Notes under the pieces: model-generated
What the model saw: the letters and a program-made list of their open reading frames with translations, nothing else
Databases searched by the model: none
Told to the model about the DNA's origin: nothing
Shown: in pieces, positions 1 to 64,000 of the stretch
How positions within the stretch are numbered: the first letter of the stretch is position 1
Layout: every line of letters starts with the position of its first letter
From: Elusimicrobiota bacterium
GTDB taxonomy: Bacteria > Elusimicrobiota > Elusimicrobia > UBA1565 > UBA9628
NCBI GenBank assembly: GCA_027452025.1
Contig: DAIDHI010000086.1
Coordinates: forward strand, 15,294 to 79,293
Length of the DNA: 64,000 nucleotides
Reading direction: 5' to 3'
Position numbers and translations under genes: made by a program

Positions 1-493
1 TGCCCGCCGACAGGATGGAGATGGAGTTGTTGATGACGGTCGCGACCGGATTGGTCGACGGCGTGATCGCGGCGACGACGCCGAAGGGGGCGTATTCGAC
101 CAGGGTCATGCCCTTGTCGCCCGTGAAGGCCTTGGCCTGGAGGTCCTCCACGCCGGGCGTGCGCAGCGCGCAGACGAGGTTTTTCTGGACTTTGTCCTCG
201 GCGCGGCCCATGCCGGTTTCCTCGCGCGCCAGGCGCGCCAGGCGCTCGGCGTTGGCGACGGAAACCTCGCGCATGGCCTTGATGATCTTGCGCCGGACCT
301 CGAGGCCGAGGTCCTGGAAGATCTTCTGGGCGCGCGCGGCGGCCGAGACCGCCGAGTCGACGCTCGAGTGGACCACGGCGTCGCACGTCGCGGCGTCGGG
401 CGCCGCAGCGCCGAAGGACGGCTTGAGGCCCTCGGTCTGTTCCAGGCGCTTGAGCACCTCGCCGACGATGCGCGCGATCTCCTCGGTCTGCAT
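1..493 (-). CDS. CoA-acylating aldehyde dehydrogenase (PduP/EutE-like), 5' part only (N-terminal ~164 aa; gene continues left of window)
   Basis: Minus-strand translation from ATG at 491-493 reads MQTEEIARIVGEVLKRLEQTEG...GDKGMTLVEYAPFGVVAAITPSTNPVATVINNSISILSAG. The VAAITPSTNP/ISILSAG region is typical of BMC-associated acylating aldehyde dehydrogenases. The ORF track misses it because no stop lies inside the window. Start sits 3 nt downstream of the EutN stop. Confidence 0.75.
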   Translation of the reverse strand, partial: MQTEEIARIVGEVLKRLEQTEGLKPSFGAAAPDAATCDAVVHSSVDSAVSAAARAQKIFQDLGLEVRRKIIKAMREVSVANAERLARLAREETGMGRAEDKVQKNLVCALRTPGVEDLQAKAFTGDKGMTLVEYAPFGVVAAITPSTNPVATVINNSISILSAG

Positions 494-496
494 GGA

Positions 497-811
497 CTAT
501 TTCCTCTCGACCGCGGCGTCCTCGCTCTTCTTGAACACGCGCTTGCCGCCCTGCTCCACGGTATCGACGATGGCGAAGATCACGGCGTCGACGGGCGTGT
601 TGCTGGTCCGGGTCGTCTGCCGGGCGCTGGAGCCCTGCACGAGCAAGACCAGCTCGCCTTCCCCGGCGCCGACGGCGTCGACGGCGACCATTGGGTTGCC
701 CTTGGCCCCGCCGGAGAGGTCGACGGCCTGGACGAGCAGAAGCTTGGTGCCGACGAGCTTCTCGTCCTTGAGCGTGCAGACGACGTTGCCCGTCACTCGG
801 GCAAAGATCAT
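497..811 (-). CDS. Bacterial microcompartment vertex protein (BMC-P; EutN/PduN/CcmL family)
   Basis: 104 aa, MIFARVTGNVVCT...KLLLVQ...AVDAVGAGEGELVLLVQGSSAR...VDAVIFAIVDTV aligns along its length with EutN/CcmL family sequences. Confidence 0.85.
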   Translation of the reverse strand: MIFARVTGNVVCTLKDEKLVGTKLLLVQAVDLSGGAKGNPMVAVDAVGAGEGELVLLVQGSSARQTTRTSNTPVDAVIFAIVDTVEQGGKRVFKKSEDAAVERK

Positions 812-825
812 AAGCGTCGCCCCGC

Positions 826-1122
826 TTAGCGCTTGCGGTTGAGGGTCTCGGGCAGCGAGATCGGCATCTTGCCCTCGAGATCCGGGTGCGGCTGCGGGAT
901 GACGTGGACGGCGACGAGCTCGCCCACCTTCTGCGCGGCGGCCCCGCCGGCGTCGCAGGCGGCCTTGCAGGCGGCGACCTCGCCGCGGAACAGCACGGTC
1001 ACAAGACCGGTGCCCACTTTCTCGTAGCCGACGAGCCTGACGTCGGCGGCCTTGACGGCGGCGTCGGCCGCCTCGACGCAGGCGACCAGCCCGCGCGTCT
1101 CGATCATACCCAGTGCGTTCAT
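826..1122 (-). CDS. Bacterial microcompartment hexameric shell protein (BMC-H; PduA/EutM/CcmK family)
   Basis: 98 aa, [57 protein letters not shown]...[10 protein letters not shown] is a near-canonical Pfam00936 BMC domain. Confidence 0.9.
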
Positions 1123-1141
1123 GCTTTCTCCCCCTTCGGCT

Positions 1142-1774
1142 TCAAACGATGTACGCCAAATCGCCCGTCTTGACCCCGGCGGCGTAGGCCTCGTCGGTGT
1201 CCAGGTGCAGCTCCAGCGAATATTTGTCGGAGACGCGCGCGATGCAGTCCTCGAAGATCGTGGAGCGCCCGCCGCCCGTGCCGCAGCGCAGGCGCAGCAG
1301 CTCGCCGCCTTTTACGCCGATGGCGGCCGCTTCCTTGGGCGCGAAGTGGACGTGGCGCTGCGCGACGATGACGCCTTCCTTGAGCTCGACTTGGCCGGCG
1401 GGGCCGATCAGCAGGGCCCCGGCCGAGCCCTTGACCTGCCCGGACTCGCGCACGGGCGGGTTGACTCCCAAGATATGGGCGTCGGTCCAGGCCAGCTCGA
1501 TCTGCGTGTGGTCGCGATACGGCGCGACCAGGCGCACTTTCTTGATCGAGCCCCGCGGCCCCTTGACCTCGATGGTCTCGGCCGCGGCCCAAAAGCCGGG
1601 CTGCTTGATGTCCTTGATGCGCTTGGGCTCGGCGGAAGCGCCGAAGAGGATTTTAAAATGCTCCTTGGTCAGATGGCAGTGGCGATTCGAGACGCCGATC
1701 GGAATGGGGACTTTGTTTCTCTCCATGCGCACCTTGAGCTCGGCGGCGATCTTGCCGGCGAGGTCCTCCGCCAC
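1142..1774 (-). CDS. pduL: Phosphate acyltransferase PduL-like (phosphotransacylase of BMC metabolosomes)
   Basis: 210 aa; the PduL signature [14 protein letters not shown] lies in the N-terminal half, with a second related half (AQRHVHF, 210 aa is the usual length for a two-repeat PduL). The N-terminal amphipathic helix [15 protein letters not shown] precedes the catalytic domain. The start overlaps the tpiA stop by 1 nt. Confidence 0.85.
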
Positions 1775-2553
1775 TATTTCGCTCCCGCAGGCGCGTTGAA
1801 ATGCATGATCCTGAGGAAGGACTGCGCCTTGAGGCTGTCGCCTCCGACCAGGGCGCCGTCGAGGTCGGGCTGGGCCATCAGGGCGTCGACGTTCTCGGCC
1901 TTGACCGAGCCTCCGTAAAGGATGCGAAGGCCCGCGGCGAAGCCCTCGCCGTAGAGCCTCGCGCAGGTCTTGCGGATGAAAAGATGGGCCTCCTGGGCCT
2001 GGTCGGGCGTCGCGGTCTTTCCGGTGCCGATCGCCCAGACCGGCTCATAGGCGATCACGACGCGGGAGAGGTCCGCCGGGGCAAAGCCCTTGAGGCCGCC
2101 TTCGAGCTGCGTCTGCAGGACTTTGAAGGTCCTCTGCTCCTCGCGCTCCTGGAGGGTTTCGCCCACGCAGACGATCGGCATGAGCTCGGCCGCGAGAGCC
2201 GCCCGGAGCTTCCTGTTGACGGCCTCGTCGGTGTCGCCGAAGAGGCGCCGCCGCTCGCTGTGGCCGATGACGACGGCTTGGGCGCCGGCGTCGACGAGCA
2301 TGCCGGCGGAGACCTCGCCGGTGAAGGCGCCTTGCGCCTCCCAAAACAGGTCCTGGGCTCCGAGCTTGACCGGGCTGCCCTTGAGGACCTGGGCGACGAC
2401 GGAGACGGCCGTGAAGGGCACGCAGACGGCGACCTCGCCGGGCGCGCCGGCGCAGCCGTCCTTGACGGCCCGGGCCAGGTCCACGGACTGGGCCAGGGTC
2501 AGATGCATCTTCCAGTTTCCGGCGATGAGGGGACGGCGCAGAGGGGATGTCAT
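1774..2553 (-). CDS. tpiA: Triosephosphate isomerase, first gene of the BMC operon
   Basis: 259 aa with IAGNWKMH, GHSERR and AYEPVWAIGTGKTAT motifs. Confidence 0.9.
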   Translation of the reverse strand: MTSPLRRPLIAGNWKMHLTLAQSVDLARAVKDGCAGAPGEVAVCVPFTAVSVVAQVLKGSPVKLGAQDLFWEAQGAFTGEVSAGMLVDAGAQAVVIGHSERRRLFGDTDEAVNRKLRAALAAELMPIVCVGETLQEREEQRTFKVLQTQLEGGLKGFAPADLSRVVIAYEPVWAIGTGKTATPDQAQEAHLFIRKTCARLYGEGFAAGLRILYGGSVKAENVDALMAQPDLDGALVGGDSLKAQSFLRIMHFNAPAGAK

Positions 2554-2706
2554 AAAATCGTCAAAGTGTGGCCGTTTTGGCCACAGGGCGCTCCGTCGGG
2601 AGCGGACAGCCGATTCTAGCGCTTGGACAGCGCTCTGTCAACATACAAAGGAGACCGGAACGGCAAGCGCCGAGCGGCGCCGGGCGTCCGTCAGGAGGCT
2701 ATGCCG

Positions 2707-3315
2707 TCAGCCCGCGATGGAGTAGTCGGAGTAGGGAATCACGACTTCCCCCAGCGTCCCGGGATGGTAGTCTTCCTTAGAAAGCGCCTGCGGGCTGCGC
2801 CGCACCCGGATCGGGAAAACGTGGGCCTGGCGCGCGGCCTCCATGTCGGAGTCGCTGTCGCCGAAGAACAGGAGATAGTTGCCGGCCCGCAGCAGCTGCA
2901 GGCGCGCCCCGGGGTCCTTGGCGAACAGGAACCGGCCGGGCGGGATCAAGTGGCGCCAATCCTTCTTGAGGCCGCCGGCGTCGATGGCCGGGCGCGACGT
3001 GATCACCGCCACCCGGAAGCCGAAGAGGCGGAACGTCCAGGCGAGGAGATAGGGGACGACTTGCGGCCGCTCGACGTCGTAGGACTTGTTGACGATGGAC
3101 CAGAAGGCGTCGGAATAGCGCTGGACCGGGCTTGCGAAGGCGCGCTCGTAAGCCGGCTTGGAGAAGACCAGCGTGTCGTCGTAGTCGAAAGCCACGCCGA
3201 AGCGGCCGATCGTCACGACGCTGAAGACCAAGCCCCACAGGCAAAGCGCCGCCATCAGGCGCTTCAACCGCGTCCAATAGAGTTCGGCTTTGTCGCGGAC
3301 ATGCTTAAGGGCCAT
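2707..3315 (-). CDS. HAD-superfamily class B acid phosphatase-like protein (AphA/OlpA-like), membrane-anchored or secreted
   Basis: 202 aa; HAD motif I FDYDDTLVF and motif IV GDSDSD; N-terminal hydrophobic segment LMAALCLWGLVFSVVTI. Confidence 0.6.
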   Translation of the reverse strand: MALKHVRDKAELYWTRLKRLMAALCLWGLVFSVVTIGRFGVAFDYDDTLVFSKPAYERAFASPVQRYSDAFWSIVNKSYDVERPQVVPYLLAWTFRLFGFRVAVITSRPAIDAGGLKKDWRHLIPPGRFLFAKDPGARLQLLRAGNYLLFFGDSDSDMEAARQAHVFPIRVRRSPQALSKEDYHPGTLGEVVIPYSDYSIAG

Positions 3316-4849
3316 GGACTGCCTCCATCGCCGTCGTCTCCGGAGTCATGCGCCCGGACGCCGGCGGCTCGATCGTCGCCTCGCGGCGGGCGCAGTCGGC
3401 GAGCATGTCGCGCCACAGCAGGCGGGTGAAATCCTTCTTCTCGGAGCGGGCGAAGGCGGAGTAGCCGTCGCCGCCGCGCACGAGGAAATCGATGGTCGAG
3501 ACGCGATACGACGCGCGCGCATCGAGAGGCTTGCCGCCGATGAGCACGTCGCGGACCCGGTGTCCGCGGGGGGCGCCGCGGTCGTAGCGCAGCGTCACGC
3601 CGGAGACCTGGATCATGCCCTTGTCCCTGTCGACGCCGTGGTCGAGCATCTCTCGCACGAGCTTGCCGTCCATCGTCAGATTGGCGGCGTAGTTGTCGAA
3701 GGGCATGATGTCGTAGATCGCGCGCAGGGTCACCGGCCCGGCCGTCATGTCGGCGCGGATGCCTCCCGCGTTCTGGACGGCGATATCGGCGCCCGACTGG
3801 GCCCGGGCGCAGTCCGTCATCCAGTCGCCGAGCGGCGATTCCGCGTCGGACTCCCGCTTAAGGTCGCTCGTCGCCGTCGCGATCGCCACGTCGAAGCGGC
3901 GCCGGACCTCGTCCTCGTAGGGCTTGAGCAGCGCGAGGATCCTCGGATCCTGGCCGTGCTCGTCCACCCACAGAGTGATCAGCCGGCCGCTGGAACGCTT
4001 CACCTTCTTGCTCGCGGGATCGATATCGAGCACCACTTGGCCGACGTCCGAAAGGTAGGAGCCCGCCTGGACGATGAGCGTGCCGTGCTTGGGGTCATGC
4101 TGGGGATCGCGCACGAACGTGTGCGTATGGCCGCCGACGATGACGTCGATGCCCGGCACCTCTCGGGCAATCGTCTGGTCGCCCACGAACGGTCCCATCC
4201 TGGGACTCTCGTAGCCGACGTGGGTGACGGCGATGATGACCGTGGCGCCTTCCTTGCGCAAAGCCCTGACCTGCCTCTTCGCCTGCTCCACCTCGCCGCG
4301 GAAGCGCAGCCCGCGAATGTTTTCCGGAAACTCCAGGCCGCGCATGGCCGTGGTCAGCAGGCCGAAGATGCCGATCTTGACGCCGTCCACCGTCTTGACG
4401 ACGCGCGGCGCCAGGTAAGGCACGCGCCGGCCCGTCTTCTCGCTGTAGACGTTGGCGCCGAGAACGGGCATCTTAAAGAGCGTTACCAGCCGCTGGAGGT
4501 TGGCCTCCCCGAAATCGAAGTCGTGGTTGCCGACTTCCACGGCGTCGTAGCCGAGGGCGTTGAAGGCGTCGACGAGCGAGCGTCCTTTGGAGAGATTGCC
4601 CTCGGGAGTGCCCTGGAACCAGTCGCCGGCGTCGAGCAGCAGCTTGGGCCTCGGGTCGCTCTTGACCACGTTGGAGAGCGCCGCGAAGCCTCCGACGAGA
4701 TCGTCGGGCCTCTTGGAGAACGTCGCCGGCCGCGCCATCACCCAGCCGTGGACGTCGTTGGTGTGGTAGATCACGATCTGGAGGTCGGCGGCGCCGGCGC
4801 GGGCGCTCAAGCCCGCGGCGAGGGCGAAGGCCAGCAGGATGCGCCTCAC
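3305..4849 (-). CDS. Secreted bifunctional metallophosphatase/5'-nucleotidase (UshA family)
   Basis: 514 aa; signal peptide MRRILLAFALAAGLSARAGA; calcineurin-like motifs HTNDVHG, DAGDWFQG, GNHDFDFG, GGHTHT; C-terminal 5'-nucleotidase domain. Confidence 0.8.
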   Translation of the reverse strand: MRRILLAFALAAGLSARAGAADLQIVIYHTNDVHGWVMARPATFSKRPDDLVGGFAALSNVVKSDPRPKLLLDAGDWFQGTPEGNLSKGRSLVDAFNALGYDAVEVGNHDFDFGEANLQRLVTLFKMPVLGANVYSEKTGRRVPYLAPRVVKTVDGVKIGIFGLLTTAMRGLEFPENIRGLRFRGEVEQAKRQVRALRKEGATVIIAVTHVGYESPRMGPFVGDQTIAREVPGIDVIVGGHTHTFVRDPQHDPKHGTLIVQAGSYLSDVGQVVLDIDPASKKVKRSSGRLITLWVDEHGQDPRILALLKPYEDEVRRRFDVAIATATSDLKRESDAESPLGDWMTDCARAQSGADIAVQNAGGIRADMTAGPVTLRAIYDIMPFDNYAANLTMDGKLVREMLDHGVDRDKGMIQVSGVTLRYDRGAPRGHRVRDVLIGGKPLDARASYRVSTIDFLVRGGDGYSAFARSEKKDFTRLLWRDMLADCARREATIEPPASGRMTPETTAMEAVHGP

Positions 4850-5403
4850 GGCCGCGCCGCCCCCAGAGCCTGCGCCAACTCCTCGGCGGCTTCCTGCGCC
4901 GCGTCGGCCGCGTGAGAAAAACGGCGCAGGACGGACTCGCCGGCCAGGCCGCGGACGAAACGGACGTCCGCCCAGGCGCGCGCGCGGGCCTCGCGCTGCA
5001 GCCGCTCGACGTCCCGGGCGGCCCCCTTGGCGCTCGCCAAAGCCTCCTCGCAGGACGCGCCGGGCCAGCCGCGCACGGCCGCTTTCAGGGCGGCGACGCT
5101 GCGCTCGAGGCGCGCGGCCATCGCGCGCGTGCGGCGGTCGGGCTCGACGCCGAAGCGTCGGGCCTCCTCCGCGCAGCGCCCGGCATGGTCGGCGAGGCGA
5201 TCGAGGGCGCGGCAGGCGCTTTGCAGCTCGGGCGGGACGGCCGGCCGGAGAGCGCGCGAGTCCAGGGCCGCCTGGCGGCGGCAGAGGTCGGCGCGGCCCG
5301 CGGCCTGAGCCGAGGGCGCCAGGAAGAACGCCCGAGCGGCGGCGGCGACGGCGGCCGTCGACTCGACGTGGCCGAGCAAGGCGGCCTTGGAGATGGCGGT
5401 CAC
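4846..5403 (-). CDS. Hypothetical Ala/Arg-rich helical protein
   Basis: 185-aa ORF with a GTG start overlapping the asnB stop (GTGA). No recognisable family; the composition could partly be a high-GC artefact. Confidence 0.3.
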   Translation of the reverse strand: MTAISKAALLGHVESTAAVAAAARAFFLAPSAQAAGRADLCRRQAALDSRALRPAVPPELQSACRALDRLADHAGRCAEEARRFGVEPDRRTRAMAARLERSVAALKAAVRGWPGASCEEALASAKGAARDVERLQREARARAWADVRFVRGLAGESVLRRFSHAADAAQEAAEELAQALGAARP

Positions 5404-7262
5404 GGCGCCGTCATTGTACTATTTCGAGCCAGCGACTGTAGCCAAAGGCCCAGGATGGCGGCGCGAAAGAACAGCCCGCTGTCGATGGGCGCGCCGGCGG
5501 CGAGCTCGCGCCGCATGAACTTGAGCCGCTCCATGTCGAAGAGGCCGGCCTGGGCCAAGGTCCGGTCCTCGACCAGGGCGTCGAGGACGGGATTTCGCGG
5601 GGCGCGCACCCAGGCCTCCCAGGGCACGATGAAGCCGTGCTTGCGCCGCCAAACGATGGAGGAGGGCAAGTAGCGCGCCGCCACGCGGCGCAGAAGATAT
5701 TTGCCCTTGAAGTGGCGGATCTTGAAGTCGGCGGGCAGACCGAGGGCGTATTCGACGACCGGAACGTTCAGGAAGGGCACGCGCGCCTCCAGGGAAGCGC
5801 GCATAGTCGACTTGTCCACTTTCATGAGCAGGGAGTCGCAAAGCACCGTGCGCAAGTCGAAGACCAGCGCGTCGCGCAGCCGCCCCATCCCGTCGAAGTC
5901 CTTGAGCCAGTCCAGCGGATCGCCGCGCCGCGACGCCTGCCAGAAATCCGGATGGAGCAGGCCCTGCAGGTCCTCGGGCTGGGCCTCGGCCGTGGCGCGC
6001 GCCCACTGGTGGGCGCTGTCGTAGGGCAGCCGGGAGAAGACCTCCCCTTTCCCCAGGCGCCGAGCCAGCGCCGACGCCGGACCGCGCGTCCAGCCGGGCA
6101 GCCGGCGCAGCCTCTCGTTGAGCCAGGCGGCCTTGTAGCGGTTGTAGCCGGCGAAAAGCTCGTCGGCGCCCTCGCCGGTCAGCGCGACCTTGACCGTCTT
6201 TCGCGCGAACTGCGAGAGCAGGAACGTGGGCAGGATCGCGGAGTCGGCGATAGGCTCGTCGAGAAAGGCGACGGACTCCTCCAGGCGGTCGAGTACCCGC
6301 GCCGGCAGCATGAGCTCGTGGTGCTCGGTGCCGAGGTGGGCCGCCGCCTCGCGCGCGAAGCCCGACTCGTCGACCCCCGAGGCCGCCCCCTCGAAGCCCA
6401 CCGAGAAGGTCTGGACCTTGCGCCCCCCGGCGTGGCGGGTCATGTAGGCGGCCACCAGGCTCGAATCCACGCCGCCGGACAAAAACGCCCCGACCGGTAC
6501 GTCGGAGAGCATCGCGCCGCGCACGGACTCGGAGAGGAGCCGGTCGAGCGTGTCCTCGGCTTGCCCCAAGGTCTCGGGGCGGCGCCCGCCCTCGTCGGGG
6601 ACCTTCCAGAAGCGGGTCAGCCGCAGCCCCGAGGCGTCGAGGCGTAGGAAGTGCCCGGGCGAGAGCTTGAGGACGTCTCGCAGGATCGTGCGTGGAGCGT
6701 GAACCTTGCCGAAGGAGAGGTAGTCGAGCGCCCCCGCGTGGTCGAGCGCGGTGGAGACGCCGCCGGCCAGCAGCGAGCGCAGCTCGGAGGAGAAAAGCAG
6801 GCGCTTGCCGTCGAAGTTGTAGTAGAGGGGCTTGATGCCGATCGGATCGCGCGCGAGCGTCAGCTCCTGCTTGGCCGAGTCCCAGACGCCGACGGCGAAC
6901 ATGCCGACCAGTCGCTTGAAGGCGCCCGGACCTTGCCGCTCGTAGAGGCGCAGGATCGTCTCGGTATCGGCGCGGGTCTTGAACTTGGCGCCCGCGGCCT
7001 CAAGCTCGCGGCGAAGCTCGGGATGGTTGTAGATCTCGCCGTTGAATACGATCGTCAGCCGCCCGTCGTCCGACGACATCGGCTGGTGCCCGCGCTCGAG
7101 ATCGAGTATGGAGAGCCGTCGAAAGCCGAAGGCCGCGCCGCCGCCGGCGAACTCGCCCTCGTCGTCGGGCCCGCGATGCGCGAGCGCGGCGCGCATGCGC
7201 CGCACGGCGTCCTGAGGCGCCGGCGCGCCGTCGACGCTGACCGCCCCGCAGATGCCGCACAT
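5400..7262 (-). CDS. asnB: Asparagine synthase (glutamine-hydrolysing)
   Basis: 620 aa beginning MCGICG (class II glutamine amidotransferase nucleophile), followed by the asparagine synthase adenylation domain SGGVDSS. Confidence 0.9.
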   Translation of the reverse strand: MCGICGAVSVDGAPAPQDAVRRMRAALAHRGPDDEGEFAGGGAAFGFRRLSILDLERGHQPMSSDDGRLTIVFNGEIYNHPELRRELEAAGAKFKTRADTETILRLYERQGPGAFKRLVGMFAVGVWDSAKQELTLARDPIGIKPLYYNFDGKRLLFSSELRSLLAGGVSTALDHAGALDYLSFGKVHAPRTILRDVLKLSPGHFLRLDASGLRLTRFWKVPDEGGRRPETLGQAEDTLDRLLSESVRGAMLSDVPVGAFLSGGVDSSLVAAYMTRHAGGRKVQTFSVGFEGAASGVDESGFAREAAAHLGTEHHELMLPARVLDRLEESVAFLDEPIADSAILPTFLLSQFARKTVKVALTGEGADELFAGYNRYKAAWLNERLRRLPGWTRGPASALARRLGKGEVFSRLPYDSAHQWARATAEAQPEDLQGLLHPDFWQASRRGDPLDWLKDFDGMGRLRDALVFDLRTVLCDSLLMKVDKSTMRASLEARVPFLNVPVVEYALGLPADFKIRHFKGKYLLRRVAARYLPSSIVWRRKHGFIVPWEAWVRAPRNPVLDALVEDRTLAQAGLFDMERLKFMRRELAAGAPIDSGLFFRAAILGLWLQSLARNSTMTAP

Positions 7263-7268
7263 GGAGGT

Positions 7269-7586
7269 CTACTCGAAGAACTTGAAGTCCGGCTCGCGGC
7301 GCGGCCGCTCGACGAACTCGGGCAGGAAGCGTCCGTAACGGTAGACGGCCGCGGCCAGCGCCACGCAGGAGAGGCCATAGACCAGCTCGAAGCCGCCGTA
7401 GCGCAGCCACTGAGCCTGGGTGACGAACTGCCACTTCTGGGCCGAGTAGAGATTGGCCTCCGGCTCGCCCCAGAACAGGTCGTAGACGGCCTTTGCGGAT
7501 ACCGCCGCCCCCCAGGGCGCCAATAAAAAGGAAAAGATCCGCGTGAGTCCGCGGATCTTGACCTTTTCGAGGACCGGCGCAGCCAA
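7269..7586 (-). CDS. Hypothetical small membrane protein
   Basis: 105 aa with two predicted hydrophobic helices; sits between asnB and rpsI on the same strand. Confidence 0.35.
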   Translation of the reverse strand: MAAPVLEKVKIRGLTRIFSFLLAPWGAAVSAKAVYDLFWGEPEANLYSAQKWQFVTQAQWLRYGGFELVYGLSCVALAAAVYRYGRFLPEFVERPRREPDFKFFE

Positions 7587-7590
7587 GGGC

Positions 7591-7995
7591 TTAGCGCTTC
7601 GAGTACTGGAACCGCTTGCGGGCCTTGGGCTGGCCGCTCTTCTTGCGCTCGACCATGCGCGGGTCGCGCGTCAGGAAGCCCTCGGCGCGCATGACCTTGC
7701 GGTTCTTCTCGTCGAGCTTGACGAGAGCGCGGGCGATGGCGTGCCGGCCGGCCTGAGCCTGCCCGGTGGTCCCGCCGCCGATGATCTTGAGGATGAAGTC
7801 GAATTTCTTGGCCGCCTCGACGAGGCCGATGGGGGCCAGGATGTCGCGCTGCTGGTGCTCCTGACCGCGGAAGTAGGCCGCGACGGGCTTGGCGTTGACG
7901 GTGACCTTGCCCTCGCCGTTGGGGATCATGCGCACCTGCGCCACCGACGTCTTGCGGCGGCCGGTGGCCCGGATGTAATCGTTCTTGATGGCCAT
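7591..7995 (-). CDS. rpsI: 30S ribosomal protein S9
   Basis: 134 aa, GRRKTSVAQVRM...GGGTTGQAQA...KRFQYSKR is canonical S9. Confidence 0.95.
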   Translation of the reverse strand: MAIKNDYIRATGRRKTSVAQVRMIPNGEGKVTVNAKPVAAYFRGQEHQQRDILAPIGLVEAAKKFDFILKIIGGGTTGQAQAGRHAIARALVKLDEKNRKVMRAEGFLTRDPRMVERKKSGQPKARKRFQYSKR

Positions 7996-7998
7996 GGG

Positions 7999-8436
7999 TT
8001 AAGCTGCCTTCTTGGAATTCGCGGCGGCGTGAGGGTGCTTGTCGCCGGGGTATATCTTGAGCCGCGCCAACTGCTTGCGGCGCAAGCGGTTGTCGCGGAT
8101 CATGCGCTTGACGGCCATATAGACCACCTTGCGCGGGTCCTTCTCCATCACGCGCGCCACCGGCGTGGTCTTGGCCCCGCCCGCGTAGCCCGAGTGGCTG
8201 AAGTAGAACTTCTGCGTCATCTTGTTGCCGGTCAGCCGAACGTGCGCGGCGTTGGTGATGACGACGAAATCCCCGCAATCCACGAAATCGGTGTAGGTCG
8301 GCTTGTGCTTGCCGCGCAGAAGCGTGGCAGCCTTGGTGGCCATGCGCCCGAGGACCTGGCCTTTCGCGTCGATGAGATGCCAGCGGCGCTCGGCGCTGGC
8401 CTGGGACGGCTTATGGATGTAGGTGTTCTGCGGCAT
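7999..8436 (-). CDS. rplM: 50S ribosomal protein L13
   Basis: 145 aa, RWHLIDAKGQVLGRMATKAATLLRGKHKPTYT is canonical L13. Confidence 0.95.
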   Translation of the reverse strand: MPQNTYIHKPSQASAERRWHLIDAKGQVLGRMATKAATLLRGKHKPTYTDFVDCGDFVVITNAAHVRLTGNKMTQKFYFSHSGYAGGAKTTPVARVMEKDPRKVVYMAVKRMIRDNRLRRKQLARLKIYPGDKHPHAAANSKKAA

Positions 8437-8498
8437 AGGTGGACATATTACACTATTTCGACGACGGAGACAATCAATTTGTCACGCTCTCCACGAGC

Positions 8499-9443
8499 TC
8501 AGAAGAGGGCGACGGAAACCGCGCCCAGGACGGCGCCGACCAGCCCGTAGCCCAGGATGCGGATGGCGTTGAACAACCCCGTGAAGTCGAACTCGCCGCC
8601 TTGCGACTTGTCGCGGCGCAGCCAGCCAAGCAAGCCTCCGGCGGCCGCGCCGATTCCGGCGCGAGCCAGGACGGCGCCCGTGGCCGCCCCGAGCGCCAGG
8701 TGGAAGCCGCCGGGGTGGTGGACCAGCGTGGCCATGACGGCGCCGACGATCGCTCCGCCGAGGGCGTAGCCGCCGGTCCTGAGGGCGTTGAAGAGAGGCG
8801 TGAAATTGTAGTCGCCGCCGGAGGATTTATCGCGCCGCGAATAGCCGATGATTCCGGCGAGGATCAGGCCCGCGACGGCGCCGACGAGAACCGCGGGGTC
8901 GCCGTGATGGGCGGAAGCCGCGGGGGACGTCGCGGCGAGGGCCGGCGCGGCGGCGGCCGAGAGGCCCGCGGCGACGCCGGCGACGCGTCCGCCGAAGCGG
9001 GCCAACACGCCGCGCGGCCGCCAAGCCGATCGGGGGCCCTCGGAGACGGCCGAGGCGTCCCGGCGGCCTGCCCGGGCGCGGTCGAACATGGCGTCCAGCG
9101 CGGGCTTAAGATCGGCACGGGCGCCGGCCGAGCGCCGGGCCTGCGGCGCAAAAGCGGCCGCCGCGCGCAAGACCCGCGCGGACGAAGCGCGATGAACGGC
9201 CGCGGCCGCGGGGCGGGCGGAGGCCGAAGCGGAAATCGAGGCGGCGACGGAGGCCGCCGCGGGCGCTTGCAGCGCGGCGGCGGGCGCCAGAGGCGCGAGG
9301 GCCGTCCGCGTCAGTTCGGCGGACGGCACGGAGAGGGTCGGCGCGCCTTGCGGGACGTCCACGACAGGGGCCTGGGTTTGCGCGGCGCCGGCCCAGACGC
9401 CGGTCAACAGCAAGGCGGCCAGCAAGGCGGTTCTTCGTTCCAT
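8499..9443 (-). CDS. Secreted Ala-rich protein with two C-terminal glycine-zipper membrane repeats
   Basis: 314 aa; signal peptide MERRTALLAALLLTGVWAGAAQ; the internal repeat RRDKSxGG[DE][YF][DN]FTxLFNA[LI]R plus a Gly-zipper helix occurs twice; ends in ...VALF. Confidence 0.5.
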   Translation of the reverse strand: MERRTALLAALLLTGVWAGAAQTQAPVVDVPQGAPTLSVPSAELTRTALAPLAPAAALQAPAAASVAASISASASARPAAAAVHRASSARVLRAAAAFAPQARRSAGARADLKPALDAMFDRARAGRRDASAVSEGPRSAWRPRGVLARFGGRVAGVAAGLSAAAAPALAATSPAASAHHGDPAVLVGAVAGLILAGIIGYSRRDKSSGGDYNFTPLFNALRTGGYALGGAIVGAVMATLVHHPGGFHLALGAATGAVLARAGIGAAAGGLLGWLRRDKSQGGEFDFTGLFNAIRILGYGLVGAVLGAVSVALF

Positions 9444-9562
9444 ACCTTCGATTCTAGCGGCAATCGAAGCGGGCGGCCAGCGGCCAAAGACCTGGCCGAC
9501 GATGGGCCCAACGGCCCAGCGGCCGAATTGAAACCCCGCGCCGGGAGTAGTATCGTCTGGCC

Positions 9563-10366
9563 ATGATACCGCCCGAATCGGAGCGCATCGACGAGCAGCT
9601 GCGCCGCCTGGAGCAGCACTTCGAGGAATCGGCCCGCGAGCTGCGGCTGCTGCGCGAGCGCCTCCTCGATTCGGCCCGCGGCAAGGCGCAAGACGAGCTC
9701 GCCGAGATCAAGGACGAGTGGGACGGAGTCCACTATAAGTGGTGGATCGCCACCCTCTCGGGCGTGCTCGTCCTCTTGATGATCAGCTATCTGCTCTACA
9801 CGCGCTTGGGCTGGGTCGCCGATCAGCGGGCCCTGCCCGTGGGCTCCGACTGGGTGCTCAGGCACCTGCCCGTCCTCGACGTGCTGCCCGTGCTCTCCTG
9901 GGGTTGGTTCGGCCTCCACATCTTCGCCGTCGGGGCGGCCGCGGCCTATTGTCCGCGGCGCCTTCCCTTCCTGATCTTCACGCTGAGCGTCTTTCTCACG
10001 ATCAGGGCCTTTTTCGTCTTCCTATCCCCGATCGGTCACCCCGTCGGGATGCTGGACATGGGCAAGCTCGACTTCATCTTCTCTAAGATCATGGGCGCCT
10101 GGACCTTCAACAACGAGTTCATCTTTTCCGGGCACACGGGCATCCCGTTCCTGTTCTATCTTTTCTTCGAGACCCCTTGGCTCAAGCGGCTGATGCTGGC
10201 GGGCTCCGTCGCCATGGGCGCCTGCGTGCTGCTCTCCCACAATCACTATACGGTCGACGTCCTGGCCGCCTATCTCGTGAGCTACTCGATCTTCAAGCTC
10301 AGCGAGAAGCTCTACGGCGACTGGATCCGGCCGCTGTTCCAGATCGGGCCGGCTCGCCTTCCGTAA
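9563..10366 (+). CDS. PAP2_C / sphingomyelin-synthase-like integral membrane protein with N-terminal coiled coil
   Basis: 267 aa; SMS-type D3/D4 motifs FIFSGHTG and HYTVDVLAAYLVSY; several TM segments; N-terminal 60 aa charged and helical. Confidence 0.6.
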   Translation: MIPPESERIDEQLRRLEQHFEESARELRLLRERLLDSARGKAQDELAEIKDEWDGVHYKWWIATLSGVLVLLMISYLLYTRLGWVADQRALPVGSDWVLRHLPVLDVLPVLSWGWFGLHIFAVGAAAAYCPRRLPFLIFTLSVFLTIRAFFVFLSPIGHPVGMLDMGKLDFIFSKIMGAWTFNNEFIFSGHTGIPFLFYLFFETPWLKRLMLAGSVAMGACVLLSHNHYTVDVLAAYLVSYSIFKLSEKLYGDWIRPLFQIGPARLP

Positions 10367-10423
10367 GCGCGACGCGGCTTCCTCTTGAAAGACGGCGCCT
10401 CCGGGGCCATACTGGTCTTCGAG

Positions 10424-12037
10424 ATGAACCCTCTGCATCTCGTGCCCGCGCTTTGCATCGTCGGCTCGCTCGCTTCGGCCCAGCAGAACGACGACGTCTG
10501 GCGCGAGCCTTTAGCCGAAGTTCAGAGGGTCTGCGCGATCCCGTCGGCGAAGGCCTCGGGACAGTGCGACGCCGCGCGACAGATGGTCTCGCGGGCTCAA
10601 GCCGTCGCCTCCATGGCGCGCGCCTGCCGGACTTCGTCTTGCACCATCGGCCAGCGCCGCGCCGTCGTGGAGGCGGCCAGCCGCCTCGGAAGCGATTTCT
10701 TCCTGGGTTATGAGAAGAAATACCAGGAGTCGCTGGGCCTGTTCGAAGGCGTCGATGAAGCCCTGAAAGGGTCTGCCGCGCTCAAGCAGGCGTCCGAACG
10801 GTTCATCTGGAGAGGGCTGCAAGGGCTCGATGGCGCCACCTCCCGGCTCGAAACCCGGATGTCGTCGGCGGAGAAGGGCCTCAAGCGCCCGGCGGGAGCG
10901 CGGGCGCAAGCGACATTGCGGGAGATCGACGCCCAAGGCGGCCTGGATCTGAAGGACTTCCTCGGACTTTCCCTGCTCATCGACGACGATAACAACGTCC
11001 TGCCGAAGGACCCGCGCTACCAAGAGGCGCTGGACGAGCGCGAAGGCGCCAACGATATTGCCAGGCGGCTCATCAAGGTCCGAGACCGTCTCATCGCCCT
11101 GCAGCAGCGACTCGGACTGCGCGAGGCCAGCCCCGTGAGCGCCGAGCAGCTGTCCCGCGCCGAGACCGTCGAGCGCTCCCTGACGAGCCGGCGCTCCCCC
11201 GGCCCGCGTCGGCTGCCGTCCGCCGGCCCCGGCTTCGATTCGTCCGAAGCCGCGTCAGCCGCCGGCCCGGCAGGCGCCGTCCAGGCGCCCTCGCAGAGTC
11301 GCGCCCCCATCGCGGCGGTGCCGGACCCTCGGCCGACCTCGCTGACGGAGTTCGCGCCGGCGCCTCCGCCGCCCTGGTCCGTGCCGATGACTGCGTTCTC
11401 GGCAGGCGACGCGCGCCACACCGAGGACCCCGCGGAACTGGCCCGTATCGAACAGCTCCACCGACTTGGACTTTACCATACCGCGGGAAACCCGCAGCTT
11501 TTGGGTCACTTCGTCCATGCGCAGCAGGGCGGAGACTGCTCCATCGTCACTCAAGAGGAGGTCCTGGAAATCCTGGGACGCCAGCCGGGCGACCATCCGC
11601 TGCGCCTCGAAGACAAGCTGCTCGGCCAGGCCGAGCGCCAAGGATTCATCACGGCAACCAACCAGGGAGTCATGCCCGTCCATCAAGGCGGCCTGCTGAC
11701 GGCCAACGGAATCCCCGTCGTCAAGCACTACTACGATCCGCAGGAAGGCTGGAAATTCTTGAATTCCGAGCTGGACCGAACTCTCAAGAAAGGCCGCGTG
11801 GCGATCGCCAGCGTGGATGCCGGAATCCTGTGGAACGATCCGCACTTTCTCGGCGGCGGCCATTCGATCCTGGTGACGGGAGCCGAGGTCAACCGCCTGA
11901 CCGGCAGGGTCGTCGGCTACTACATCAACGACAGCGGCAGCCAGCCGCCGATGGGCGACCGACTGGTCTCGGCCGATCAATTCCGCCGGGCTTTCGATTC
12001 GTCCGTCGGGGGTGATTTTGTCGAGGTGGTCAAGTGA
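10424..12037 (+). CDS. Secreted protein with C-terminal C39-like (papain-fold) cysteine peptidase domain
   Basis: Signal peptide MNPLHLVPALCIVGSLASAQQ, helical N-domain, Pro-rich linker. C-terminal ~200 aa carry ordered Q..GGDCS (Cys), GGGHSILVTG (His) and YYINDSG (Asn/Asp), like the peptidase C39 motifs QxxxxDCG / H[FY]VVL. The track start at 10385 is probably an upstream in-frame codon. Confidence 0.5.
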   Translation: MNPLHLVPALCIVGSLASAQQNDDVWREPLAEVQRVCAIPSAKASGQCDAARQMVSRAQAVASMARACRTSSCTIGQRRAVVEAASRLGSDFFLGYEKKYQESLGLFEGVDEALKGSAALKQASERFIWRGLQGLDGATSRLETRMSSAEKGLKRPAGARAQATLREIDAQGGLDLKDFLGLSLLIDDDNNVLPKDPRYQEALDEREGANDIARRLIKVRDRLIALQQRLGLREASPVSAEQLSRAETVERSLTSRRSPGPRRLPSAGPGFDSSEAASAAGPAGAVQAPSQSRAPIAAVPDPRPTSLTEFAPAPPPPWSVPMTAFSAGDARHTEDPAELARIEQLHRLGLYHTAGNPQLLGHFVHAQQGGDCSIVTQEEVLEILGRQPGDHPLRLEDKLLGQAERQGFITATNQGVMPVHQGGLLTANGIPVVKHYYDPQEGWKFLNSELDRTLKKGRVAIASVDAGILWNDPHFLGGGHSILVTGAEVNRLTGRVVGYYINDSGSQPPMGDRLVSADQFRRAFDSSVGGDFVEVVK

Positions 12038-12639
12038 GGAGCTTCTCTTTATTCGCAGCCGCCGCCCTTTTGGCCGCCGGCGCGGCCTGCCGCAAGCCGG
12101 CGCAAAGCCCCGGGCGCCTCGGCTCAATCCTGGCGGCCGCCAGGACCAGGCCGCCCTGCGCGGGCGTGATCGACCCCGGTTGGGCGGCCTCGATCCCCCT
12201 GCCCACGGGTCGCTCGGCCGGAGAGTTCGCCGTCTTCTTCTATGCGCTGTCCGATCGCCAAAGCGTAGGCCGATTCGCAGCCCCGGCGGCCCGAGCCGTC
12301 ATCGACCTCGATTCGCCGGCCGCCGAATCCTGCGTGCCGATCTCCGGCGCGACGGGGACGTTCCCTATCGAGCAGCGCTTCGGCGCTCGGGCCCTTCGAC
12401 TGGGAGCCGCGGGTCTGGCGGCGCGTCGGGCCCGGCTTTACCGCGACCTTCCGGCGATCGCGTCGGACTACGCCGGCGGGGCGCCGCTCTCGCCGGCCGC
12501 GCGAGAACGGATGAGCCGATTCATCGACTCGTTCGCGCTCCTGGCGGAGCCGCCGTTTCTGGCCGACTACGGCGCCCTAAGCCCCGGCTTCTGGCGCTGG
12601 GCCAGGAACCAAGGCTTCTCCGCTGCGCCGATCCCCTGA
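12034..12639 (+). CDS. Lipoprotein, hypothetical; translationally coupled to the upstream peptidase-domain protein
   Basis: GTG start overlapping the upstream stop (GTGA); lipobox LLAAGAAC; 201 aa; no family recognised. Confidence 0.45.
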   Translation: MRSFSLFAAAALLAAGAACRKPAQSPGRLGSILAAARTRPPCAGVIDPGWAASIPLPTGRSAGEFAVFFYALSDRQSVGRFAAPAARAVIDLDSPAAESCVPISGATGTFPIEQRFGARALRLGAAGLAARRARLYRDLPAIASDYAGGAPLSPAARERMSRFIDSFALLAEPPFLADYGALSPGFWRWARNQGFSAAPIP

Positions 12640-12640
12640 C

Positions 12641-12898
12641 TTACGCCGGGCGGGCAAGCTCCGAGGTCCGCACGACCGTCACCGTGCCGTTGCTTTCCAA
12701 GACGGCCTCGTGGATCTCGGAGAGGTCGTGGATGCCTTGGCGGCGCAGGATCGTGTGGAGTTGGGGCAGGCTGATGCGCTCGCGGCGCAGGTGGGCCGTC
12801 TGGGGCTTGCCGCTGAGGCGCAGCAGGACCAAGACAAAACCGTAGACGATCGCCGCCCGCAGCGCCAACTCCGCGATGGACACGGTCGGCTGCCACAT
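12641..12898 (-). pseudogene. DUF421 (YetF-like) remnant: N-terminal ~30 aa joined to a C-terminal ~45-aa segment, central region missing
   Basis: 85-aa ORF; IAELALRAAIVYGFVLVLLRLSGKPQ resembles the DUF421 N-terminus, and SLPQLHTILRRQGIHDLSEIHEAVLESNGTVTVV resembles the DUF421 C-terminal LRxxGI...A.LE.NG.SV block. Full-length members are about 200-230 aa. Confidence 0.3.
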
Positions 12899-12901
12899 CG
12901 C

Positions 12902-13597
12902 CTAGTCCTGGTCGTCGGGTGGGGCCGGGGCTTCCGCGGGGCCTTGAGGCGCCTGCGGCGGGGCCGGCCGGCCTTGCTCGGAGGGCGGGCCGTCCGTGAC
13001 GGGCCGAAAGCGGCTGCGGTTGAGCGCGCCCGCGGCCTGCGCTCCCGGGCGCTCCTCTTGCGGCGGCGCCTCGGCCTTTTGCGGGGCCCGGTTGCCCAGG
13101 ACCTGGCCGTCCGGCAGACGGTAATAGACGGGCAGGCGGGCCAATAAGCGGTCGTAGACCGTCTGCCCGGCGTCCGTCAGGAGGCCGCCGGAATCGAAGA
13201 GCGGCTGGCCGGCCATGTCCGAGAGCCGGAACGCCGTCTTGTATTCGACGTCGCGCGCCTGGAAATAGGCCAGGGCATCCTGCGTGCGCAGGAACAGATA
13301 CTTGTCGAAGCCCTCCTTGTTGAGGACGAGGCGGGCGCGCCGAGTCTTGTGATCGCGCAGGAGGACGGTCCAGGCGCGGATATTATGGAAGCGCCGGTCG
13401 AGATAGCCGCAGGCGTCCTCGGCCTCGGCGCGACGCATGCGCCCGAGCAGCAAAAGCTCCGTCGGCCCGTATTGGTCCTTGTCCGGCGAGAGGATCCGGC
13501 GCTGCCAGAGCTGCGAAAGCACGGAGCGGCCTCCGGCGGCGCGCGCCGCGGCGGGAAGCGCCATCGCCAGGATCAGTATCCAGGCGCTTGGCCTCAT
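12902..13597 (-). CDS. Secreted hypothetical protein with Pro-rich C-terminus
   Basis: 231 aa; signal peptide MRPSAWILILAMALPAAARA; no family recognised. Confidence 0.4.
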   Translation of the reverse strand: MRPSAWILILAMALPAAARAAGGRSVLSQLWQRRILSPDKDQYGPTELLLLGRMRRAEAEDACGYLDRRFHNIRAWTVLLRDHKTRRARLVLNKEGFDKYLFLRTQDALAYFQARDVEYKTAFRLSDMAGQPLFDSGGLLTDAGQTVYDRLLARLPVYYRLPDGQVLGNRAPQKAEAPPQEERPGAQAAGALNRSRFRPVTDGPPSEQGRPAPPQAPQGPAEAPAPPDDQD

Positions 13598-13598
13598 G

Positions 13599-14162
13599 CT
13601 ATTTCTTGGCGAGGATGCGGGGCAGCACGACCCCGACCTGGCTTTGGTACTTGCCTTTGCGGTCCGCGTAGGCGGTCTCGCAGACCTCGGTGCCCTCGAG
13701 AAACAGCAGCTGCGCGATGCCCTCGTTGGAATAGACCTTGGCGGGCAGGGGCGTGGTGTTCGATATCTCGAGGGTCAGATAGCCCTCCCAGGTCGGTTCG
13801 AGAGGCGTGACGTTGACGATCATGCCGCACCGCGCGTAGGTGCTCTTGCCGAGGCACACGGCGAGGATGTTTCGCGGGATCTTGAACTTCTCGACGGTGC
13901 GCGCCAGCGCGAAGGAGTTGGGCGGGATGATGCACTCGGAGCCTTTATGATCGACGAAGGACTTGTTGTCGAAGTTCTTGGGATCGACCAGGGCGCCGTA
14001 GACGTTGGTGAAGATCTTGTATTCGTCGGCGACGCGGATGTCGTAACCGTAGGAGGACAGTCCGTACGAAATCTTGCCCTCGCCGACCTGCCCGTCGACG
14101 AAGGGCTCGATCATATTGTGCTCGCGGCACATCTGGCGGATCCACTTATCGGGCTTGAGCAT
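13599..14162 (-). CDS. dcd: dCTP deaminase
   Basis: [11 protein letters not shown]...YGYDIRV...[31 protein letters not shown] matches Dcd. The internal Met at 14162 is used, because the track ORF to 14243 adds 27 non-conserved residues. Confidence 0.85.
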
Positions 14163-14253
14163 GCTTTTCCCTCGGTCCGGCATCGCCGGTCCCGTCGAGG
14201 ATATCAGCGCCAGATTCTCGCTTTTTGACGGGCTCTCAAGCAATCCACCGCGG

Positions 14254-15420
14254 TCAGGTCCGATTCAAGAATTTTACGGCAAGGGCGGTCACGACGCCCG
14301 CACCCAACAGAGCCAAGCCGGCGTTGGTCCCGGCGGCCGCGGGGATTCCCAAGGCACCGGCGGCCATGGCCAGCAGAAGGAAGGCCATGTAACCGGCGGC
14401 ACCCACCGCCACCCCGAGCGCCCCGGGCAAGAGCCAATCGATCCGCTCGCCGGAGTCGCGCATCAAAAACGGCATCGTGGCGGCTCCCGCCAAGAGATAC
14501 GCCAGAAACACGGGCGAAAGGAAATAGCTCGAGGCCACGAGCAGGGCCATGCCTCCCGCCAACGCGCCGATGGCCGCCCCGTCGATCGAGGAATCTTCGA
14601 ATTCGCCGCGCGTGACAAGAGCGCCGATCAGCGCGCCCAGCCCCATCGCCGAGAACGCAAGCAGGACGCTGGCAAGGCCTTCATGCTGCGCGGCCAGGCA
14701 TGAGAGTTGCTGCGCGAGCTGGGCGAGCGCGGGACTCGCCGACCGGTCCGCCAACAGGCGCGAGGTCATCGCCGCCGGGGCCGCGGCAAGAGCGAAAACG
14801 GACCAGGCCCGCCCGGGAGCCCGGGGCGTGGACGATGAGCGAACCGCCGCGGAGGGGCGAGCCAGCATCGATACCTTTCCCGCTCCAAGCCGGCTCGAGA
14901 CGCCCCGAACCGAGCCGCCCGACTCGCCGCCCTCGCTGACGCGCAGGCCTCGGCCGCCGTCGAAAAGCTCCCGGCCGTCGGGCAGCGCCTGGGAAGCCTT
15001 TTCGGCCGAGTCCGACCCAGCCGCGGCAAAGCGGCGCGGCCGCGCCGGCGCGGCCGCGGCTCGCCCCGGCGCGCCGGAAAACGAGAGCGCGGAAGCGGCG
15101 GAGGCCGCCGAGACCTTGGTCGCCGCGGCGAAGACGCCTCCGGCGGCGCTTCTCGCCGCAGAACCGGCGGCGGCAGTCCCGGGAACGGACGCAGCGGCTG
15201 AGGGCGCTGCGGCGGCCTCCGGCATGGAAGTCATCGGGCTGGACGGCGCCAAGCCTGGATCCGGCAGGGCAAAGCCGAACCCGCTCATCGCGCCCGCCGA
15301 AAGATGGGAAGAAGGGAGCTCAACTCGCGAAGATTCGCCCTCCACGGCGGCCCGCGCCGAAGCGGCTGGCAAGCTCAAAGCGGCGCACGCGATGAAGGCG
15401 AAGAATGATCGTGATCTCAT
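14254..15420 (-). CDS. Secreted Ala-rich protein with C-terminal multi-helix Gly-zipper membrane domain
   Basis: 388 aa; signal peptide [24 protein letters not shown]; C-terminal [23 protein letters not shown] resembles the repeats of the 8499..9443 protein. Confidence 0.4.
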
Positions 15421-15502
15421 GTCCCCATTTTAGGCGCGGGGCCGTTCGGCCGCATGGGCCCTCGGGGAACGCGGCAAAGTCTTCAGGCCTAGGCCGCCGG
15501 AC

Positions 15503-16864
15503 CTACGCTTCGACGTCGGCCGCGCCCCGGCGCCAGAGCCGACGGACCGCCTCGGCGGCCGCATGGCCGCTGACGACGGCGCTTTCGATCGTCGCCGGCA
15601 GCCCGGTCCGCGTCCAGTCGCCCGACCAGACGAATCCCTTCATGCCGGCGCTCGCGGCCCGCGGCCGCAGGGCCTCGGCGCCGGGCACGGGAGACAGCGT
15701 GGCGAAGGGCTCCTTGACGACCTTCCAGCGCTGGATCGTCGCTTTTTGGAAGGCCGGCAGGCAACGGGCGAGGTCGCGCTTGGCCAACTCGAGCAGGGCC
15801 TTGGGCTCCCAAGCCAGAAGCTTGCGCGCTCCGCTGACGACCAACGAAAGATACTGCCCGCCGCCCGCCTCGCCCAGGATCTTCGACTTGTCGAAGGCCC
15901 AGTGGGTCTCCGTGCCGAGCAGGCCGACGAGCGGGACGTCGAGGACCGGGCGGTCGAGCCACAGATTGACGCCGACGATGGGCGCAGCCGCCAGCCGCCG
16001 CCAGGAGCCGAGCAGAGGCTGCGGCAGCGGCAGCTTGGCCAGGTCCCAGGGCGGCAGCGTGGACACCGTCACGGGCGCGCGCAGGCTCTCACCGCCTTCA
16101 AAACAGGCCCCAGCCACGCCGCCGTCCTCCTCCAGGAGCGCCGAGACCTTGCGGGAGAGCAGAACGGCGCCACCGCGCGCCTCGATATAGCGCCGCGACC
16201 CGTCGGTATAAAGGTCGGACAAGCCGACGCGGGACAATGCCAAACGCGTGCTCTCCACGTCGCGGTAGAAGACCTCGCGCAACGCTTGGACCAAGCCCGT
16301 CGCCGAGGCGAGCTCCGGCCGCTCGTTGAGGATGCCCAGGGCGAGCGGGTCGAAGAGCCGCTCCTGGACGCGGGGCGATTGGCCCAGACCGGTCAGCCAC
16401 TCGCGCACCGTCAGGCCGTCGATGGCGTCGAGCGATCCTCCGTCCAGCGCGCGCATCGCGCGATCGAAGCGCCAGAGGCCCGCTTTGTCGCGCAGGGAAA
16501 GCCCGCGCAAGCCGAGAACTCCCGCGGCCAGGTGGAGCGGCGATCCCAGCGCCTGCGGGCAGCGCAGGACGTCGCGGCGGCCGTGAGCGTCGGCGTAGTC
16601 GACGCGGATGCGCGGCAACAGCTGAAGGCAGCCCTCCGTCCCTATGCGCCGCAGGAACGCCCGAGTCTGCCGGTAGCAGCCCATGAACAGGTGCTGCCCG
16701 TTGTCGACGATGGAGCCGGTCTCCGGGTCGCGGAAGGAGAAGGCCCGCCCCCCTAGGTGCGGCTTCTTCTCCGCGACGGCGACGCGCAGGCCCTGCTCGG
16801 CCAGGGCGCTGGCGCAGGAAAGGCCGGCGAAGCCCCCGCCGATGACCAGGGCGTCAAAATCCAT
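15503..16864 (-). CDS. hpnE: Hydroxysqualene dehydroxylase / amine-oxidase-family FAD enzyme (HpnE-like)
   Basis: Starts MDFDALVIGGGFAGLSCASALAEQG (Rossmann GxGxxG). Phytoene-desaturase-like, last gene after two squalene-synthase-family genes. The track start at 17041 is an upstream in-frame extension; ATG at 16864 is used. Confidence 0.75.
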   Translation of the reverse strand: MDFDALVIGGGFAGLSCASALAEQGLRVAVAEKKPHLGGRAFSFRDPETGSIVDNGQHLFMGCYRQTRAFLRRIGTEGCLQLLPRIRVDYADAHGRRDVLRCPQALGSPLHLAAGVLGLRGLSLRDKAGLWRFDRAMRALDGGSLDAIDGLTVREWLTGLGQSPRVQERLFDPLALGILNERPELASATGLVQALREVFYRDVESTRLALSRVGLSDLYTDGSRRYIEARGGAVLLSRKVSALLEEDGGVAGACFEGGESLRAPVTVSTLPPWDLAKLPLPQPLLGSWRRLAAAPIVGVNLWLDRPVLDVPLVGLLGTETHWAFDKSKILGEAGGGQYLSLVVSGARKLLAWEPKALLELAKRDLARCLPAFQKATIQRWKVVKEPFATLSPVPGAEALRPRAASAGMKGFVWSGDWTRTGLPATIESAVVSGHAAAEAVRRLWRRGAADVEA

Positions 16865-17705
16865 GGCAATACAGCCAAGCGCGCCCGGCCAGCCCCGCCT
16901 TGCGCCACCCGGGAACGCGCTCCCGCGGGCCGAAGAGCACGCGAAAGCCGTTTCTCTTGATGCGCTCGAGCAAAGCCTCGTAGATGTGGGCCATGACCTC
17001 GGCGGGCAAGAGAGCCGGGCGGTCCCTGAAGTCGACGGCATTGCGGGCCCGCTGATAGGAGACGCTGGCGCGCTTGTAGAGTCCTTCCATGAGCCGATCG
17101 AAAGCCGGGGAGTGCTCGCGCCGCAGGAGCGCCTCTCGCGAATAGCCGGCCTGGCGCATCTCGGCCGCGGGCAGATAGACGCGCCCGAGCTCGAGGTCGG
17201 CGCCGACGTCGCGGATGATGTTGGTCAGCTGGAAGGCGAAGCCGAAGAGGTCGGCGAACTCCTCGATGCGCTCCCGCGGCGTGCGCTCGCAGCCGAAGAT
17301 GCGTACGCAGAGGCGCCCCACGCTGCAAGCCACGCCGCGCATGTAGGATTCGAGGTCGGCGTAGGTCTCGAAGGCCGCGCCTTCCAAATCCATGGAGCAG
17401 CCCCGGATCATCTGAAGGAACTCCTCCTTCGGCAGCGAGAAGCGCTTGACCGCCGGGGCCAGGCGAGCGGCCACCGGATGGGTCGGCTCGCCGCGGAACA
17501 GGCTTTCGATCTCGGCGCGCCAGAAGTCGAGCTCGGCTCGCGCCTGCTCCTTCGTCCGGTCGCCCGCGTCGACGATGTCGTCGATGAGACGGCAGTAGGC
17601 GTAGACGGCCGAAAGGGCCTCGCGCTTTTCGGCGGGCAGGAACAGGAAGCCCAGGAAGAAGTTGGAGCTCTTCTCGGCTTTGGCCGGCGCCGCCGACGAG
17701 ATCAT
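16854..17705 (-). CDS. hpnD: Squalene/phytoene synthase family protein (HpnD-like, presqualene diphosphate synthase)
   Basis: YAYCRLIDDIVD (Asp-rich motif 1) and NIIRDVGADLELGRVYLP (motif 2). Internal Met at 17705 is chosen so that it overlaps the hpnC stop. Confidence 0.7.
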   Translation of the reverse strand: MISSAAPAKAEKSSNFFLGFLFLPAEKREALSAVYAYCRLIDDIVDAGDRTKEQARAELDFWRAEIESLFRGEPTHPVAARLAPAVKRFSLPKEEFLQMIRGCSMDLEGAAFETYADLESYMRGVACSVGRLCVRIFGCERTPRERIEEFADLFGFAFQLTNIIRDVGADLELGRVYLPAAEMRQAGYSREALLRREHSPAFDRLMEGLYKRASVSYQRARNAVDFRDRPALLPAEVMAHIYEALLERIKRNGFRVLFGPRERVPGWRKAGLAGRAWLYCHGF

Positions 17706-18586
17706 TTCAGCAGCGCGCGCACCGCCAAGGGAATCCAGTCGCCTTTGGACAGCGACGGGCGGCGCGTCAAGCTGTCGTAGTCCTGGTCGCGGATCTTGCG
17801 CAGGACCTGCCGGCCGCCCAGCCACGTCAGGCGGATTTCCCAAGACAGCGGCCAGGAGAGCCGCTCCGGCAGGACGCGGCCTTCTTCAAATAGAGCCCGC
17901 GTGCGGCTGACCTCGAACTTCATGAGGCCGCGCAGCTTCTCGTTGACCACTCCCATGCGCAGGTCGCCCTCGGAGTAGCCGTAGGCCTTGAAGTCCTCCT
18001 CGGGTATGTAGATGCGGTCCTTCTTCAGGTCGACGGAGACGTCTTGCCAGAAATTGGCCAATTGGAGGGCGGTGCAGACGGCGTCGGACTGGCGGAAGAG
18101 CTCTTCGTCGCGGTAACCGTGGATCATCAAGACGATGCGTCCGACGGGATTGGCCGAGCGCCGGCAGTAGTCGAGGACCTCGGCGAAGGTCGAGTAGCGC
18201 TTCTTCTCGGTGTCTTGCAGGAAGGCGTCCAGCAGATCGTCGAAGGGCTGGACGGGCAGACCCAGCTCGCGGAAGGTATGTTCGAGCGCGACGAAGACGG
18301 GATGCGTGGCCGGGGTCTTGCCGACCTGGAGGAGTTGGCGGCGCCAATCGAGCAGGCGCTGCCGGCGCACGCCGTCATATTCCGGCTCGTCGGCGAAGTC
18401 GTCGGCGATGCGGGCAAAGCCGTAGAGGGCGGCGACGTGCTTGCGCAGGCGCCGCGGCAGCAGGCGCGAGGCCACCGGGAAGTTCTCGTAGTGGGAGGCC
18501 GCCAGGTCCTGGCAGAAGCGGTAGGCGGCCGCCGCGTCGGAGGGATCGGACACCGTGGCCTCGCAGGCCCGAAGCGTGCCGGCCAT
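17702..18586 (-). CDS. hpnC: Squalene/phytoene synthase family protein (HpnC-like)
   Basis: LYGFARIADDFADE and ANFWQDVSVDLKKDRIYIP motifs. Start ATG at 18586-18584 overlaps the obg stop by 1 nt (TAATG). Confidence 0.7.
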   Translation of the reverse strand: MAGTLRACEATVSDPSDAAAAYRFCQDLAASHYENFPVASRLLPRRLRKHVAALYGFARIADDFADEPEYDGVRRQRLLDWRRQLLQVGKTPATHPVFVALEHTFRELGLPVQPFDDLLDAFLQDTEKKRYSTFAEVLDYCRRSANPVGRIVLMIHGYRDEELFRQSDAVCTALQLANFWQDVSVDLKKDRIYIPEEDFKAYGYSEGDLRMGVVNEKLRGLMKFEVSRTRALFEEGRVLPERLSWPLSWEIRLTWLGGRQVLRKIRDQDYDSLTRRPSLSKGDWIPLAVRALLK

Positions 18587-19920
18587 TATTTGCCGACCCC
18601 GATGCGCGTGCGCTTGTGGCGCCGGCGAAGCCGATGGAGCGGCGCGTAAGGCTTGTCGCTCCACTCGAACTGGAAGCAGCCGCAGCGCACCTCGTCGCCG
18701 TCTCGGATTCCGGCGCGCTTGAGCGCCTTGTCGACGCCGATCTTCTTGAGCGTGCGCTGAAAGCGGTCAACGGCCTCGGGAAGCGTCGTTTCGAGCATGG
18801 CGGCGGCGCGCTCCACGAAGGGGCCCTTGAGCAGGAACACGCCCCCGCCCTGGGGCTCTACGCGGAAGCCCGGCTCGACCTTCACCCGCGCGGCGCCGCG
18901 CGCGGCCTCCTCGTCGAAGGTCTCGGGCGCGGGATGGCGCGAGAGCTCCTCGATGACCCGGTCGAGCAGAGCGTCCACACCCTCGCCGGTGGCCGCCGAA
19001 ATCCCGAGGACCTTGCGCGCGCGCAAGCGCGCGCGCAGCTTCTTGAGCACTCCTTCGGCGCCCGGCAGGTCGAGCTTGTTGACGGCCAGGACCCTCGGCT
19101 TGCCGGCGAGAACGCGCGAGAAGGACTTGAGCTCGGTCTCGATGGCGCCCACGCCGGACAACGCGTCCTTGTCCCCGAAGCCCGCGGGATCGACCAGATG
19201 GACCAGCAGGCGGGTGCGCTCGACGTGGCGCAAAAATTCCGTGCCGAGGCCCTTGCCCCGATGGGCGCCCTCGATGAGGCCCGGGATGTCGGCGACGACG
19301 AAGTGCACGCCCTTGTGGGAGGCGACCCCGAGATTCGGAGACAGCGTCGTGAAAGGATAATCCGCGACCTTCGGGCGCGCGGCCGTGATGCGCGACAGCA
19401 GGCTCGATTTCCCGGCGTTGGGAAAGCCAACGAGCCCGACGTCGGCGAGCAGCTTGAGCTCGAGCGTGAGAGTGACGCGGTCGCCCGGCGCGCCCTTCTC
19501 GCACAGGCGCGGCGCCGTGTTGAGCCGGGATTTAAAGGAAAGGTTGCCTCGCCCGCCGCGGCCCCCGGCCGCGGCCAGATATCGCTGGCCGGCCTTGTGG
19601 AGATCGGCGACGAGGACGCCGTCGCGAAAGACCACCGTGCCGACCGGCACCGGCACGACGAGATCGGAGCCGGCTTCACCGGTCTTGTCGCCCCCCTTGC
19701 CGTGGCCGCCCGAGGCGGCCTTCAGGTGCGGCCGCTGGGCCAGATCGAGCAGCGTGGTGATGCGCGGCGACGCCTCCAGGAACACGTCTCCGCCCTTGCC
19801 CCCGTCGCCGCCGTTGGGGCCCCCGAACTCGAGATATTTCTCCCGCAGGAAGGAAAGACAGCCGTTGCCGCCGTCTCCGGCGGCAACGTGCACGCGGACC
19901 TTGTCGATAAAGTCCGCCAT
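18586..19920 (-). CDS. obg: GTPase Obg/CgtA
   Basis: 444 aa; N-terminal Obg fold with glycine-rich GGDGGKGG, G-domain GFPNAGKSSLL, C-terminal extension. Confidence 0.9.
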   Translation of the reverse strand: MADFIDKVRVHVAAGDGGNGCLSFLREKYLEFGGPNGGDGGKGGDVFLEASPRITTLLDLAQRPHLKAASGGHGKGGDKTGEAGSDLVVPVPVGTVVFRDGVLVADLHKAGQRYLAAAGGRGGRGNLSFKSRLNTAPRLCEKGAPGDRVTLTLELKLLADVGLVGFPNAGKSSLLSRITAARPKVADYPFTTLSPNLGVASHKGVHFVVADIPGLIEGAHRGKGLGTEFLRHVERTRLLVHLVDPAGFGDKDALSGVGAIETELKSFSRVLAGKPRVLAVNKLDLPGAEGVLKKLRARLRARKVLGISAATGEGVDALLDRVIEELSRHPAPETFDEEAARGAARVKVEPGFRVEPQGGGVFLLKGPFVERAAAMLETTLPEAVDRFQRTLKKIGVDKALKRAGIRDGDEVRCGCFQFEWSDKPYAPLHRLRRRHKRTRIGVGK

Positions 19921-19940
19921 ATTAGGAAGCGGACGTACCG

Positions 19941-20207
19941 CTACTTGGAAGAGCCGGCGGGCAGGACGCTGACGCGCTTCTTGTCTTTATGCGCCCACTG
20001 GAAGGCGACGACGCCCGGAGCCGTGGCGAAGAGCGTGTCGTCCTTGCCGCGCCCGACGTTGAGGCCGGGCAGGAACTTGGTGCCGCGCTGCCGCACGATC
20101 ACCATGCCCGCCAAGACCTGCTGACCGCCGTAGCGCTTGACGCCGAGGCGCTGGCCGTGGCTGTCGCGGCCGTTGGAAGAGGAACCCTGCGCTTTTGTGT
20201 GTGCCAT
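19941..20207 (-). CDS. rpmA: 50S ribosomal protein L27
   Basis: 88 aa, [29 protein letters not shown] is canonical L27. Confidence 0.95.
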
Positions 20208-20208
20208 G

Positions 20209-20514
20209 TCAGTTGATGGAGATCGTCTTGATCTTGATGTCGGTCAGGGACTGCCGGTGTCCGCGCAGCTTCTTGTACGCCTTCTTCTGGCGTCTCTTGA
20301 AGACGAGGATCTTCGGCCCGCGGCCCTGCTTGACCACTTCGGCCACGACGTCGGCCGACTTCGACGATTGCTTGTTGTCGCCCACGGCCCAAAGAGCCTT
20401 GAACGTCACTTCCTTGCCCTGCTCGGCGTCCAGTTTCTCCACCCGGATGGTTTCGCCAGGGGAGACCCAGAACTGCCGTCCGCCGGTTTCGATGATCGCG
20501 TACATATCGGACAT
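20209..20514 (-). CDS. rplU: 50S ribosomal protein L21
   Basis: 101 aa, [25 protein letters not shown] is canonical L21. Confidence 0.95.
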
Positions 20515-20678
20515 AACGATACCAAATGACGCCGCCGCTGTCCACCGGGCTTAGGTCCCAGGCGGTCCGGGCCTTTCGGCCCGTGGCGGATTCGATGCGA
20601 GAAGGCCCCGACGGACGCCGTGCACATCATATTGTGTTTTATTATGTTGTTAAGTGGTGTTTCGTATCATTTAAGGCA

Positions 20679-20707
20679 TTGACAGAGGCGCCCGCGGCTG
20701 GTAAACT
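20679..20707 (+). promoter_or_regulatory. Candidate sigma70-type promoter for nrdJ (TTGACA-17 nt-TAAACT), inside a ~70-nt AT-rich island
   Basis: TTGACA at 20679-20684, 17-nt spacer, TAAACT at 20702-20707. Only 6 nt lie between the -10 element and the annotated ATG at 20714. An upstream partial palindrome ACATCATATTGTGT (20624-20637) resembles an NrdR box. Confidence 0.35.
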
Positions 20708-20713
20708 GGACAT

Positions 20714-23239
20714 ATGGCGCGCCCGGACCATTCCAAATCGGAGAGGAGACACTTGAAACAGAAAACCACGGCGGCGGCGGGTCACAAGACGGCGAGGGTG
20801 CGGGTCACCGAGAACCAGCTCAAGGTCATCAAGGATAAGTATCTGCGCGACGCGCCGAGCCTGGAGGCGTGGCTGGAGAACGTCGCGCGCAACATCGCCC
20901 TGGCCGAGATCCTCTTTCATCCGGACGCCGAGCGCTGGGGCGCCTTCGCCGGCGTGCGCCACCGCCGCGAGGACTCCCTGCTGCTCCTGCAAGACGGCCT
21001 GACCGAGGCCTCGGAACGGGACGCCAATTTCAGCCGGCTGATCGCCAACCTCCAGCGGGTCTACTCCTCCGTGCCCGAGGCGCGCAAGCTCGTCGACCAG
21101 TGGGCCGGCCGCTATTTCGCCCTCATGTCGGCCTGGGATTTCCTGCCCAACTCCCCCACGCTCATGAATGCCGGCCGCGAGCTGCAGCAGCTCTCCGCCT
21201 GCTACGTCCTGCCCGTGCCCGATTCAATGGAGGCCATCACGAAGTCGCTGGCCGCCCAGTCCCTCATACAGAAATCCGGCGGCGGCACGGGATTCTCCTT
21301 CAGCCGCCTGCGGCCCAAGGGCGATCTGGTCAAGAAGACCCAAGGCGTCGCCTCCGGCGCGGTCTCGTTCATGCAGCTCTTCGACAAACTCACCGACGTC
21401 GTCAAGCAGGGAGGGACCAGGCGCGGCGCCAACATGGGCATCCTGCACTACACCCACCCCGAGATCAAGGACTTCATCACGATGAAGTCCCAGTCCTCCG
21501 TGATGGAGAACTTCAACGTCTCGGTGGCGATCGACCAGCGCTTCATGAACGCGGTCGCCTCCGACGCCGAATATGACCTGATCAACCCCCGCACCGGCGA
21601 GGCGGCGGGCAAGGCGCGGGCCAAGGAGATCTTCGACTTGATGGTCGAGCACGCCTGGAAGTCGGGAGACCCCGGCTTCATCGTCGTCGACCGCATCAAC
21701 GACTCGGGCTCCAACCCCACGCCGGCGCTCGGCCAGATCGAGAGCACCAATCCCTGCGGCGAGCAGCCGCTCCTGCCTTGGGAACCCTGCAACCTCGGCT
21801 CGCTCAACTTGTCCAACTTCGTCGAGGGCGAGATCGGGCAAGGGACCTTCGACTTCGAGCGCCTCAAGGGCGCGGTCTCCTCGGCGGTGCGCTTCCTCGA
21901 CGACGTCATCGAGGTCAACAACTATCCTCTGCCCGAGATCGAGGCCATGGCCAAGGGCAACCGCCGCATCGGCCTGGGCGTCATGGGCTACGCGGAAGCC
22001 CTCGTCAAGATGGGCCTGGCTTACGACTCGCAGCCGGCCTTGGACTTCGCCGCCAAGGTCATGGAGTCCATCAACCAGAGCGCGCTTTCCGAGTCGGAGG
22101 CGCTGGCGCGCGACCGGGGAGTGTTCCCGAACTGGAAGGACTCGATCTACGATCCGGAAGGGCGTTTTTTCCGGGGCGAGGAGCGCCGTCCGCGCAATTG
22201 CGCCCGCACGACGATCGCGCCGACGGGGACCATCGCCATCGCCGCGGGCCTGCAAGGCAGCGGCATCGAGCCGTTCTTCGCCATCGTCTACACGCGCTAC
22301 AACGCGAAGGCGCTCGATGCCCTCAAGAAGGGAGAGACGCCCGACGCCAAGGACGTCTTCTTCGAGATCAACCCGCTCTTCAAGGAGATCGCGCGGCAAA
22401 ACGGCTACTTCGGCCTGGCCGAGCACGACCTGTGGAACCGCGTCAGCGAAAACCACAAGGCCGTGCGCGGCATCAAGGAGATCCCGGAAAGCGTTCAGCG
22501 CCTTTTCCCGACCGCCCACGACGTGCCCGTGGACATCCACGTGCGCGTGCAGGCCGCCTTCCAAGCCCACGTGGATAACGGGGTCTCCAAGACCATCAAC
22601 CTGCCCAACAGCGCATCGGTCGAGGACGTGCGCCGCGCCTACACCCAGGCCTATGAGCTCGGCTGCAAGGGCATCACGATCTACCGCGACGGCTCCAAGG
22701 CGCAGCAGGTCTTGAGCCTGGCGCCCACGCCGACGAAGATGAAGAGGCGCGATCCCGCGACCGCCTTCGGCGTCTCGTCGGAATACTATCAGATCAAGAC
22801 CGGCTACGGCCCGCTCCACATCCACATCAACTACGACGAGCGGGGACCCTATCAGGTCTTTTCCAACATCCCGCCGCTCGGCACGGAGATCTCGGCGCTG
22901 ACTTCGCTCGTCGGCATCCTGCTCTCCAAGTATATGGCCGAGGGCGGCGACCCGATCCGCATCCTAAAGCATCTCAACTCCGTCAAGGGCGACAAGCCGG
23001 TGGGATTTGGGGAAAACAGGGTCAACTCCATCGCCCACGCCCTCGCCATCGCCCTGCGCCAGCACTTGAAAAAGACCGGCTGGATCACCGAGGAGGAGGC
23101 CGGCCAGAAGGCGAAGCTCGACCTCGCGGCGCTGCCGCAGGCGGAATACTGCCCAAAGTGCTATTCCTCCAACATCGCCCACGAATCAGGCTGCTCCGGG
23201 CCCACGTGTCACGACTGCGGCTACTCCGAGTGTTCGTGA
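20714..23239 (+). CDS. nrdJ: Adenosylcobalamin-dependent ribonucleotide reductase (class II)
   Basis: 841 aa; TNPCGEQPLLPWEPCNLGSLNLSNF active-site region; C-terminal Cys-rich tail CPKCYSS...CSGPTCHDCGYSEC. Start uncertain; an alternative GTG lies near 20796. Confidence 0.9.
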   Translation: MARPDHSKSERRHLKQKTTAAAGHKTARVRVTENQLKVIKDKYLRDAPSLEAWLENVARNIALAEILFHPDAERWGAFAGVRHRREDSLLLLQDGLTEASERDANFSRLIANLQRVYSSVPEARKLVDQWAGRYFALMSAWDFLPNSPTLMNAGRELQQLSACYVLPVPDSMEAITKSLAAQSLIQKSGGGTGFSFSRLRPKGDLVKKTQGVASGAVSFMQLFDKLTDVVKQGGTRRGANMGILHYTHPEIKDFITMKSQSSVMENFNVSVAIDQRFMNAVASDAEYDLINPRTGEAAGKARAKEIFDLMVEHAWKSGDPGFIVVDRINDSGSNPTPALGQIESTNPCGEQPLLPWEPCNLGSLNLSNFVEGEIGQGTFDFERLKGAVSSAVRFLDDVIEVNNYPLPEIEAMAKGNRRIGLGVMGYAEALVKMGLAYDSQPALDFAAKVMESINQSALSESEALARDRGVFPNWKDSIYDPEGRFFRGEERRPRNCARTTIAPTGTIAIAAGLQGSGIEPFFAIVYTRYNAKALDALKKGETPDAKDVFFEINPLFKEIARQNGYFGLAEHDLWNRVSENHKAVRGIKEIPESVQRLFPTAHDVPVDIHVRVQAAFQAHVDNGVSKTINLPNSASVEDVRRAYTQAYELGCKGITIYRDGSKAQQVLSLAPTPTKMKRRDPATAFGVSSEYYQIKTGYGPLHIHINYDERGPYQVFSNIPPLGTEISALTSLVGILLSKYMAEGGDPIRILKHLNSVKGDKPVGFGENRVNSIAHALAIALRQHLKKTGWITEEEAGQKAKLDLAALPQAEYCPKCYSSNIAHESGCSGPTCHDCGYSECS

Positions 23240-23261
23240 CGCAAGTCACGCCGCCGTTGCC

Positions 23262-23290
23262 TTGATTTCGGGCCGTAAAGGCCCTATACT
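23262..23290 (+). promoter_or_regulatory. Candidate promoter for the pilin operon (TTGATT-17 nt-TATACT), with the GGGCC-GTAAA-GGCCC hairpin inside the spacer
   Basis: TTGATT 23262-23267, 17-nt spacer, TATACT 23285-23290. The spacer contains the perfect inverted repeat GGGCCGTAAAGGCCC (23270-23284), which could also act as the nrdJ terminator stem. Confidence 0.35.
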
Positions 23291-23331
23291 TGCGGCAAGC
23301 TCCGCCCGCGCCGAGAGACGGAGCGCGCCGC

Positions 23332-26046
23332 ATGCCCATGCCCAAAAATCCGCCGCTCCTCTCGGCTCGCTCCGGCGTGACCCTCGTCGAGCTCATGATC
23401 GCCGTGGCGATCCTGTGCGTGGGCATCCTCGGCTTCGTCGGGGCCTTCCGCTACATCACCCAGTCCATCCACGTCTCGCGCACCCGCACCCTGGCCACCA
23501 ACCTCGCCCAGGAGAAGATCGAGACCCTCAAAAACCTCTCGTATTACGAGCTGCTGCTGACCACCGCCACCGCCTACGACCCCAACTTCACCCCGTCGAT
23601 TCCCTACGACACGGCCAACTACGGGCCGGAGACCGAACAGATCGGCGGCATCACCTTCACGCGCTACACCTACGTGACCATGGCGCAGATGACCAACAAC
23701 GTCATCACGACGGCCGCCTCGGACTACCCCGACAGCGGCATGAAGCAGATCGAGGTCAACGTCGTCTGGACGGACAACGGCGTCGAGAAGAAATTCACGC
23801 TCAACAACCTCTACGAAAACCCCAACCTCGCGCCCCTGGACGCCAGCATCTCGGGCTACGTCAAGGACGGCTCCGGAAACCCCATCGAAGGCGCCTACGT
23901 TCGCGTCGAGCAGAACAGCGACTGGGCGGCCCAGACGGACGCGACGGGCCGCTACGGCTTCGACGTCTACCACGGCACCTACACGGTCCGCGCCTCGTCG
24001 GCCGGCTACTTCGACGGGTTCACCCAGACCCTCGACGCTTACGAAGGGGCCAGCCTCGCGTCGCCGAACACGGACATGTATCTGACGGCTGTCGGCTCCG
24101 GCACCATCGCCGGCATCGCGTGGATCAATCCCGACCTGGTCATCAGCCAGGTCGTGGCGTCGACGGCGCAGTACGGCCTCAATCAGAACGGCCAGGATTT
24201 CGCCGGCTTCCAGGCCCAATACGTCGAGCTTTATAACCCGACCACCTCGGAAATCGACATCGCCACCCCCGGCGGCTCGCCCCTGGTCACGCTCGACTTT
24301 CAAAGCGCCCAGCATTGCACCTATTACACCGACTGCACCACCCCCGGCACGGGCATCTTCGTCGACTATATCAGCACCTACGTGGCTCCCTATCACTATT
24401 ATCTCTTCGCCAATACGAACACTTTCGTCGTCAACGGCCAATGGGTCGCGGCCGACGCCGTCTATGACGACGCCGCCGGCAACGATTGCGGGACGCATCC
24501 GAGCGGCAACTTCTGGAACACCGGCGTCAGCCCGCCGCTCAAGATGATCATCGTCCCCGGGCACGGAGGCAGCGTCGGCGTGGAGCGCGTCAACGGCATG
24601 GGCTCCGGCACCTACGTCGACGTGGTGGGCTTCGAGGACAACGGCTCGGCGCCGACGTACTACAACGGAAACTACATCACCTTCGGGACCTACAACGACT
24701 TTCCCTTGGGCCAGGAACTGGTGCGCATCTCGAGCCCGCTGCCGAATTTGAGCCTGACCGACATGGCCGCCTACGGCCACGCCTACAACTCGCAAAACAA
24801 CGCCAACGACTTCGTCTATTTTCCGGCGATCAACGGAGTCCCGTTTTCCCCTCAGAACAGCCGCGGCGCCGCCTTCCTTCCCATCGCCGGCGTCCCGGCC
24901 GTGGGCGCCAGCGTCGCGGCCAGCGACGGGGTCTCCGGCTCGACGCAGGCCTACGCGGCCTACATCGCCAGCGGGACGCTCAACCTGCTCTACGCGCCCT
25001 TCACGCTGCCGGGGGTCAGCACGTCTCCACCCGCGGCGCTCTGCAACGGAGCGTGCTGGAACGTGATCCTCTCCAGCGGCTCCTACTTCGCGCAGATTTC
25101 CACCGTCTCCGTGCTCCAGAACCAGACGACGGTCATTCCCGGCCCCTACACGGTGGCGGGCTCGACGAACGGCCTGGAGAGCGTCATCTTGGACTCGTCG
25201 ACCAGCAACGGATTCATCCGGGGCCAGATCACCGATGCCAACGCCGTCCCCCTCAACGGCGTGGCGATCCAAGTCACCGGTTACGTGGCCGGGTCGCAGA
25301 ACACGTCGGCCAACGGCTGCTACTTCATCGAGACGGCGACGGGCACCGTCACCGAGGTGATCAACCCCAACAACGCCTCGGCGCCCCAATACATCCAGGT
25401 CGTGCAGAGCACCACGGTCAGCCAGGGCGCGATCACCGAGGCGGATTTCGAGCTCAACAAGGGAGGCGCCCTCGAAGGCTATCTCACGACGGGCACCACG
25501 CCCCTGCCGAACTACGTCGTCGAGGCCTCCATCGGGGGCGACCAGGCCGGCTCCGGGACTTCGGACACCTCCGGCTTGTTCATCATCCACAACCTTTCCA
25601 CCGGCACCTATACGGTGAGTCCGGTGCTCGACTCCGACCAGTCATCGAGCCCGAGTTCTCTCTCCGCCACGGTCAACCCGACGAGCACCGTCTTCATCGG
25701 CACGTTCACGGTCTCCGGAGCCTTGGGCGCCATCGCGGGATCCATCATGAGCAACGGCGCGAGCCTGACCACGGGCGCGCTGATCGTGGCTTCCAGCGGC
25801 ACGATCTCCTCCACGCCGCCGGTGATCTACGGCTCGTCGGCGCCGGCCATGTCCCCGATCATCTACTCCGTCTCGAGCAAGGCCGACGGGACGTACTCCT
25901 TGCCGGTGCGCGGCGGCTACACTTACAACCTGATGGTCTGGGTTCCGACCATCAGCGGCAGCAACGTCACGACGCAGAGCAAGAGCTATTCGGGCATCAC
26001 CGTGTCGCCGGGACAGACGACCAAGGAGAACGTCACCGTCCCATGA
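23332..26046 (+). CDS. Giant prepilin-type protein (class III signal peptide) with multiple carboxypeptidase-regulatory-like beta-sandwich domains
   Basis: Leader MPMPKNPPLLSARSG then VTLVELMIAVAILCVGILGFVGAF (G-1, E+5). ~904 aa mature region rich in S/T/G/N, with repeated CarboxypepD_reg-like units (SGYVKDGSGNPIEGAYVRVEQ...TDATGRYGF; GQITDANAVPLNGVAIQVTGY...). The track start at 23290 is an in-frame upstream extension. Confidence 0.7.
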   Translation: MPMPKNPPLLSARSGVTLVELMIAVAILCVGILGFVGAFRYITQSIHVSRTRTLATNLAQEKIETLKNLSYYELLLTTATAYDPNFTPSIPYDTANYGPETEQIGGITFTRYTYVTMAQMTNNVITTAASDYPDSGMKQIEVNVVWTDNGVEKKFTLNNLYENPNLAPLDASISGYVKDGSGNPIEGAYVRVEQNSDWAAQTDATGRYGFDVYHGTYTVRASSAGYFDGFTQTLDAYEGASLASPNTDMYLTAVGSGTIAGIAWINPDLVISQVVASTAQYGLNQNGQDFAGFQAQYVELYNPTTSEIDIATPGGSPLVTLDFQSAQHCTYYTDCTTPGTGIFVDYISTYVAPYHYYLFANTNTFVVNGQWVAADAVYDDAAGNDCGTHPSGNFWNTGVSPPLKMIIVPGHGGSVGVERVNGMGSGTYVDVVGFEDNGSAPTYYNGNYITFGTYNDFPLGQELVRISSPLPNLSLTDMAAYGHAYNSQNNANDFVYFPAINGVPFSPQNSRGAAFLPIAGVPAVGASVAASDGVSGSTQAYAAYIASGTLNLLYAPFTLPGVSTSPPAALCNGACWNVILSSGSYFAQISTVSVLQNQTTVIPGPYTVAGSTNGLESVILDSSTSNGFIRGQITDANAVPLNGVAIQVTGYVAGSQNTSANGCYFIETATGTVTEVINPNNASAPQYIQVVQSTTVSQGAITEADFELNKGGALEGYLTTGTTPLPNYVVEASIGGDQAGSGTSDTSGLFIIHNLSTGTYTVSPVLDSDQSSSPSSLSATVNPTSTVFIGTFTVSGALGAIAGSIMSNGASLTTGALIVASSGTISSTPPVIYGSSAPAMSPIIYSVSSKADGTYSLPVRGGYTYNLMVWVPTISGSNVTTQSKSYSGITVSPGQTTKENVTVP

Positions 26047-26543
26047 GGAACGCCGCGCGCCGAACCGGCTATACGCTCGTCGAGCTGATGATGGTCGTCG
26101 CCATCCTCGGCATCATCGCGAGCGCCGGCCCGCTTCTGCTGCGCAACCTCCAAGACTTCTTTTTGATGACGACGGCCCGCAACGAAATCGAGCGCGACGC
26201 GCGCTCGAGCCTGGACACCATCAATCGCTTCATCCGCCAAGCGGTGGACGGGACGATCGCGATCGACACCCCGCCCAGCGGCGGCGGGCCTTACTCCCGG
26301 ATCCGGTTCACGGACATCGAAGGACGCTCGATCAGCTTCTATCAAAGCGGCTCCAACCTCATGATGAGCGTGAACTCCGACCAGTCGACCCTGAGCAAGG
26401 ACCTGGGCTTCATCGCCTTCACGTTCCCGCGCACCGACGATCCGACCATCGTCAGCGTGGCGATGACCATGACCAAGGACATACAGCTCGGCCGAAAGAA
26501 GGTCCTCGAGCTGACCATCCAGAACGTCCGGGTGATGAACTGA
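26043..26543 (+). CDS. Minor pseudopilin (GspH/I/J-like), prepilin-type N-terminus
   Basis: MRNAARRTG then YTLVELMMVVAILGIIASAG (G-1, E+5); 166 aa; ATGA overlap with the giant pilin stop. Confidence 0.7.
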   Translation: MRNAARRTGYTLVELMMVVAILGIIASAGPLLLRNLQDFFLMTTARNEIERDARSSLDTINRFIRQAVDGTIAIDTPPSGGGPYSRIRFTDIEGRSISFYQSGSNLMMSVNSDQSTLSKDLGFIAFTFPRTDDPTIVSVAMTMTKDIQLGRKKVLELTIQNVRVMN

Positions 26544-27847
26544 TGCGCGCCAAGAGGCTCGCGTCGCAAAGCGGGCAGATCCTGCTGATCGTCCTGGCCC
26601 TGCTGATCGTTGCCAGCGTCCTCGTGCCGCTGATGGTCTACTACGCGCAGCGCGAGTCCGTCTGGACGGCCAAGCAGGCCAAGACGACGACGGCCTTCCA
26701 CCTCGCCGAGTCGGGCATCGAGAAGGGCTATCGGGCCGTCACCGCTTCCACCGTGACGTGGAACGACCTTCAAAACGGGACCCTCATGAGCGGCTACAAG
26801 TTCGATCAGGCCTACGACGACGTCGCCGGCGGCAGCTACGCCATCTCGATTTCGAGCGGCCCCAGCACCCAGGAAGCCACGATCATCTCGGTGGGCAAGG
26901 ACGCGCTGGGCCGCGAGGTCCGGGGCATAGAGGCCGTCTACGCCAACTCCACTCTCAGCGACGTCGCCATCATGGGCGGCGCGGGCGTCGACGTCAGCGG
27001 CAACAACATGACTATCCAGTGGGGCTCGGTCGTCAGCCAAAGCTCGATTACGCCCAACGGAGCGCTCTATCCCAGCTATTGGAGCGCCTCGGACATCGTC
27101 GGCCTGGACACCAACGGCGCGACGCCCCCCAATTGCGACTCGCCCAACTGCTGGTGGTGGCACTCCTACGATTCGTCGCTCCCGTCCATGCCCACCCTTG
27201 ATTTCATGTCCTATGAGAGCTCGGCCGCCGCTGAGGACGCCGCCTGCGCCGGCGGCACCGGCTCCTGCGCCTGCGCGGCCTGCGGGCATTTCGACACCAC
27301 GAGCTGCAGCGGCTCCTGCGACGACACCGGCGGCCACACCTACTACGTGACCGGCAACTGGTCGAGCTTCGGCGGCCCGCTCAAGGGCAACATCGTCATT
27401 CTCGGCAACGTGACCACGCCAAACGGCTCGATGAGCGGGCAATCCATCAGCGCCGCCGTCCCTCAGCAGGCCTGGATGCAGTACTGCAACGACTGGAGCT
27501 ATTATCTGTCCACCTTCGGCGACACCGTGGCGCAGAGCAAGTATCCCAACAGCTGCCCCGGGCTCTACAGCTCGTATAAATCGGCCTCGACGCTCACCTA
27601 TCCGATCACCCCGGTCGTCGACGGACTGCTTTATATCGGCGGCAACTTCACGGGGCCGACCGGCGGCGGAAACAGCACGCTCGGCTACGGCGTCTTGATG
27701 GTAAAGGGGACCGTCACTCTCAACTCGAACTCCCATGTGACGTGGTATTACAGCTCCGCCGCGAGCCAAGGCATCATGACGACGACGGTCAATCTCAGCC
27801 GCATCTCCTGGCAGGACTACGTCACGCCCTGGCCCTCCGGCCTGTAG
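26543..27847 (+). CDS. GspK/PilX-like pseudopilin with Cys-rich insert
   Basis: 434 aa; N-terminal SGQILLIVLALLIVASVLVPLMVY hydrophobic segment typical of GspK/PilX. Ser/Thr/Asn-rich; insert CAGGTGSCACAACGHFDTTSCSGSCDDTGGH; overlaps the upstream stop (TGATG). Confidence 0.55.
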   Translation: MRAKRLASQSGQILLIVLALLIVASVLVPLMVYYAQRESVWTAKQAKTTTAFHLAESGIEKGYRAVTASTVTWNDLQNGTLMSGYKFDQAYDDVAGGSYAISISSGPSTQEATIISVGKDALGREVRGIEAVYANSTLSDVAIMGGAGVDVSGNNMTIQWGSVVSQSSITPNGALYPSYWSASDIVGLDTNGATPPNCDSPNCWWWHSYDSSLPSMPTLDFMSYESSAAAEDAACAGGTGSCACAACGHFDTTSCSGSCDDTGGHTYYVTGNWSSFGGPLKGNIVILGNVTTPNGSMSGQSISAAVPQQAWMQYCNDWSYYLSTFGDTVAQSKYPNSCPGLYSSYKSASTLTYPITPVVDGLLYIGGNFTGPTGGGNSTLGYGVLMVKGTVTLNSNSHVTWYYSSAASQGIMTTTVNLSRISWQDYVTPWPSGL

Positions 27848-27867
27848 GGCCGATTTGCTAAAATCCC

Positions 27868-28503
27868 GTGGTGCCAGCCAAAGCCCCTCGGGGGCTCTTT
27901 GTCGTCTTCGAGGGCCCCGACAAGTCCGGCAAGTCCACGCAAGCGCGCCTCCTGGCCGACGCCTTGAGGCAGCGCGGCTTCTCGGTGGTGCACACGCGCG
28001 AGCCGGGCGGCACCTCGTTCGCCGAGGAAGTGCGCCGCATCCTGCTCTCGCCCGACCATGCCGTCCGTCCCCTGGCCGAGCTGCTCCTTTACGAGGCCTC
28101 GCGGGCCCAGCACACAGACGAGAAGCTGCGGCCGGCGTTAAGAGCCGGCCGCGTCGTCGTCTGCGAACGCTACACCTTGTCCACGCAGGTCTATCAAGGC
28201 CGCGCGCGCGGCATCCCTCTCAAGACCATCGACGCCGCCAACGCCCTGGCCACCGCAGGCCTAAAGCCCGATCTGACCTTCGTGCTCGACATCCCGGAGG
28301 AGGACTTCGACTCGCGCGACGCCGGCCGCGAGCACGACCGCCTGGAACGCGAGCCCGAATCGTTCCGCCGGAGGGTGCGGGAAGGCTACCGCGCCCTGGC
28401 CCCGAAGGCCAAGGCCGCGCTGCTGGACGGCCGCCGGCCCGTCGAGGAGCTGCACCGCCGCATCCTCGCCGCGGTTTTGAAGCGCCTGGAGCGCCGGAGG
28501 TGA
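27868..28503 (+). CDS. tmk: Thymidylate kinase
   Basis: 211 aa; P-loop FEGPDKSGKSTQ, TREPGGT and LID region. Confidence 0.9.
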   Translation: MVPAKAPRGLFVVFEGPDKSGKSTQARLLADALRQRGFSVVHTREPGGTSFAEEVRRILLSPDHAVRPLAELLLYEASRAQHTDEKLRPALRAGRVVVCERYTLSTQVYQGRARGIPLKTIDAANALATAGLKPDLTFVLDIPEEDFDSRDAGREHDRLEREPESFRRRVREGYRALAPKAKAALLDGRRPVEELHRRILAAVLKRLERRR

Positions 28504-29441
28504 GCCTCTTTCGCCTGTCCGGCCAGGCCCGCGCCGTCAAGGCCCTCGAGGGCCTCATCGGCGCCGGACGCCTGCCCTCGGCCATCCTGCTGTCGGGCAT
28601 CGAAGGCTGCGGCAAGGCCCGCCTGGCCCACGAGCTGGCCCAGCTCCTCGTCTGCCCGCGGCGGCCCCCGGACGGGCCTGCGTGCGGCGACTGCCGCGAC
28701 TGCCAAGCCGTGGCCAAGCGCGTCCACCCCGACGTCAAGGCCGTGGACGCCGCTTACCAGGCCGCGCTGCGCGAGGAAGAAGCCGCCAAGCAGCGGAGCT
28801 TGCGCGTCGATACCATCCGGCACCTGCGCCGGGACATGGAGCTCAAGTCCCTGCTCGGCGGCTGGAAGGTCGCCGTCATCGAGGACGCCCACACCCTGGA
28901 GATCGAAGCCGCCAACGCGCTGCTCAAGATCCTGGAAGAGCCTCCTCCCAAGACGCTCTGGCTCCTCGTCACCTCCCAGCGCGACCGCATCCCGAAAACC
29001 GTGCTTTCGCGCTGCTTCCAGCTGCGCTGCTCGCCGCTTCCCGACGAAGCGGTCGCGGCGATCCTCGCGGCCCAAGGCGTCGACGCCGGGCGGGCGCGGG
29101 AGCTGGCCGCCCTGTGCGAAGGCTCGGCCAGCCGGGCCCTCGAGCTTTCCCGCCGCGAGGGCTGGCCCGCGGCCCTGACGCAAGGCCCGCTGGGGCCGAT
29201 CGCCGCGGGAGACTCCCTGCCCAAGGAGCTTTATCTGGCGCGCGCCGAAGCCGAGCTCGCTCTCTTCGCCCTCGGCCAGCGGCTGCGGCTGCGGCCCCTG
29301 TCCGGCGAGGCCGATTTCGAGGCGGTAGACCGCCCCCTGCGCGAGCTGGCCGAGCTTCGCCGGGCGCTGCGCGCCAACGCCGATCCCCGGGCCGTGCTGA
29401 CGCTGGCCGCCCTCGAAACCCAAGGAGCCTTGGCGAAATGA
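28500..29441 (+). CDS. holB: DNA polymerase III delta-prime subunit
   Basis: GTG start overlapping the tmk stop. AAA+ clamp-loader: AILLSGIEGCGKARLA, Zn-module-like CPRRPPDGPACGDCRDC, SRC motif VLSRCFQL. Confidence 0.8.
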   Translation: MSLFRLSGQARAVKALEGLIGAGRLPSAILLSGIEGCGKARLAHELAQLLVCPRRPPDGPACGDCRDCQAVAKRVHPDVKAVDAAYQAALREEEAAKQRSLRVDTIRHLRRDMELKSLLGGWKVAVIEDAHTLEIEAANALLKILEEPPPKTLWLLVTSQRDRIPKTVLSRCFQLRCSPLPDEAVAAILAAQGVDAGRARELAALCEGSASRALELSRREGWPAALTQGPLGPIAAGDSLPKELYLARAEAELALFALGQRLRLRPLSGEADFEAVDRPLRELAELRRALRANADPRAVLTLAALETQGALAK

Positions 29442-30964
29442 AGAAGTTCTACATCACGACCCCCATCTACTACATCAACGCCGCTCCGCACATCGGCCAC
29501 GCCTACACCACCGTGGCCGCCGACGTGCTTGCGCGCTACCACCGCCACCGAGGGACCCCCGTCTATCTTTTGACGGGCACAGACGAACACGGCCTCAAGA
29601 TCGAGCAGGCGGCCAAGGAGCACGGCGTCAGCCCCAAGGAATACGCCGACGAGATCTCGGAGAAGTTCCGGCACCTGTGGAAGCATCTCGACGTCCATTA
29701 CGACGACTTCGTGCGCACCACCGAACCCCGCCACGAAAAGAAAGTCCAGGAGGTCTTCGCCAAGCTCCAGCAGTCGGGCGACATCTACAAGGGCCACTAC
29801 AAGGGCTTTTACTGCCTCTCCGACGAGACATTCTGGACGGAGACCGAGGCGCCGGCTGACGAGAAGAATATCCGCAGGTGCCCGAACGCCGACTGCCGCC
29901 GTCCCCTGCAGCTCGTGGAAGAGGAGAGCTACTTCTTCCGCCTTTCCAGCTTCCAGAAGAGGCTGCTCGACCACTACCAAGCCAACCCGGCCTTCCTGTC
30001 TCCGGAGCACCGCGGCAAGGAGATCCTGGCCTTCGTCAGGGAAGGCCTCAAGGACATCTCGATCTCGCGCGCCAAGGTCAAATGGGGCGTGCCCGTGCCC
30101 GGCGACGCCGAGCAGACCGTCTACGTCTGGTTCGACGCCCTGCTCAACTACGTCTCGGCCGCCGCCGCCTCCCCTCACGCGTCTTTCGAGGAGCTGTGGC
30201 CGGCCGACGTGCACATCGTGGGCAAGGAGATCTATCGCTTCCACGCCGTCATCTGGCCGGCCATGCTCATGGCCCTGGGACTGCCGCTGCCCAAGACCGT
30301 CTTCGCCCACGGCTGGTGGACGGTCGAAGGCCAAAAGATGTCGAAGTCGAAAGGCAACTTCCTCGATCCCTACGACATCACCCGCGAGTTCGGCATCGAC
30401 GCCTTCCGCTTCTTTCTGCTGCGCGAGATGCCCTTCGGCAACGACGGGGACTTCTCTCTCGATTCCCTGCGCCGCCGCTACAACGCCGATCTGGCCAACG
30501 ATCTCGGCAACCTCCTCAACCGCGTGGTCGACATGGTCGACCGCTATCTCGGCGGCGTGCTGCCCAAGCGATTCAACCCCGAGAAGGACTTCCTGCCCGC
30601 CAAAGTCGCCCAGCGCACGGCCGCCTACGACGAATGCATGCAGCGGCTGGATTTTTCCGGCGCCCTGGGCCTCGTCTGGGGCGTCATCTCCGAGCTCAAC
30701 CAGTACGTCAACGCCCAGGCGCCCTGGAAAGCGGCCAAGACCGACATGGAGAAGGTCAAGATCATCCTCTTCGACCTCGTCTCGTCGCTGCGCATCGTCG
30801 CCGGCTGGATCGACCCCTTCATGCCCCACACCGCGGCCAGGATCCAGTCGCAATTGGGCGTGCGGCAGTTTCCGGAGGCGCTCACCGCCGAACAGGTCCT
30901 GGCCGGAGCGCAGACTTCCAGCGGCAGGATTCAGAAGGGACCGGCGCTTTTTCCCAGGAAGTAG
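29438..30964 (+). CDS. metG: Methionyl-tRNA synthetase
   Basis: 508 aa; class I HIGH (PHIGHAY) and KMSKS motifs; ATGA overlap with the holB stop. Confidence 0.9.
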   Translation: MKKFYITTPIYYINAAPHIGHAYTTVAADVLARYHRHRGTPVYLLTGTDEHGLKIEQAAKEHGVSPKEYADEISEKFRHLWKHLDVHYDDFVRTTEPRHEKKVQEVFAKLQQSGDIYKGHYKGFYCLSDETFWTETEAPADEKNIRRCPNADCRRPLQLVEEESYFFRLSSFQKRLLDHYQANPAFLSPEHRGKEILAFVREGLKDISISRAKVKWGVPVPGDAEQTVYVWFDALLNYVSAAAASPHASFEELWPADVHIVGKEIYRFHAVIWPAMLMALGLPLPKTVFAHGWWTVEGQKMSKSKGNFLDPYDITREFGIDAFRFFLLREMPFGNDGDFSLDSLRRRYNADLANDLGNLLNRVVDMVDRYLGGVLPKRFNPEKDFLPAKVAQRTAAYDECMQRLDFSGALGLVWGVISELNQYVNAQAPWKAAKTDMEKVKIILFDLVSSLRIVAGWIDPFMPHTAARIQSQLGVRQFPEALTAEQVLAGAQTSSGRIQKGPALFPRK

Positions 30965-31750
30965 CTACGCGGCCGACGGCCCCGAGCGCAGCAGCCCGCG
31001 GGTCCGGCGCACGACCCAGCCGACGGGGCCGAGCAGCAGGTAGATCAGGAAGATGACGAAGACCGCGTTTTGCGGGAAGATGAAGATGATCATCGCCGCG
31101 ATCACCATCGCCAGGAGTATGCGGATGGACCTCGGCCTAAGGACGCTCGGCTGCTTGAAGGCCGGGTAGGGGATCGTCGAGATCATCAGGAAAGCCACCA
31201 CCAGGACCATGGCCGGCATCAGACCGTAGAGCGCCGGGATCTGGTCCATGATGAACTTCCACGTGTGGCCGGGCCGGCCTTCCTCGATCATCTGATACAG
31301 CAGCACGAACGACGCCAGGAATCCCGCGCCGCCCGGGATCGGCAGGCCGGTGAAATGGGTCTTGCTGCCGCCGCTGTCGTGGGCCACGGCGTTGAAGCGC
31401 GCCAGGCGCAGGCCTCCGCACATGGCGTAAAGAAAAGCGATCGGATAGCCGAAGACGCCGTAGTCCTTGAGGATGAACGCGTACATCATATGCGCCGGGG
31501 CGATGCCGAAGGTGAGGAAGTCGGAGAGGGAGTCGAACTCGATGCCGAAGGACGACTCGCCGTGGACCAGGCGCGCGATGCGGCCGTCGAGAGCGTCGAA
31601 GACCATGCCGACGAGGATGGCCGTGGCCGCGGAGACGAACTGCTGGCGCTGCACGGCCAAGAGCGCGTAGAAGCCGCAGGCCATGTTGCCGACGGTGAGG
31701 ATCGACGGCGCCAGGACCTGGCCGCCGCGCTTGAGGGCCAGCCTATCCAA
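30965..31750 (-). CDS. pssA: CDP-diacylglycerol--serine O-phosphatidyltransferase (CDP-alcohol phosphatidyltransferase family)
   Basis: 261 aa, multi-TM; DALDGRIAR...G...FDSLSD motif. Confidence 0.85.
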   Translation of the reverse strand: MDRLALKRGGQVLAPSILTVGNMACGFYALLAVQRQQFVSAATAILVGMVFDALDGRIARLVHGESSFGIEFDSLSDFLTFGIAPAHMMYAFILKDYGVFGYPIAFLYAMCGGLRLARFNAVAHDSGGSKTHFTGLPIPGGAGFLASFVLLYQMIEEGRPGHTWKFIMDQIPALYGLMPAMVLVVAFLMISTIPYPAFKQPSVLRPRSIRILLAMVIAAMIIFIFPQNAVFVIFLIYLLLGPVGWVVRRTRGLLRSGPSAA

Positions 31751-32428
31751 TCAGGCCCACTCCCCGACGGGCGTCACGCCCGACACCACGCGGTCGCCGG
31801 GCTTGACCACGCAGCGCGCCGAAGGCGGAAAATGCACGGCGACCTGCGAGCCGAAATAGATGATGCCGTAGCGCTGCCCGGCCAGGACCCGATCGCCGGG
31901 GCCCACCCACGTCTCGATGCGCCGGGCCACGAGGCCGGCGATCTGCTCGACGACGACGGGCGAGCGGCCCTCCGGCTGGATCGTGACGATGCTGCGCTCG
32001 TTGCCGCGCGCCTGATCCTTCATGGCGGCCAGGAAGGATCCTTTGACGTAGTCCGAAGCGACGACCTTGCCCGCGCAGGGCGCTCGCTGGACATGGACGT
32101 CGAAGATGGAGAGGAAGATGCGAAGAGTCAACCCGTCGCCGGGCCCCTCGCGCCCCACGCTGAGCACGACGCCCTGGCCGGGAGCGTAGATTTTATCCGC
32201 GTCGAGCGGCCCCGGGCGGTCCGGGTCGCGGAAAAAATACAAGCAGAAGGCGGCAAAGCCCAGACCCAGGGCGCAGAGGATGCCTCCGACCGCCGACAGC
32301 CAAGGCCTTTGGCTGGCGCCCGCCAAGACCAGCGCTCCCAGCCCGGCGAAAAAGGCGGCCAGGCCGGCGCCGATGAAGGGCCAGCCTTGCCTGGCGATGC
32401 GCACCGTCCGTCCGGAATCGTCGGCCAT
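31751..32428 (-). CDS. psd: Phosphatidylserine decarboxylase proenzyme (short type)
   Basis: 225 aa immediately downstream of pssA; N-terminal TM segments; FGSQ candidate self-cleavage site near the C-terminus. Confidence 0.8.
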   Translation of the reverse strand: MADDSGRTVRIARQGWPFIGAGLAAFFAGLGALVLAGASQRPWLSAVGGILCALGLGFAAFCLYFFRDPDRPGPLDADKIYAPGQGVVLSVGREGPGDGLTLRIFLSIFDVHVQRAPCAGKVVASDYVKGSFLAAMKDQARGNERSIVTIQPEGRSPVVVEQIAGLVARRIETWVGPGDRVLAGQRYGIIYFGSQVAVHFPPSARCVVKPGDRVVSGVTPVGEWA

Positions 32429-32435
32429 AGATCTT

Positions 32436-32519
32436 TGGGCAGGGCGGGATTCGAACCCACATGACCTTTCGGCCGAGGGATTTTAAGTCCCCTGCGTCTG
32501 CCAGTTCCGCCACCTGCCC
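32436..32519 (-). tRNA. tRNA-Leu (anticodon UAA), 84 nt, long variable arm
   Basis: The reverse complement GGGCAGGTGGCGGAACTGGCAGACGCAGGGGACTTAAAATCCCTCGGCCGAAAGGTCATGTGGGTTCGAATCCCGCCCTGCCCA folds into a cloverleaf. It has a 7-bp acceptor stem, 3-bp D stem, anticodon loop CUUAAAA, 15-nt variable arm and T-loop TTCGAAT. Confidence 0.85.
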
Positions 32520-32573
32520 TGCTTGGGAATTAAAGCACTTTTCCGGTTTCTTGGGACGCGGCGAGCCGCCGCG

Positions 32574-33209
32574 TCAGAACATCGGCGCCCAGGACAAGGC
32601 GCCGCAAACGTGCGCGGCAACCCCGGCCATGTTCAGGCCGATGGCCGTTCCCTCCATGAGCAACCGCGGCAAGCCGTCGAGCTTCTGGGCCTTGTGATGA
32701 AGCATGAGGGTAAAGGCCGAGGTGGCGAGATGCACGGCGATGCCCGAACCAGCCACTCCCGCGATGTTTCGACTGCCGAATAAGGTGCCGAGAGGATCCG
32801 ACTCGGCGCCGAGGCCTCGGGCGATGCCGATGACCGTCATCGTCCCGTCCACCGCGAAAGCGGCATGGTACATCCACCAGGAGATGTTGAAGAGCCGGTC
32901 GCCGATGCGCGGGCCGCGCGGTTGCGGCGCCTTTGAGGGCCGCGAAAGCGCCGGAACGAACGAATTCCGGCGGCCGGCCGCAGTCCTGGATGGCGCGGGA
33001 AGGCCGTCGCCCCGCGCGGCGTCCGCCGCCTCTTCGACAGGCGAGGCCGCGCGGCCGCGGAGCGCCGCGGCTCCATCGAAGACGTGCCGGCCGGCCGCGA
33101 TCTCCTGGGGAGAGGGGTCATCGAGCGCTTGGTCGGCGCGCGCCGGCGCGACTGACGCGCCGAGCAGAACCAGGGCGAGGAGCGCGCGAGACAGGTCCTT
33201 TGCCTTCAT
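32574..33209 (-). CDS. Secreted protein, tandem paralog A; predicted small outer-membrane beta-barrel-like domain ending in Phe
   Basis: Internal Met start MKAKDLSRALLALVLLGASVAPARADQ (signal peptide), low-complexity linker, conserved ~110-aa C-terminal domain WW.YHAA.AVD.TMT..GIA...HHKAQK...GALSW.P.F shared with 33226..33864. Confidence 0.5.
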   Translation of the reverse strand: MKAKDLSRALLALVLLGASVAPARADQALDDPSPQEIAAGRHVFDGAAALRGRAASPVEEAADAARGDGLPAPSRTAAGRRNSFVPALSRPSKAPQPRGPRIGDRLFNISWWMYHAAFAVDGTMTVIGIARGLGAESDPLGTLFGSRNIAGVAGSGIAVHLATSAFTLMLHHKAQKLDGLPRLLMEGTAIGLNMAGVAAHVCGALSWAPMF

Positions 33210-33225
33210 GAACCCCTTCGAGAGA

Positions 33226-33864
33226 TCAGAACAGCGGAACCCAGGACAGCGCGCCGCTGACATGCGCGGCGATCCCGGCGATATTGATGCCGATGGCCGC
33301 GCCGTTCAGCAGGAAGCGCGCCAGGCCATGGTGCTTCTGGGCCTTGTGATGGAGCCACATCGTGAAGGCGGAGACCCCGACATGCACCGCGATCAGCGAG
33401 CCGACCACCCCAGCCACGTTCCTTTTGCCGAATAGAGTGTTGATGGGATCGGCCTCGAAGCCCCGGTGCTGGGCGATGCCGAGGCCAGTCATCGTCGTGT
33501 CCACGGCCCAGGCCGCGTGATAGCCCCACCAGGAGACCGTGAAGAGCCGGTCTTGGAAGCGCTCGAAGCGGCTCTCCTTGCGCGGCCCTTTCGAGGCCCG
33601 AGAAGGCGCGGGGACGACCGAGTCCTTGCGGGCGGCCCGGGCCGAGGGCGCGAGAAGACCGCCGCCGCGGGCGCTGTCGGCCGCCTCTTCCACCGGCGAA
33701 GCCGGCCCGCCGGCCAGCCTCGAGGCTCCGTCGAAGACATGCCGGCCGACGGAGGCTTGCTGCGACGCCGAATCGTCCAGGCTCTGGTCGGCGCGCAGCG
33801 GCGCGACCGAAGCGCCGAGCAAGAGCAGCGCGAGGAGCGCGCGAAGCGGTCCCTTGGACCTCAT
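33226..33864 (-). CDS. Secreted protein, tandem paralog B of 32574..33209
   Basis: 212 aa with the same architecture: signal peptide, disordered linker, conserved C-terminal hydrophobic domain with C-terminal Phe. Confidence 0.5.
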   Translation of the reverse strand: MRSKGPLRALLALLLLGASVAPLRADQSLDDSASQQASVGRHVFDGASRLAGGPASPVEEAADSARGGGLLAPSARAARKDSVVPAPSRASKGPRKESRFERFQDRLFTVSWWGYHAAWAVDTTMTGLGIAQHRGFEADPINTLFGKRNVAGVVGSLIAVHVGVSAFTMWLHHKAQKHHGLARFLLNGAAIGINIAGIAAHVSGALSWVPLF

Positions 33865-33991
33865 GCCTCTAGTATAGCCGGACTGGACGAAACCTCAAGG
33901 GACCTCCAGTCCCGCTTCCTAGGACCTTTGGCGGCGCCGGGGCGGCCCGGATGGCCCAGGAAAGCGGGCGGCCCATGGAACATAATAGCGC

Positions 33992-34900
33992 ATGGTCGTT
34001 GCAGCGCTCGTCCTAGCCGCAAGCCTGCCGCGCGCCGCCGCCGCCCAGAGCTCCGCCTTGGCGCAGCTGCGGCAGATGGCCCCCGAAGATTCCGCGGTCG
34101 TCCTTCCCGCGCCGGCCGCCGCCCCGACGGGCGCCTGGGCCTCCGTCGTGGCTCCGCCGGACCGCTACGCCCAGGCCTCCCGGCTCGGGCGCCCCGCGAC
34201 CGTGGTCGACCTCGATGAGCAGCTCAACGTCCTGTGGCGCTCCGCCACCACTTTTCCCGCCGGCGATCGCACCGTCCACGTCTTCGGCCTCAAGGCGGAG
34301 AACGACGACAGCCGCAGCGGCTGGTTCGTCGGCTTGTACGTCGACGGCGCTCCCGGGCCGGTCTTCCTCAACGGCGCGGCGATGGCCCATTGCATCATCT
34401 GCTCCGGAGGCTACGGCAACGCCGTCCTCAACGGCATCCCGTTCGTCTTTCACATCGAGGGCATCGGGATCTTCCATCACTCTCCCAAGGATATCAAGCT
34501 CGTGGTCCAAGCCCAGGGGTTCAGGCGCGCCTTTTCCCTCTATCAGATCACCAAAGGCGTCTACGACGTCGGCTATCCCGTGCGCGTCGGCAGCACCGTC
34601 TACCACTTGATCTATACGCCCGATTTCGATAGCGACGGCAACGGGCACTTCTCCCATTACACGGGCGACCGCTCGATCTCCCTGATGTTTCAAGACGGAA
34701 GCGACTTCAGCGGCCTGCACCGCTACGAGCGGCAGATCCCGTCCGACGGGCGCGTGCTGATCACGACGCCGCTGCGGGTTGGATCCACGGGCGACAGCTA
34801 TCAGCCCGGAGACGTGACGCTCGGACTGCGCATCGACGGCCGCAATCTCGAGATCTACTACCCGATCAATCCGTCGGTTCCGACGACCTACGCGCCTTGA
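33992..34900 (+). CDS. Secreted hypothetical protein
   Basis: 302 aa; signal peptide MVVAALVLAASLPRAAAAQ; no family recognised. Confidence 0.45.
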   Translation: MVVAALVLAASLPRAAAAQSSALAQLRQMAPEDSAVVLPAPAAAPTGAWASVVAPPDRYAQASRLGRPATVVDLDEQLNVLWRSATTFPAGDRTVHVFGLKAENDDSRSGWFVGLYVDGAPGPVFLNGAAMAHCIICSGGYGNAVLNGIPFVFHIEGIGIFHHSPKDIKLVVQAQGFRRAFSLYQITKGVYDVGYPVRVGSTVYHLIYTPDFDSDGNGHFSHYTGDRSISLMFQDGSDFSGLHRYERQIPSDGRVLITTPLRVGSTGDSYQPGDVTLGLRIDGRNLEIYYPINPSVPTTYAP

Positions 34901-35628
34901 GCGGCGCCGGCCGCCAGCGCCACGTGGCGCTCCTCGTCTTGCGCGATGCGCGCGAAGATCGCGGCGGTCGCGGGATCGCGCGAAGACAGCATCTTCTCAA
35001 AGGCGAGCTCCGCCGCGCGCCCGCGCTCCTCGGCGCGCTTCATGAAGGCCGTGAATTCCACCGTCGTCCGGCACGCGGTCAGCGAGCGCCACAGGGCGTC
35101 CGACACCTCGCGCTGCGCGGGCGAAACGCCTAGCTGGTCCATGCGCCCGAGCAGCCAGCGCAGATGGCGGTCCTCCTCGTCGGCGATCTCCGTCCAGGCG
35201 CGCCGCAGGTCCTGCGCGGCGTCGGGCAGCGAGGCGGCGGCCCAGCGAAACGCCTCCCGGGCCTGAAGCTCGGCGAAGGCGGCCGTGCGCAGCCGGTCGC
35301 CCAAGCCCTCGGCCGTGGCGCGGCCGCGAGGCGCGGGCGCCTTACGCCCCGGAGGGCAGACGGCGAAGGGGCTCCAGTCCACTAGCGCGGGCGGGGCGAA
35401 TCCAGCTCCCGGGCGCGCCGCCACGTCAGCACGTACCAGGCGGCTCCGAAGGCGAAAAAGCCGGCCGCCGACCAGAGCGATCCGGAGCCGAAGAGGACCC
35501 TCGCCAGGAAGGCCAGCGAGACCGCCAGGCAGACCCAGCGCCACGGCCAGCGCCGCGCGCTGGCGACTCCCAAGGATGGGGAGCTTTCGACGGAGCCTTC
35601 CGACTCGGGCATGCGCAAGATGATACAA
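34888..35628 (-). CDS. Ferritin-like / DUF455-like protein (start uncertain)
   Basis: C-terminal half has helical ferritin-like E-x-x-H patterns (ADEEDRHLRWL, AQDEERHVALA). The annotated start lies 9 nt from a divergent gene, so the true start is probably internal. Confidence 0.4.
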   Translation of the reverse strand: MYHLAHARVGRLRRKLPILGSRQRAALAVALGLPGGLAGLPGEGPLRLRIALVGGRLFRLRSRLVRADVAARPGAGFAPPALVDWSPFAVCPPGRKAPAPRGRATAEGLGDRLRTAAFAELQAREAFRWAAASLPDAAQDLRRAWTEIADEEDRHLRWLLGRMDQLGVSPAQREVSDALWRSLTACRTTVEFTAFMKRAEERGRAAELAFEKMLSSRDPATAAIFARIAQDEERHVALAAGAAQGA

Positions 35629-35636
35629 TAATCCGC

Positions 35637-37379
35637 GTGAACCTCCCCGGCGCCCCGCGCCTGGCCCTCGCCCTCTCCTTGGCCGCCGGCTGGCTCAACG
35701 TCCCCGGCGCTCCCCCGCCGCGAGCTCTCTCCGGCAAGGCCGTCGTCTTCGCCTTTGGCGACTTTTCCCGGGCCGCCGGCCTGAGAGGCCTGCCCGGCCT
35801 CGAAAAGCTGGCGTCCGCGCATCCAGATGCGCTGGCGGTGGTCTGCGTCCAGGAGGGCCGCGTCCCGCGCCCGCTCCTGCGTAAATTAATCGTCGATGAG
35901 GACATTCCCTTCCCCGTCGCCGTCGACGCCGGGGGACGGCTGGCCCGGGCCTACGGCGCGGCGGCCGCGCCGCCGTCGTTTCTCCTGATCGATCCCCTGG
36001 GCCGCCCCGCGGGCCGTTATCTCGCGGCAGGCGAGGACCTTGAACAGGGCGTCGCGAGCGTTTTGGCGAAAGCCGGCGCGACCCCCCGGCCGGGCAAACG
36101 GCCGCTGGCGCTCAGGCTCGAGCGCGACGCCGCCGGCTCTGCCGCCTTCTCGCCCCGCCGCCTGCTGGTCGACCCCGCCGGCCGCCGGGTCTTCATCTCG
36201 GACACGGGGCACGACCGCGTCGTCGTCGCCGACTATTCCGGGCGCGTTCTCTCCGTCATCGGCTCCGGAGAGCGCGGCCTGCAAGACGGCCCCTTCGCTC
36301 AAGCCAAGCTCGACCATCCGCTCGGCCTGGCCCTCAACGGCCGAATGCTCTACATCGCCGACCGCGGCAACGACCGCATCCGGCAGGCCGACCTCGCGCA
36401 AGGCATGCTGCGCACCGTGGGCCAGACGGTCGGCGTCGGCTGGCCGGATGGGCTGGCTTTCGGCAACGACCGCCTCTACATCGCCGCCGCTTCCCCGCAC
36501 AAGATCATGATGTACAACACCCATGACGGGGCGCTTTCGGCTTACGCGGGCTCGGGCGCCGACCGGCATGAGGACGGCGCTCTGCCCGCCGCGGCGCTCG
36601 AGCAGCCCGCCGCCCTGGCGTTTTCCAGCGGCACGCTCTTCGTCAGCGACGACGCCGCGGGCTCCGTCGGCGCCGTCGAGGTCGCCAACCCCGAAATCAG
36701 GACGATGGTCTCGGGCCTGGGGTGGCCGCAGGGCCTGGCCGCCAGCGGCGGCTCCCTCGTCGTCGCCGACCTCGGCCGCGGGACCGTCGAGCGCGTCGAT
36801 CCCCGCGCGCGCAAGGCGACCGTGCTGGCTCGCGGCTTTTCGCGCCCCGAGGACGTGGCGCCCTTCCGGGGCGGCTGGCTCGTGGCCGACGGCTCCGGAG
36901 CGCTCTGGCGCCTGTCGGCCGACGGAAGTCGCCGCGAGCGCTGGACGCTGTCCGGCCTGCCGGCCTTAAGCGGCGATCCCCAGACCGGCCCGATGCCGAC
37001 CCCCCTCATGAGCGTCCTGCCCGTCGCCCGCGTCCACTCCGACGCGCCGGCGACGATCCTGTTGTCGGTCTCCCTGCCCAAGGGCTACCGCCTGGACGCG
37101 CGGGCGCCATTTCGCTACCGCGTCGCGCAGACCAGCGGCCTGATCACCTTCCAGCACTCGACGCGCAAGGGCGCGCTCGCTCAGGCGCAGCTCCCCGCGC
37201 GCTTGAACTTCGTGCAGCCCGCGGGCAGGGCCGAGGCCCTCGTCGAAGCGTCGTTCTACTACTGCCGCGAGGACGGCAAGGGCGTGTGCCTGGCCAAATC
37301 GGCCTTGGAAGACCTGCCGCTGGAAGCCTCCCCGACCGAGCCTCGCACCGAGCTCGCCGTCTCGATTGCGGCCGATTAG
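35637..37379 (+). CDS. Secreted TlpA-like thioredoxin-fold domain fused to NHL-repeat beta-propeller protein
   Basis: GTG start; signal peptide; N-terminal redoxin-like region; repeated NHL-type units FISDTGHDRVVV, LYIADRGNDRIRQ, LFVSDDAAGSV; 580 aa. Confidence 0.65.
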   Translation: MNLPGAPRLALALSLAAGWLNVPGAPPPRALSGKAVVFAFGDFSRAAGLRGLPGLEKLASAHPDALAVVCVQEGRVPRPLLRKLIVDEDIPFPVAVDAGGRLARAYGAAAAPPSFLLIDPLGRPAGRYLAAGEDLEQGVASVLAKAGATPRPGKRPLALRLERDAAGSAAFSPRRLLVDPAGRRVFISDTGHDRVVVADYSGRVLSVIGSGERGLQDGPFAQAKLDHPLGLALNGRMLYIADRGNDRIRQADLAQGMLRTVGQTVGVGWPDGLAFGNDRLYIAAASPHKIMMYNTHDGALSAYAGSGADRHEDGALPAAALEQPAALAFSSGTLFVSDDAAGSVGAVEVANPEIRTMVSGLGWPQGLAASGGSLVVADLGRGTVERVDPRARKATVLARGFSRPEDVAPFRGGWLVADGSGALWRLSADGSRRERWTLSGLPALSGDPQTGPMPTPLMSVLPVARVHSDAPATILLSVSLPKGYRLDARAPFRYRVAQTSGLITFQHSTRKGALAQAQLPARLNFVQPAGRAEALVEASFYYCREDGKGVCLAKSALEDLPLEASPTEPRTELAVSIAAD

Positions 37380-37380
37380 A

Positions 37381-37626
37381 CTAGCGCGACAGCCATAGCC
37401 CGGCAAGCTGCCAAAGCCCGAGGGCGATCGCCGCGGCGCCGAGACAGAAGAGGAAGAGGCACCAACTGGTCTTTCCGGGATCGCATCGGCGGGTCTCGGC
37501 GCGGTGGGAGTGCGTGCCATACATCACGTGGATGTCAAAGCCCTGGCGGGACCACCAGCGCCCCCGGTAGATCGCCACGCCCCCTCCGACCAGAAACAGC
37601 ACGGACCCGGCCAGGTGCAGGATCAC
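37381..37626 (-). CDS. Small two-helix membrane protein
   Basis: 81 aa from GTG (VILHLAGSVLFLVGGGVAIYRGRWWSRQGFDIHVMYGTHSHR...LFLFCLGAAAIALGLWQLAGLW). GTGA overlap with the stop of the upstream gene. The ORF-track listing 37381..38334 extends this frame upstream with no stop. Confidence 0.35.
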   Translation of the reverse strand: MILHLAGSVLFLVGGGVAIYRGRWWSRQGFDIHVMYGTHSHRAETRRCDPGKTSWCLFLFCLGAAAIALGLWQLAGLWLSR

Positions 37627-38048
37627 GGCTGGGAAGCCGGAATCTGCGGGGTCGCTCCTTGAGAGCAGACGTCGCCGGCGCAAGCCGGCGGTGCCCCGGC
37701 GGCCTGCGCGGCCTGGCCCGCGGCCGGGCCCGCGGCCGGCGAGGCGGGCGCGTCGGGATTGGCGATGGAGCCGGGAAAATGGGCCGGGGCGTAATGCGGC
37801 GCGGCCGCGGGCGCCGCCGCCTTCTTGCGATGCCGCCGGACCTTGAGGCGCTTGGAGGCCGCGATCGGATTGCCGTCCTTGTCGAAGCGGTAATGCGCGC
37901 CGCCCGTCAAAACCTTGTAGTCCTTGTATTGGGAGGCGGCGTAGTCGTAGCCCCGCTTCTTGGCCTTCTTGCGATGACGCGGGGCGGCGGCGAGCGAAAG
38001 CCCCGGGAGAGCGACGACGACGGCGAGCGTCCAAGCCAGCAGCCTCAT
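37623..38048 (-). CDS. Small secreted Lys/Ala/Pro-rich protein
   Basis: ATG at 38048; MRLLAWTLAVVVALPGLSLAAAP signal peptide then RHRKKAKKRGYDYAASQYKDYKV; 141 aa. This is the real 3' part of the long ORF listed as 37623..38735. Confidence 0.4.
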   Translation of the reverse strand: MRLLAWTLAVVVALPGLSLAAAPRHRKKAKKRGYDYAASQYKDYKVLTGGAHYRFDKDGNPIAASKRLKVRRHRKKAAAPAAAPHYAPAHFPGSIANPDAPASPAAGPAAGQAAQAAGAPPACAGDVCSQGATPQIPASQP

Positions 38049-38080
38049 CCCCACGAGTATAGGCCAACGGGAGGCGCGCG

Positions 38081-38700
38081 TCAACGCTTCTCCCAGCGCC
38101 GCGCCAAGGGACGCAGTTCCTCGGCGCCTCGGCCGTCGAAGTCCTCCATGGCTTCGCGGACTCGCGCCGGGCCGTTCTCGCCCTCCTCCGACGCCCGCCG
38201 CGCCGCGACCTCGGGCGGCTCGCCCTGAGCCGCCTCGCGGTAGAAGGATGACGGATCGTCGGCGAAGAGGCCGATCTCCCGAGCGACGCGCTTGCGCTCG
38301 CTTGCCGGCGGGGCGTGGCGCAATCCGCGGGCAAAGGCCGAATCCCGGACGGAGAGCTCGAGCGCGAAGCGCAGTTCGGTCTGTCGGCACGCCGGCGTTT
38401 CCTGCGGCAGCTCCAGGGGCAAGCCCATGGACGCGCGGCACAGCTCTCGCGCGAGGTCCAGGACGGCGTCGTCGCGGCCCGCGGCGGCCAGCGCCCGGAA
38501 ATCGAACACCAGCGCCCGAGGCTTGCGCCGGTAGGCGACGGGCGCGCCGCCGTGCGCGCTGCGGCACGGCACGCGCGCGGTCTCGGCCAGCAGCCGGCGG
38601 CCGACGTAGGTGCGCCTGAGCTCGCCGTCGAGGACGGCCTTGCCGGCGGTCTCCGGGACCGAGAGCGCCATGTCGTAGGCGGCGACTCCGTCGGGCAGCT
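38081..38700 (-). CDS. Hypothetical protein, possibly secreted; start codon unresolved
   Basis: The frame continues through LLTRAALLCAFLAGAAVAQELP (signal-like) to the stop at 38081. There is no clean ATG/GTG at the expected start; an internal ATG (DMALSV) is the alternative. Confidence 0.25.
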
Positions 38701-38751
38701 CCTGCGCGACGGCCGCGCCCGCCAGGAAAGCGCACAACAGCGCCGCCCGCG

Positions 38752-39585
38752 TCAGTAAGTGAACATCTTGAGGCAGTAGACGCTCCCTCCGGCCTTGATG
38801 AATTCCGTCGTGTCCACCTCGATGACCTCGAGCCCCATCACGGCCATATGGCGGGCGACGGAGGGAGACCCGCGCTGCACGATGGCCGCGCGAGAATCGA
38901 CCACCGCGGCGTTGCAGGCCATGCGGCGCACGGCCTCGGTCTCGCCGGCCGTGAGCACGACCGGAAAAATCTTCAGGATGAGCTCCAAGCTCGCCGCGTC
39001 GAAGGCCGACGGGTAGATGAGGACGGCCTCCGAGGTCAACGGGCAAAAGCAGGTGTCGAGATGATAGAACCGCTCGTTGACGAGCTTCAGCAGAACGACC
39101 GGCGCGTCGAAGAGGCGAGAAACTTCCTCATAGGCTTCGGGCTCGGTGCGAAAGCCGTGGCCGCCCCAGATGAGCCGCTTGGAGGGATGCCAGACGGCGT
39201 CGCCGGCTCCCTCGAACAGGACGGCGGGATCCTTGAGCGAGGCGACGCGATAGCCTCGGGATTGAAAATAGGCGGCAAACGCGGGCACCTCGCGCCGCCG
39301 AGACGAGTGCCGCATCTGCCCGAGCAGGCAGACGCGCTCCATTCGGGGCGTGACGCCCACGAACGTCTGATTGGCGCAAAAGACCATATCCTCGAGTCCC
39401 GGCAACGGCTCGATGAGGTCGACGGGCTTGCCCGCGCGCTCGAAGGCGGCCTTGACGTCCTCCCACTGACGGCGCGCCAGCCCCCTGTTGACCGAACCGG
39501 CCTGCCCCGCCATGAAAGGGTTCTTGACGTCGACGACGTCGTAGTGATCCGGCGGGCACATGAGCACGCCCGTAGGCTCGGGCAT
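38752..39585 (-). CDS. Amidinotransferase-superfamily enzyme (DDAH/arginine-deiminase-like)
   Basis: 277 aa from ATG 39585: MPEPTGVLMCPPDHYDVVDV...ERFYHLDTCFCPL...AGGSVYCLKMF. The C-terminal Cys in GGSVYC is at the position of the family nucleophile. The rest of the 1107-aa track ORF upstream is Arg/Gly-rich out-of-frame noise. Confidence 0.6.
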   Translation of the reverse strand: MPEPTGVLMCPPDHYDVVDVKNPFMAGQAGSVNRGLARRQWEDVKAAFERAGKPVDLIEPLPGLEDMVFCANQTFVGVTPRMERVCLLGQMRHSSRRREVPAFAAYFQSRGYRVASLKDPAVLFEGAGDAVWHPSKRLIWGGHGFRTEPEAYEEVSRLFDAPVVLLKLVNERFYHLDTCFCPLTSEAVLIYPSAFDAASLELILKIFPVVLTAGETEAVRRMACNAAVVDSRAAIVQRGSPSVARHMAVMGLEVIEVDTTEFIKAGGSVYCLKMFTY

Positions 39586-39644
39586 CGACGCGCAGCTCTT
39601 GAGCGAGAAGCCTTTGAGATCGTGGACGGTGCGGTAGACCCGGC

Positions 39645-41033
39645 TCAACGGAAGTTCTCCTTTCCGAAGGCGACGGCGAAGTCGTCGGGCGCTCCGCGGA
39701 AGGAGCGGCCGCTCGCGTCTTCCGCGCGCAGCCGCGAGCCGTTTCCGCTCATCCAAGCCCAGGCCTCGCGCTCCTCGATCGACAGGCCGCCGTCGATGTG
39801 GTGAACGATCGGCAAAAACACCAGGGGCCGCCCCCGCGCGAGCACGCGGCCGGCGAGAACCTGGAACAAGCGGGCCCGATAGGGCGTCTCCCGAGCGATC
39901 TCCTCCGCCAGCTCCTTGAGCGCCGAATCGGCCGCCTCGGGCGTGAAGCCGAACGCCTCCAAGCAGTCCCGGGCCGCGCGAGCGGTCTCCTCGGTCAAGG
40001 ACCCCCGCTCCGCCGCCGCCGGCATGCGCCCGTCGCTCATCAGCCCCGCCGCCGCGCCCATGAGATAGGCCTCGGCCAGACGCTCGGGCTCGTGAGCGGT
40101 CGCCAGACCCGAGGCCTCGAAGGCGGAGAAGGCGGGACTCTGGCGCAGCCGCGCGAGGGATTGGCCCGCGCGAGCCTTGCAGCGCCCCTTGCGGCGCTGG
40201 CGGCCCGCCCACTCCCGCACCGCGTATAGGATTCGCGTCGTCGACGGCACGCCGCCCGCCAGCACCAACCCGGCCTCGCCGCCGCCCGCCAGCAACGCCA
40301 AAAGGCGATGCGCCATCCGGCTCCAGGCGCAGCGGCGCAAGAGCCAGGCGCTGATCGGATTGCGTCCGATGGCCAGTCGGTCGAAGCCGAGATGGTAGCG
40401 GCCCATCACGCCCGCATATAATCCTTCCTCGTAAAGCGGGACCGTGTCGAGGGCGAACGGGTCGATGGCCACGACCAGGCGCGGCCTGCAGGGCCGGCCG
40501 CGCACGGCGCGGGCGGCGAGCACGGCGTGGCGCACCAACTGAAAGTTCAGATGGGCCAGGTCGCCCAGAACCGGAGGGTGCGAGACCACCGCGAGCAGGG
40601 CGGGCGCGCGGCCGGCGTCTTTTTCCACGCGCCGCGCCAGCTCCCGCGCCCGGCCCATCACAGGGCTGGCCGCGTCGAAGGGATAGGGCGCCGGGCCGGC
40701 GAGGGCGCTCAGCGCCCGGTCCAGCCCTCGCAGCGCCCACTCCGCGGGCATCCTCTCGACCACCCCGGCGACGACCGCGCCCAGCGCCACGAACGGGGCC
40801 TCCAGCCACCACCGCTGCGCCTCGCTCTTGCGCGGCAGGACGGCGCCTTCGCGAGCCATCGAACGTTCGGCGGCGCCGGTGACGATGGAGAGGAGGTCTT
40901 GCGAAGTGCCGGTGCGCAGGCTGGGATAGCGGTACGGCTGGGGCATCGTCGCTGGCATTGTAACATAAGGCGCTGAAAAATGATAACCTCGGACCATGCT
41001 CGTTTCGGCCGCGTTGACGCTTTTCGCGCTCAC
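39645..41033 (-). CDS. Hypothetical protein
   Basis: 462-aa ORF with protein-like composition; no family recognised; co-directional with the amidinotransferase gene. Confidence 0.4.
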   Translation of the reverse strand: MSAKSVNAAETSMVRGYHFSAPYVTMPATMPQPYRYPSLRTGTSQDLLSIVTGAAERSMAREGAVLPRKSEAQRWWLEAPFVALGAVVAGVVERMPAEWALRGLDRALSALAGPAPYPFDAASPVMGRARELARRVEKDAGRAPALLAVVSHPPVLGDLAHLNFQLVRHAVLAARAVRGRPCRPRLVVAIDPFALDTVPLYEEGLYAGVMGRYHLGFDRLAIGRNPISAWLLRRCAWSRMAHRLLALLAGGGEAGLVLAGGVPSTTRILYAVREWAGRQRRKGRCKARAGQSLARLRQSPAFSAFEASGLATAHEPERLAEAYLMGAAAGLMSDGRMPAAAERGSLTEETARAARDCLEAFGFTPEAADSALKELAEEIARETPYRARLFQVLAGRVLARGRPLVFLPIVHHIDGGLSIEEREAWAWMSGNGSRLRAEDASGRSFRGAPDDFAVAFGKENFR

Positions 41034-42360
41034 TGCCGCGTCGGCCGGCGTCTCCGCGGCGCAACCTCTGGGCTACGTCGTGCGCGTGGACTCCCGCGGC
41101 GTCTATCTCGACATGGGCGCGCAAGCCGGCGCCGCCGTCGGCCAGCCGTTCGAGGTTTATAAGGAAGGCGCGGAGCTGAAGCATCCGGTCACCGGACAGT
41201 CCCTCGGCCGTCTCGAGACGCCCGTCGCCTCCGGCGTCATCTCCGACGTCGAAAAGCTCTATTCCGTGGGCACGCTCGCACGTGCGGCCGATGTCGCCGC
41301 GGGCATGCGCGCGCGTCTGGGCGAGCTTCCCGCGGCGGCCCCGGCGGCGACTCCGGCCGCGGCCGCCGCGCCGCAACCGGGACGCACGTCCGTGCGGACC
41401 CCGCGCTGGAAAGGCCCCGAGCTCGGCTTCAAGATTCGAGCGATGGCGGTGGCGGACTTCCTGGGAAACGGCCAGCCGCAGCTCGCGCTGGCGGACAACG
41501 CCACGATCTATCTCTTCCCCTATCCGCCGCACGATGACAAGCCCGTGGCGGTGCGCTACATCGGCGGCGTCAATCCGAGAATCGTCTCGCTGTCGGCCGC
41601 CGACCTCGACCGGGACGGCAAGGCCGAGCTCTTCGTCTCGCTGGACAACCAGTCCCTGGGGCGCGTCGAGACCGCGGTCTATCAAGTGGAAGCCGGACGC
41701 TGGAAAAAGCTTTCCGAGCTGCCCTGGCTCGTGCACCCCGTCGCGGGCGACGACGGCAAGCGCCTGCTGGCCGTCCAGCAGCTGGAGGACACCGACTTCC
41801 CGTTTTCCGCCGTCTATCCGCTGCGGCTCAAGGACGGCCGCTACGGCCCGGGCCGGCCGGCGCTGCGGCATCCGCGCGCGGACTGGCTCTACGATTTCAC
41901 GCGGGCCAAGCTCGACGACGGGGAGCCGGCCTTCGTCTACATCACCTCCAACAACCGGATTCGCGCGCAGTTTCGCCACGGAGCCTGGAGCACTGAGGAG
42001 CCCTACGAGCAGACGCCCGTGCGGATGCGCTGGCCCGACGGAGACGACAACAACGGGCGGCTTCTCGAGTTCCATCCCGAGATTCTGGTCGTGCCCGGAG
42101 GCGACCGCAAGTCTTCCCTCTACGTCGTACGCAACACGGCCATGCTCGGAGCGCTGGCCGAGCCCTTCGGGCTCTTCAGCAGCGGCGAGTTGGCTCGCAT
42201 GTCTTGGAACGGCGTCGCCCTCCAGAAGGATTGGACGGCGCCGCTCGGCGGCTACACCACGGCGACGGCCTTGGTCTCGCGCCCCGGAAAGCCCGACGAC
42301 CTCGTCGCGGCCGTGACGAGCACGTCCGGAAAGTCCTCGATCTGGGTCTTCGACCCTTAG
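40996..42360 (+). CDS. Secreted protein with FG-GAP/VCBS-like repeats
   Basis: 454 aa; signal peptide MLVSAALTLFALTAASAGVSAAQ; FG-GAP-like ADFLGNGQPQLAL and ADLDRDGKAELFV. Confidence 0.5.
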   Translation: MLVSAALTLFALTAASAGVSAAQPLGYVVRVDSRGVYLDMGAQAGAAVGQPFEVYKEGAELKHPVTGQSLGRLETPVASGVISDVEKLYSVGTLARAADVAAGMRARLGELPAAAPAATPAAAAAPQPGRTSVRTPRWKGPELGFKIRAMAVADFLGNGQPQLALADNATIYLFPYPPHDDKPVAVRYIGGVNPRIVSLSAADLDRDGKAELFVSLDNQSLGRVETAVYQVEAGRWKKLSELPWLVHPVAGDDGKRLLAVQQLEDTDFPFSAVYPLRLKDGRYGPGRPALRHPRADWLYDFTRAKLDDGEPAFVYITSNNRIRAQFRHGAWSTEEPYEQTPVRMRWPDGDDNNGRLLEFHPEILVVPGGDRKSSLYVVRNTAMLGALAEPFGLFSSGELARMSWNGVALQKDWTAPLGGYTTATALVSRPGKPDDLVAAVTSTSGKSSIWVFDP

Positions 42361-42365
42361 CGTCC

Positions 42366-42758
42366 ATGGAGCCGCGCCGCAAGAAGATCCTCGTCGTCGA
42401 CGATGACCCGGCGATCCGCGAGGTCCTCGCCACGCAGTTGGGCCGCCTGGATTTCGATACCGCCTGTGCCGGCGACGGGGTTGAGGCCGTCTCGGCCTTC
42501 AAGAGGGAAAAGCCCGACCTGGTCCTCATGGACGTCATGATGCCTCGCATGGACGGCTTGGCCGCCTGCGAGAAGATCCGCGCGCTGGAGAAAAAGGGCG
42601 CCCGCATCCCGATCCTCTTTTTGACCGCCAGGGACAGCCAGCACGACAAGCTGAGCACGGCGCTTTCCGGCGGCGACGACTTCGTCACGAAACCAGTCAG
42701 CCTTCAGGAGCTGCGCGAGCGCGTGGAGGCCGCGCTGGCGCGCGCTCGGGGCCGATGA
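42366..42758 (+). CDS. Stand-alone CheY-like response regulator receiver domain
   Basis: 130 aa: KILVVDDDPAIREVL...DLVLMDVMMPRMDG...FLTAR...DDFVTKP. The phospho-acceptor Asp is present and there is no output domain. Confidence 0.8.
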   Translation: MEPRRKKILVVDDDPAIREVLATQLGRLDFDTACAGDGVEAVSAFKREKPDLVLMDVMMPRMDGLAACEKIRALEKKGARIPILFLTARDSQHDKLSTALSGGDDFVTKPVSLQELRERVEAALARARGR

Positions 42759-43750
42759 ACACCGCGGCCGCTTCCGCGTCCTTTCTGATCGCCGCTCTGC
42801 TGGCCGGCGCCCCGGCGCGCGCGGCGTCGCTGGGGCCTGCGCCTCTGGGCGAGAAGCCCTACGGCGTCCTGCTGCTGGGCGAGGGCGGCTCTCAAGCGTG
42901 GAACGACACCATCGACGGCCTGCGCAAGGCCCTCGGTCAGAAGGTGCCCTTCGACTTCTCGGCCGGGCCGGCCGACAGCGCCAACATGCAAGCCGGCATC
43001 GACGCGCTGCAGGAGCAGGGCGCCCGCAAGATCGTCGTGGTGCCTCTGCTGCTCTCGTCCTATTCGGAGGACATGGACCAGATTCGCTACCTCCTCGGCA
43101 TGCGCGACCGACCGTCGGCCTCGCTGATGAACGCCCCTCACGCTCACAACGACGGTCCCGACCGCCGGCTAAGCGTCAAGGTCCCCATCGTCCTCGCCAA
43201 GGCGCTCGACGACCATCCCCTCCTCGTGGCGACGCTCGCCGACCGGGCCCGGGCCCTGGTCCCAAGGCCGGACCAAGCCACGCTCGTGCTCATCGGCGCG
43301 GCGCCCGCGCCCAAGGACGCGGCCCGCGACTGGGCCTCCGTCATGAGCGACTTGGCCCAGAAAACGGCTCGGCAAGCCGGGTTTCGCGCGGGTTCGGCGA
43401 TGGCGCTTCATCCAGAGGCCGAGCAGCGCGCTCGCGACCGGTCCCGGGATGCGGTCGTCGGGGCCCTTCGCAAGCTGCGCGTCCTCGGCCCCGTCGCCGT
43501 AGTGCCGCTCGAGCTTTCCTCGGGAGCCGAGACCCTCGAGCTCGACTCCATGCTCGACGGGACCATGGTCAGCTATGACGGCAAGGACATTCTGCCCGAC
43601 TTGAGGATCGTGCATTGGGCCAAGCTTTCCGCCGAAGCCGCGGCCAAGCTGCCGGACATGCGGCTGTTCAAGGACGCCGGCCAGGGCTTGCCCCCCCCGC
43701 CGCCGCTGACGTTCGAGCACAAGCTGACCGCCCCAGGAGGCCGACCATGA
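42755..43750 (+). CDS. Periplasmic two-repeat CbiX/SirB-like (chelatase-fold) protein lacking the usual catalytic His
   Basis: Signal peptide MNTAAASASFLIAALLAGAPARA. Repeat 1 VLLLGEGGSQ...KIVVVPLLLSSYSED and repeat 2 LVLIGAAPAP...AVVPLELSSGAE resemble CbiX LLVGHGS...VVPLFL motifs, but the His residues are replaced. Confidence 0.4.
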   Translation: MNTAAASASFLIAALLAGAPARAASLGPAPLGEKPYGVLLLGEGGSQAWNDTIDGLRKALGQKVPFDFSAGPADSANMQAGIDALQEQGARKIVVVPLLLSSYSEDMDQIRYLLGMRDRPSASLMNAPHAHNDGPDRRLSVKVPIVLAKALDDHPLLVATLADRARALVPRPDQATLVLIGAAPAPKDAARDWASVMSDLAQKTARQAGFRAGSAMALHPEAEQRARDRSRDAVVGALRKLRVLGPVAVVPLELSSGAETLELDSMLDGTMVSYDGKDILPDLRIVHWAKLSAEAAAKLPDMRLFKDAGQGLPPPPPLTFEHKLTAPGGRP

Positions 43751-44478
43751 CCCGCCCCGCCGACTCCGCCGCCGTCCTAGACCTCGGCTTTGTCCGCCTC
43801 GTAGACTTCATGGGAGGCGACCGCGGCGTCGTCGACGCCGCGCGCGTCTCCTACGGCGGCGTCTCCAAGGGCGAGGAGGCCGACCGCAAACTCATCGTCT
43901 ATCTGCTCAAGCACCAGCACATGACGCCTTTCGAGCACGCCGTGTTCAAGTTCCACGTCTCCTGCCCGATCTTCGTCATGCGCCAGTGGATCCGCCACCG
44001 AATGGCCTCTTACAACGAGATCTCGGCGCGCTACACCGAGGTCAAGGACGAATTCTACATCCCGAGCCGGTGGCGAGCCCAAGACGTCAAGAACAAGCAG
44101 GGCTCGGTGAGCGCTCCGCGATTGGACCATGCGAAGCTCACCGGCCTCTTCAATAAGCAGATCAAAGCCTGCCTGGCGACCTACCGAGAGCTCCTGGAAG
44201 CCGGCGTGGCCCGGGAGATGGCGCGCATGGTCCTGCCCGTCAACGCCTACACGCAGTTTTACTGGACGGTCAACGCCCGCAGCTTCATGAACTTCCTCTC
44301 CTTGCGCGCCGACGCCCACGCCCAGTGGGAGATACAGCAATACGCCGAGGCCCTGGCCGCGTTCTTCGAGCGCAAGATGCCGTGGACGTACGCCGCCTTC
44401 CTGACCCACGTCTGGACTGGCGAAAACTCCAAGATCGCCGCCCAGCGCCAGGCCGTCCTGGCCGGCCAAGCTCGATGA
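43747..44478 (+). CDS. thyX: Flavin-dependent thymidylate synthase
   Basis: 243 aa; ThyX motif RHRMASYNEISARY (RHRxxSxNExSxRY); ATGA overlap with the upstream stop. Confidence 0.9.
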   Translation: MTRPADSAAVLDLGFVRLVDFMGGDRGVVDAARVSYGGVSKGEEADRKLIVYLLKHQHMTPFEHAVFKFHVSCPIFVMRQWIRHRMASYNEISARYTEVKDEFYIPSRWRAQDVKNKQGSVSAPRLDHAKLTGLFNKQIKACLATYRELLEAGVAREMARMVLPVNAYTQFYWTVNARSFMNFLSLRADAHAQWEIQQYAEALAAFFERKMPWTYAAFLTHVWTGENSKIAAQRQAVLAGQAR

Positions 44479-45470
44479 CCCTCGCCGCCTGCCTGCTCGC
44501 GCTGTCGCTCTCGCCGGCCCGCGCCGAGCAGACGGCGGCCGTGCGCCGCGGCACGCTGGCCCTGCGCGTGCAGGTCAACGGCACGGTCGTGCCCGCCGAT
44601 ATCGTGCGGCTCAAGGCCACCATCGACGGGCGAGTCGAGGACATCCTCACCCCCGACGGCGGCTGGGCCTACGCGGGCCACCCCATCGGCCACCTCGCCA
44701 ACCGCGAGATGGCCGCCCTGCTCGACGCCCACCAGACCACGGAGAAGGGCGTGCTCGAGCAGCGCTGGCGCGAGGTTTACCAGCCGACCGAGATCATGTG
44801 CCCGCGGGACTGCTACCTCATGCGCACCTACGTCAAGCCGCGCGACTGGGTCAGGGCCCGGGCGCTGCTCTTCGAGGCCGCGCAGGAGCTGCGCCTCGTC
44901 GCCCGCGTGCGTCCCGAGGACGCCCAGTGGATCCACGACGGCCAGAAGGTGGTGTTCTGGGACGCGCGCCATCAGGAGCGCAAGCAAATGGGCGCGGTCA
45001 CCCATTTCCTGCTGGACGTCCAGGGCGAGCGCGCCGCGCCCGGCGCCACCTTCTACATCGAAGGCACGCCGCAGGTCTTCCTTCCCCCGGGCACGCAGTG
45101 GGAAGGCGAGATCGTCCCCGTCGTCAAGCACGACGTGCTTATCGCCCCCACCAACGCCCTCATCCAGTTCGAGGGCTCCGTCTATCTGCCCGTGAAGGTC
45201 TCCACGGGCATCACCACGCCGGGCCTCACCGAGATCACGGCCGGCACCGACGAAGGGCGCGAGGTCCTCGTCATCGACGACTCGCGGCTCAAGGACGCGG
45301 CCAAGCACAAGATGGACGCCGAGGTCGACGCCATCCTGCGAGCGCATCAAGACGACCAGGCAGGACCGGCCCAGGTCCAGATCCAGGCGCCGCCGCCGGC
45401 CCCCAAGCCCGCGCCCGCGCCGCTCCAAGACCCCGACGCCGTCTACGGAGGCGACCCCTATGGACAGTGA
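44475..45470 (+). CDS. Secreted HlyD-family (membrane-fusion-protein-like) beta-barrel protein with Pro-rich tail
   Basis: Signal peptide MTLAACLLALSLSPARAEQ; LRVQVNGTVVPADIVRLKATIDGRVEDI and VLIAPTNALIQFEGSVYLPV resemble MFP beta-barrel segments. No long coiled coil; ATGA overlap with the thyX stop. Confidence 0.45.
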   Translation: MTLAACLLALSLSPARAEQTAAVRRGTLALRVQVNGTVVPADIVRLKATIDGRVEDILTPDGGWAYAGHPIGHLANREMAALLDAHQTTEKGVLEQRWREVYQPTEIMCPRDCYLMRTYVKPRDWVRARALLFEAAQELRLVARVRPEDAQWIHDGQKVVFWDARHQERKQMGAVTHFLLDVQGERAAPGATFYIEGTPQVFLPPGTQWEGEIVPVVKHDVLIAPTNALIQFEGSVYLPVKVSTGITTPGLTEITAGTDEGREVLVIDDSRLKDAAKHKMDAEVDAILRAHQDDQAGPAQVQIQAPPPAPKPAPAPLQDPDAVYGGDPYGQ

Positions 45471-45479
45471 GGCGGCCCC

Positions 45480-46712
45480 ATGGCGCTGAATATCGCACCG
45501 ACCAAACGGGTCCTCGGCATCATCCTCGCCGGCGGCAAGGGCGAACGGCTCTATCCGCTCACCCACGAGCGCTCCAAGCCGGCCGTGCCCTTCGGCGGCA
45601 AGTACCGCATCATCGACTTCGTCCTCTCCAACTTCGTCAATTCGGGCGTGATGTCGATCTACATCCTCGTGCAGTACATGTCCCAGAGCCTCATCGAGTA
45701 CCTGCGCGTGAGCTGGCGCACGGTGGGCCTGACCCGCGACCAGTTCATCACCGTCGTGCCCCCTCAAATGAGGCTGGGCCAAATGTGGTATCGGGGCACC
45801 GCCGACGCCGTGCGCCAGAACCTCAACCTCATCCACGACTTCGACCCCGACATCGTCGCCATTTTCGGGGCCGACCACATCTACCGCATGGACATCGGCC
45901 AGATGCTGCAGTTCCACTCCGAGAAGGGCTCGCAGCTGACCGTGGCGACCATCCCCGTGCCGGTCAAGCAGGCCTCGGGCTTCGGCATCGTCGAGAGCGA
46001 CGCCAAGGGCCGCATCACGGCCTTCGTCGAGAAGCCCGCCAATCCCAAGCCCATGCCCGGCGACCCCGCGCACGCTCTGTCATCGATGGGCAACTACATC
46101 TTCGACAAGGACGTCCTCGTAGAGCTATTGAACGACGAGGCTCTGCAGGACCCGAGCTTCGATTTCGGCAAGTCGATCCTGCCCGACATCCACAAGCGCC
46201 TGAAGGCCTACGCCTACGATTTCTCGAAGAACGTCCTCCCCGGACTGAAGCCCTATGAGGAGAAGGGCTACTGGCGCGACGTGGGCACGATCGCGGCGTT
46301 CTACCACTCGAACATGGACATCCTCGGCGCCAAGCCGAAGCTCAACCTCAACAACCGCCGCTGGTTCATCCACTCCGGCCGCTACGACGGCCCCCCGGCC
46401 AAGATCATCGACGGCAAGATCATCAACTCGATCATCGGCGACGGCTGCTTCGTGCGAAACGCGACGATCAAGAATTCGATCATCGGGCGGGGCGTGCACG
46501 TCCACGACGGCGCCGTTATCGAGGACTCGATCATCATGGACTTCTGCAAGGTCCGGGCCGAGGCGCGCTTGAAGAGGGTCGTCATCGACCGCTTCAACGA
46601 CATCGCCGCCAAGGAAGTCATCGGCCACTCGCAGGCGAAAGACGCGCAGCGCTTCCCGATCGACCCGTCGGGGATCGTGGTGCTGCCGCGCGGAAAGACG
46701 GCCGGACGCTGA
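45480..46712 (+). CDS. glgC: Glucose-1-phosphate adenylyltransferase
   Basis: 410 aa; VLGIILAGGKGERLYPLT...PAVPFGGKYRIIDF; C-terminal left-handed beta-helix. Confidence 0.9.
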   Translation: MALNIAPTKRVLGIILAGGKGERLYPLTHERSKPAVPFGGKYRIIDFVLSNFVNSGVMSIYILVQYMSQSLIEYLRVSWRTVGLTRDQFITVVPPQMRLGQMWYRGTADAVRQNLNLIHDFDPDIVAIFGADHIYRMDIGQMLQFHSEKGSQLTVATIPVPVKQASGFGIVESDAKGRITAFVEKPANPKPMPGDPAHALSSMGNYIFDKDVLVELLNDEALQDPSFDFGKSILPDIHKRLKAYAYDFSKNVLPGLKPYEEKGYWRDVGTIAAFYHSNMDILGAKPKLNLNNRRWFIHSGRYDGPPAKIIDGKIINSIIGDGCFVRNATIKNSIIGRGVHVHDGAVIEDSIIMDFCKVRAEARLKRVVIDRFNDIAAKEVIGHSQAKDAQRFPIDPSGIVVLPRGKTAGR

Positions 46713-47789
46713 CTAAAGCACCGGCGCCGAGCCTATGGACCTAAGAAGCGGCAACAGCCGCCGCGCGGCGCGCGCGGATTTTCGCGAGCGCGCCTGCGGC
46801 GAGTCGAGTTCCTTGAAATAAGCCTCGAGCACCTTCAGCGCCGGCTTTCCCTGCACCGTCATGCTCTTGTCGGCCGGCCCGCCGTCGTTCGCGTCGAGGC
46901 TCCAGCACCACTGCAGGAAGCCCGCGAAGTAGGGCTCGTCTTTGAAGGCGTCGATGAAAGCCTGGAAATAATCCGCCTGCGTGCGGGGGTCCGCCGCGCC
47001 GAAGTCGTTCCAGGCCCAGGGCTTGCGATTGGCGCCCTTTTGGCTGGAGATGCCGATCTCGGTGAAGAGGAGCGGCTTGCCGTAGGCGCGGCAGGCAAGC
47101 TCCAGCACGGGCCGGTAGAGCGCCTTCCATTGAAAGACCATCGCGCGCTCGCTGTGGCCGCCCAGCATCGGAAAGTAGCCGTCGACGCCGACGAAGTCGA
47201 GCAGGCCCCAGAAGTCGACTTCCCCGAAGTCGTAGGCGTGAGCGGCGAAGGTCAGCTTGCCGGAGTAGACGGCGCGCACGCGTCGGATGAGGTCGGCCCA
47301 CTGGGCGCGGTGATTGGGGCCGGCGACGTAGGTCAGCTCCGTGCCGATGACGAGTATTTCGACGCCTTCCGACTGCGCGAGCCGGGCGTAATTCAAGATG
47401 ACAGGGTCGTAGGCGCGAAACCAGGCGCCCGCGTCGCGGGGGCGGACCGGCTTGCCGTCGAGAGTGTTGACGTGCGGCTTGAGCATGACGCGCAGGCCGT
47501 GCGCCTTGGCCTCGCGGATGAACTTGCGCACGGAGTCGTCGGTGGCGGTCTGGTAGGTGCGCCGCATGGTCGAGTCCCGACCGCGGGACTGATACCAAGT
47601 CGGGATCACGGCCACCCATTTGGCGCCCGTGGCGGCCATCCCGTCGAGGCTGCGAGCGGCGGCGTCGCCGCCGTAGGCATCGCTGTTCCACGAAGGCATC
47701 GTGAAGCCGTAAATCCACGGCTGCGCGCCGGAGAAAACCGGCAGCGCGAGGAGAAATACCAGCGCCAGCGGGCAGGCCGAGCGGGCCAC
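46713..47789 (-). CDS. Secreted clan GH-A (TIM-barrel) glycoside hydrolase, family uncertain
   Basis: Signal peptide MARSACPLALVFLLALPVFSGA; candidate acid/base in VIGTELTY and nucleophile in LFTEIGISS, with the 8-strand spacing typical of GH5/26/113-like enzymes. Confidence 0.5.
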   Translation of the reverse strand: MARSACPLALVFLLALPVFSGAQPWIYGFTMPSWNSDAYGGDAAARSLDGMAATGAKWVAVIPTWYQSRGRDSTMRRTYQTATDDSVRKFIREAKAHGLRVMLKPHVNTLDGKPVRPRDAGAWFRAYDPVILNYARLAQSEGVEILVIGTELTYVAGPNHRAQWADLIRRVRAVYSGKLTFAAHAYDFGEVDFWGLLDFVGVDGYFPMLGGHSERAMVFQWKALYRPVLELACRAYGKPLLFTEIGISSQKGANRKPWAWNDFGAADPRTQADYFQAFIDAFKDEPYFAGFLQWCWSLDANDGGPADKSMTVQGKPALKVLEAYFKELDSPQARSRKSARAARRLLPLLRSIGSAPVL

Positions 47790-47827
47790 GAGCAGATCAT
47801 AGCACGACCAAAAGCTATAATGCCGCC

Positions 47828-50131
47828 GTGAACAACAAGTTCGCCTGCATCCACGGGCATTTCTACCAGCCGCCTCGAGAAAACCCCTGGCTGGAGGCGA
47901 TCGAACCCGAGGAGTCCGCGACCCCCTACCGGGACTGGAACGAGCGCATCTTCGACGAGTGCTACGGCCCCAACGCCGCCTGCCCGATGATCGGCCCCAA
48001 TGGCCTCATCGTCGACATGGCGGACAACTACCGCAAGATGAGCTTCAACTTCGGGCCGACTTTGCTTTCCTGGGTCGAGAGCGAGCAGCCGCTGCTCTAC
48101 CGGCGCATCCTCGAGGCCGACGCGTCCGGGGCGAAGGAGAACGACGGCCACGGGCCGGCCGTCGCCCAGCCGTATTACCACGCGATCCTGCCCCTGCAAA
48201 GCGTCTCCGACAAGAGAACGCTCGTGCGCTGGGGCGTCCAGGATTTCCGGGCGCGCTTTCGCCGCGCGCCCGAGGGGATGTGGCTGCCGGAGACGGGCGT
48301 CGACGAGGAAACCCTCGAGGTCCTGGCCGAGGAAGGCCTGCGCTTCACGATCTTGTCGCCCAGGCAGGCGGCGCGCGTGCGAGGCGCGGGCTCGCCCGAC
48401 GACGCGTGGAAGGCGGTCGACGAACGCACGCTCCAGCCGACGAGGCCGTATCGCTGGCGCTCGAGGACGCATCCCGGCCGCTCGCTGGCGATTTTTTTCT
48501 ATCATCAATCCCTCCACCAGGGCATCGTCTCCGGCGACGTCTTCTCCCAGCCGGACCTGCTCTGCCGCAAGATCCTGGCCCGCTTTCATCCGGACGACTC
48601 CACTCAGCTCGTCAGCGCCGCCGCCGACGGCGAGTTCTTCGGACACCACCACAAGGCCGGCGCCGCGGCCCTCGCCCAGACGTTTCGCGGGCTGGCGGCG
48701 GCCGGCGTCGAGCCGGTGTCCTACGCCGCGTTCCTGGCGCGCTTTCCACCGCCCCAGGAAGTCGAGATCCGGCCGCGGACGGCGTGGAGCTGCGAGCACG
48801 AGCTCGGGCGCTGGACGCGGGACTGCGGCTGCCGGCATCGCCCGGATTGGAAGCAGCAATGGCGCGGGCCGCTGCGCGACGCCCTGGATTGGCTGGCGCG
48901 CCAGTGCGACGCCGTCCTGGAGAGGGAAGGCGGCGCCTTCTTGCGCGATTTTCGCGCCGCGCGCGACGCCTACGTGCCGCGGCCCGCGCGGCCGCAGGAG
49001 TGGCTGGAAGAGCAAGCCCGCGGGGCGCTGAGTCTCGAGGCGCGCCGCGAAGCCCTGTCCCTCATGGAGATGCAGCGCCATCGGCTGGCGATGTTCACGA
49101 GCTGCGGCTGGTTCTTCGACGACGTTTCCGGTCTCGAGGCCTCGCAGTGCCTCAAGCACGCGGCCCGGGCGGCGGAGTTGGCCGCCCGCTTCGGCGCCGA
49201 CCCGGAGCCGGGCCTCAGGAGGCTGCTGGCGGCCGCCCCGTCCAACGTCGAAGACTCGGATGGCGCCGTCGTCTACGAGCGCCTCGTCCGGCCCTGCCGC
49301 TTCTCCGCCGAGCGCGCGACCGCGCAGGCGGCGCTGCTTTCGCATATAGGCTGGCCCGCGCCGCGCCTGCCCGCCTGGCGCTGCGAGACAAGCGCGCCCA
49401 AGAGGCTCGAAAAGACCGGCCTGGCCGGGCGCGACCGCTCCTTTTGCGCGATGGAGGCGCGCGCGCGCTTCCTGCCGACCGACGAGGAGTTGGAGGCGCG
49501 CGCCTTCGTCTACCAGCGCGACCGGGTGGACGTGACGTGCTGGCTCTCGCCCGAGGATGCGGGCGGCGCGACCTTCGCCGCCCTGGCCGAGGAATTTCCG
49601 GCTCTCAGCGACGATGAGTTCCTTGCGGGGCTGGGCGAGCGCCTGGGCGGCAGCTGCTGGAAGCTCGACGCCCTCTGCGCCGAGCCGCGCAAAGCCGCCT
49701 GGAGGCTGCTCATGCCGGGGCCCGGAGACGAGCCCAGGCGCCGGGCGTACCTCAAGCGCTGGGCGCGCGCCTTGCAGCGGCCGGGCGCCGAGGAGGTCCC
49801 GGAGCTCTTGGCGCAGGCTCAGGCCCACGGCCTCTCCGCCTCCCATCTACCCGGCGTCGAGGCCGCGCGCGTCCAGCTCGAGGCGGCGCTTCGTCGCGTC
49901 CTCGAAGCTCCCGATCAGGAGACCTTCGCGCGGCTGGGCCGGTGGCTGCGGGCCCTGGAGGCCGCGGGGCTGCCGGTCAGCGTCTGGCGGCTGCGCTTCT
50001 TTTTCTGGGCCTGGCGCGCGCGCATCCTTGCCGCCGGCCCGCGGCCCGGCGAGCGCGAGGCCGCCCTGGCTCTCGGGGAGCGCCTCGGGTTTTCCGATGC
50101 CGCTATGCCTTTTGGTAGGATGGCGGCGTGA
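47828..50131 (+). CDS. Glycoside hydrolase family 57 enzyme (alpha-glucan branching/amylase-like) with C-terminal extension
   Basis: Begins [19 protein letters not shown], the GH57 hallmark; 767 aa. Confidence 0.85.
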
Positions 50132-51078
50132 TCACCAAGCGGCTGACCCTGGACTCGCCCGAGCAGGCGCTCGAGCTGCTGGGCGAGCAGGACGCCGTCC
50201 TGCGGCAGATGGAGAGCGACTTCGGCGTCGAAATGTTCTTGAACCAAGACGTCCAGAGCAACGAGCTGCGCCTCTCCATCAAAGGCAGCGCGCCTCGCGT
50301 CGAGAAGGCCCTGCGCCGCATCCGCGACCGCCTGACCCTGCTGCGCCGCCGCGCCGCCGGCGAGAAATCCCCCGCCGACGCGATCAATCTCAACGCGCCG
50401 ACGCTGCCCGAGGACGGCATCTACCGCTCCGCCTTCGGCAAGATCATCCGGGCGCGCACGCCCAACCAGCATGCCTACGTGGAGGCCATCCTCCGCAACG
50501 ACCTCGTCTTCGGCATCGGCCCGGCGGGCACGGGAAAGACGTTCCTCGCCGTGGCCTGCGCCCTGCGCGCCCTGGAATCGCGCAAGGTCAGCCGCGTCAT
50601 CCTCTCGCGCCCGGTCGTCGAGGCCGGAGAAAAACTCGGCTTTCTTCCCGGCGACCTGCTCGAGAAGATGAACCCTTATCTCAAGCCCCTTTACGACGCC
50701 TTCTTCACCCTGCTCGGCCCCGAGCGCTTCCGCAACTGGCGAGATACCGAGGTCATCGAGATCGTGCCGCTGGCCTACATGCGCGGCCGCACTTTCGAGG
50801 ACGCCTTCATCGTCCTCGACGAGGCTCAAAACACCACCGCCGAGCAGATGAAGATGTTCCTCACGCGCATGGGCAACGGCTCCAAGATCGTCGTCACCGG
50901 AGACGTGACCCAGTCGGACATCTCCACCTCCGTGCCTTCCGGCCTCGTGCGCGTCGCCGACATCCTCAAGGGCGTCGACGGCGTCGAGTTCCACCGCCTC
51001 ACCGAGGAGGACGTCGTGCGCCACCCTTTGGTCAAACGCATCATCAGAGCCTACGGACAATGGGAACACAAGAAATAA
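50128..51078 (+). CDS. phoH: PhoH-like ATPase (YbeZ)
   Basis: 316 aa; Walker [15 protein letters not shown]; GTG start overlapping the GH57 stop. Confidence 0.9.
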
Positions 51079-51530
51079 CGGTCAACGTCTTCGGACTGCG
51101 CCTGCTGCCGCCGGCGGCGCGCAAGCCCGGCCTCATCAAGAAAGCCTGCCTGACGACGCTGCGCGCCGAGGGCATCGGGCGCGGCGGAGAGCTCAACGTG
51201 GTCTTCGTCGATCGCCGCCGGATGCTGGAGCTCAACAAGAAATTCCTCAATCACACGCACGACACCGACGTCATCGCCTTCGAGTACGACGGCAAGGAGA
51301 CCTTGCCGGGGCAGCCGGCGGCGGAGGCTGCCTTCGGAGACATCTATATCTGCGCCAGCCAAGCCCGCGTCCAGGCCAAGGAGCTAGAGCACTCCGTGCT
51401 CAAGGAAGCGCTCACGCTGGCCGTGCACGGCACGCTGCACCTCATCGGCTACGACGACGCCACGCCCAGGCAGAAGGCGGCGATGTTTCGCAAGCAAGAC
51501 AGCCTGCTTGTCCAGATCACGAAGCGCTGA
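51060..51530 (+). CDS. ybeY: Endoribonuclease YbeY (rRNA maturation factor)
   Basis: 156 aa; zinc-binding motif [11 protein letters not shown]; overlaps the phoH 3' end by 19 nt. Confidence 0.85.
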
Positions 51531-53196
51531 GCCGGCCCCTTCCGAAAGCTGGCTTTGGCTCTCGGGCTGGTCGGCGGCCTGCGCCGTCCTCGCCTTCGTG
51601 CCCGACGAGAAGATCCTGCGCTGGAAGCTGCTCGGGCTGGAAGCGGCGACGGGCCTGCTGCTGGCCTTCGCGCTCCTGGACGCCGCGCGAAGACGCCTGT
51701 GGCAGCGCTCGCCGCTGGACCTTCCCGTCGCGCTCTACGGGCTGGCCGCCCTCGGTTTTTTCGCGATCTCTCCCCAGCGCCAGGCGTCCCTTCCGGAACT
51801 CTGCCGGGAGCTCTTCGCCTGCGCGTCCTACTTCGGCGCCAGCCAACTCTTCGCTCGCCTGCGCCGGCCCCAGTGGGCGCTGCTGGCGCTCTCGCTGGCC
51901 GCCGCGGGCGCCGCGGCGATCGCCCTTTCGCCGTCTGCGGTCAGCCGCGCCGCGGGCACGTTCGGCAACCCCGTGCTGCTTGGCACGTATCTGGCGGCGG
52001 CCGCGGCGGCGACGGCGGCGCTCGGCGCCGCCGCGCCCGACCGCTTCACGCGCCAGACCGCCTGGGGCTGCCTTCTGCTCCAGCTCGCCGGGCTTTGGGC
52101 CTCCGGGACGCGCGCGGCCTGGCTCGGGGCGCTGGCGGCCGGCGCGCTTTGGGCGGACCTGCGGCTGCCCGGCCGGCGCAAGGTCGCCGCGTTCGCCGCT
52201 TTGGCCCTCTCGGCGGGCGCGCTGGCCTTCGCCTTCCGCGGACGCCAGTGGACGCACGGACTCATCTGGGACGGCGCCTGGCGGCTTTGGCGGGCGCATC
52301 CCTGGCTTGGCTGCGGGCTCGGGCGCTTCTTCGCGGAGTTCCCCGCCTACGCCTCGCCCGCGCTCAGGGCCTTGTGGCCGCAGGGCCGGCTCATCGTCAA
52401 CTTCGCCCACAACGAGTATCTCCAGACGCTGTGCGAGACGGGGATCGTGGGCCTGGCCTTCCTCGTCTACGTGCCGGCCTCGCTGCTGGCTCTGTTGTTC
52501 AAGAGGCGGCCGACCGGCCCCGCCCTCGCCGCGGGCCTGGCCGCGGCGACGATCTTCGCGGAAAACTTCGTCTCGCCGGACCTGCGCTTCGGAGCCACGG
52601 CCTTCCTCGCCTTCGCCTGCCTCGGCGCGGCGTCGGCACTGTGCGAGCGCCGCGAAGTCCGTTTGCCCGCGCCGGCGTTGTCCGCGGCGCTGGGCTTGTG
52701 CGCGGTCGGCGGCTGGGCCGCGCTGGCCGCCCAGCCCTACTTGGCCGAACGACGCCTCGAGCGCGAGCCCGCCTTCGATATCCAAGCCACGCCCGAGGTC
52801 AAGGAGCAAGCCCGCCGGCTCGAAAACGCGCTCTCCAAGGACCCCGGAAACGCGCAGCTCGCCGCGCGATTGGGCTATCTCTACGCCCAGGTCCGCGCCT
52901 GGCCTCTGGCTCTCCAGCGCTTTGAGCAAGCGGCGCGCTTGGCGCCTCAGGACCCGGGCAACTATAACGACATCGGCAACATCTATTACATGACCGGCCG
53001 GCCCGACGAGGCGATCGAATATTGGAAGAAGTCCCTGGCGGTCAAGCCGGATCAGGTCGACGCCCACGTCAACCTGGCCAAGGTCTACTTCGAGCAGGGC
53101 CGCCTTAAGGAGGCGACGGCCCAGGCCCAAGCCGCGCTGCAGCTGGATCCCGGCAACGAACGCGCGCGCATTTTGCTCAAGAAGATGGTGGAATGA
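51508..53196 (+). CDS. O-antigen ligase (Wzy_C) domain membrane protein with C-terminal TPR repeats
   Basis: Multiple TM segments; Wzy_C-like FAHNEYLQTLCETGIVG; C-terminal TPR units (AQLAARLGYLYAQ, NYNDIGNIYYMTGRPDEAIEYWKKSL, AHVNLAKVYFEQGRLKEA). Start uncertain: TTG 51508 or GTG 51598. Confidence 0.7.
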   Translation: MSRSRSAEPAPSESWLWLSGWSAACAVLAFVPDEKILRWKLLGLEAATGLLLAFALLDAARRRLWQRSPLDLPVALYGLAALGFFAISPQRQASLPELCRELFACASYFGASQLFARLRRPQWALLALSLAAAGAAAIALSPSAVSRAAGTFGNPVLLGTYLAAAAAATAALGAAAPDRFTRQTAWGCLLLQLAGLWASGTRAAWLGALAAGALWADLRLPGRRKVAAFAALALSAGALAFAFRGRQWTHGLIWDGAWRLWRAHPWLGCGLGRFFAEFPAYASPALRALWPQGRLIVNFAHNEYLQTLCETGIVGLAFLVYVPASLLALLFKRRPTGPALAAGLAAATIFAENFVSPDLRFGATAFLAFACLGAASALCERREVRLPAPALSAALGLCAVGGWAALAAQPYLAERRLEREPAFDIQATPEVKEQARRLENALSKDPGNAQLAARLGYLYAQVRAWPLALQRFEQAARLAPQDPGNYNDIGNIYYMTGRPDEAIEYWKKSLAVKPDQVDAHVNLAKVYFEQGRLKEATAQAQAALQLDPGNERARILLKKMVE

Positions 53197-53612
53197 TCGT
53201 CGTCGATCCTCGCGCCTTCCGGCGGCTTTGGCCGGCGCTGGGAGTCTGGCTCTTTCTATTCCTGACCGCCGGCGACGGCGCGGCCATCTTGCGCCGCGAA
53301 GCCGCGCTGCGCTTCGGCCGTCCGGCTCAAGCGACGATCGTCGCCAAGCGGCGGCGGCGCTCTCCGGTCTTGACCTCCATACGGCGCAACGTCGTTTACT
53401 TCGCGCCGCTAGGCGCAAAAACGCTCGACCAAGAAGCGGTCGGCCCGCTTTGGCATGCGCTGTCCCGGGGGCGGCGCGTAGCCGTCCACGTCCTCGGGAC
53501 TCGCGCCTTCCTGGATGACGACCTGGGTTACTCGCGCTGGAAGCTCAGCGTCTTCGGCGCGGCCTTCGCGGCGCTTTGGCTGTGGGCCGCCGCGCGCTAC
53601 CGCTTCGGCTGA
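53193..53612 (+). CDS. Hypothetical small membrane protein
   Basis: 139 aa; ATGA overlap with the upstream stop; two hydrophobic segments. Confidence 0.35.
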   Translation: MIVVDPRAFRRLWPALGVWLFLFLTAGDGAAILRREAALRFGRPAQATIVAKRRRRSPVLTSIRRNVVYFAPLGAKTLDQEAVGPLWHALSRGRRVAVHVLGTRAFLDDDLGYSRWKLSVFGAAFAALWLWAAARYRFG

Positions 53613-53682
53613 GCGGCGCCGCCGACTCAGGCCTTTCTGTTCTCGGTGGGTCGGTAGCGCCAAATTGATATAATTTGTCGTT

Positions 53683-56196
53683 ATGAAGGTCGAGCATATC
53701 CCTTTCGCCGAGATCGAGGCGAAGTGGCAGGCGCGCTGGGCCAAGGAGGGCCTCTTCAAGGCTCCCGCCATCCCCCGGCCCGGCAAGAAGTTCTACTGCC
53801 TCGACATGTTCCCGTATCCCTCCGCCGACGGCCTCCACGTCGGCCATCCCGAGGGCTACACGGCCACCGACATCCTGTGCCGGGCCAAGCGCCGCCAGGG
53901 CTTCGACGTCCTGCACCCGATGGGCTGGGACGCCTTCGGCCTGCCGGCCGAGAACTTCGCCTTGAAGACCGGCGCCCATCCGCGCTCCGTCACCGAGAAG
54001 AACATCGCCAATTTCAAGCGGCAGATCCAGGCGCTCGGCTTTTCCTACGACTGGGACCGGGAGATCAACACCACCGATCCGGATTACTACAGGTGGACGC
54101 AGTGGATCTTCCTCCAGATGTTCAAGAAGGGGCTGGCCTACGAGGCCACGGCGCCGATCAACTGGTGCCCCTCGTGCAAGACCGGCTTGGCCAACGAGGA
54201 GGTCTTCAACGGCGCCTGCGAGCGCTGCGGGTCCAAAGTGGAGCGGCGCAGTCTTCGGCAATGGGTGCTCAAGATCACGGCCTACGCCGATCGCTTGGAA
54301 AAGGACTTGGCCGGCCTGGATTGGCCGGCGTCCACGCTGGCCATGCAGCGGCACTGGATCGGCCGCTCGGAGGGCGCCGAGCTGCGCTTCGGCACCGAGG
54401 CCGGCGAGGAGCTGGCGGTCTTCACGACCCGGCCCGACACCGTCTACGGCGTCACCTACATGGTGCTCGCGCCGGAGCATCCGCTAGTCGCGCGCCTGAC
54501 GACGCCGGCGCAGAAAGCCGGGGTCGAGCGCTACGTGGCCCAGTCCCTGGCCAAGTCTGATCTAGAGCGCACGGAGCTGCAGAAGGAAAAGACCGGAGTC
54601 TTTACCGGCGGCTACGCTCTCCATCCCCTCACCAAGAAGAAAATCCCCGTCTGGGTGGCCGACTACGTGCTGGGCGGCTACGGCACCGGAGCGATCATGG
54701 CCGTGCCCGCCCACGACGAGCGCGACTGGGCCTTCGCCAAGCGCTACGGCCTGCCCGTCCCGGCCGTGGTCTCGCCGGCCCAAGGCCAAGCCGACCCGGA
54801 CGCCCCTTTCACCGAGGAAGGCGTGGCCGTCAACTCTCCTCTCATCGACGGCCTGCCCACGCCGAAGGCCAAGGAAAAGATCATCCGCTACGCCGAGGAA
54901 AACGGCCTGGGGCGCCGGGCCGTGCAGTACAAGCTGCGCGACTGGATCTTCTCGCGCCAGCGCTACTGGGGCGAGCCCATCCCGATCCTCCATTGCGACA
55001 AGTGCGGCCAGGTCGCCGTCCCTGAGAGCGACCTGCCCGTGCTGCTGCCCGACGTCGCCGACTACAAGCCCACGGGAACGGGGGAGTCGCCGCTGGCCGC
55101 CATCGCCAACTGGGTCAACACCAAGTGCCCCCAGTGCGGCGGCCCGGCCAAGCGCGAGACCAACACGATGCCGCAGTGGGCGGGCTCCTGCTGGTATTAC
55201 CTGCGCTACATCGATTCGAAGAATCCTCGTCAGGCTTTTTCTCCTCAATATGAGAAGGCCTGGATGCCCGTCGACTGCTACGTGGGCGGCGCCGAGCACG
55301 CCGTGCTCCACCTGCTCTACGCCCGCTTCTGGCACAAGCTCCTCTACGATCTAGGCTACGTCTCTACGCCGGAGCCATTCGCCAAGCTTCGCCATCAGGG
55401 GATGATTCTTTCGTTCTCGCACCGGGACGCCAAGGGCGTCTACCACGGCTACGACGAGACGGACTACGACGCCCAGGGCGAGCCCGTCTTGGCGGCGACG
55501 GGCGAGAAGCTCGTCTCCCAGATCGAGAAGATGTCGAAGTCGAAGAAGAACGTGGTCAATCCGGACGCCGTCTTGAAGAAGTACGGCGCCGACGCCTTCC
55601 GGCTCTACGAGATGTTCATGGGGCCCTTCGAGCAATCAAAGCCCTGGGACATGCGCTCGATCGAAGGCGTCTCCCGCTTCCTGCGAAAGGTCTGGACCCT
55701 AGTGACGGGCACGGAAAAGCCGGCCGCCGGCGAGGGGCTCTCTGCCCTGCGCCACCGCACCGTCAAAAAGGTCGGAGACGACATCGAGTCCTTCGGCTTC
55801 AACACGGCGATCTCCGCCCTCATGATCTACGCCAACGAGATCCAAACGCAGGCCCAGCCCGCCCTCGCCGATCTCGAGGCTCTGCTTTCCCTGCTTTACC
55901 CCTTCGCCCCCCACGTGAGCGAGGAGCTCTGGGAACGGCTCGGCCACAAGTCCTGCCTGGCGCAGGAGCCTTGGCCGCGCTACGACGAGGCCCAGCTCAA
56001 GGAAAGCCGCGTCGAATACGCGGTGCAGGTCAACGGCAAAGTCCGCGCGACCTTCGATTTCGGCGCGGACGCGGCGCAGGAGCAGGTCGCCCAGGCCGCG
56101 CTCGCACTGGAGAAGGTGCAGGCGGCCACGGCCGGCAAGGCCGTCGTCAAGACGATCGTCGTGCCCAACAGGCTGGTCAATATTGTCGTAAAATGA
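53683..56196 (+). CDS. leuS: Leucyl-tRNA synthetase
   Basis: 837 aa; class I HIGH-type (HVGHPEGY) and KMSKS motifs; editing (CP1) domain present. Confidence 0.95.
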   Translation: MKVEHIPFAEIEAKWQARWAKEGLFKAPAIPRPGKKFYCLDMFPYPSADGLHVGHPEGYTATDILCRAKRRQGFDVLHPMGWDAFGLPAENFALKTGAHPRSVTEKNIANFKRQIQALGFSYDWDREINTTDPDYYRWTQWIFLQMFKKGLAYEATAPINWCPSCKTGLANEEVFNGACERCGSKVERRSLRQWVLKITAYADRLEKDLAGLDWPASTLAMQRHWIGRSEGAELRFGTEAGEELAVFTTRPDTVYGVTYMVLAPEHPLVARLTTPAQKAGVERYVAQSLAKSDLERTELQKEKTGVFTGGYALHPLTKKKIPVWVADYVLGGYGTGAIMAVPAHDERDWAFAKRYGLPVPAVVSPAQGQADPDAPFTEEGVAVNSPLIDGLPTPKAKEKIIRYAEENGLGRRAVQYKLRDWIFSRQRYWGEPIPILHCDKCGQVAVPESDLPVLLPDVADYKPTGTGESPLAAIANWVNTKCPQCGGPAKRETNTMPQWAGSCWYYLRYIDSKNPRQAFSPQYEKAWMPVDCYVGGAEHAVLHLLYARFWHKLLYDLGYVSTPEPFAKLRHQGMILSFSHRDAKGVYHGYDETDYDAQGEPVLAATGEKLVSQIEKMSKSKKNVVNPDAVLKKYGADAFRLYEMFMGPFEQSKPWDMRSIEGVSRFLRKVWTLVTGTEKPAAGEGLSALRHRTVKKVGDDIESFGFNTAISALMIYANEIQTQAQPALADLEALLSLLYPFAPHVSEELWERLGHKSCLAQEPWPRYDEAQLKESRVEYAVQVNGKVRATFDFGADAAQEQVAQAALALEKVQAATAGKAVVKTIVVPNRLVNIVVK

Positions 56197-56207
56197 CGGA
56201 GAATCCC

Positions 56208-56825
56208 ATGAAAAGAGTCCTTGTCCTTTTGGCGGCGGCCGCCGCCATCGCAGGCTGCGCGGGCCAGGACGTAGCCTACCGGCCGGCGCCCCAGATCCTA
56301 CCCAGCAACATCAAGAAGATCGCCCTGCGGATGGTCGTCAACAAAACACAGCAGTACGGCATGGAGGACAAGCTGATGATCGACATCCGCGACGCCTTCC
56401 TCGCCGACGGAAACTATCCGATCGTGCCCGAGGCGCAGGCCGACGGGATCGTCGTGCCGACCATCACGCGCTACATTTTGACGCCGATCCAGTTCGACGC
56501 CACCTTGGTCCCGACCGCCTACAAGCTCGACATCCTGATGGACCTGGAGTTCATCGACCGGGCCACCAACACCGACCTATGGGTCCAGCGCAACATGGAG
56601 GCCTCCGAGACCTTCGCGGCGCAGACCCTGCCGGGAGGCAAGACCGAGGAGCAGGCGCGCGAGGACCTCTGGACCCAGCTGGCCAACCAAGTCGTGACCC
56701 GCGTCGTGCAAGGTTTCGGCACCGTCACGGGGACCTCCGAGCGGTGGATCACCGGCCAAGGCCCGTCCACCGCCCCGGCCGCGCCGACGACCGCGCCCAT
56801 CGCCCCGGTCACCAATCCCTACTGA
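56208..56825 (+). CDS. LptE-like LPS-assembly lipoprotein, paralog 1
   Basis: MKRVLVLLAAAAAIAGCAG lipobox; 205 aa; sits where lptE lies in the leuS-lptE-holA arrangement; conserved core shared with the next gene. Confidence 0.6.
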   Translation: MKRVLVLLAAAAAIAGCAGQDVAYRPAPQILPSNIKKIALRMVVNKTQQYGMEDKLMIDIRDAFLADGNYPIVPEAQADGIVVPTITRYILTPIQFDATLVPTAYKLDILMDLEFIDRATNTDLWVQRNMEASETFAAQTLPGGKTEEQAREDLWTQLANQVVTRVVQGFGTVTGTSERWITGQGPSTAPAAPTTAPIAPVTNPY

Positions 56826-56830
56826 GAACC

Positions 56831-57352
56831 ATGCGAACCGCCGCGGCGCTGCTGGCGACGGCCTGCCTGGCCGCGGGCTGCGCCGGCAACACTCGCTTGG
56901 CGCGCAGCCTGCCTCCGGGCGCGATCAAGCCCGTGGCGATCCGCACGGTCGTCAACAGGTCCCAGCAGTTCGGCCTGGAAGACGCCTTGATGCTCGCCAT
57001 CCGCGACCAATTCCTGAGGGACGGCAACGTACCGATCGCGCCGGAGTCCGCGGCCTACGGCATCGTCGCGCCGACGATCACCCGCTACATCTTGACGCCC
57101 GTTCAGTACGACGCCAGCCTCAACCCGACGGCCTACAAGCTCGACATCAAGACCGATCTGCAGTTCATCGACCGCGCCACGGGCGCCGTCCTTTGGACCG
57201 AGCGCAACATGGACGTCTTCGAGATATACCCGGCCTCGATGTTTCCCGGCGGCAAGACCGAGCAGCAAGCTCAGGCCGACCTTTGGGACGAGCTCTCGCG
57301 CGACATCGTCAAGCGCGTCCTCCAGGGCTACGCGGCCGCCGCGAAACGCTGA
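56831..57352 (+). CDS. LptE-like LPS-assembly lipoprotein, paralog 2
   Basis: MRTAAALLATACLAAGCAG lipobox; 173 aa. Shares PTITRYILTP.Q.DA.L.PTAYKLDI..DL.FIDRAT...LW..RNM......PGGKTE.QA..DLW with paralog 1. Confidence 0.6.
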   Translation: MRTAAALLATACLAAGCAGNTRLARSLPPGAIKPVAIRTVVNRSQQFGLEDALMLAIRDQFLRDGNVPIAPESAAYGIVAPTITRYILTPVQYDASLNPTAYKLDIKTDLQFIDRATGAVLWTERNMDVFEIYPASMFPGGKTEQQAQADLWDELSRDIVKRVLQGYAAAAKR

Positions 57353-57353
57353 C

Positions 57354-58361
57354 GTGGAGCTGAGGCCCGCGGAGTTGCTCAAGGAATGGCGGGCCGGGAC
57401 CTTCCGCTGCGTCTACCTGCTCGCCGGCGAGGAGGCCTCGGCCAAGCGCGAGGCGCTGGAGCAGCTCAAGGCGTCCTTCAAGCCCGACGACTTCAATTAC
57501 CGGGAGTTTTCCGCGGACGTCGACGACGAGGCCGCGGCCATCGTTTCCGAGGCGGCCACGCTGCCCGTCTTTTCCGACCGCCGCCTGGTCGTCGTCTCCA
57601 ACCCCAAGATTCCCGCCGCCGCCCGGGCCGCATTTGCGGCCTACCTGAAGGACCCCGTCAAGACCACCACCCTCGTGCTTCTCTCGGAGGAACGCAAGGT
57701 CGACGCCAAGGACGCCTTAGCCTCGGCGGCCGCGGCCGCCGGGGCGGTCTGCGTGTTTTCGCCGCTCAAGGAGGATGAGGCTCAGGCGCGCCTGCGGGCC
57801 GAGGCCAAGCGGGCGGGCAAGGAGCTTTCCGAGGAGGCAGCGCAGGCGCTCGTCGCCGAAGCCGGCACCGATTGGGGCGTACTCAAGCAGGAGCTGGAGA
57901 AGGCGCTGCTTTTCTCGGGCTCGACGAAGGTGACTGGCGAGCAGGCGCTGGAGAGCCTCGGCTACCGCAAGGCGAGCGACCCGTTCGCTCTCGCCCGCCT
58001 CATCCAAGACCGCAAGCTCAAGGAGTCGCTCTCCCACCTGCGGCGGTTCCTCGCCGAAGGCAAGCCCGAGGACCAGGCGTTTCGCGCTCTGTCCCAGATC
58101 AGCTCGGCGGTCTCGCGCCAGCTCAAGGCCAAAAGGATGCAAGCCGGCGCCGTGCCCGAGGACGCGATCTTCCGCGCTCTGCGGCTGCACTCTTATTGGG
58201 ACCGGGATTTTCTGGGAAGGCTCACGAGGCTTCCGGAGGCGCGACTGCGCGCGGACCTCAAGCGCTGCCTCCGAACGGAGACGGACCTAAAATCCAAGAC
58301 GTGGCTCGACGCGCGCGTCGAACTCGAGCACTTGGTGATCGGCCTTTGCGCCAGCGCCTGA
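57354..58361 (+). CDS. holA: DNA polymerase III delta subunit
   Basis: 335 aa, GTG start; clamp-loader delta fold beginning LLKEWRAGTFRCVYLLAGEE; lies downstream of leuS-lptE. Confidence 0.8.
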   Translation: MELRPAELLKEWRAGTFRCVYLLAGEEASAKREALEQLKASFKPDDFNYREFSADVDDEAAAIVSEAATLPVFSDRRLVVVSNPKIPAAARAAFAAYLKDPVKTTTLVLLSEERKVDAKDALASAAAAAGAVCVFSPLKEDEAQARLRAEAKRAGKELSEEAAQALVAEAGTDWGVLKQELEKALLFSGSTKVTGEQALESLGYRKASDPFALARLIQDRKLKESLSHLRRFLAEGKPEDQAFRALSQISSAVSRQLKAKRMQAGAVPEDAIFRALRLHSYWDRDFLGRLTRLPEARLRADLKRCLRTETDLKSKTWLDARVELEHLVIGLCASA

Positions 58362-58366
58362 AGCGG

Positions 58367-58669
58367 TTAGGACTTCGCGGGAGCGGCGGAGGAAAGCGCG
58401 GCGACGCGCTGGGCGAGGCGGGACTTCTTGCGGGCCGCCGCCTTCCAGTGGATGGCGCCCTTGTGCGCGGCCTTGTCGATGGCGGCGGAAGCGGTCGCGA
58501 CCAACTCGGCGAGCTTCCCCGTATCCTTGGCCTGCGCGGCATCGGTGAGCGCGCGCGCCGCCAGCTTCAGATCCTTCTTGATCTCGCGGTTGCGCAGATT
58601 GCGCGTGACCGACTGGCGGTACGCTTTCATCGCCGACGCGTGGCGCTTGGACTTCTTAGCTTGTGCCAT
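58367..58669 (-). CDS. rpsT: 30S ribosomal protein S20
   Basis: 100 aa, AQAKKSKRHASAMKAYRQSVTRNLRNREIKKDLK is canonical S20. Confidence 0.9.
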   Translation of the reverse strand: MAQAKKSKRHASAMKAYRQSVTRNLRNREIKKDLKLAARALTDAAQAKDTGKLAELVATASAAIDKAAHKGAIHWKAAARKKSRLAQRVAALSSAAPAKS

Positions 58670-58713
58670 AGAAGGATATTAAACCAGTTTGACGTTCCGG
58701 CGTCAAATCCGGC

Positions 58714-59631
58714 ATGACCGAGGACGCCGTCGGGGAAACCGTCGCCTATCTCTCCTCGTCGGAAGCGCAAGACAGCCTTGCCCGGGACCCTTACTGGCCG
58801 AAGTGGGATTCGCCCTGGTGGCGCATGACGCTGCTTTGGGAGCTCGGCCTCGAGCGCCTGCTCCCCAAGGCGGCCGTCTCGGCGATGAGCCAAGCGCTGC
58901 GCGGCCGCTATCTGCCGTTCTTTCCCCCGGCCGACGCGGAGCTGCCGCCGGGAGCCGATCCCCGGCGGGACGTGACCTGCCATTGCGCCGTCGGCACGAT
59001 GCATCAGGTTTTGTCTGCGTGCGGCGTAGACGTCGACGCCGAGCTGCCCTGGATGATCCCCTGGCTTCTGAGATATCAGCTTGCCGACGGCGGGCTCAAC
59101 TGCGACGCGCGGGCCTACCGCGGCTCGAGGAAGAGCTCTCTGGTCTCCACCGTGCCGGCTCTGGAGGCGGTGCTCGGCGCGGCCCTCCGGCGCGGCGCTT
59201 CGGCCGCGGAGGAGCTGTTCTTGGAAAACGGGGCGCGCTACCTGCTCGCCCACAAGCTCTTCCGATCGACGTCGGGCCGCGTGATCGATCCCGCTTGGCT
59301 CTCGCCCTGCTTTCCCCGCTTCTACGACTACGACCTGCTGCGCGGGCTTTGCTTTCTGACGCGCTGGGCGGACTGGTCGAAGCGCCGGCTTCCCAGGGAG
59401 GCGTTCACCGAAGCGGCCGTCCTGCTGGAATCCGCCTTCGGGGAAGGCCCGGTGTCGAGCCGGGCGCCCGCCTGCTTGGCGGAGCGCTCGGAGATCCCGC
59501 AGTCCCAGGGCTGGACCATCGGCCCGGCCCGCGGCTTCCCTCTGCTGCGCGAATGCGCCGCGCCGGGACCGAAGGAGCCCCTGTCGAGCGCCTGGGCCGA
59601 GACCCGCCGCCGGCTGCGGGCGATCGGGTAA
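58714..59631 (+). CDS. Hypothetical protein with possible prenyltransferase/terpene-cyclase-like alpha-alpha toroid repeat
   Basis: 305 aa; Trp-rich; YQLADGGLNCDARAY resembles a QxxDGGW-type repeat; no confident family. Confidence 0.35.
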   Translation: MTEDAVGETVAYLSSSEAQDSLARDPYWPKWDSPWWRMTLLWELGLERLLPKAAVSAMSQALRGRYLPFFPPADAELPPGADPRRDVTCHCAVGTMHQVLSACGVDVDAELPWMIPWLLRYQLADGGLNCDARAYRGSRKSSLVSTVPALEAVLGAALRRGASAAEELFLENGARYLLAHKLFRSTSGRVIDPAWLSPCFPRFYDYDLLRGLCFLTRWADWSKRRLPREAFTEAAVLLESAFGEGPVSSRAPACLAERSEIPQSQGWTIGPARGFPLLRECAAPGPKEPLSSAWAETRRRLRAIG

Positions 59632-59641
59632 AATCAAGGTT

Positions 59642-60952
59642 ATGGAGCCCGTCGACCGCAGCCACGTCCCCCACGCCTGCGGCGTCTACCTCATGCGCGA
59701 CGCCCAAGGCGACATTCTCTACATCGGCAAGGCCAATGACCTCGCCAAGAGGGTGGCCCACTACTTCAACCCCAGCCGCGGCGACCTCAAGAACTCGGTC
59801 CTGACGCCTCTCATCCGCAAGATCGACTACATCCCGTGCGAGTCCGAGCGCGAAGCGCTGCTGCTGGAGCAGCGCCTGGTCAAGCAGCACAAGCCCTTCT
59901 TCAACGTCGCTCTCAAGGACGACAAGTCGTATCCCTACATCAAGGTGACGATGGGAGAGGACTTCCCGCGGGTGCAGCTCGTGCGCCGCAAGGTCAGCGA
60001 CGGCGGAATCTATTTCGGGCCATTTCCGAAAGTGGGGCCGGTGCGCACGCTTCTCAACTACCTTTGGCGGCACCACTATTTCCCGCTGCGGCCCTGCAAG
60101 TGGGACTTCGGCTTCGATAAGCCGCTGGATCCGCGCAAAATCAACACCTGCCTCTATTACCATACCGGTCAGTGCCCGGCGCCTTGCGCGGGACTCATCT
60201 CGCCCGAGCATTACCGCGCCTACGCCAACGACGTCGTCCTCTTCTTCCGCGGGGATTACGCCGCCCTCAAAAAGCGCCTCGAGGCCGAGATGAAGGAGGC
60301 TTCGGCGCGCTTGGACTTCGAGCGCGCCGCCCAGCTGCGCGACAATATCGAAGCCTTGTCCAAGATCGGCGAGCGGGTGCGCGTGGAGGCCGTGCGCGCC
60401 GAGGACATCGCCCTCCCGGTGGCGGCCTCGCAGTCGGTCACCGACCTCCAGCGGGCCCTGGAACTCGAGCACCCGCCCTTCCACGTCGAGTGCTTCGACG
60501 TCTCCCACTTCCAAGGCCACGAGACCGTCGCCTCGATGTCCTGCTTCCAGGGCGGCCGCCCCCACAAGGATCACTACCGCCGCTTCCGCATCCGGGAGAC
60601 GGTCGGCATCGACGACTTCAAGTCGATGGCCGAGGCCGTGCGCCGGCGCTACAGCCGGCTCAAGAACGAGGGCAAGCTTCCCGACCTCGTCGTCATCGAC
60701 GGCGGCAAAGGGCAGCTGGCCGCCGCCGGCCGGGCTCTCGAAGAGGCCGGGGTCAAAATCCCGCTCTGCTCGCTGGCCAAGCGCATCGAGGAAGTGTTCA
60801 TCCCGGGGCGGCCGCAGTCCGTCATCCTTCAGTTCGGCCGCCCGGCCCTAAACCTGCTCCAGCAGCTGCGCGACGAGGCGCACCGTTTCGGCGTCAAATA
60901 TCATCGCCTGCTGCGGCAAAAGAAGCTTTTCGAGCGGATCGCGGCCTCGTGA
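59642..60952 (+). CDS. uvrC: UvrC-like excinuclease lacking the C-terminal (HhH)2 domain
   Basis: GIY-YIG (GVYLMRDAQGDILYIGKANDLAKRV...ESEREALLLEQRLVKQHKPFFN), UVR motif (FERAAQLRDNIEAL), endonuclease/RNase-H-like domain (FDVSHFQG, DLVVIDGGKGQL, RDEAHRFGVKYHR). Stops right after it at 436 aa. Confidence 0.75.
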   Translation: MEPVDRSHVPHACGVYLMRDAQGDILYIGKANDLAKRVAHYFNPSRGDLKNSVLTPLIRKIDYIPCESEREALLLEQRLVKQHKPFFNVALKDDKSYPYIKVTMGEDFPRVQLVRRKVSDGGIYFGPFPKVGPVRTLLNYLWRHHYFPLRPCKWDFGFDKPLDPRKINTCLYYHTGQCPAPCAGLISPEHYRAYANDVVLFFRGDYAALKKRLEAEMKEASARLDFERAAQLRDNIEALSKIGERVRVEAVRAEDIALPVAASQSVTDLQRALELEHPPFHVECFDVSHFQGHETVASMSCFQGGRPHKDHYRRFRIRETVGIDDFKSMAEAVRRRYSRLKNEGKLPDLVVIDGGKGQLAAAGRALEEAGVKIPLCSLAKRIEEVFIPGRPQSVILQFGRPALNLLQQLRDEAHRFGVKYHRLLRQKKLFERIAAS

Positions 60953-61692
60953 ACGAGACGGCGCTCTACGACGACCCGGCGCTCTACGAGCTGCTCCACC
61001 GGGAAGGCACGACGCAGGAAGCCCGGCTGCTCGAGGACCTCTTTCGGCTGCACGGAAACGGCGGAGAGTCCTGGCTCGAGCCCGCCTGCGGGACCGGCCG
61101 GCTTCTGCACGCCTTGGCGCGACGGCGCTTTCGCGTCACCGGCTACGACCGCAGCAAGAGCGCCGTCGCCTACGCCCGCAAGCGCCTCGCGCGCCTGCCG
61201 CGGGCCGAGGCCGTCGTCGGCGAGATGAGGAGCTTCCGTCGTGAGCGCGCTTTCGACGCCGCCTTCTGTCTCCTGGGCACCTTCAGGCACCTCTCCAGCG
61301 ACCGCGACGCCCTGGCCCATCTGCGCGCCACGGCGGCGTCGCTGCGCCGCGGCGGGATCTACATCCTGGGCCTCGACCTCGTCGAGTACGCGCGCGCCTG
61401 CGACGACGAGGAGGACTGGAGCTGCGCCTGGGGAAAGAAAAGGGCCAAGCATCACATGATCAGCCTGGCGCCCACCCGCCAATCCCGGCGCGAGCGCATC
61501 CTGAACTTCGTCGAACTGCGCGAGGGAGGCCGTACGCGGCTGCTGGAATCCTCTTACGACCTGCGCAGCTACGACTTGGCGCAGTGGAAGGCCTTGATCG
61601 CGCGCTCGCCCTTCCACGTGGCGCTGGCCATGACGCACGGCTGCGCCGGCGGCGCTCGGGACGCCTTGTTCGTATTGAGCCTGAAGCGCTGA
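60949..61692 (+). CDS. Class I SAM-dependent methyltransferase
   Basis: GTG start overlapping the uvrC-like stop (GTGA); motif I LEPACGTGRLLHALA; no DPPY/NPPY DNA-methyltransferase motif. Confidence 0.7.
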   Translation: MNETALYDDPALYELLHREGTTQEARLLEDLFRLHGNGGESWLEPACGTGRLLHALARRRFRVTGYDRSKSAVAYARKRLARLPRAEAVVGEMRSFRRERAFDAAFCLLGTFRHLSSDRDALAHLRATAASLRRGGIYILGLDLVEYARACDDEEDWSCAWGKKRAKHHMISLAPTRQSRRERILNFVELREGGRTRLLESSYDLRSYDLAQWKALIARSPFHVALAMTHGCAGGARDALFVLSLKR

Positions 61693-61708
61693 TCGAGGGA
61701 CCCCCTCG
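61692..61708. terminator. Candidate bidirectional terminator hairpin between convergent genes
   Basis: Perfect inverted repeat TCGAGGG-ACC-CCCTCGA right after the methyltransferase stop, followed within ~25 nt by a short T-run (gcctgcttttcg). Confidence 0.3.
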
Positions 61709-61778
61709 ACAAGCTCTAGAGCCTGCTTTTCGCCCCGCCACATGCCTCGAGCTGGGCGGGCATGGAGGCCGACGGAGT

Positions 61779-62303
61779 CTAGTTAGACGCGCCGCAGCTG
61801 GTCAGCCGGCTGCCGTCGAAAGCCGCGGCGCCGTCCTTGGTCCAGCCCCGGGCGCCGTCTCCGGTCTGCACCTGGACCCACCAGGCGCTCTTGACCTTGG
61901 CCGATTCGCTCGCGTCCCAGATGGGCCGCACCCCATCGACGAACACCCCTTTGTACCAGACCCGCCAGCTGCCGTCGACGAGGGGCCGGACGAGGTAGAG
62001 CGTGGAGCCCTTCGGCATGGGCGAGTCGCCGAATAGGTCGGAATAGGTGACCTTGACCTTGCGAGGACGAACGAAGAGTTCGCTGTCGCCCGCCGTCACC
62101 GTCTCGCCTTCCTTGACGACGGCCGCGACCTTGCGGCCATTGGGCCGGTCGTAGAGACGCACGGCGCGACGAGCCCGCCAGGAGCCGTAGGCGCAGCAAA
62201 GGTCCGGGCACCCCCCCCGCTGCTCGACCACCCTCGGCGGACGGGCCGCGGCGGCCGGCCTGGCCCACAGGACGGCGGCCAGAAGCGCCGCCCCGGAGGT
62301 CAC
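61779..62303 (-). CDS. Small secreted hypothetical protein translationally coupled to pilC
   Basis: GTG start overlapping the pilC stop (GTGA); VTSGAALLAAVLWARPAAAA signal-like N-terminus; 174 aa with CPDLCC motif. It is the 3' part of the 333-aa track ORF. Confidence 0.4.
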   Translation of the reverse strand: MTSGAALLAAVLWARPAAAARPPRVVEQRGGCPDLCCAYGSWRARRAVRLYDRPNGRKVAAVVKEGETVTAGDSELFVRPRKVKVTYSDLFGDSPMPKGSTLYLVRPLVDGSWRVWYKGVFVDGVRPIWDASESAKVKSAWWVQVQTGDGARGWTKDGAAAFDGSRLTSCGASN

Positions 62304-63529
62304 TTGTCCGCGTCGCTCGCCAGTTCGCCCATGTTGAACATCGGCAGGAACATGGCGATGACGATCGAGCCGATGATGACGCCCATGACGACGATGACGA
62401 GCGGCTCGATGAGGGACGTCAGGCCCTTGACCGCGGCGTCGACCTCCATATCGTAGAAGTCGGCGATCTTGTTGAGCATGATGTCCAGGGCCCCCGTTTC
62501 CTCGCCGACGGAGATCATCGAAGTGACCATGTTCGGGAAGAGGCCGGACTTCTTGAGCGGGTCGCTCAAATGGCCGCCCTCTCGGATCGACTCTCGGCAG
62601 GAAAGCACCGCCTCGGACACGACGACGTTGCCCGCCGTCTGCGAGACGGTCTCCAGAGCCTGCATGATCGGGACGCCGGACTTGATGAGCGTGCCCAGCG
62701 TGCGAGTGAACTTCGCCACGGCGACCTTCTTGAGGATTACGCCGAAGATCGGCGCCTTGAGCGTGCGTCCGTCCACCCATTTATGCCCGTAGGGAGTCTT
62801 GTAGAACCTCTTGAAGGCGTAAAAGATGCCGACCGGGATGGACCCGAGGATCAGGAAATGCGCCTTCATGAAGTCCGACAGGTCGAGCAGCATTTGCGTC
62901 GGCATGGGCAGTTGGGCGCCGAAGCCGGCGAAGATCGTCTTGAAAGTCGGGATGACGAAGGTGAGCAGAAAGACGGTGACGAGGGCGCAGATCGACAACA
63001 CGATCGCCGGATACATCAGAGCCGACTTGACCTTGGCCTTGAGAGCCTCCGAGGCCTCGAGGTAGCCCGTGACGCGCTCCAGGATCGTGTCCAGGATGCC
63101 GCCCAATTCTCCGGCCTTGATCATGGACGTGTAGAGATCCGGGAAGGAGTCCGGATGCTTCTTGAGCGCGTCGGAGATCGAGAGCCCGCCCTCGATGTCT
63201 CCGCGCACCAAGCCCAGCACCTCCTTGAACCTCGGGTTCTCCGTCTGCGACTCGAGGATCGCCAGGCCCTGGACGATAGGGACGCCGGCGCTGACCAGCG
63301 TCGAAAGCTGGCGGGAAAAGAGCACCAGGTCCTGGGAGGTGACCTTGCCCTTGGGCTTGAGCAGCCCCTTGATCGCATCGAGCGGCCCCGCTTTCTTTTC
63401 CCCGATCTCGAGGATGACGAGCTTCTGCTGCCGCAGGCGGTCGATGGCGGCGCGCTGCTCCTCGGCCTCGATGACGCCCTGAAGGACGTTCCCGTCGACT
63501 CCCTTGGCTTTGTAGGCGAATGACGGCAT
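62300..63529 (-). CDS. pilC: Type IV pilus / type II secretion inner-membrane platform protein (PilC/GspF)
   Basis: 409 aa with two GspF repeats (LSTLVSAGVPIVQGLAIL... and TLGTLIKSGVPIMQALETV...) and three TM segments. Confidence 0.9.
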   Translation of the reverse strand: MPSFAYKAKGVDGNVLQGVIEAEEQRAAIDRLRQQKLVILEIGEKKAGPLDAIKGLLKPKGKVTSQDLVLFSRQLSTLVSAGVPIVQGLAILESQTENPRFKEVLGLVRGDIEGGLSISDALKKHPDSFPDLYTSMIKAGELGGILDTILERVTGYLEASEALKAKVKSALMYPAIVLSICALVTVFLLTFVIPTFKTIFAGFGAQLPMPTQMLLDLSDFMKAHFLILGSIPVGIFYAFKRFYKTPYGHKWVDGRTLKAPIFGVILKKVAVAKFTRTLGTLIKSGVPIMQALETVSQTAGNVVVSEAVLSCRESIREGGHLSDPLKKSGLFPNMVTSMISVGEETGALDIMLNKIADFYDMEVDAAVKGLTSLIEPLVIVVMGVIIGSIVIAMFLPMFNMGELASDADK

Positions 63530-63544
63530 GGTTTTCTCCGATGG

Positions 63545-64000
63545 TTAAGCCGGCGTCATCGAGCGCTGCAAAAGCCTCCGAAGGTCCTCGGAATCCAGCG
63601 AATGCGCCGCGACCTCTTGGAACGTGACCCTTTGCTTGCGGTAGAGATCGGCCAGAGACTGGTTCATCGTCTGCATGCCGACTTTGCCTCCGGTCTGGAT
63701 GGCGAGCTGGATCTGCTCGACCTTCTGCTCGCGGATGAGGTTGCGGATGGCGGAGGTCACCATCAAGACCTCGCTGGCCAGCACCCGGCCCGTGCCCGAG
63801 GCATGGGACAACAGCTGCTGGCAGATCACGGCCTGAAGGACGAAGGAAAGCTGGACGCGCACCTGCTCGATCTGGTGCTGCGGGAAGACATCGATGAGAC
63901 GGTTGATCGTCTGGGCGCAGTCGTTGGTGTGCAAGGTGGCGAAGACGAGGTGGCCCGTCTCCGCGATCGTGAGCGCCGCGGCGATCGTCTCCAGGTCGCG
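63545..64000 (-). CDS. pilT: Twitching-motility ATPase PilT, 3' part (gene continues right of window)
   Basis: Minus-strand frame open to the window edge; ...TINRLIDVFP...ICQQLL...TGGKVGMQTMNQSLADLYRKQ matches the PilT/PilU C-terminal region. Confidence 0.85.
   Translation of the reverse strand, partial: RDLETIAAALTIAETGHLVFATLHTNDCAQTINRLIDVFPQHQIEQVRVQLSFVLQAVICQQLLSHASGTGRVLASEVLMVTSAIRNLIREQKVEQIQLAIQTGGKVGMQTMNQSLADLYRKQRVTFQEVAAHSLDSEDLRRLLQRSMTPA

Follow-up and report, generated by a model that had tools for sequence, protein, structure and literature searches.

Sugar-phosphate-utilising microcompartments and the locus under study

The sugar-phosphate-utilising (SPU) microcompartments received their name in 2014, based partly on the presence of a triosephosphate isomerase (TIM or TPI) together with DeoC. 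Subtype SPU1, which was catalogued from 62 loci and is found exclusively in Elusimicrobia (Sutter et al. 2021, Nat Commun 12:3809, Supplementary Data 2), contains an aldehyde dehydrogenase (AldDh), a phosphotransacylase (PTAC), a pfam00121 isomerase, a BMC-P triplet, and pairs of BMC-H proteins with complementary interface motifs, i.e., KAAK/PRPH versus KAA(N/D)/PQPH. Its signature enzymes, pfam01791 (DeoC/DERA) and pfam02502 (RpiB), adjoin two of the BMC-P genes, and in a few organisms the locus is split between two places. TPI is prominent in SPU1 and SPU4, with an encapsulation peptide predicted on the TPI of SPU4 only, and DERA activity has been demonstrated for an SPU6 enzyme (PMC11585597, Commun Biol 2024). 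The published biochemistry concerns SPU6 enzymes, and SPU1 compartments are known from their genes.

We analyzed a stretch of 64,000 nucleotides (the window) from an Elusimicrobia bacterium, and consider it highly probable that positions 1-2641 hold the start of an SPU1-type microcompartment operon, from its promoter and leader through its first five genes. We make this assignment because Supplementary Data 2 of Sutter et al. 2021 describes for SPU1 what is found here in gene content, gene order, host taxon and BMC-H interface motif (KAAD/PQPH). The locus type is already known and, as an instance of SPU1, this operon holds nothing that the catalogue of 2021 and the 2024 paper on SPU loci do not already contain. 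The five genes are:

2553..1774, minus strand: tpiA, triosephosphate isomerase, 259 aa, first gene of the operon (PF00121, E 3e-91, residues 8-251)
1774..1142, minus strand: PduL-type phosphotransacylase (PTAC), 210 aa, GTG start (PF06130, E 2e-64; NCBIfam PRK15070, over cut-off)
1122..826, minus strand: BMC-H hexamer shell protein, 98 aa, KAA(N/D)/PQPH paralogue type (PF00936, E 9e-28)
811..497, minus strand: BMC-P vertex (pentamer) protein, 104 aa, first of an expected BMC-P triplet (PF03319, E 2e-31)
493..1, minus strand: CoA-acylating (EutE/PduP-type) aldehyde dehydrogenase (AldDH), N-terminal 164 codons only (PF00171, E 4e-11; NCBIfam PRK15398, E 3e-52)

Our analysis confirmed these genes to be present where the original prediction had placed them, each with a strong Pfam match, and the shell-like ORFs to be true members of PF00936 and PF03319, a check that the prediction had itself named. 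The matches to PF00171/PRK15398, PF06130 and PF00121 occur in a single, tightly packed string of minus-strand genes, with PF00936, PF03319 and the CoA-acylating aldehyde dehydrogenase all inside 1.2 kb of the same strand. The 1-nt and 3-nt junctions claimed for this string are seen at two of its four junctions, i.e., a 1-nt overlap (TAGTG) that places the GTG start of PduL over the tpiA stop, and a 3-nt gap between the BMC-P and AldDH genes; the other two do not fit the claim, with gaps of 19 nt (PduL/BMC-H) and 14 nt (BMC-H/BMC-P), which are short too. The AldDH gene runs past position 1 (relatives have full-length orthologues of 477-487 aa), so that the operon leaves the window inside this gene, as predicted. 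The BMC-H translation shows VKAADV and IPQPH, in agreement with the SPU1 description, and is 83-95% identical across relatives; the BMC-P protein is 77-88% identical to its same-position orthologues. The tpiA product scores 185 bits against TIGR00419 (NCBIfam cut-off, 131) and contains the motifs NWKMH, GHSERR and YEPVWAIGTG. The NCBI gene call for an identical TPI (P0001, 244 aa) begins at Met16, a start that would drop the NWK active-site segment.

Related loci and the downstream half of the operon

Of 29 loci found through PduL, the 23 with 54-83% identity all belong to Elusimicrobia/Elusimicrobiota MAGs, with the other six at 49% identity or less. The order TPI-PduL-BMC-H-BMC-P-AldDH is present in every one of these 23 genome loci and in several metagenome contigs, the metagenome relatives being at most 76% identical. 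In all 18 loci that reach far enough, the AldDH gene is followed on the same strand by BMC-T, RpiB, BMC-P, BMC-P and DERA, and most of these loci also encode a small protein and another BMC-H. This downstream set was confirmed by Pfam in one relative (L003), and by independent precomputed Pfam calls in another (L088; TPI 82% identical) that shares the far-upstream synteny of the window (dCTP deaminase, L13, S9, AsnB, 5'-nucleotidase, HAD). The second BMC-H paralogue in L003 reads KSAK and PRPH, and the window carries the KAAD/PQPH BMC-H only; likewise, the window holds one BMC-P, with the other two seen in relatives only, adjoining RpiB and DERA.

DERA and RpiB, the signature enzymes, lie outside the visible part of the locus, since the window ends within the AldDH gene. 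The original prediction expected DeoC, an RpiB-like protein, BMC-T and further shell paralogs past this edge, and every sufficiently long syntenic relative carries them; for the present contig we infer the same leftward continuation from relatives with 76-83% TPI and PduL identity. The prediction thus got the missing half of a microcompartment locus right from sequence alone, and the SPU-like, sugar-phosphate reading that it served is supported and can be narrowed to subtype SPU1. One alternative is a split or partial SPU1 locus, in which the aldolase and the remaining shell genes are elsewhere or lost rather than located after the AldDH gene. SPU1 is split into two locations in a few organisms (Sutter et al. 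2021), and the window stops at AldDH codon 164 with everything downstream out of view; against this, the rest of the locus follows the AldDH gene in 18 of 18 relatives with enough downstream sequence, and the closest relatives (L001-L003 and L088) have the long-range synteny of the window, making a split very improbable.

We also weighed a classical aldehyde-handling metabolosome (PDU, EUT, GRM or PVM) with a tpiA gene as a chance neighbour. AldDH, PduL, BMC-H and BMC-P form a generic metabolosome core common to all four of these types, and with the PDU and EUT systems of Salmonella and related bacteria the locus shares the PduP/EutE-type AldDH, the N-terminal encapsulation peptides, and the logic of confining a volatile aldehyde and recycling CoA. 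However, the loci of the relatives carry DeoC and RpiB in place of the classical signature enzymes, and neither in these loci nor among about 50 scanned genes of the window (a subset of its ORFs) did we find a diol dehydratase, ethanolamine ammonia-lyase, glycyl-radical enzyme or class II aldolase, and we rejected this identity as extremely unlikely. In contrast to PDU and EUT, the locus includes a TPI gene and lacks both a B12-dependent signature enzyme and an alcohol dehydrogenase, and the aldehyde would come from a sugar phosphate via a class I aldolase. The prediction set the TPI gene apart from the classic pdu/eut/grp loci; in this operon type a TPI is not unusual, being a listed component of SPU1 and part of the 2014 naming.

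The assignment to SPU1 remains our preferred reading. The likeness extends to the Elusimicrobia host, the N-terminally tagged AldDh, the PTAC/PduL, the pfam00121 isomerase and the KAA(N/D)/PQPH BMC-H and, in the relatives, to the BMC-P triplet with two members beside pfam02502 and pfam01791, a BMC-T that has no PduS partner, and another BMC-H, of the PRPH type; we found no difference in anything tested, for a locus of which the first five genes are visible. With SPU4 of Firmicutes and the other SPU subtypes this locus type has in common DERA, RPI, AldDH, PTAC, TPI and the proposed deoxyribose 5-phosphate route, and SPU1, SPU4 and SPU7 are alike in having no BMC-T(dp) (PMC11585597). SPU4 and the other subtypes differ from it in host phylum and in shell protein clades.

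Encapsulation tags and the role of the triosephosphate isomerase

The AldDH N-terminus, MQTEEIARIVGEVLKRLE, is almost invariant in 14 relatives and is followed by a variable linker of 20-35 aa, a sequence pattern with the form of an encapsulation peptide. A helix that precedes the PduL domain is likewise conserved in relatives, which supports both the GTG start and an encapsulation-peptide-like tag. AldDH and PduL thus both have conserved N-terminal amphipathic helices, as judged by sequence pattern, in line with the SPU1 description. The TPI has no such extension: its TIM domain covers residues 8-251 of 259, a longer ORF is impossible in the window, and 14 relatives share the N-terminus M-x-S-x-LRRPL-AGNWKM and have no conserved sequence before it, the protein beginning 8 residues ahead of the first beta-strand in all of them. 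The TPI of SPU4 differs in its predicted N-terminal encapsulation peptide, which is seen neither here nor in these 14 relatives. Since it has no targeting extension, the operon TPI most likely acts in the cytosol, although it may be encapsulated by other contacts, with which a missing terminal extension is compatible. This contrast between an untagged TPI and helix-tagged PduL and AldDH is a small new point, and offers a further handle on SPU1.

The pathway that we propose follows the published SPU model. Deoxyribose 5-phosphate would enter a shell of two BMC-H paralogues, one BMC-T and three BMC-P, of which one BMC-H and one BMC-P are encoded in the window. The DeoC/DERA aldolase, located past the window edge in relatives, would cleave it to acetaldehyde and glyceraldehyde 3-phosphate; the tagged aldehyde dehydrogenase would convert acetaldehyde to acetyl-CoA, and the tagged PduL would convert acetyl-CoA to acetyl phosphate, regenerating CoA in the shell. 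Glyceraldehyde 3-phosphate would then exit the shell, and a cytosolic TPI would equilibrate it with DHAP, to supply glycolysis, gluconeogenesis or lipid synthesis. The SPU1 locus contains no alcohol dehydrogenase, so that the model leaves NAD+ recycling unexplained.

Whether this TPI is a dedicated pathway enzyme is less clear-cut, since tpiA could instead be the sole housekeeping TPI of the genome, its position at the head of the operon reflecting gene order. This is a serious possibility, to which we nonetheless give somewhat less than an even chance. The TPI is ordinary and full-length, exceeds the TIGR00419 equivalog cut-off, retains all catalytic motifs, has no targeting peptide and is preceded by a near-consensus promoter, and the named proteins among its 120 best homologues are annotated as triose-phosphate isomerase of Elusimicrobia MAGs. 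We found no second TPI, gap or pgk in the 64-kb window (by tblastn for TPI, and by Pfam on about 50 predicted genes), and tblastn found no TPI beyond that of the operon in any of the related loci examined; TPI counts are absent from an Elusimicrobia genomics preprint. Among the genes scanned in the window are those for ribosomal proteins, Obg, ribonucleotide reductase, dCTP deaminase, LeuRS and UvrC, as well as glycogen genes and type II secretion parts.

On the other side, TPI genes recur in SPU loci of unrelated phyla and in other gene orders (for example, between BMC-P and RpiB in L057 and L070), and the SPU4 TPI of Firmicutes bears a predicted encapsulation peptide (PMC11585597); this recurrence and the SPU4 tag argue for a functional link. 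All 23 Elusimicrobia genome loci also preserve the TPI adjacency, even though PduL identity falls to 54%. The dedicated and housekeeping readings are compatible, in that a sole TPI could be functionally coupled too.

Promoter, leader palindrome and upstream phosphatases

Upstream of tpiA is a 153-nt intergenic region with a near-consensus promoter, bearing out the prediction that the operon begins with tpiA. Two elements are present in this region:

2613..2641, minus strand: sigma-70-type promoter, TTGACA-17 nt-TAGAAT, 11 of 12 positions as in the consensus, with its end about 59 nt before the tpiA ATG
2567..2585, no strand assigned: 19-nt palindrome in the tpiA leader, arms TGTGGCC and GGCCACA around AAAAC, candidate operator or 5'-UTR stem-loop

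We found two promoter-like sites in 5.6 kb versus 0.3 expected. The hexamers are present in almost all relatives, with a spacing of 16-18 nt (mostly 17) and located 43-70 nt from the ATG, and 22 of 24 relatives score at least 9 of 12. The palindrome (TGTGGCCAAATTGGCCACA) has arms that are 100% complementary and is the single perfect copy in the 64-kb window; it recurs with at most one mismatch in 23 of 24 related leaders, where the surrounding sequence is variable, and one arm position co-varies from C/G to A/T. As RNA it forms a predicted hairpin (z-score of the whole leader, -4.6), and a scan of positions 1-5600 with E up to 1 gave no Rfam match. A second candidate, a hairpin upstream of the palindrome in the window leader, was set aside as it is not consistently predicted in relatives. 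Extra palindrome copies in more distant relatives were discounted as regulatory sites, being inside the coding sequence of a DUF72 gene (codons V-D-N-M-A-T) that is absent from the window.

The near-consensus promoter belonging to the operon and the conserved palindrome of the tpiA leader make a second small new point. Transcription would start from this strong promoter, with the palindrome the likely point of control via a regulator; the mapped promoter and the palindrome are handles on an uncharacterised SPU1 subtype, for example in fishing for that regulator.

Upstream of the promoter are two further genes:

2707..3315, minus strand: HAD phosphatase, membrane-anchored or exported, 202 aa, AphA-like (class B acid phosphatase; TIGR01672, E 1e-10, below cut-off and so a resemblance only)
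3305..4849, minus strand: exported 5'-nucleotidase (UshA-like), 514 aa, with signal peptide (PF00149 and PF02872, E 4e-36)

The HAD phosphatase translation has a hydrophobic segment at its N-terminus and the motifs FDYDDT and GDSDSD, and its gene is probably a separate transcription unit from the tpiA operon; the 5'-nucleotidase has a signal-peptide-like N-terminus, MRRILLAFALAAGLSARAGA. The pair is located directly upstream of tpiA in 20 of the 21 related genome loci with enough upstream sequence, and its conservation upstream of the SPU1 operon is a third small new point. Conserved exported nucleotide phosphatases give independent, circumstantial support to the idea that SPU compartments serve DNA/nucleotide scavenging. 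We tentatively suggest, as a proposal that is rather unlikely to hold in full, that the SPU1 operon is the core of a wider, undescribed nucleic-acid-scavenging module, in which the neighbouring phosphatases would feed in nucleosides, the palindrome would be the operator of an SPU1 regulator, and the untagged TPI would be the only TPI of the cell. In that case, transcription of a gene for a central step of glycolysis would depend on a microcompartment promoter.

Neither caspase nor nucleotidase appears in the supplementary text of Sutter et al. 2021, and in the text of that paper that we searched we found no conserved promoter or palindrome of the tpiA leader, no upstream 5'-nucleotidase/AphA-like pair and no caspase-domain insertions. 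Among the papers listed by our literature search on caspase-type proteases in microcompartment loci, none dealt with microcompartments as well; caspase-domain insertions are present in the loci of some of the relatives.

A member of the published SPU1 locus type

Our analysis confirmed the five tightly packed minus-strand genes originally predicted in window positions 1-2553, and demonstrated that their junctions, in operon order from tpiA to the aldehyde dehydrogenase, are a 1-nt overlap followed by gaps of 19, 14 and 3 nt.

Genes of the operon in the window
2553..1774, minus strand: tpiA, triosephosphate isomerase (TPI); 259 aa; PF00121, E 3e-91; exceeds the TIGR00419 cut-off
1774..1142, minus strand: PduL phosphotransacylase; 210 aa; PF06130, E 2e-64
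1122..826, minus strand: BMC-H; 98 aa; PF00936, E 9e-28
811..497, minus strand: BMC-P; 104 aa; PF03319, E 2e-31
493..1, minus strand: aldehyde dehydrogenase (AldDH), first 164 codons; PF00171, E 4e-11; PRK15398 (EutE-type), E 3e-52

By profile search, both shell-like ORFs are true shell proteins, contrary to the refuting outcome foreseen in the original note, and the translated BMC-H contains the motifs VKAADV and IPQPH. The public gene call for the identical TPI (NCBI protein entry P0001) is 244 aa long and starts at Met16, which would remove the conserved AGNWKM segment containing the NWK active site; it is the ATG further upstream, at 2553, that is conserved as a start, giving 259 aa.

The interpretation of this region as a microcompartment operon of the sugar-phosphate utilising (SPU) kind with tpiA first is supported, and the locus is an unexceptional case of an already known type, SPU1, which comprises 62 loci exclusive to Elusimicrobia species (Sutter et al. 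2021, PMC8217296, Supplementary Data 2). TPI is prominent in SPU1 and SPU4, and Elusimicrobia are listed among SPU hosts (PMC11585597); tpiA in this operon is therefore an unsurprising, defining ingredient of a known kind of locus. What is new here is the direct inspection of putative targeting signals on AldDH, PduL and TPI, and we regard the palindrome in the leader, the apparent lack of a tag on TPI and the conservation of the exported phosphatases described below as minor additions for future SPU1 work.

Relatives and the remainder of the operon

A PduL scan using one genome per species returned 29 loci, 23 of them from Elusimicrobia MAGs at 54-83% identity. In all 23 of these, TPI lies directly upstream of PduL, with BMC-H, BMC-P and AldDH following as far as each contig extends. 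In one of these relatives, L003, Pfam searches downstream of AldDH identified a tandem-domain BMC-T (183 aa), RpiB (PF02502), two further BMC-P, a DeoC-family aldolase (DERA; 344 aa, with a ~120-aa N-terminal extension), a 96-aa Cys-rich protein, a second BMC-H (motifs KSAK and PRPH) and an 88-aa protein. With tblastn, we could follow the series as far as DERA in 18 loci, i.e., every locus of sufficient length, with the small protein and second BMC-H also visible in most of them. The same gene series is present, by independent precomputed gene and Pfam calls, in the ENA soil contig L088, whose TPI is 82% identical to that of the window and which shares its far-upstream neighbours (dCTP deaminase, L13, S9, AsnB, 5'-nucleotidase and HAD). 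The original expectation that DeoC, an RpiB-like gene, BMC-T and further shell paralogues follow beyond the window edge thus holds in relatives, from which the same genes would be predicted for the window's own genome.

The two small conserved proteins on either side of the second BMC-H (L003 15295-15585 and 15913-16179) have orthologues in most relatives and no Pfam match. The 96-aa protein contains several CxxC pairs, and the 88-aa protein opens with an encapsulation-peptide-like amphipathic helix that leads into a Pro/Ala linker. In L016 (9409-9819), AldDH and BMC-T are separated by an inserted glyoxalase-fold gene (PF00903), and L011, L021 and L024 have a similar-sized gap at this place. 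Some related SPU1 operons also contain one to three caspase-domain (Peptidase_C14) genes, some with PDZ and Sel1 repeats, interspersed among BMC-T, RpiB and the paired BMC-P genes:

L001, same strand as the operon: 13376-15196, 15639-17105, 17704-19167
L004, same strand as the operon: 13140-14969, 15178-16797
L021, same strand as the operon: 15631-18612

The closest relatives (L002, L003 and L088) are without them, and we found no literature connecting caspase-type proteases with microcompartments.

Putative targeting signals and the probable role of TPI

Following the published SPU model, DERA would split deoxyribose 5-phosphate into acetaldehyde and glyceraldehyde 3-phosphate, AldDH would form acetyl-CoA, and PduL would yield acetyl phosphate and recycle CoA, with glyceraldehyde 3-phosphate exiting the shell; the published scheme includes its conversion to DHAP by TPI (PMC11585597). 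AldDH begins with a nearly invariant helix, MQ(T/S)EEIARIV(G/S)EVLKRLE, followed by a variable linker of 20-35 residues, and the PduL domain is immediately preceded by a conserved helix with the pattern DLAxxIAAEIxKRMxRSK, the conservation of which supports the GTG start overlapping the tpiA stop. TPI, in the window and 14 relatives, has just 8 residues ahead of the first beta-strand; in the window the ORF cannot be extended any further upstream, and the domain ends 8 residues before the C-terminus. SPU1 TPI thus carries no recognisable tag, and we infer that it most likely acts outside the shell, a provisional answer to the question left open in the original note, because a protein may also be encapsulated by means other than a terminal peptide. 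This agrees with the published prediction of a TPI encapsulation peptide for SPU4 only (PMC11585597), in contrast to the SPU1 enzyme seen here.

No second TPI (tblastn), and no gap or pgk among the about 50 predicted genes scanned with Pfam, was found within the 64-kb window, and this tpiA could be the genome's sole housekeeping TPI, a reading we consider possible and somewhat doubtful. However, TPI recurs in other SPU subtypes, other phyla and other locus positions (related loci L057 and L070), which argues that its association with SPU loci is selected. A sole housekeeping role would also be compatible with a functional link to the SPU1 compartment.

Promoter, leader palindrome and neighbouring genes

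tpiA is the first gene of the operon, and the 153-nt spacer upstream of it contains a promoter, TTGACA-17-TAGAAT (2641..2613), identical to the consensus at 11 of its 12 positions; the 5.6 kb searched contain two sites of this kind where 0.3 would be expected. Both hexamers are found in almost all relatives, spaced by 16-18 nt (mostly 17) and 43-70 nt from the ATG. A GC-rich inverted repeat (2660-2687) lies just past the preceding gene. Between promoter and ATG, at 2567-2585, is a 19-nt palindrome with arms TGTGGCC and GGCCACA around AAAAC (TGTGGCCAAAACGGCCACA), with no other perfect copy in the 64 kb. Within otherwise unalignable sequence, 23 of 24 related leaders contain it as TGTGG(C/A)CAAnnTG(G/T)CCACA, differing by no more than one mismatch.

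The palindrome is predicted to fold as an RNA hairpin, and among relatives one arm position co-varies with its partner in the opposite arm. In many relatives the symmetry reaches into the would-be loop (AA-n-TT), and the arms are nearly invariant, for which reasons we lean slightly towards a candidate DNA operator for a dimeric regulator. The leader has no Rfam match, no regulator gene is conserved near the operon, and we found no mention of palindrome or promoter in the two SPU papers cited above. Further copies occur inside a DUF72 gene ~3.5 kb upstream of tpiA, at codons V-D-N-M-A-T (L004 5639-5657 and 5330-5348; same places in L005-L009, L013-L018, L020 and L024), using AAT and ACA codons, whose use we would presume to be infrequent given the GC content. 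These copies could be fortuitous or could form a second binding site; the window lacks the DUF72 gene, and L088 the internal site.

Directly upstream of tpiA, on the same strand, are two phosphatase genes:

3315..2707, minus strand: AphA-like HAD phosphatase; motifs FDYDDT and GDSDSD; hydrophobic N-terminal anchor; TIGR01672 E 1e-10, below cut-off
4849..3305, minus strand: UshA-like 5'-nucleotidase; signal peptide

Of 21 related genome loci having enough upstream sequence, 20 have the pair ahead of tpiA, and the genes beyond it differ between two groups of relatives. The intervening promoter suggests that tpiA is transcribed separately from the pair. The proposed DNA/nucleotide-scavenging role would be in keeping with exported nucleotide phosphatases encoded next to a deoxyribose-phosphate compartment, a link through synteny only.

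Within 20 kb of the locus, the window also contains dCTP deaminase (13599-14243) and a TSCPD-domain ribonucleotide reductase (20714-23239), deoxynucleotide metabolism genes that are probably plain housekeeping. At the right edge (62300-64000, minus strand) are a T2SSF type II secretion/pilus gene and the first part of a T2SSE ATPase gene; in relatives, the gene directly downstream of the SPU1 operon is another, PilT-like T2SSE.

Follow-up and report, generated by a model that had tools for sequence, protein, structure and literature searches.

The window analyzed is a 64,000-nucleotide stretch of Elusimicrobiota DNA, in which three overlapping genes occupy positions 23332-27847 of the forward strand. 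Gene 1 (23332-26046, +, 904 aa) and gene 2 (26043-26543, +, 166 aa) share an ATGA overlap at 26043-26046, and gene 2 and gene 3 (26543-27847, +, 434 aa) share a TGATG overlap at 26541-26545; both overlaps had been proposed in an earlier, sequence-only reading of the locus and both were verified. The open reading frame of gene 1 spans 23290-26046 (+), with its likely start at the ATG at 23332, 8 nt downstream of a GGAG motif. The 92 nt that separate gene 1 from the RNR gene contain a promoter-like site (TTGATT-17-TATACT, 23262-23290, +), identified by consensus match only. The start at position 23262 given in the earlier reading is the -35-like hexamer of this site and not a start codon; the end that it gave, 27847, is exactly the stop of gene 3. 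A 768-aa antisense frame (23284-25590, −) and other overlapping open reading frames were set aside as high-GC artefacts, as the GC3 of 0.90-0.91 in each of the three genes favors the forward frames. No tandem DNA repeats were found within the three genes. The trio may be co-transcribed with the tmk-holB-metG genes that follow it. There is a weak terminator-like hairpin at 27882-27896, within the start region of tmk.

The N-terminus of gene 1 carries a class III (prepilin) signal, which the earlier reading had called bona fide. Cleavage is predicted after Gly15 (-1); in a full-length alignment of 63 orthologues, conservation of this residue and of Glu20 (+5) reaches at least 90%, and both are invariant in a 20-sequence alignment of the pilin module. 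The Pfam N_methyl model matches residues 12-34. Orthologues of gene 1 are 834-937 aa long. Because Glu+5 is conserved in the orthologues, the loss of this residue that the earlier reading had named as an argument against itself is not seen. Both N_methyl and TIGR02532 match genes 1 and 2 above their cut-offs. The AF2 model of gene 1 (pLDDT 86) has the architecture that had been anticipated, with a leader (residues 1-15), a 50-residue alpha1 helix (18-67) and a pilin beta-sheet (80-162) that together form the pilin module (23332-23835, +; pLDDT 78-94 over helix and sheet), followed by six beta-sandwich domains in tandem.

Structure modeling and a fold search describe the pilin module as GspI-like or PilV-like. 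I-type profiles point in the same direction, with PilV matching 20/20 family members, ComGE 19/20 and GspI 14/20, although all of these matches lie below the curated cut-offs and, like the J-type matches of gene 2, cover mainly the N-terminal 55-67 positions; the PilV match of gene 1 itself reaches 31.5 bits, where the cut-off is 52.2, and spans positions 2-55 of 139. A profile of the pilin module also matches ordinary pilins of 125-160 aa, which align with 80-95% of the module at approximately 30% identity; two of them are named PilV in their source. A sequence-profile search of the PDB with the same module picked up nothing beyond the alpha1 helices of major pilins and gave no subunit assignment. 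On the modeled fold, gene 1 is most likely the I subunit (PilV/GspI/ComGE class) of a minor pilin set, in which a pilin module of about 150 residues is followed by six grafted modules that form an acidic stalk.

The stalk comprises the roughly 735 residues beyond the pilin module, and its length is estimated at about 20 nm, since each of the six domains would contribute 3.5-4 nm. D1 (residues 169-252; 23836-24087, +) is a CarboxypepD_reg or transthyretin-like sandwich, D2 (residues 253-520; 24088-24891, +) resembles a lamin-tail domain and contains a YVELYNPT motif, and D3-D6 (residues 521-904; 24892-26043, +) are four further beta-sandwich domains; D4 and D5 are clearly homologous to CarboxypepD_reg, and weak Pfam matches to TTR, SpaA and fn3_3 also occur in this region. 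The Pfam CarboxypepD_reg model (PF13620) matches gene 1 in four stretches (E 8.6e-22; 77.7 bits, cut-off 32.3). The pilin of about 900 residues that had been described as rich in Ser, Thr, Gly and Asn, with CarboxypepD_reg-like units, is thus borne out in size, domain content and composition (T 10.7%, G 10.2%, S 10.1%, N 6.5%). Judged by hhalign, the domain repeats are ancient and have diverged. Variability within the protein is highest in D2; D5 and D6 are conserved to the same degree as the pilin module, which would be unusual in a ligand-binding tip and could instead point to a structural function or to a protein partner that is itself conserved. A Foldseek search with the full model returned mostly the tandem Ig-like domains of Gram-positive sortase pilins and ushers. 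A sortase-pilin identity was rejected in view of the class III signal of gene 1 and of its C-terminus (…KENVTVP), which has no terminal LPXTG sorting signal; the resemblance was taken as one of fold only.

Gene 2 had been taken for a small prepilin, and this was upheld: N_methyl matches 26/26 family members, and among the 26 orthologues Gly9 (-1) is at least 90% conserved and Glu14 (+5) invariant. Its subunit class is less sharply drawn. The J-type models GspJ (16/26, best E 9.1e-5), ComGF (8/26) and PRK10557 (16/26) all match below their cut-offs, again mainly over the N-terminus, and are mixed with generic N-terminal matches to H, G and I models; a PDB profile search with the family recovered the alpha1 helices of major pilins only, with no subunit assignment. 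From these sequence matches, gene 2 is probably a J-like pilin (GspJ/PilW/ComGF).

Gene 3 had been presented as a second additional prepilin-type gene. Gly11-Gln12 is conserved in this family, but none of the N-termini sampled from a 66-sequence alignment has an acidic residue at +5, so that the description holds for gene 2 and not, in the sense of a Glu+5 prepilin, for gene 3. The model (pLDDT 92) has a long N-terminal helix and a GspK-like pilin fold (module residues 1-140), for which the fold search returned GspK/XcpX and Thermus ComZ; the extra domain (residues 141-434) is an ice-binding-protein-like beta-solenoid and not the alpha-domain of GspK. The proposed GspK/PilX likeness therefore has support at the level of fold. 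The window protein has no Pfam match, and PilX_N matches only 7/66 orthologues (best E 6.8e-5). The protein had also been called Cys-rich, which is true of the window copy, with 10 Cys, and only partly a trait of the family, whose median is 6; conservation is 89% for Cys198 and Cys203 and 74% for Cys315. It has been established that tip complexes are capped by a subunit that lacks Glu5 (PMC10191384). The modeled fold, together with the missing Glu+5, predicts that gene 3 is a K-type cap (GspK/PilX/ComZ-like), and for such a cap the absence of Glu+5 is expected. The Gln at +1 is an odd first residue for a processed pilin and counts against a filament-tip reading.

At least 144 genomes of Elusimicrobiota, counted at species level, carry the cassette, and the order and strand of the three genes are the same in 69/69 informative loci. 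CP096137.1 and OY969767.1 are examples of complete genomes with the cassette. A frequent setting is that of the window, RNR-[trio]-tmk-holB-metG, in a block that also includes genes for L21, L27 and Obg; the flanks differ at other loci. The cassette is mostly single-copy, and in some genomes it is duplicated as a unit. Searches of the literature on Elusimicrobia pilins yielded nothing on this cassette, and those combining carboxypeptidase regulatory-like domains with pilins yielded no paper on Elusimicrobia by title or abstract.

Genes 1 and 2 contain the only two G-x4-E prepilin motifs in the window. As had been noted, no pilus ATPase or secretin gene is adjacent, and the nearest machinery lies approximately 34.5 kb away in the same window, where pilC, encoding a T2SSF platform protein (62300-63529, −; Pfam T2SSF E 1.1e-68), is accompanied by the C-terminal part of a PilT-type retraction ATPase gene (63545-64000, −) that continues past the window end. 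The latter contains TGHLVFATLHTN in the translation of 63545-63997 (−), which we take to be a PilT-type motif and on which the family call is based. When the other larger open reading frames of the window were scanned with Pfam, none matched an ATPase, a secretin or a prepilin peptidase. The cassette has no linked gene for an H subunit, a major pilin, a prepilin peptidase, an assembly ATPase or a secretin, whether at this locus or in the surrounding 8 kb at 80 related loci, and apart from one weak match those surroundings contain no pilC or pilT like those of the window. The presence of LptE in the window indicates a diderm envelope.

These observations suggest, with a probability of about 70%, that the minor pilins encoded by the trio make up the core complex at the tip of an Elusimicrobiota type IV filament, or the one that primes its assembly. 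What has been observed are motifs in the sequences, the predicted folds, the order of the genes, their translational coupling and their joint conservation across the phylum, from which we infer the processing of the three proteins, their assembly into a complex, its location at the tip and the nature of its ligand. The filament would most probably be a type IVa pilus, the pilC and pilT genes of which sit at the end of the window. The earlier reading had regarded the arrangement as non-canonical. However, the subunit assignments of genes 1-3 would make the trio a trimmed version of the canonical I-J-K core set (pilV-pilW-pilX or gspI-J-K), in canonical order, lacking an adjacent H subunit and bearing modules grafted on I and K. 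In the proposed mechanism, prepilin peptidase would cut after the conserved Gly, and the three alpha1 helices would then associate into a bundle within the inner membrane, topped by the K subunit. Major pilins would polymerize below this bundle, and the emerging filament would bear the two grafted modules at its tip, where they may bind a surface ligand; a carbohydrate or particle is likelier than DNA. The trio would most likely serve to display adhesive modules, with a putative role as an adhesin.

Two other systems that use pilins of this kind have to be weighed. The trio could be the tip of a T2SS pseudopilus (GspI-J-K), acting in the periplasm as a piston or in substrate loading without exposure at the surface. 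The best pilin-fold matches of the trio are indeed the T2SS subunits XcpV, EpsI, GspK and XcpX, the probable I-J-K order is that of gsp operons, and the Elusimicrobium minutum genome paper is said to assign some pilin-like genes to a T2SS. However, the I-type and K-type folds are common to the T2SS, type IVa pili and Com pili (PMC10191384), and the fold matches therefore cannot separate a T2SS from a pilus. Neither here nor in the 80 related loci is gspG, gspH, gspD, gspE or gspF adjacent to the cassette; a retraction ATPase of the PilT type, which is a hallmark of type IVa pili, is among the only machinery seen in the window; and a 95-kDa stalk of some 20 nm, together with a beta-solenoid, fits a short periplasmic pseudopilus poorly. 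A pseudopilus tip is accordingly considered unlikely. Alternatively, the trio might be the DNA receptor at the tip of a competence pilus, as ComZ-PilA2 is in Thermus, possibly linked to nucleotide scavenging. The recurrent RNR-[trio]-tmk-holB synteny, the presence of dcd and thyX elsewhere in the window and the lamin-tail-like domain of gene 1, a domain that is also found in some extracellular nucleases, are in keeping with such a role. The synteny nevertheless has the appearance of a generic housekeeping block, because metG and the L21, L27 and obg genes belong to it, and the flanks differ at other loci. The proteins are moreover acidic (pI 4.3 for gene 1 and 4.7 for gene 3, with family medians of 4.95 and 5.8) and poor in basic residues, with only 25 and 17 Lys+Arg, respectively; gene 3 has 10 Lys and its solenoid a net charge of -11, whereas DNA binding by ComZ needs lysines. 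A DNA receptor was marked down for this acidic, lysine-poor character and is regarded as improbable.

It may also be asked whether the three proteins belong to a filament at all. The class III signal could serve only for export and anchoring in the inner membrane, as in an archaeal bindosome, with the stalk as an envelope-spanning or surface structural element. The phylum-wide and mostly single-copy conservation within a housekeeping block, the lack of linkage to pilus machinery and the even conservation of the stalk, its distal end included, would suit this arrangement, and E. minutum reportedly has dozens of pilE-like genes and no appendages that have been seen. However, the retention of Glu+5 in genes 1 and 2 and its loss in gene 3 is the pattern of a filament with a cap, and the probable I-, J- and K-like identities follow one another in canonical order, which leaves little probability for such a purely anchoring role. 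A broader and still unlikely proposal is that the cassette encodes a phylum-defining, vertically inherited envelope device, either a three-pilin filament that is tip-only or very short or a stalk complex anchored through its class III signals. The 95-kDa six-domain stalk and the beta-solenoid would here be a retractable grappling or contact organ with a core role, e.g., attachment to particles, hosts or partner cells. If true, this would account for the 69/69 conservation, the housekeeping position, the even conservation of the stalk and the duplication as a unit, as well as for the puzzle that E. minutum is said to pose, with many pilin-like genes and no visible pili.

Minor-pilin tip complexes set what a filament binds and whether it is assembled, and the examples studied so far are from a few proteobacteria, from Thermus and from streptococci. 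If the tip-complex reading is correct, the cassette would define a candidate complex of this kind for an entire, nearly uncultured phylum. The closest organizational parallel is the GspI-J-K / PilV-W-X / ComGE-GF-GG core (PDB 3ci0, 5vtm, 5bw0), with which the trio shares three consecutive genes in a probable I-J-K order and the presence of Glu+5 in the first two genes and not in the cap. It differs in having no adjacent H subunit or major pilin and in being unlinked to machinery; its I subunit has 904 aa rather than the approximately 100-140 aa of a single module, and its K subunit has a beta-solenoid in place of the GspK alpha-domain. The linkage of a canonical T2SS (gspC-O) or type IVa minor-pilin operon (fimU-pilVWXY1E) is likewise missing, the flanks being RNR and tmk-holB-metG.

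In Thermus thermophilus, ComZ acts with PilA2 as the DNA receptor at the tip of the competence pilus. Gene 3 has the same combination of a GspK-like pilin domain and a triangular ice-binding-protein-like beta-solenoid (PDB 6qvi, 6qvf), and ComZ itself was reported with the same pair of matches, to GspK and to ice-binding proteins (PMC6561018). The two proteins are only 15% identical, the partner I subunit is giant here, and the solenoid of gene 3 comes after the pilin sheet; unlike ComZ, gene 3 is doubtful as a DNA-binding protein because it is acidic and poor in lysine. As a second, very distant case of the ComZ design, it allows the role of ice-binding-protein-like solenoids at pilus tips to be asked about generally.

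Gene 1 combines an N-terminal IPR012902 motif with at least one domain that is not specific to type IV pilus biology, as in the definition of a modular pilin. In the survey of Raynaud et al. (2021), the IPR012902-PF13620 architecture was the third commonest, with 66 proteins (Dataset S1), and IPR012902-LTD was found in 6 proteins (PMC8179133). The cassette thus belongs, as a phylum-wide Elusimicrobiota member, to the modular minor pilins, a class that was known before, and it extends the picture of type IV filaments without altering it. The modular pilins of Streptococcus sanguinis (PilB with vWA, PilC with a lectin, and PilA) similarly form a three-pilin tip set with modules grafted on pilins. 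Compared with these and the other surveyed pilins, the present set is from a diderm, has six grafted domains rather than one and carries them on the I subunit, in an Elusimicrobiota family with no studied member. PilY1/PilC tip adhesins and the tapirins of Caldicellulosiruptor are also large adhesive proteins, found on the tips of type IV pili or in association with them. PilY1 and the tapirins are, however, non-pilins, whereas here the adhesive modules are fused to pilins, and the large extra domains on both I and K would be an extreme case of module grafting that stands in for a PilY1-type adhesin. A PilY1-like adhesin within the trio was itself considered and dismissed, as the three proteins have no beta-propeller Pfam match and the models of genes 1 and 3 contain no propeller.

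The multi-gene prepilin-type cassettes of Verrucomicrobia (Verru_Chthon, TIGR02596-TIGR02600) are also stand-alone prepilin-like sets away from machinery, and the trio is alike in this respect. All 26 gene 2 orthologues match positions 1-60 of Verru_Chthon protein C (best E 5.1e-10), but protein sizes and the remaining sequence are unlike. Membership of the trio in this cassette was rejected, as the gene 2 window protein scores 26 bits against 256.5 for TIGR02599 (361 positions), over positions 1-60 only.

The cassette comprises three + strand genes lying between a class II-type ribonucleotide reductase gene (20714-23239) and tmk-holB-metG (27868 onward). The open reading frame of gene 1 spans 23290-26046; translation probably begins at the ATG at 23332, with GGAG 8 nt upstream, to give a protein of 904 aa. 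The start at 23262 proposed in the sequence-only reading is not a start codon, and coincides with a promoter-like site (TTGATT-17-TATACT). Gene 2 (26043-26543, 166 aa) overlaps the gene 1 stop codon in an ATGA, and gene 3 (26543-27847, 434 aa) overlaps the gene 2 stop codon in a TGATG. GC3 was 0.90-0.91 in all three genes, matching the flanking housekeeping genes; the GC content of the window is ~64-72% (2-kb windows). Long antisense and out-of-frame ORFs across the trio are the usual high-GC artefacts. The best relatives of the window proteins all came from Elusimicrobiota metagenome-assembled genomes (MAGs). Genes of nucleotide and DNA metabolism surround the cassette (dcd, 13599-14243; the reductase; tmk and holB, 27868-29441; thyX, 43615-44478), and probably constitute a housekeeping block.

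Pfam searches of gene 1 found N_methyl at residues 12-34, four stretches of CarboxypepD_reg (E 8.6e-22; 77.7 bits, cut-off 32.3) and a lamin tail domain (LTD) match below threshold at residues 267-311. At least 262 full-length relatives exist, the 120 listed being 834-1017 aa long and 35-55% identical. The ORF is intact at such length in more than 100 species and is therefore no sequencing artefact. A lack of Glu+5 conservation among orthologues would have counted against the prepilin reading; in a 63-sequence alignment, Gly15 (-1) and Glu20 (+5) were at least 90% conserved, the few exceptions being gene calls that begin at an internal Met. The N-terminal helix and tandem Ig-like domains expected from the sequence were present in an AlphaFold2 model built on this alignment (pLDDT 86, pTM 0.60), in which a 50-residue helix (18-67) and a beta-sheet (80-162) are followed by six beta-sandwich domains, D1-D6 (~169-252, 253-520, 521-612, 613-708, 709-812 and 813-904). 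Foldseek matched the model to stalks of tandem Ig-like domains in Gram-positive pilins and adhesins. When the six domains were compared profile to profile, D1, D4 and D5 proved clear homologues (probability 92-96%), D3 and D6 were marginal, and D2, the LTD, was distinct. Conservation is as strong in the two most distal domains as in the pilin module (0.62-0.63) and weakest in the central LTD (0.47). Such a pattern is at odds with a simple adhesin; the distal end may have a conserved partner or serve a structural role.

The pilin module of gene 1 resembled I-type minor pilins (GspI/PilV/ComGE), matching PilV in 20 of 20 family members, ComGE in 19, GspI in 14 and XpsI in nine; none of these matches reached its curated cut-off, since the alignments are confined to the first ~55 positions. 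A profile of the module retrieved ordinary pilins of 125-160 aa at ~30% identity over 80-95% of its length, two of which are annotated as PilV at source. For gene 2, N_methyl was found in the window protein and in all 26 orthologues tested. The family matched the N-terminus of Verru_Chthon cassette protein C (26/26), GspJ (16/26), PRK10557 (16/26) and ComGF (8/26), and also generic G, H and I models; a J-type subunit (GspJ/PilW/ComGF) is the best guess, though not an established assignment.

The sequence-only reading had counted two further prepilin-type genes after gene 1. This held for gene 2 but not for gene 3, which lacks Glu+5; the whole window contains just two G-x4-E motifs. The gene 3 family, which comprises 198 clusters at 50% identity (E <=1e-30, among 1.84 billion representatives), is marked by a near-invariant Gly11-Gln12, a hydrophobic helix and an AFHLAE motif. 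The window protein had no Pfam match of its own, and seven of 66 orthologues reached PilX_N. Its description as Cys-rich was partly borne out: Cys198 and Cys203 (89%) and Cys315 (74%) are conserved, and the additional Cys-rich loop at 233-260 is peculiar to the window copy. By its predicted fold and its lack of Glu+5, gene 3 is a K-type subunit (GspK/PilX/ComGG). It has the design of ComZ, for which the same two similarities were reported, to GspK in the pilin part and to an ice-binding protein in the solenoid (PMC6561018).

Gene 1 relatives were present in at least 144 genomes, scanned at one genome per species. The best 80 were Elusimicrobia, Endomicrobiia and Elusimicrobiales MAGs, plus one 6.5-kb contig binned as Chloroflexi (CAIWTG010000031.1, locus L085), which holds all three genes of the cassette together with a weak match to pilC and is most likely mis-binned Elusimicrobiota. 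In all 69 loci that extend at least 2 kb past the gene 1 relative, relatives of genes 2 and 3 come next, with order and strand unchanged; four contexts with called genes showed the same pattern. The arrangement of the trio between the reductase gene and tmk-holB-metG recurs in many Elusimicrobiota loci, but not all. Several genomes carry two complete cassettes on one contig, convergent or divergent, and one has a tandem gene 3 duplicate (duplications at L039 3883-13658; L050 4712-13652; L041 3273-12738; L040/L044; L025 4513-6964). That the cassette is duplicated as a whole is consistent with its three products being co-adapted partners. In one MAG (L005, 14715-22505), a radical-SAM/SPASM, PqqD and ScmC-type peptide-maturation cluster lies downstream of the cassette, followed by an ORF annotated at 9,395 aa and extending past the end of the locus.

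The arrangement had been considered non-canonical. This needs correction, because the I-J-K order of the trio is that of gspI-J-K and pilV-W-X; the cassette is a pared-down version of the canonical core set, in which modules are grafted on and no H subunit is adjacent. The HIJK minor pilins are conserved and assemble into a complex at the tip, its cap being a subunit without Glu5; S. sanguinis has three pilins in their place, two with grafted adhesive modules (PMC10191384). A published survey of modular pilins counted over 1,200 of them, in 264 architectures; N_methyl with PF13620 is the third commonest (66 proteins), N_methyl with LTD accounts for six, and CarboxypepD_reg is classed as a carbohydrate-binding-like fold (PMC8179133). 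The class to which the cassette belongs is already known. In the literature searched, no description was found of the Elusimicrobiota gene 1-3 family, of an I subunit carrying a six-domain stalk, of its pairing with a ComZ-like cap, or of phylum-wide conservation of such a cassette inside a housekeeping block. The cassette is solid and well defined, and should be useful to those working on Elusimicrobiota or minor pilins, without surprising a specialist. K-type subunits with extra domains are familiar from GspK, ComZ and CofB.

The trio is best explained as a tip (priming) complex of a type IV filament. In this scheme all three subunits, two with Glu+5 and a cap without it, would be processed, their helices would bundle in the inner membrane, and major pilins would polymerise beneath them, so that the filament tip would present a ~20 nm six-domain stalk and a beta-solenoid to a putative ligand. 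The products of genes 1 and 3 are acidic, with pI 4.3 and 4.7, and contain little Lys or Arg, which argues against a ComZ-like role as a DNA receptor. The solenoid of gene 3 also resembles tapirins, which are cellulose adhesins. As to which filament carries this tip complex, a type IVa pilus is more likely than a T2SS pseudopilus, because a PilT-type ATPase (C-terminus, 63545-63997, -, running off the window end) adjoins pilC (T2SSF; 62300-63529, -). This step is weak, as the cassette is linked to neither machinery: in agreement with the sequence-only reading, no ATPase or secretin is adjacent and pilC and pilT are distant, and Pfam scans found no secretin, assembly ATPase or prepilin peptidase in the remaining larger ORFs of the window. 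Within 8 kb of the cassette in related loci, no relatives of the window pilC or pilT occurred except one weak match.

The presence of LptE in the window indicates a diderm envelope with an LPS-type outer membrane. Two overlapping ORFs of 284 and 257 aa (55971-57352, +) both match it, and may reflect gene duplication, a frameshift or wrongly called starts. No Pfam match at E <=1e-5 was obtained for several sizeable ORFs whose GC3 is coding-like (10385-12037, +; 14254-15420, -; 33992-34900, +; 39645-41033, -). Bacterial microcompartment genes, encoding an EutN/CcmL vertex protein, a BMC shell protein and a PduL-type phosphotransacylase, adjoin triosephosphate isomerase (497-2553, -). An amine-oxidase-type FAD enzyme followed by two tandem squalene/phytoene synthase paralogues (15503-18664, -) forms an HpnC/D/E-like arrangement that suggests squalene synthesis. 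Glycogen-type genes, encoding a GlgC-like nucleotidyltransferase and a GH57 plus DUF3536 protein, occupy 45480-50131, with a GH113 gene on the opposite strand.
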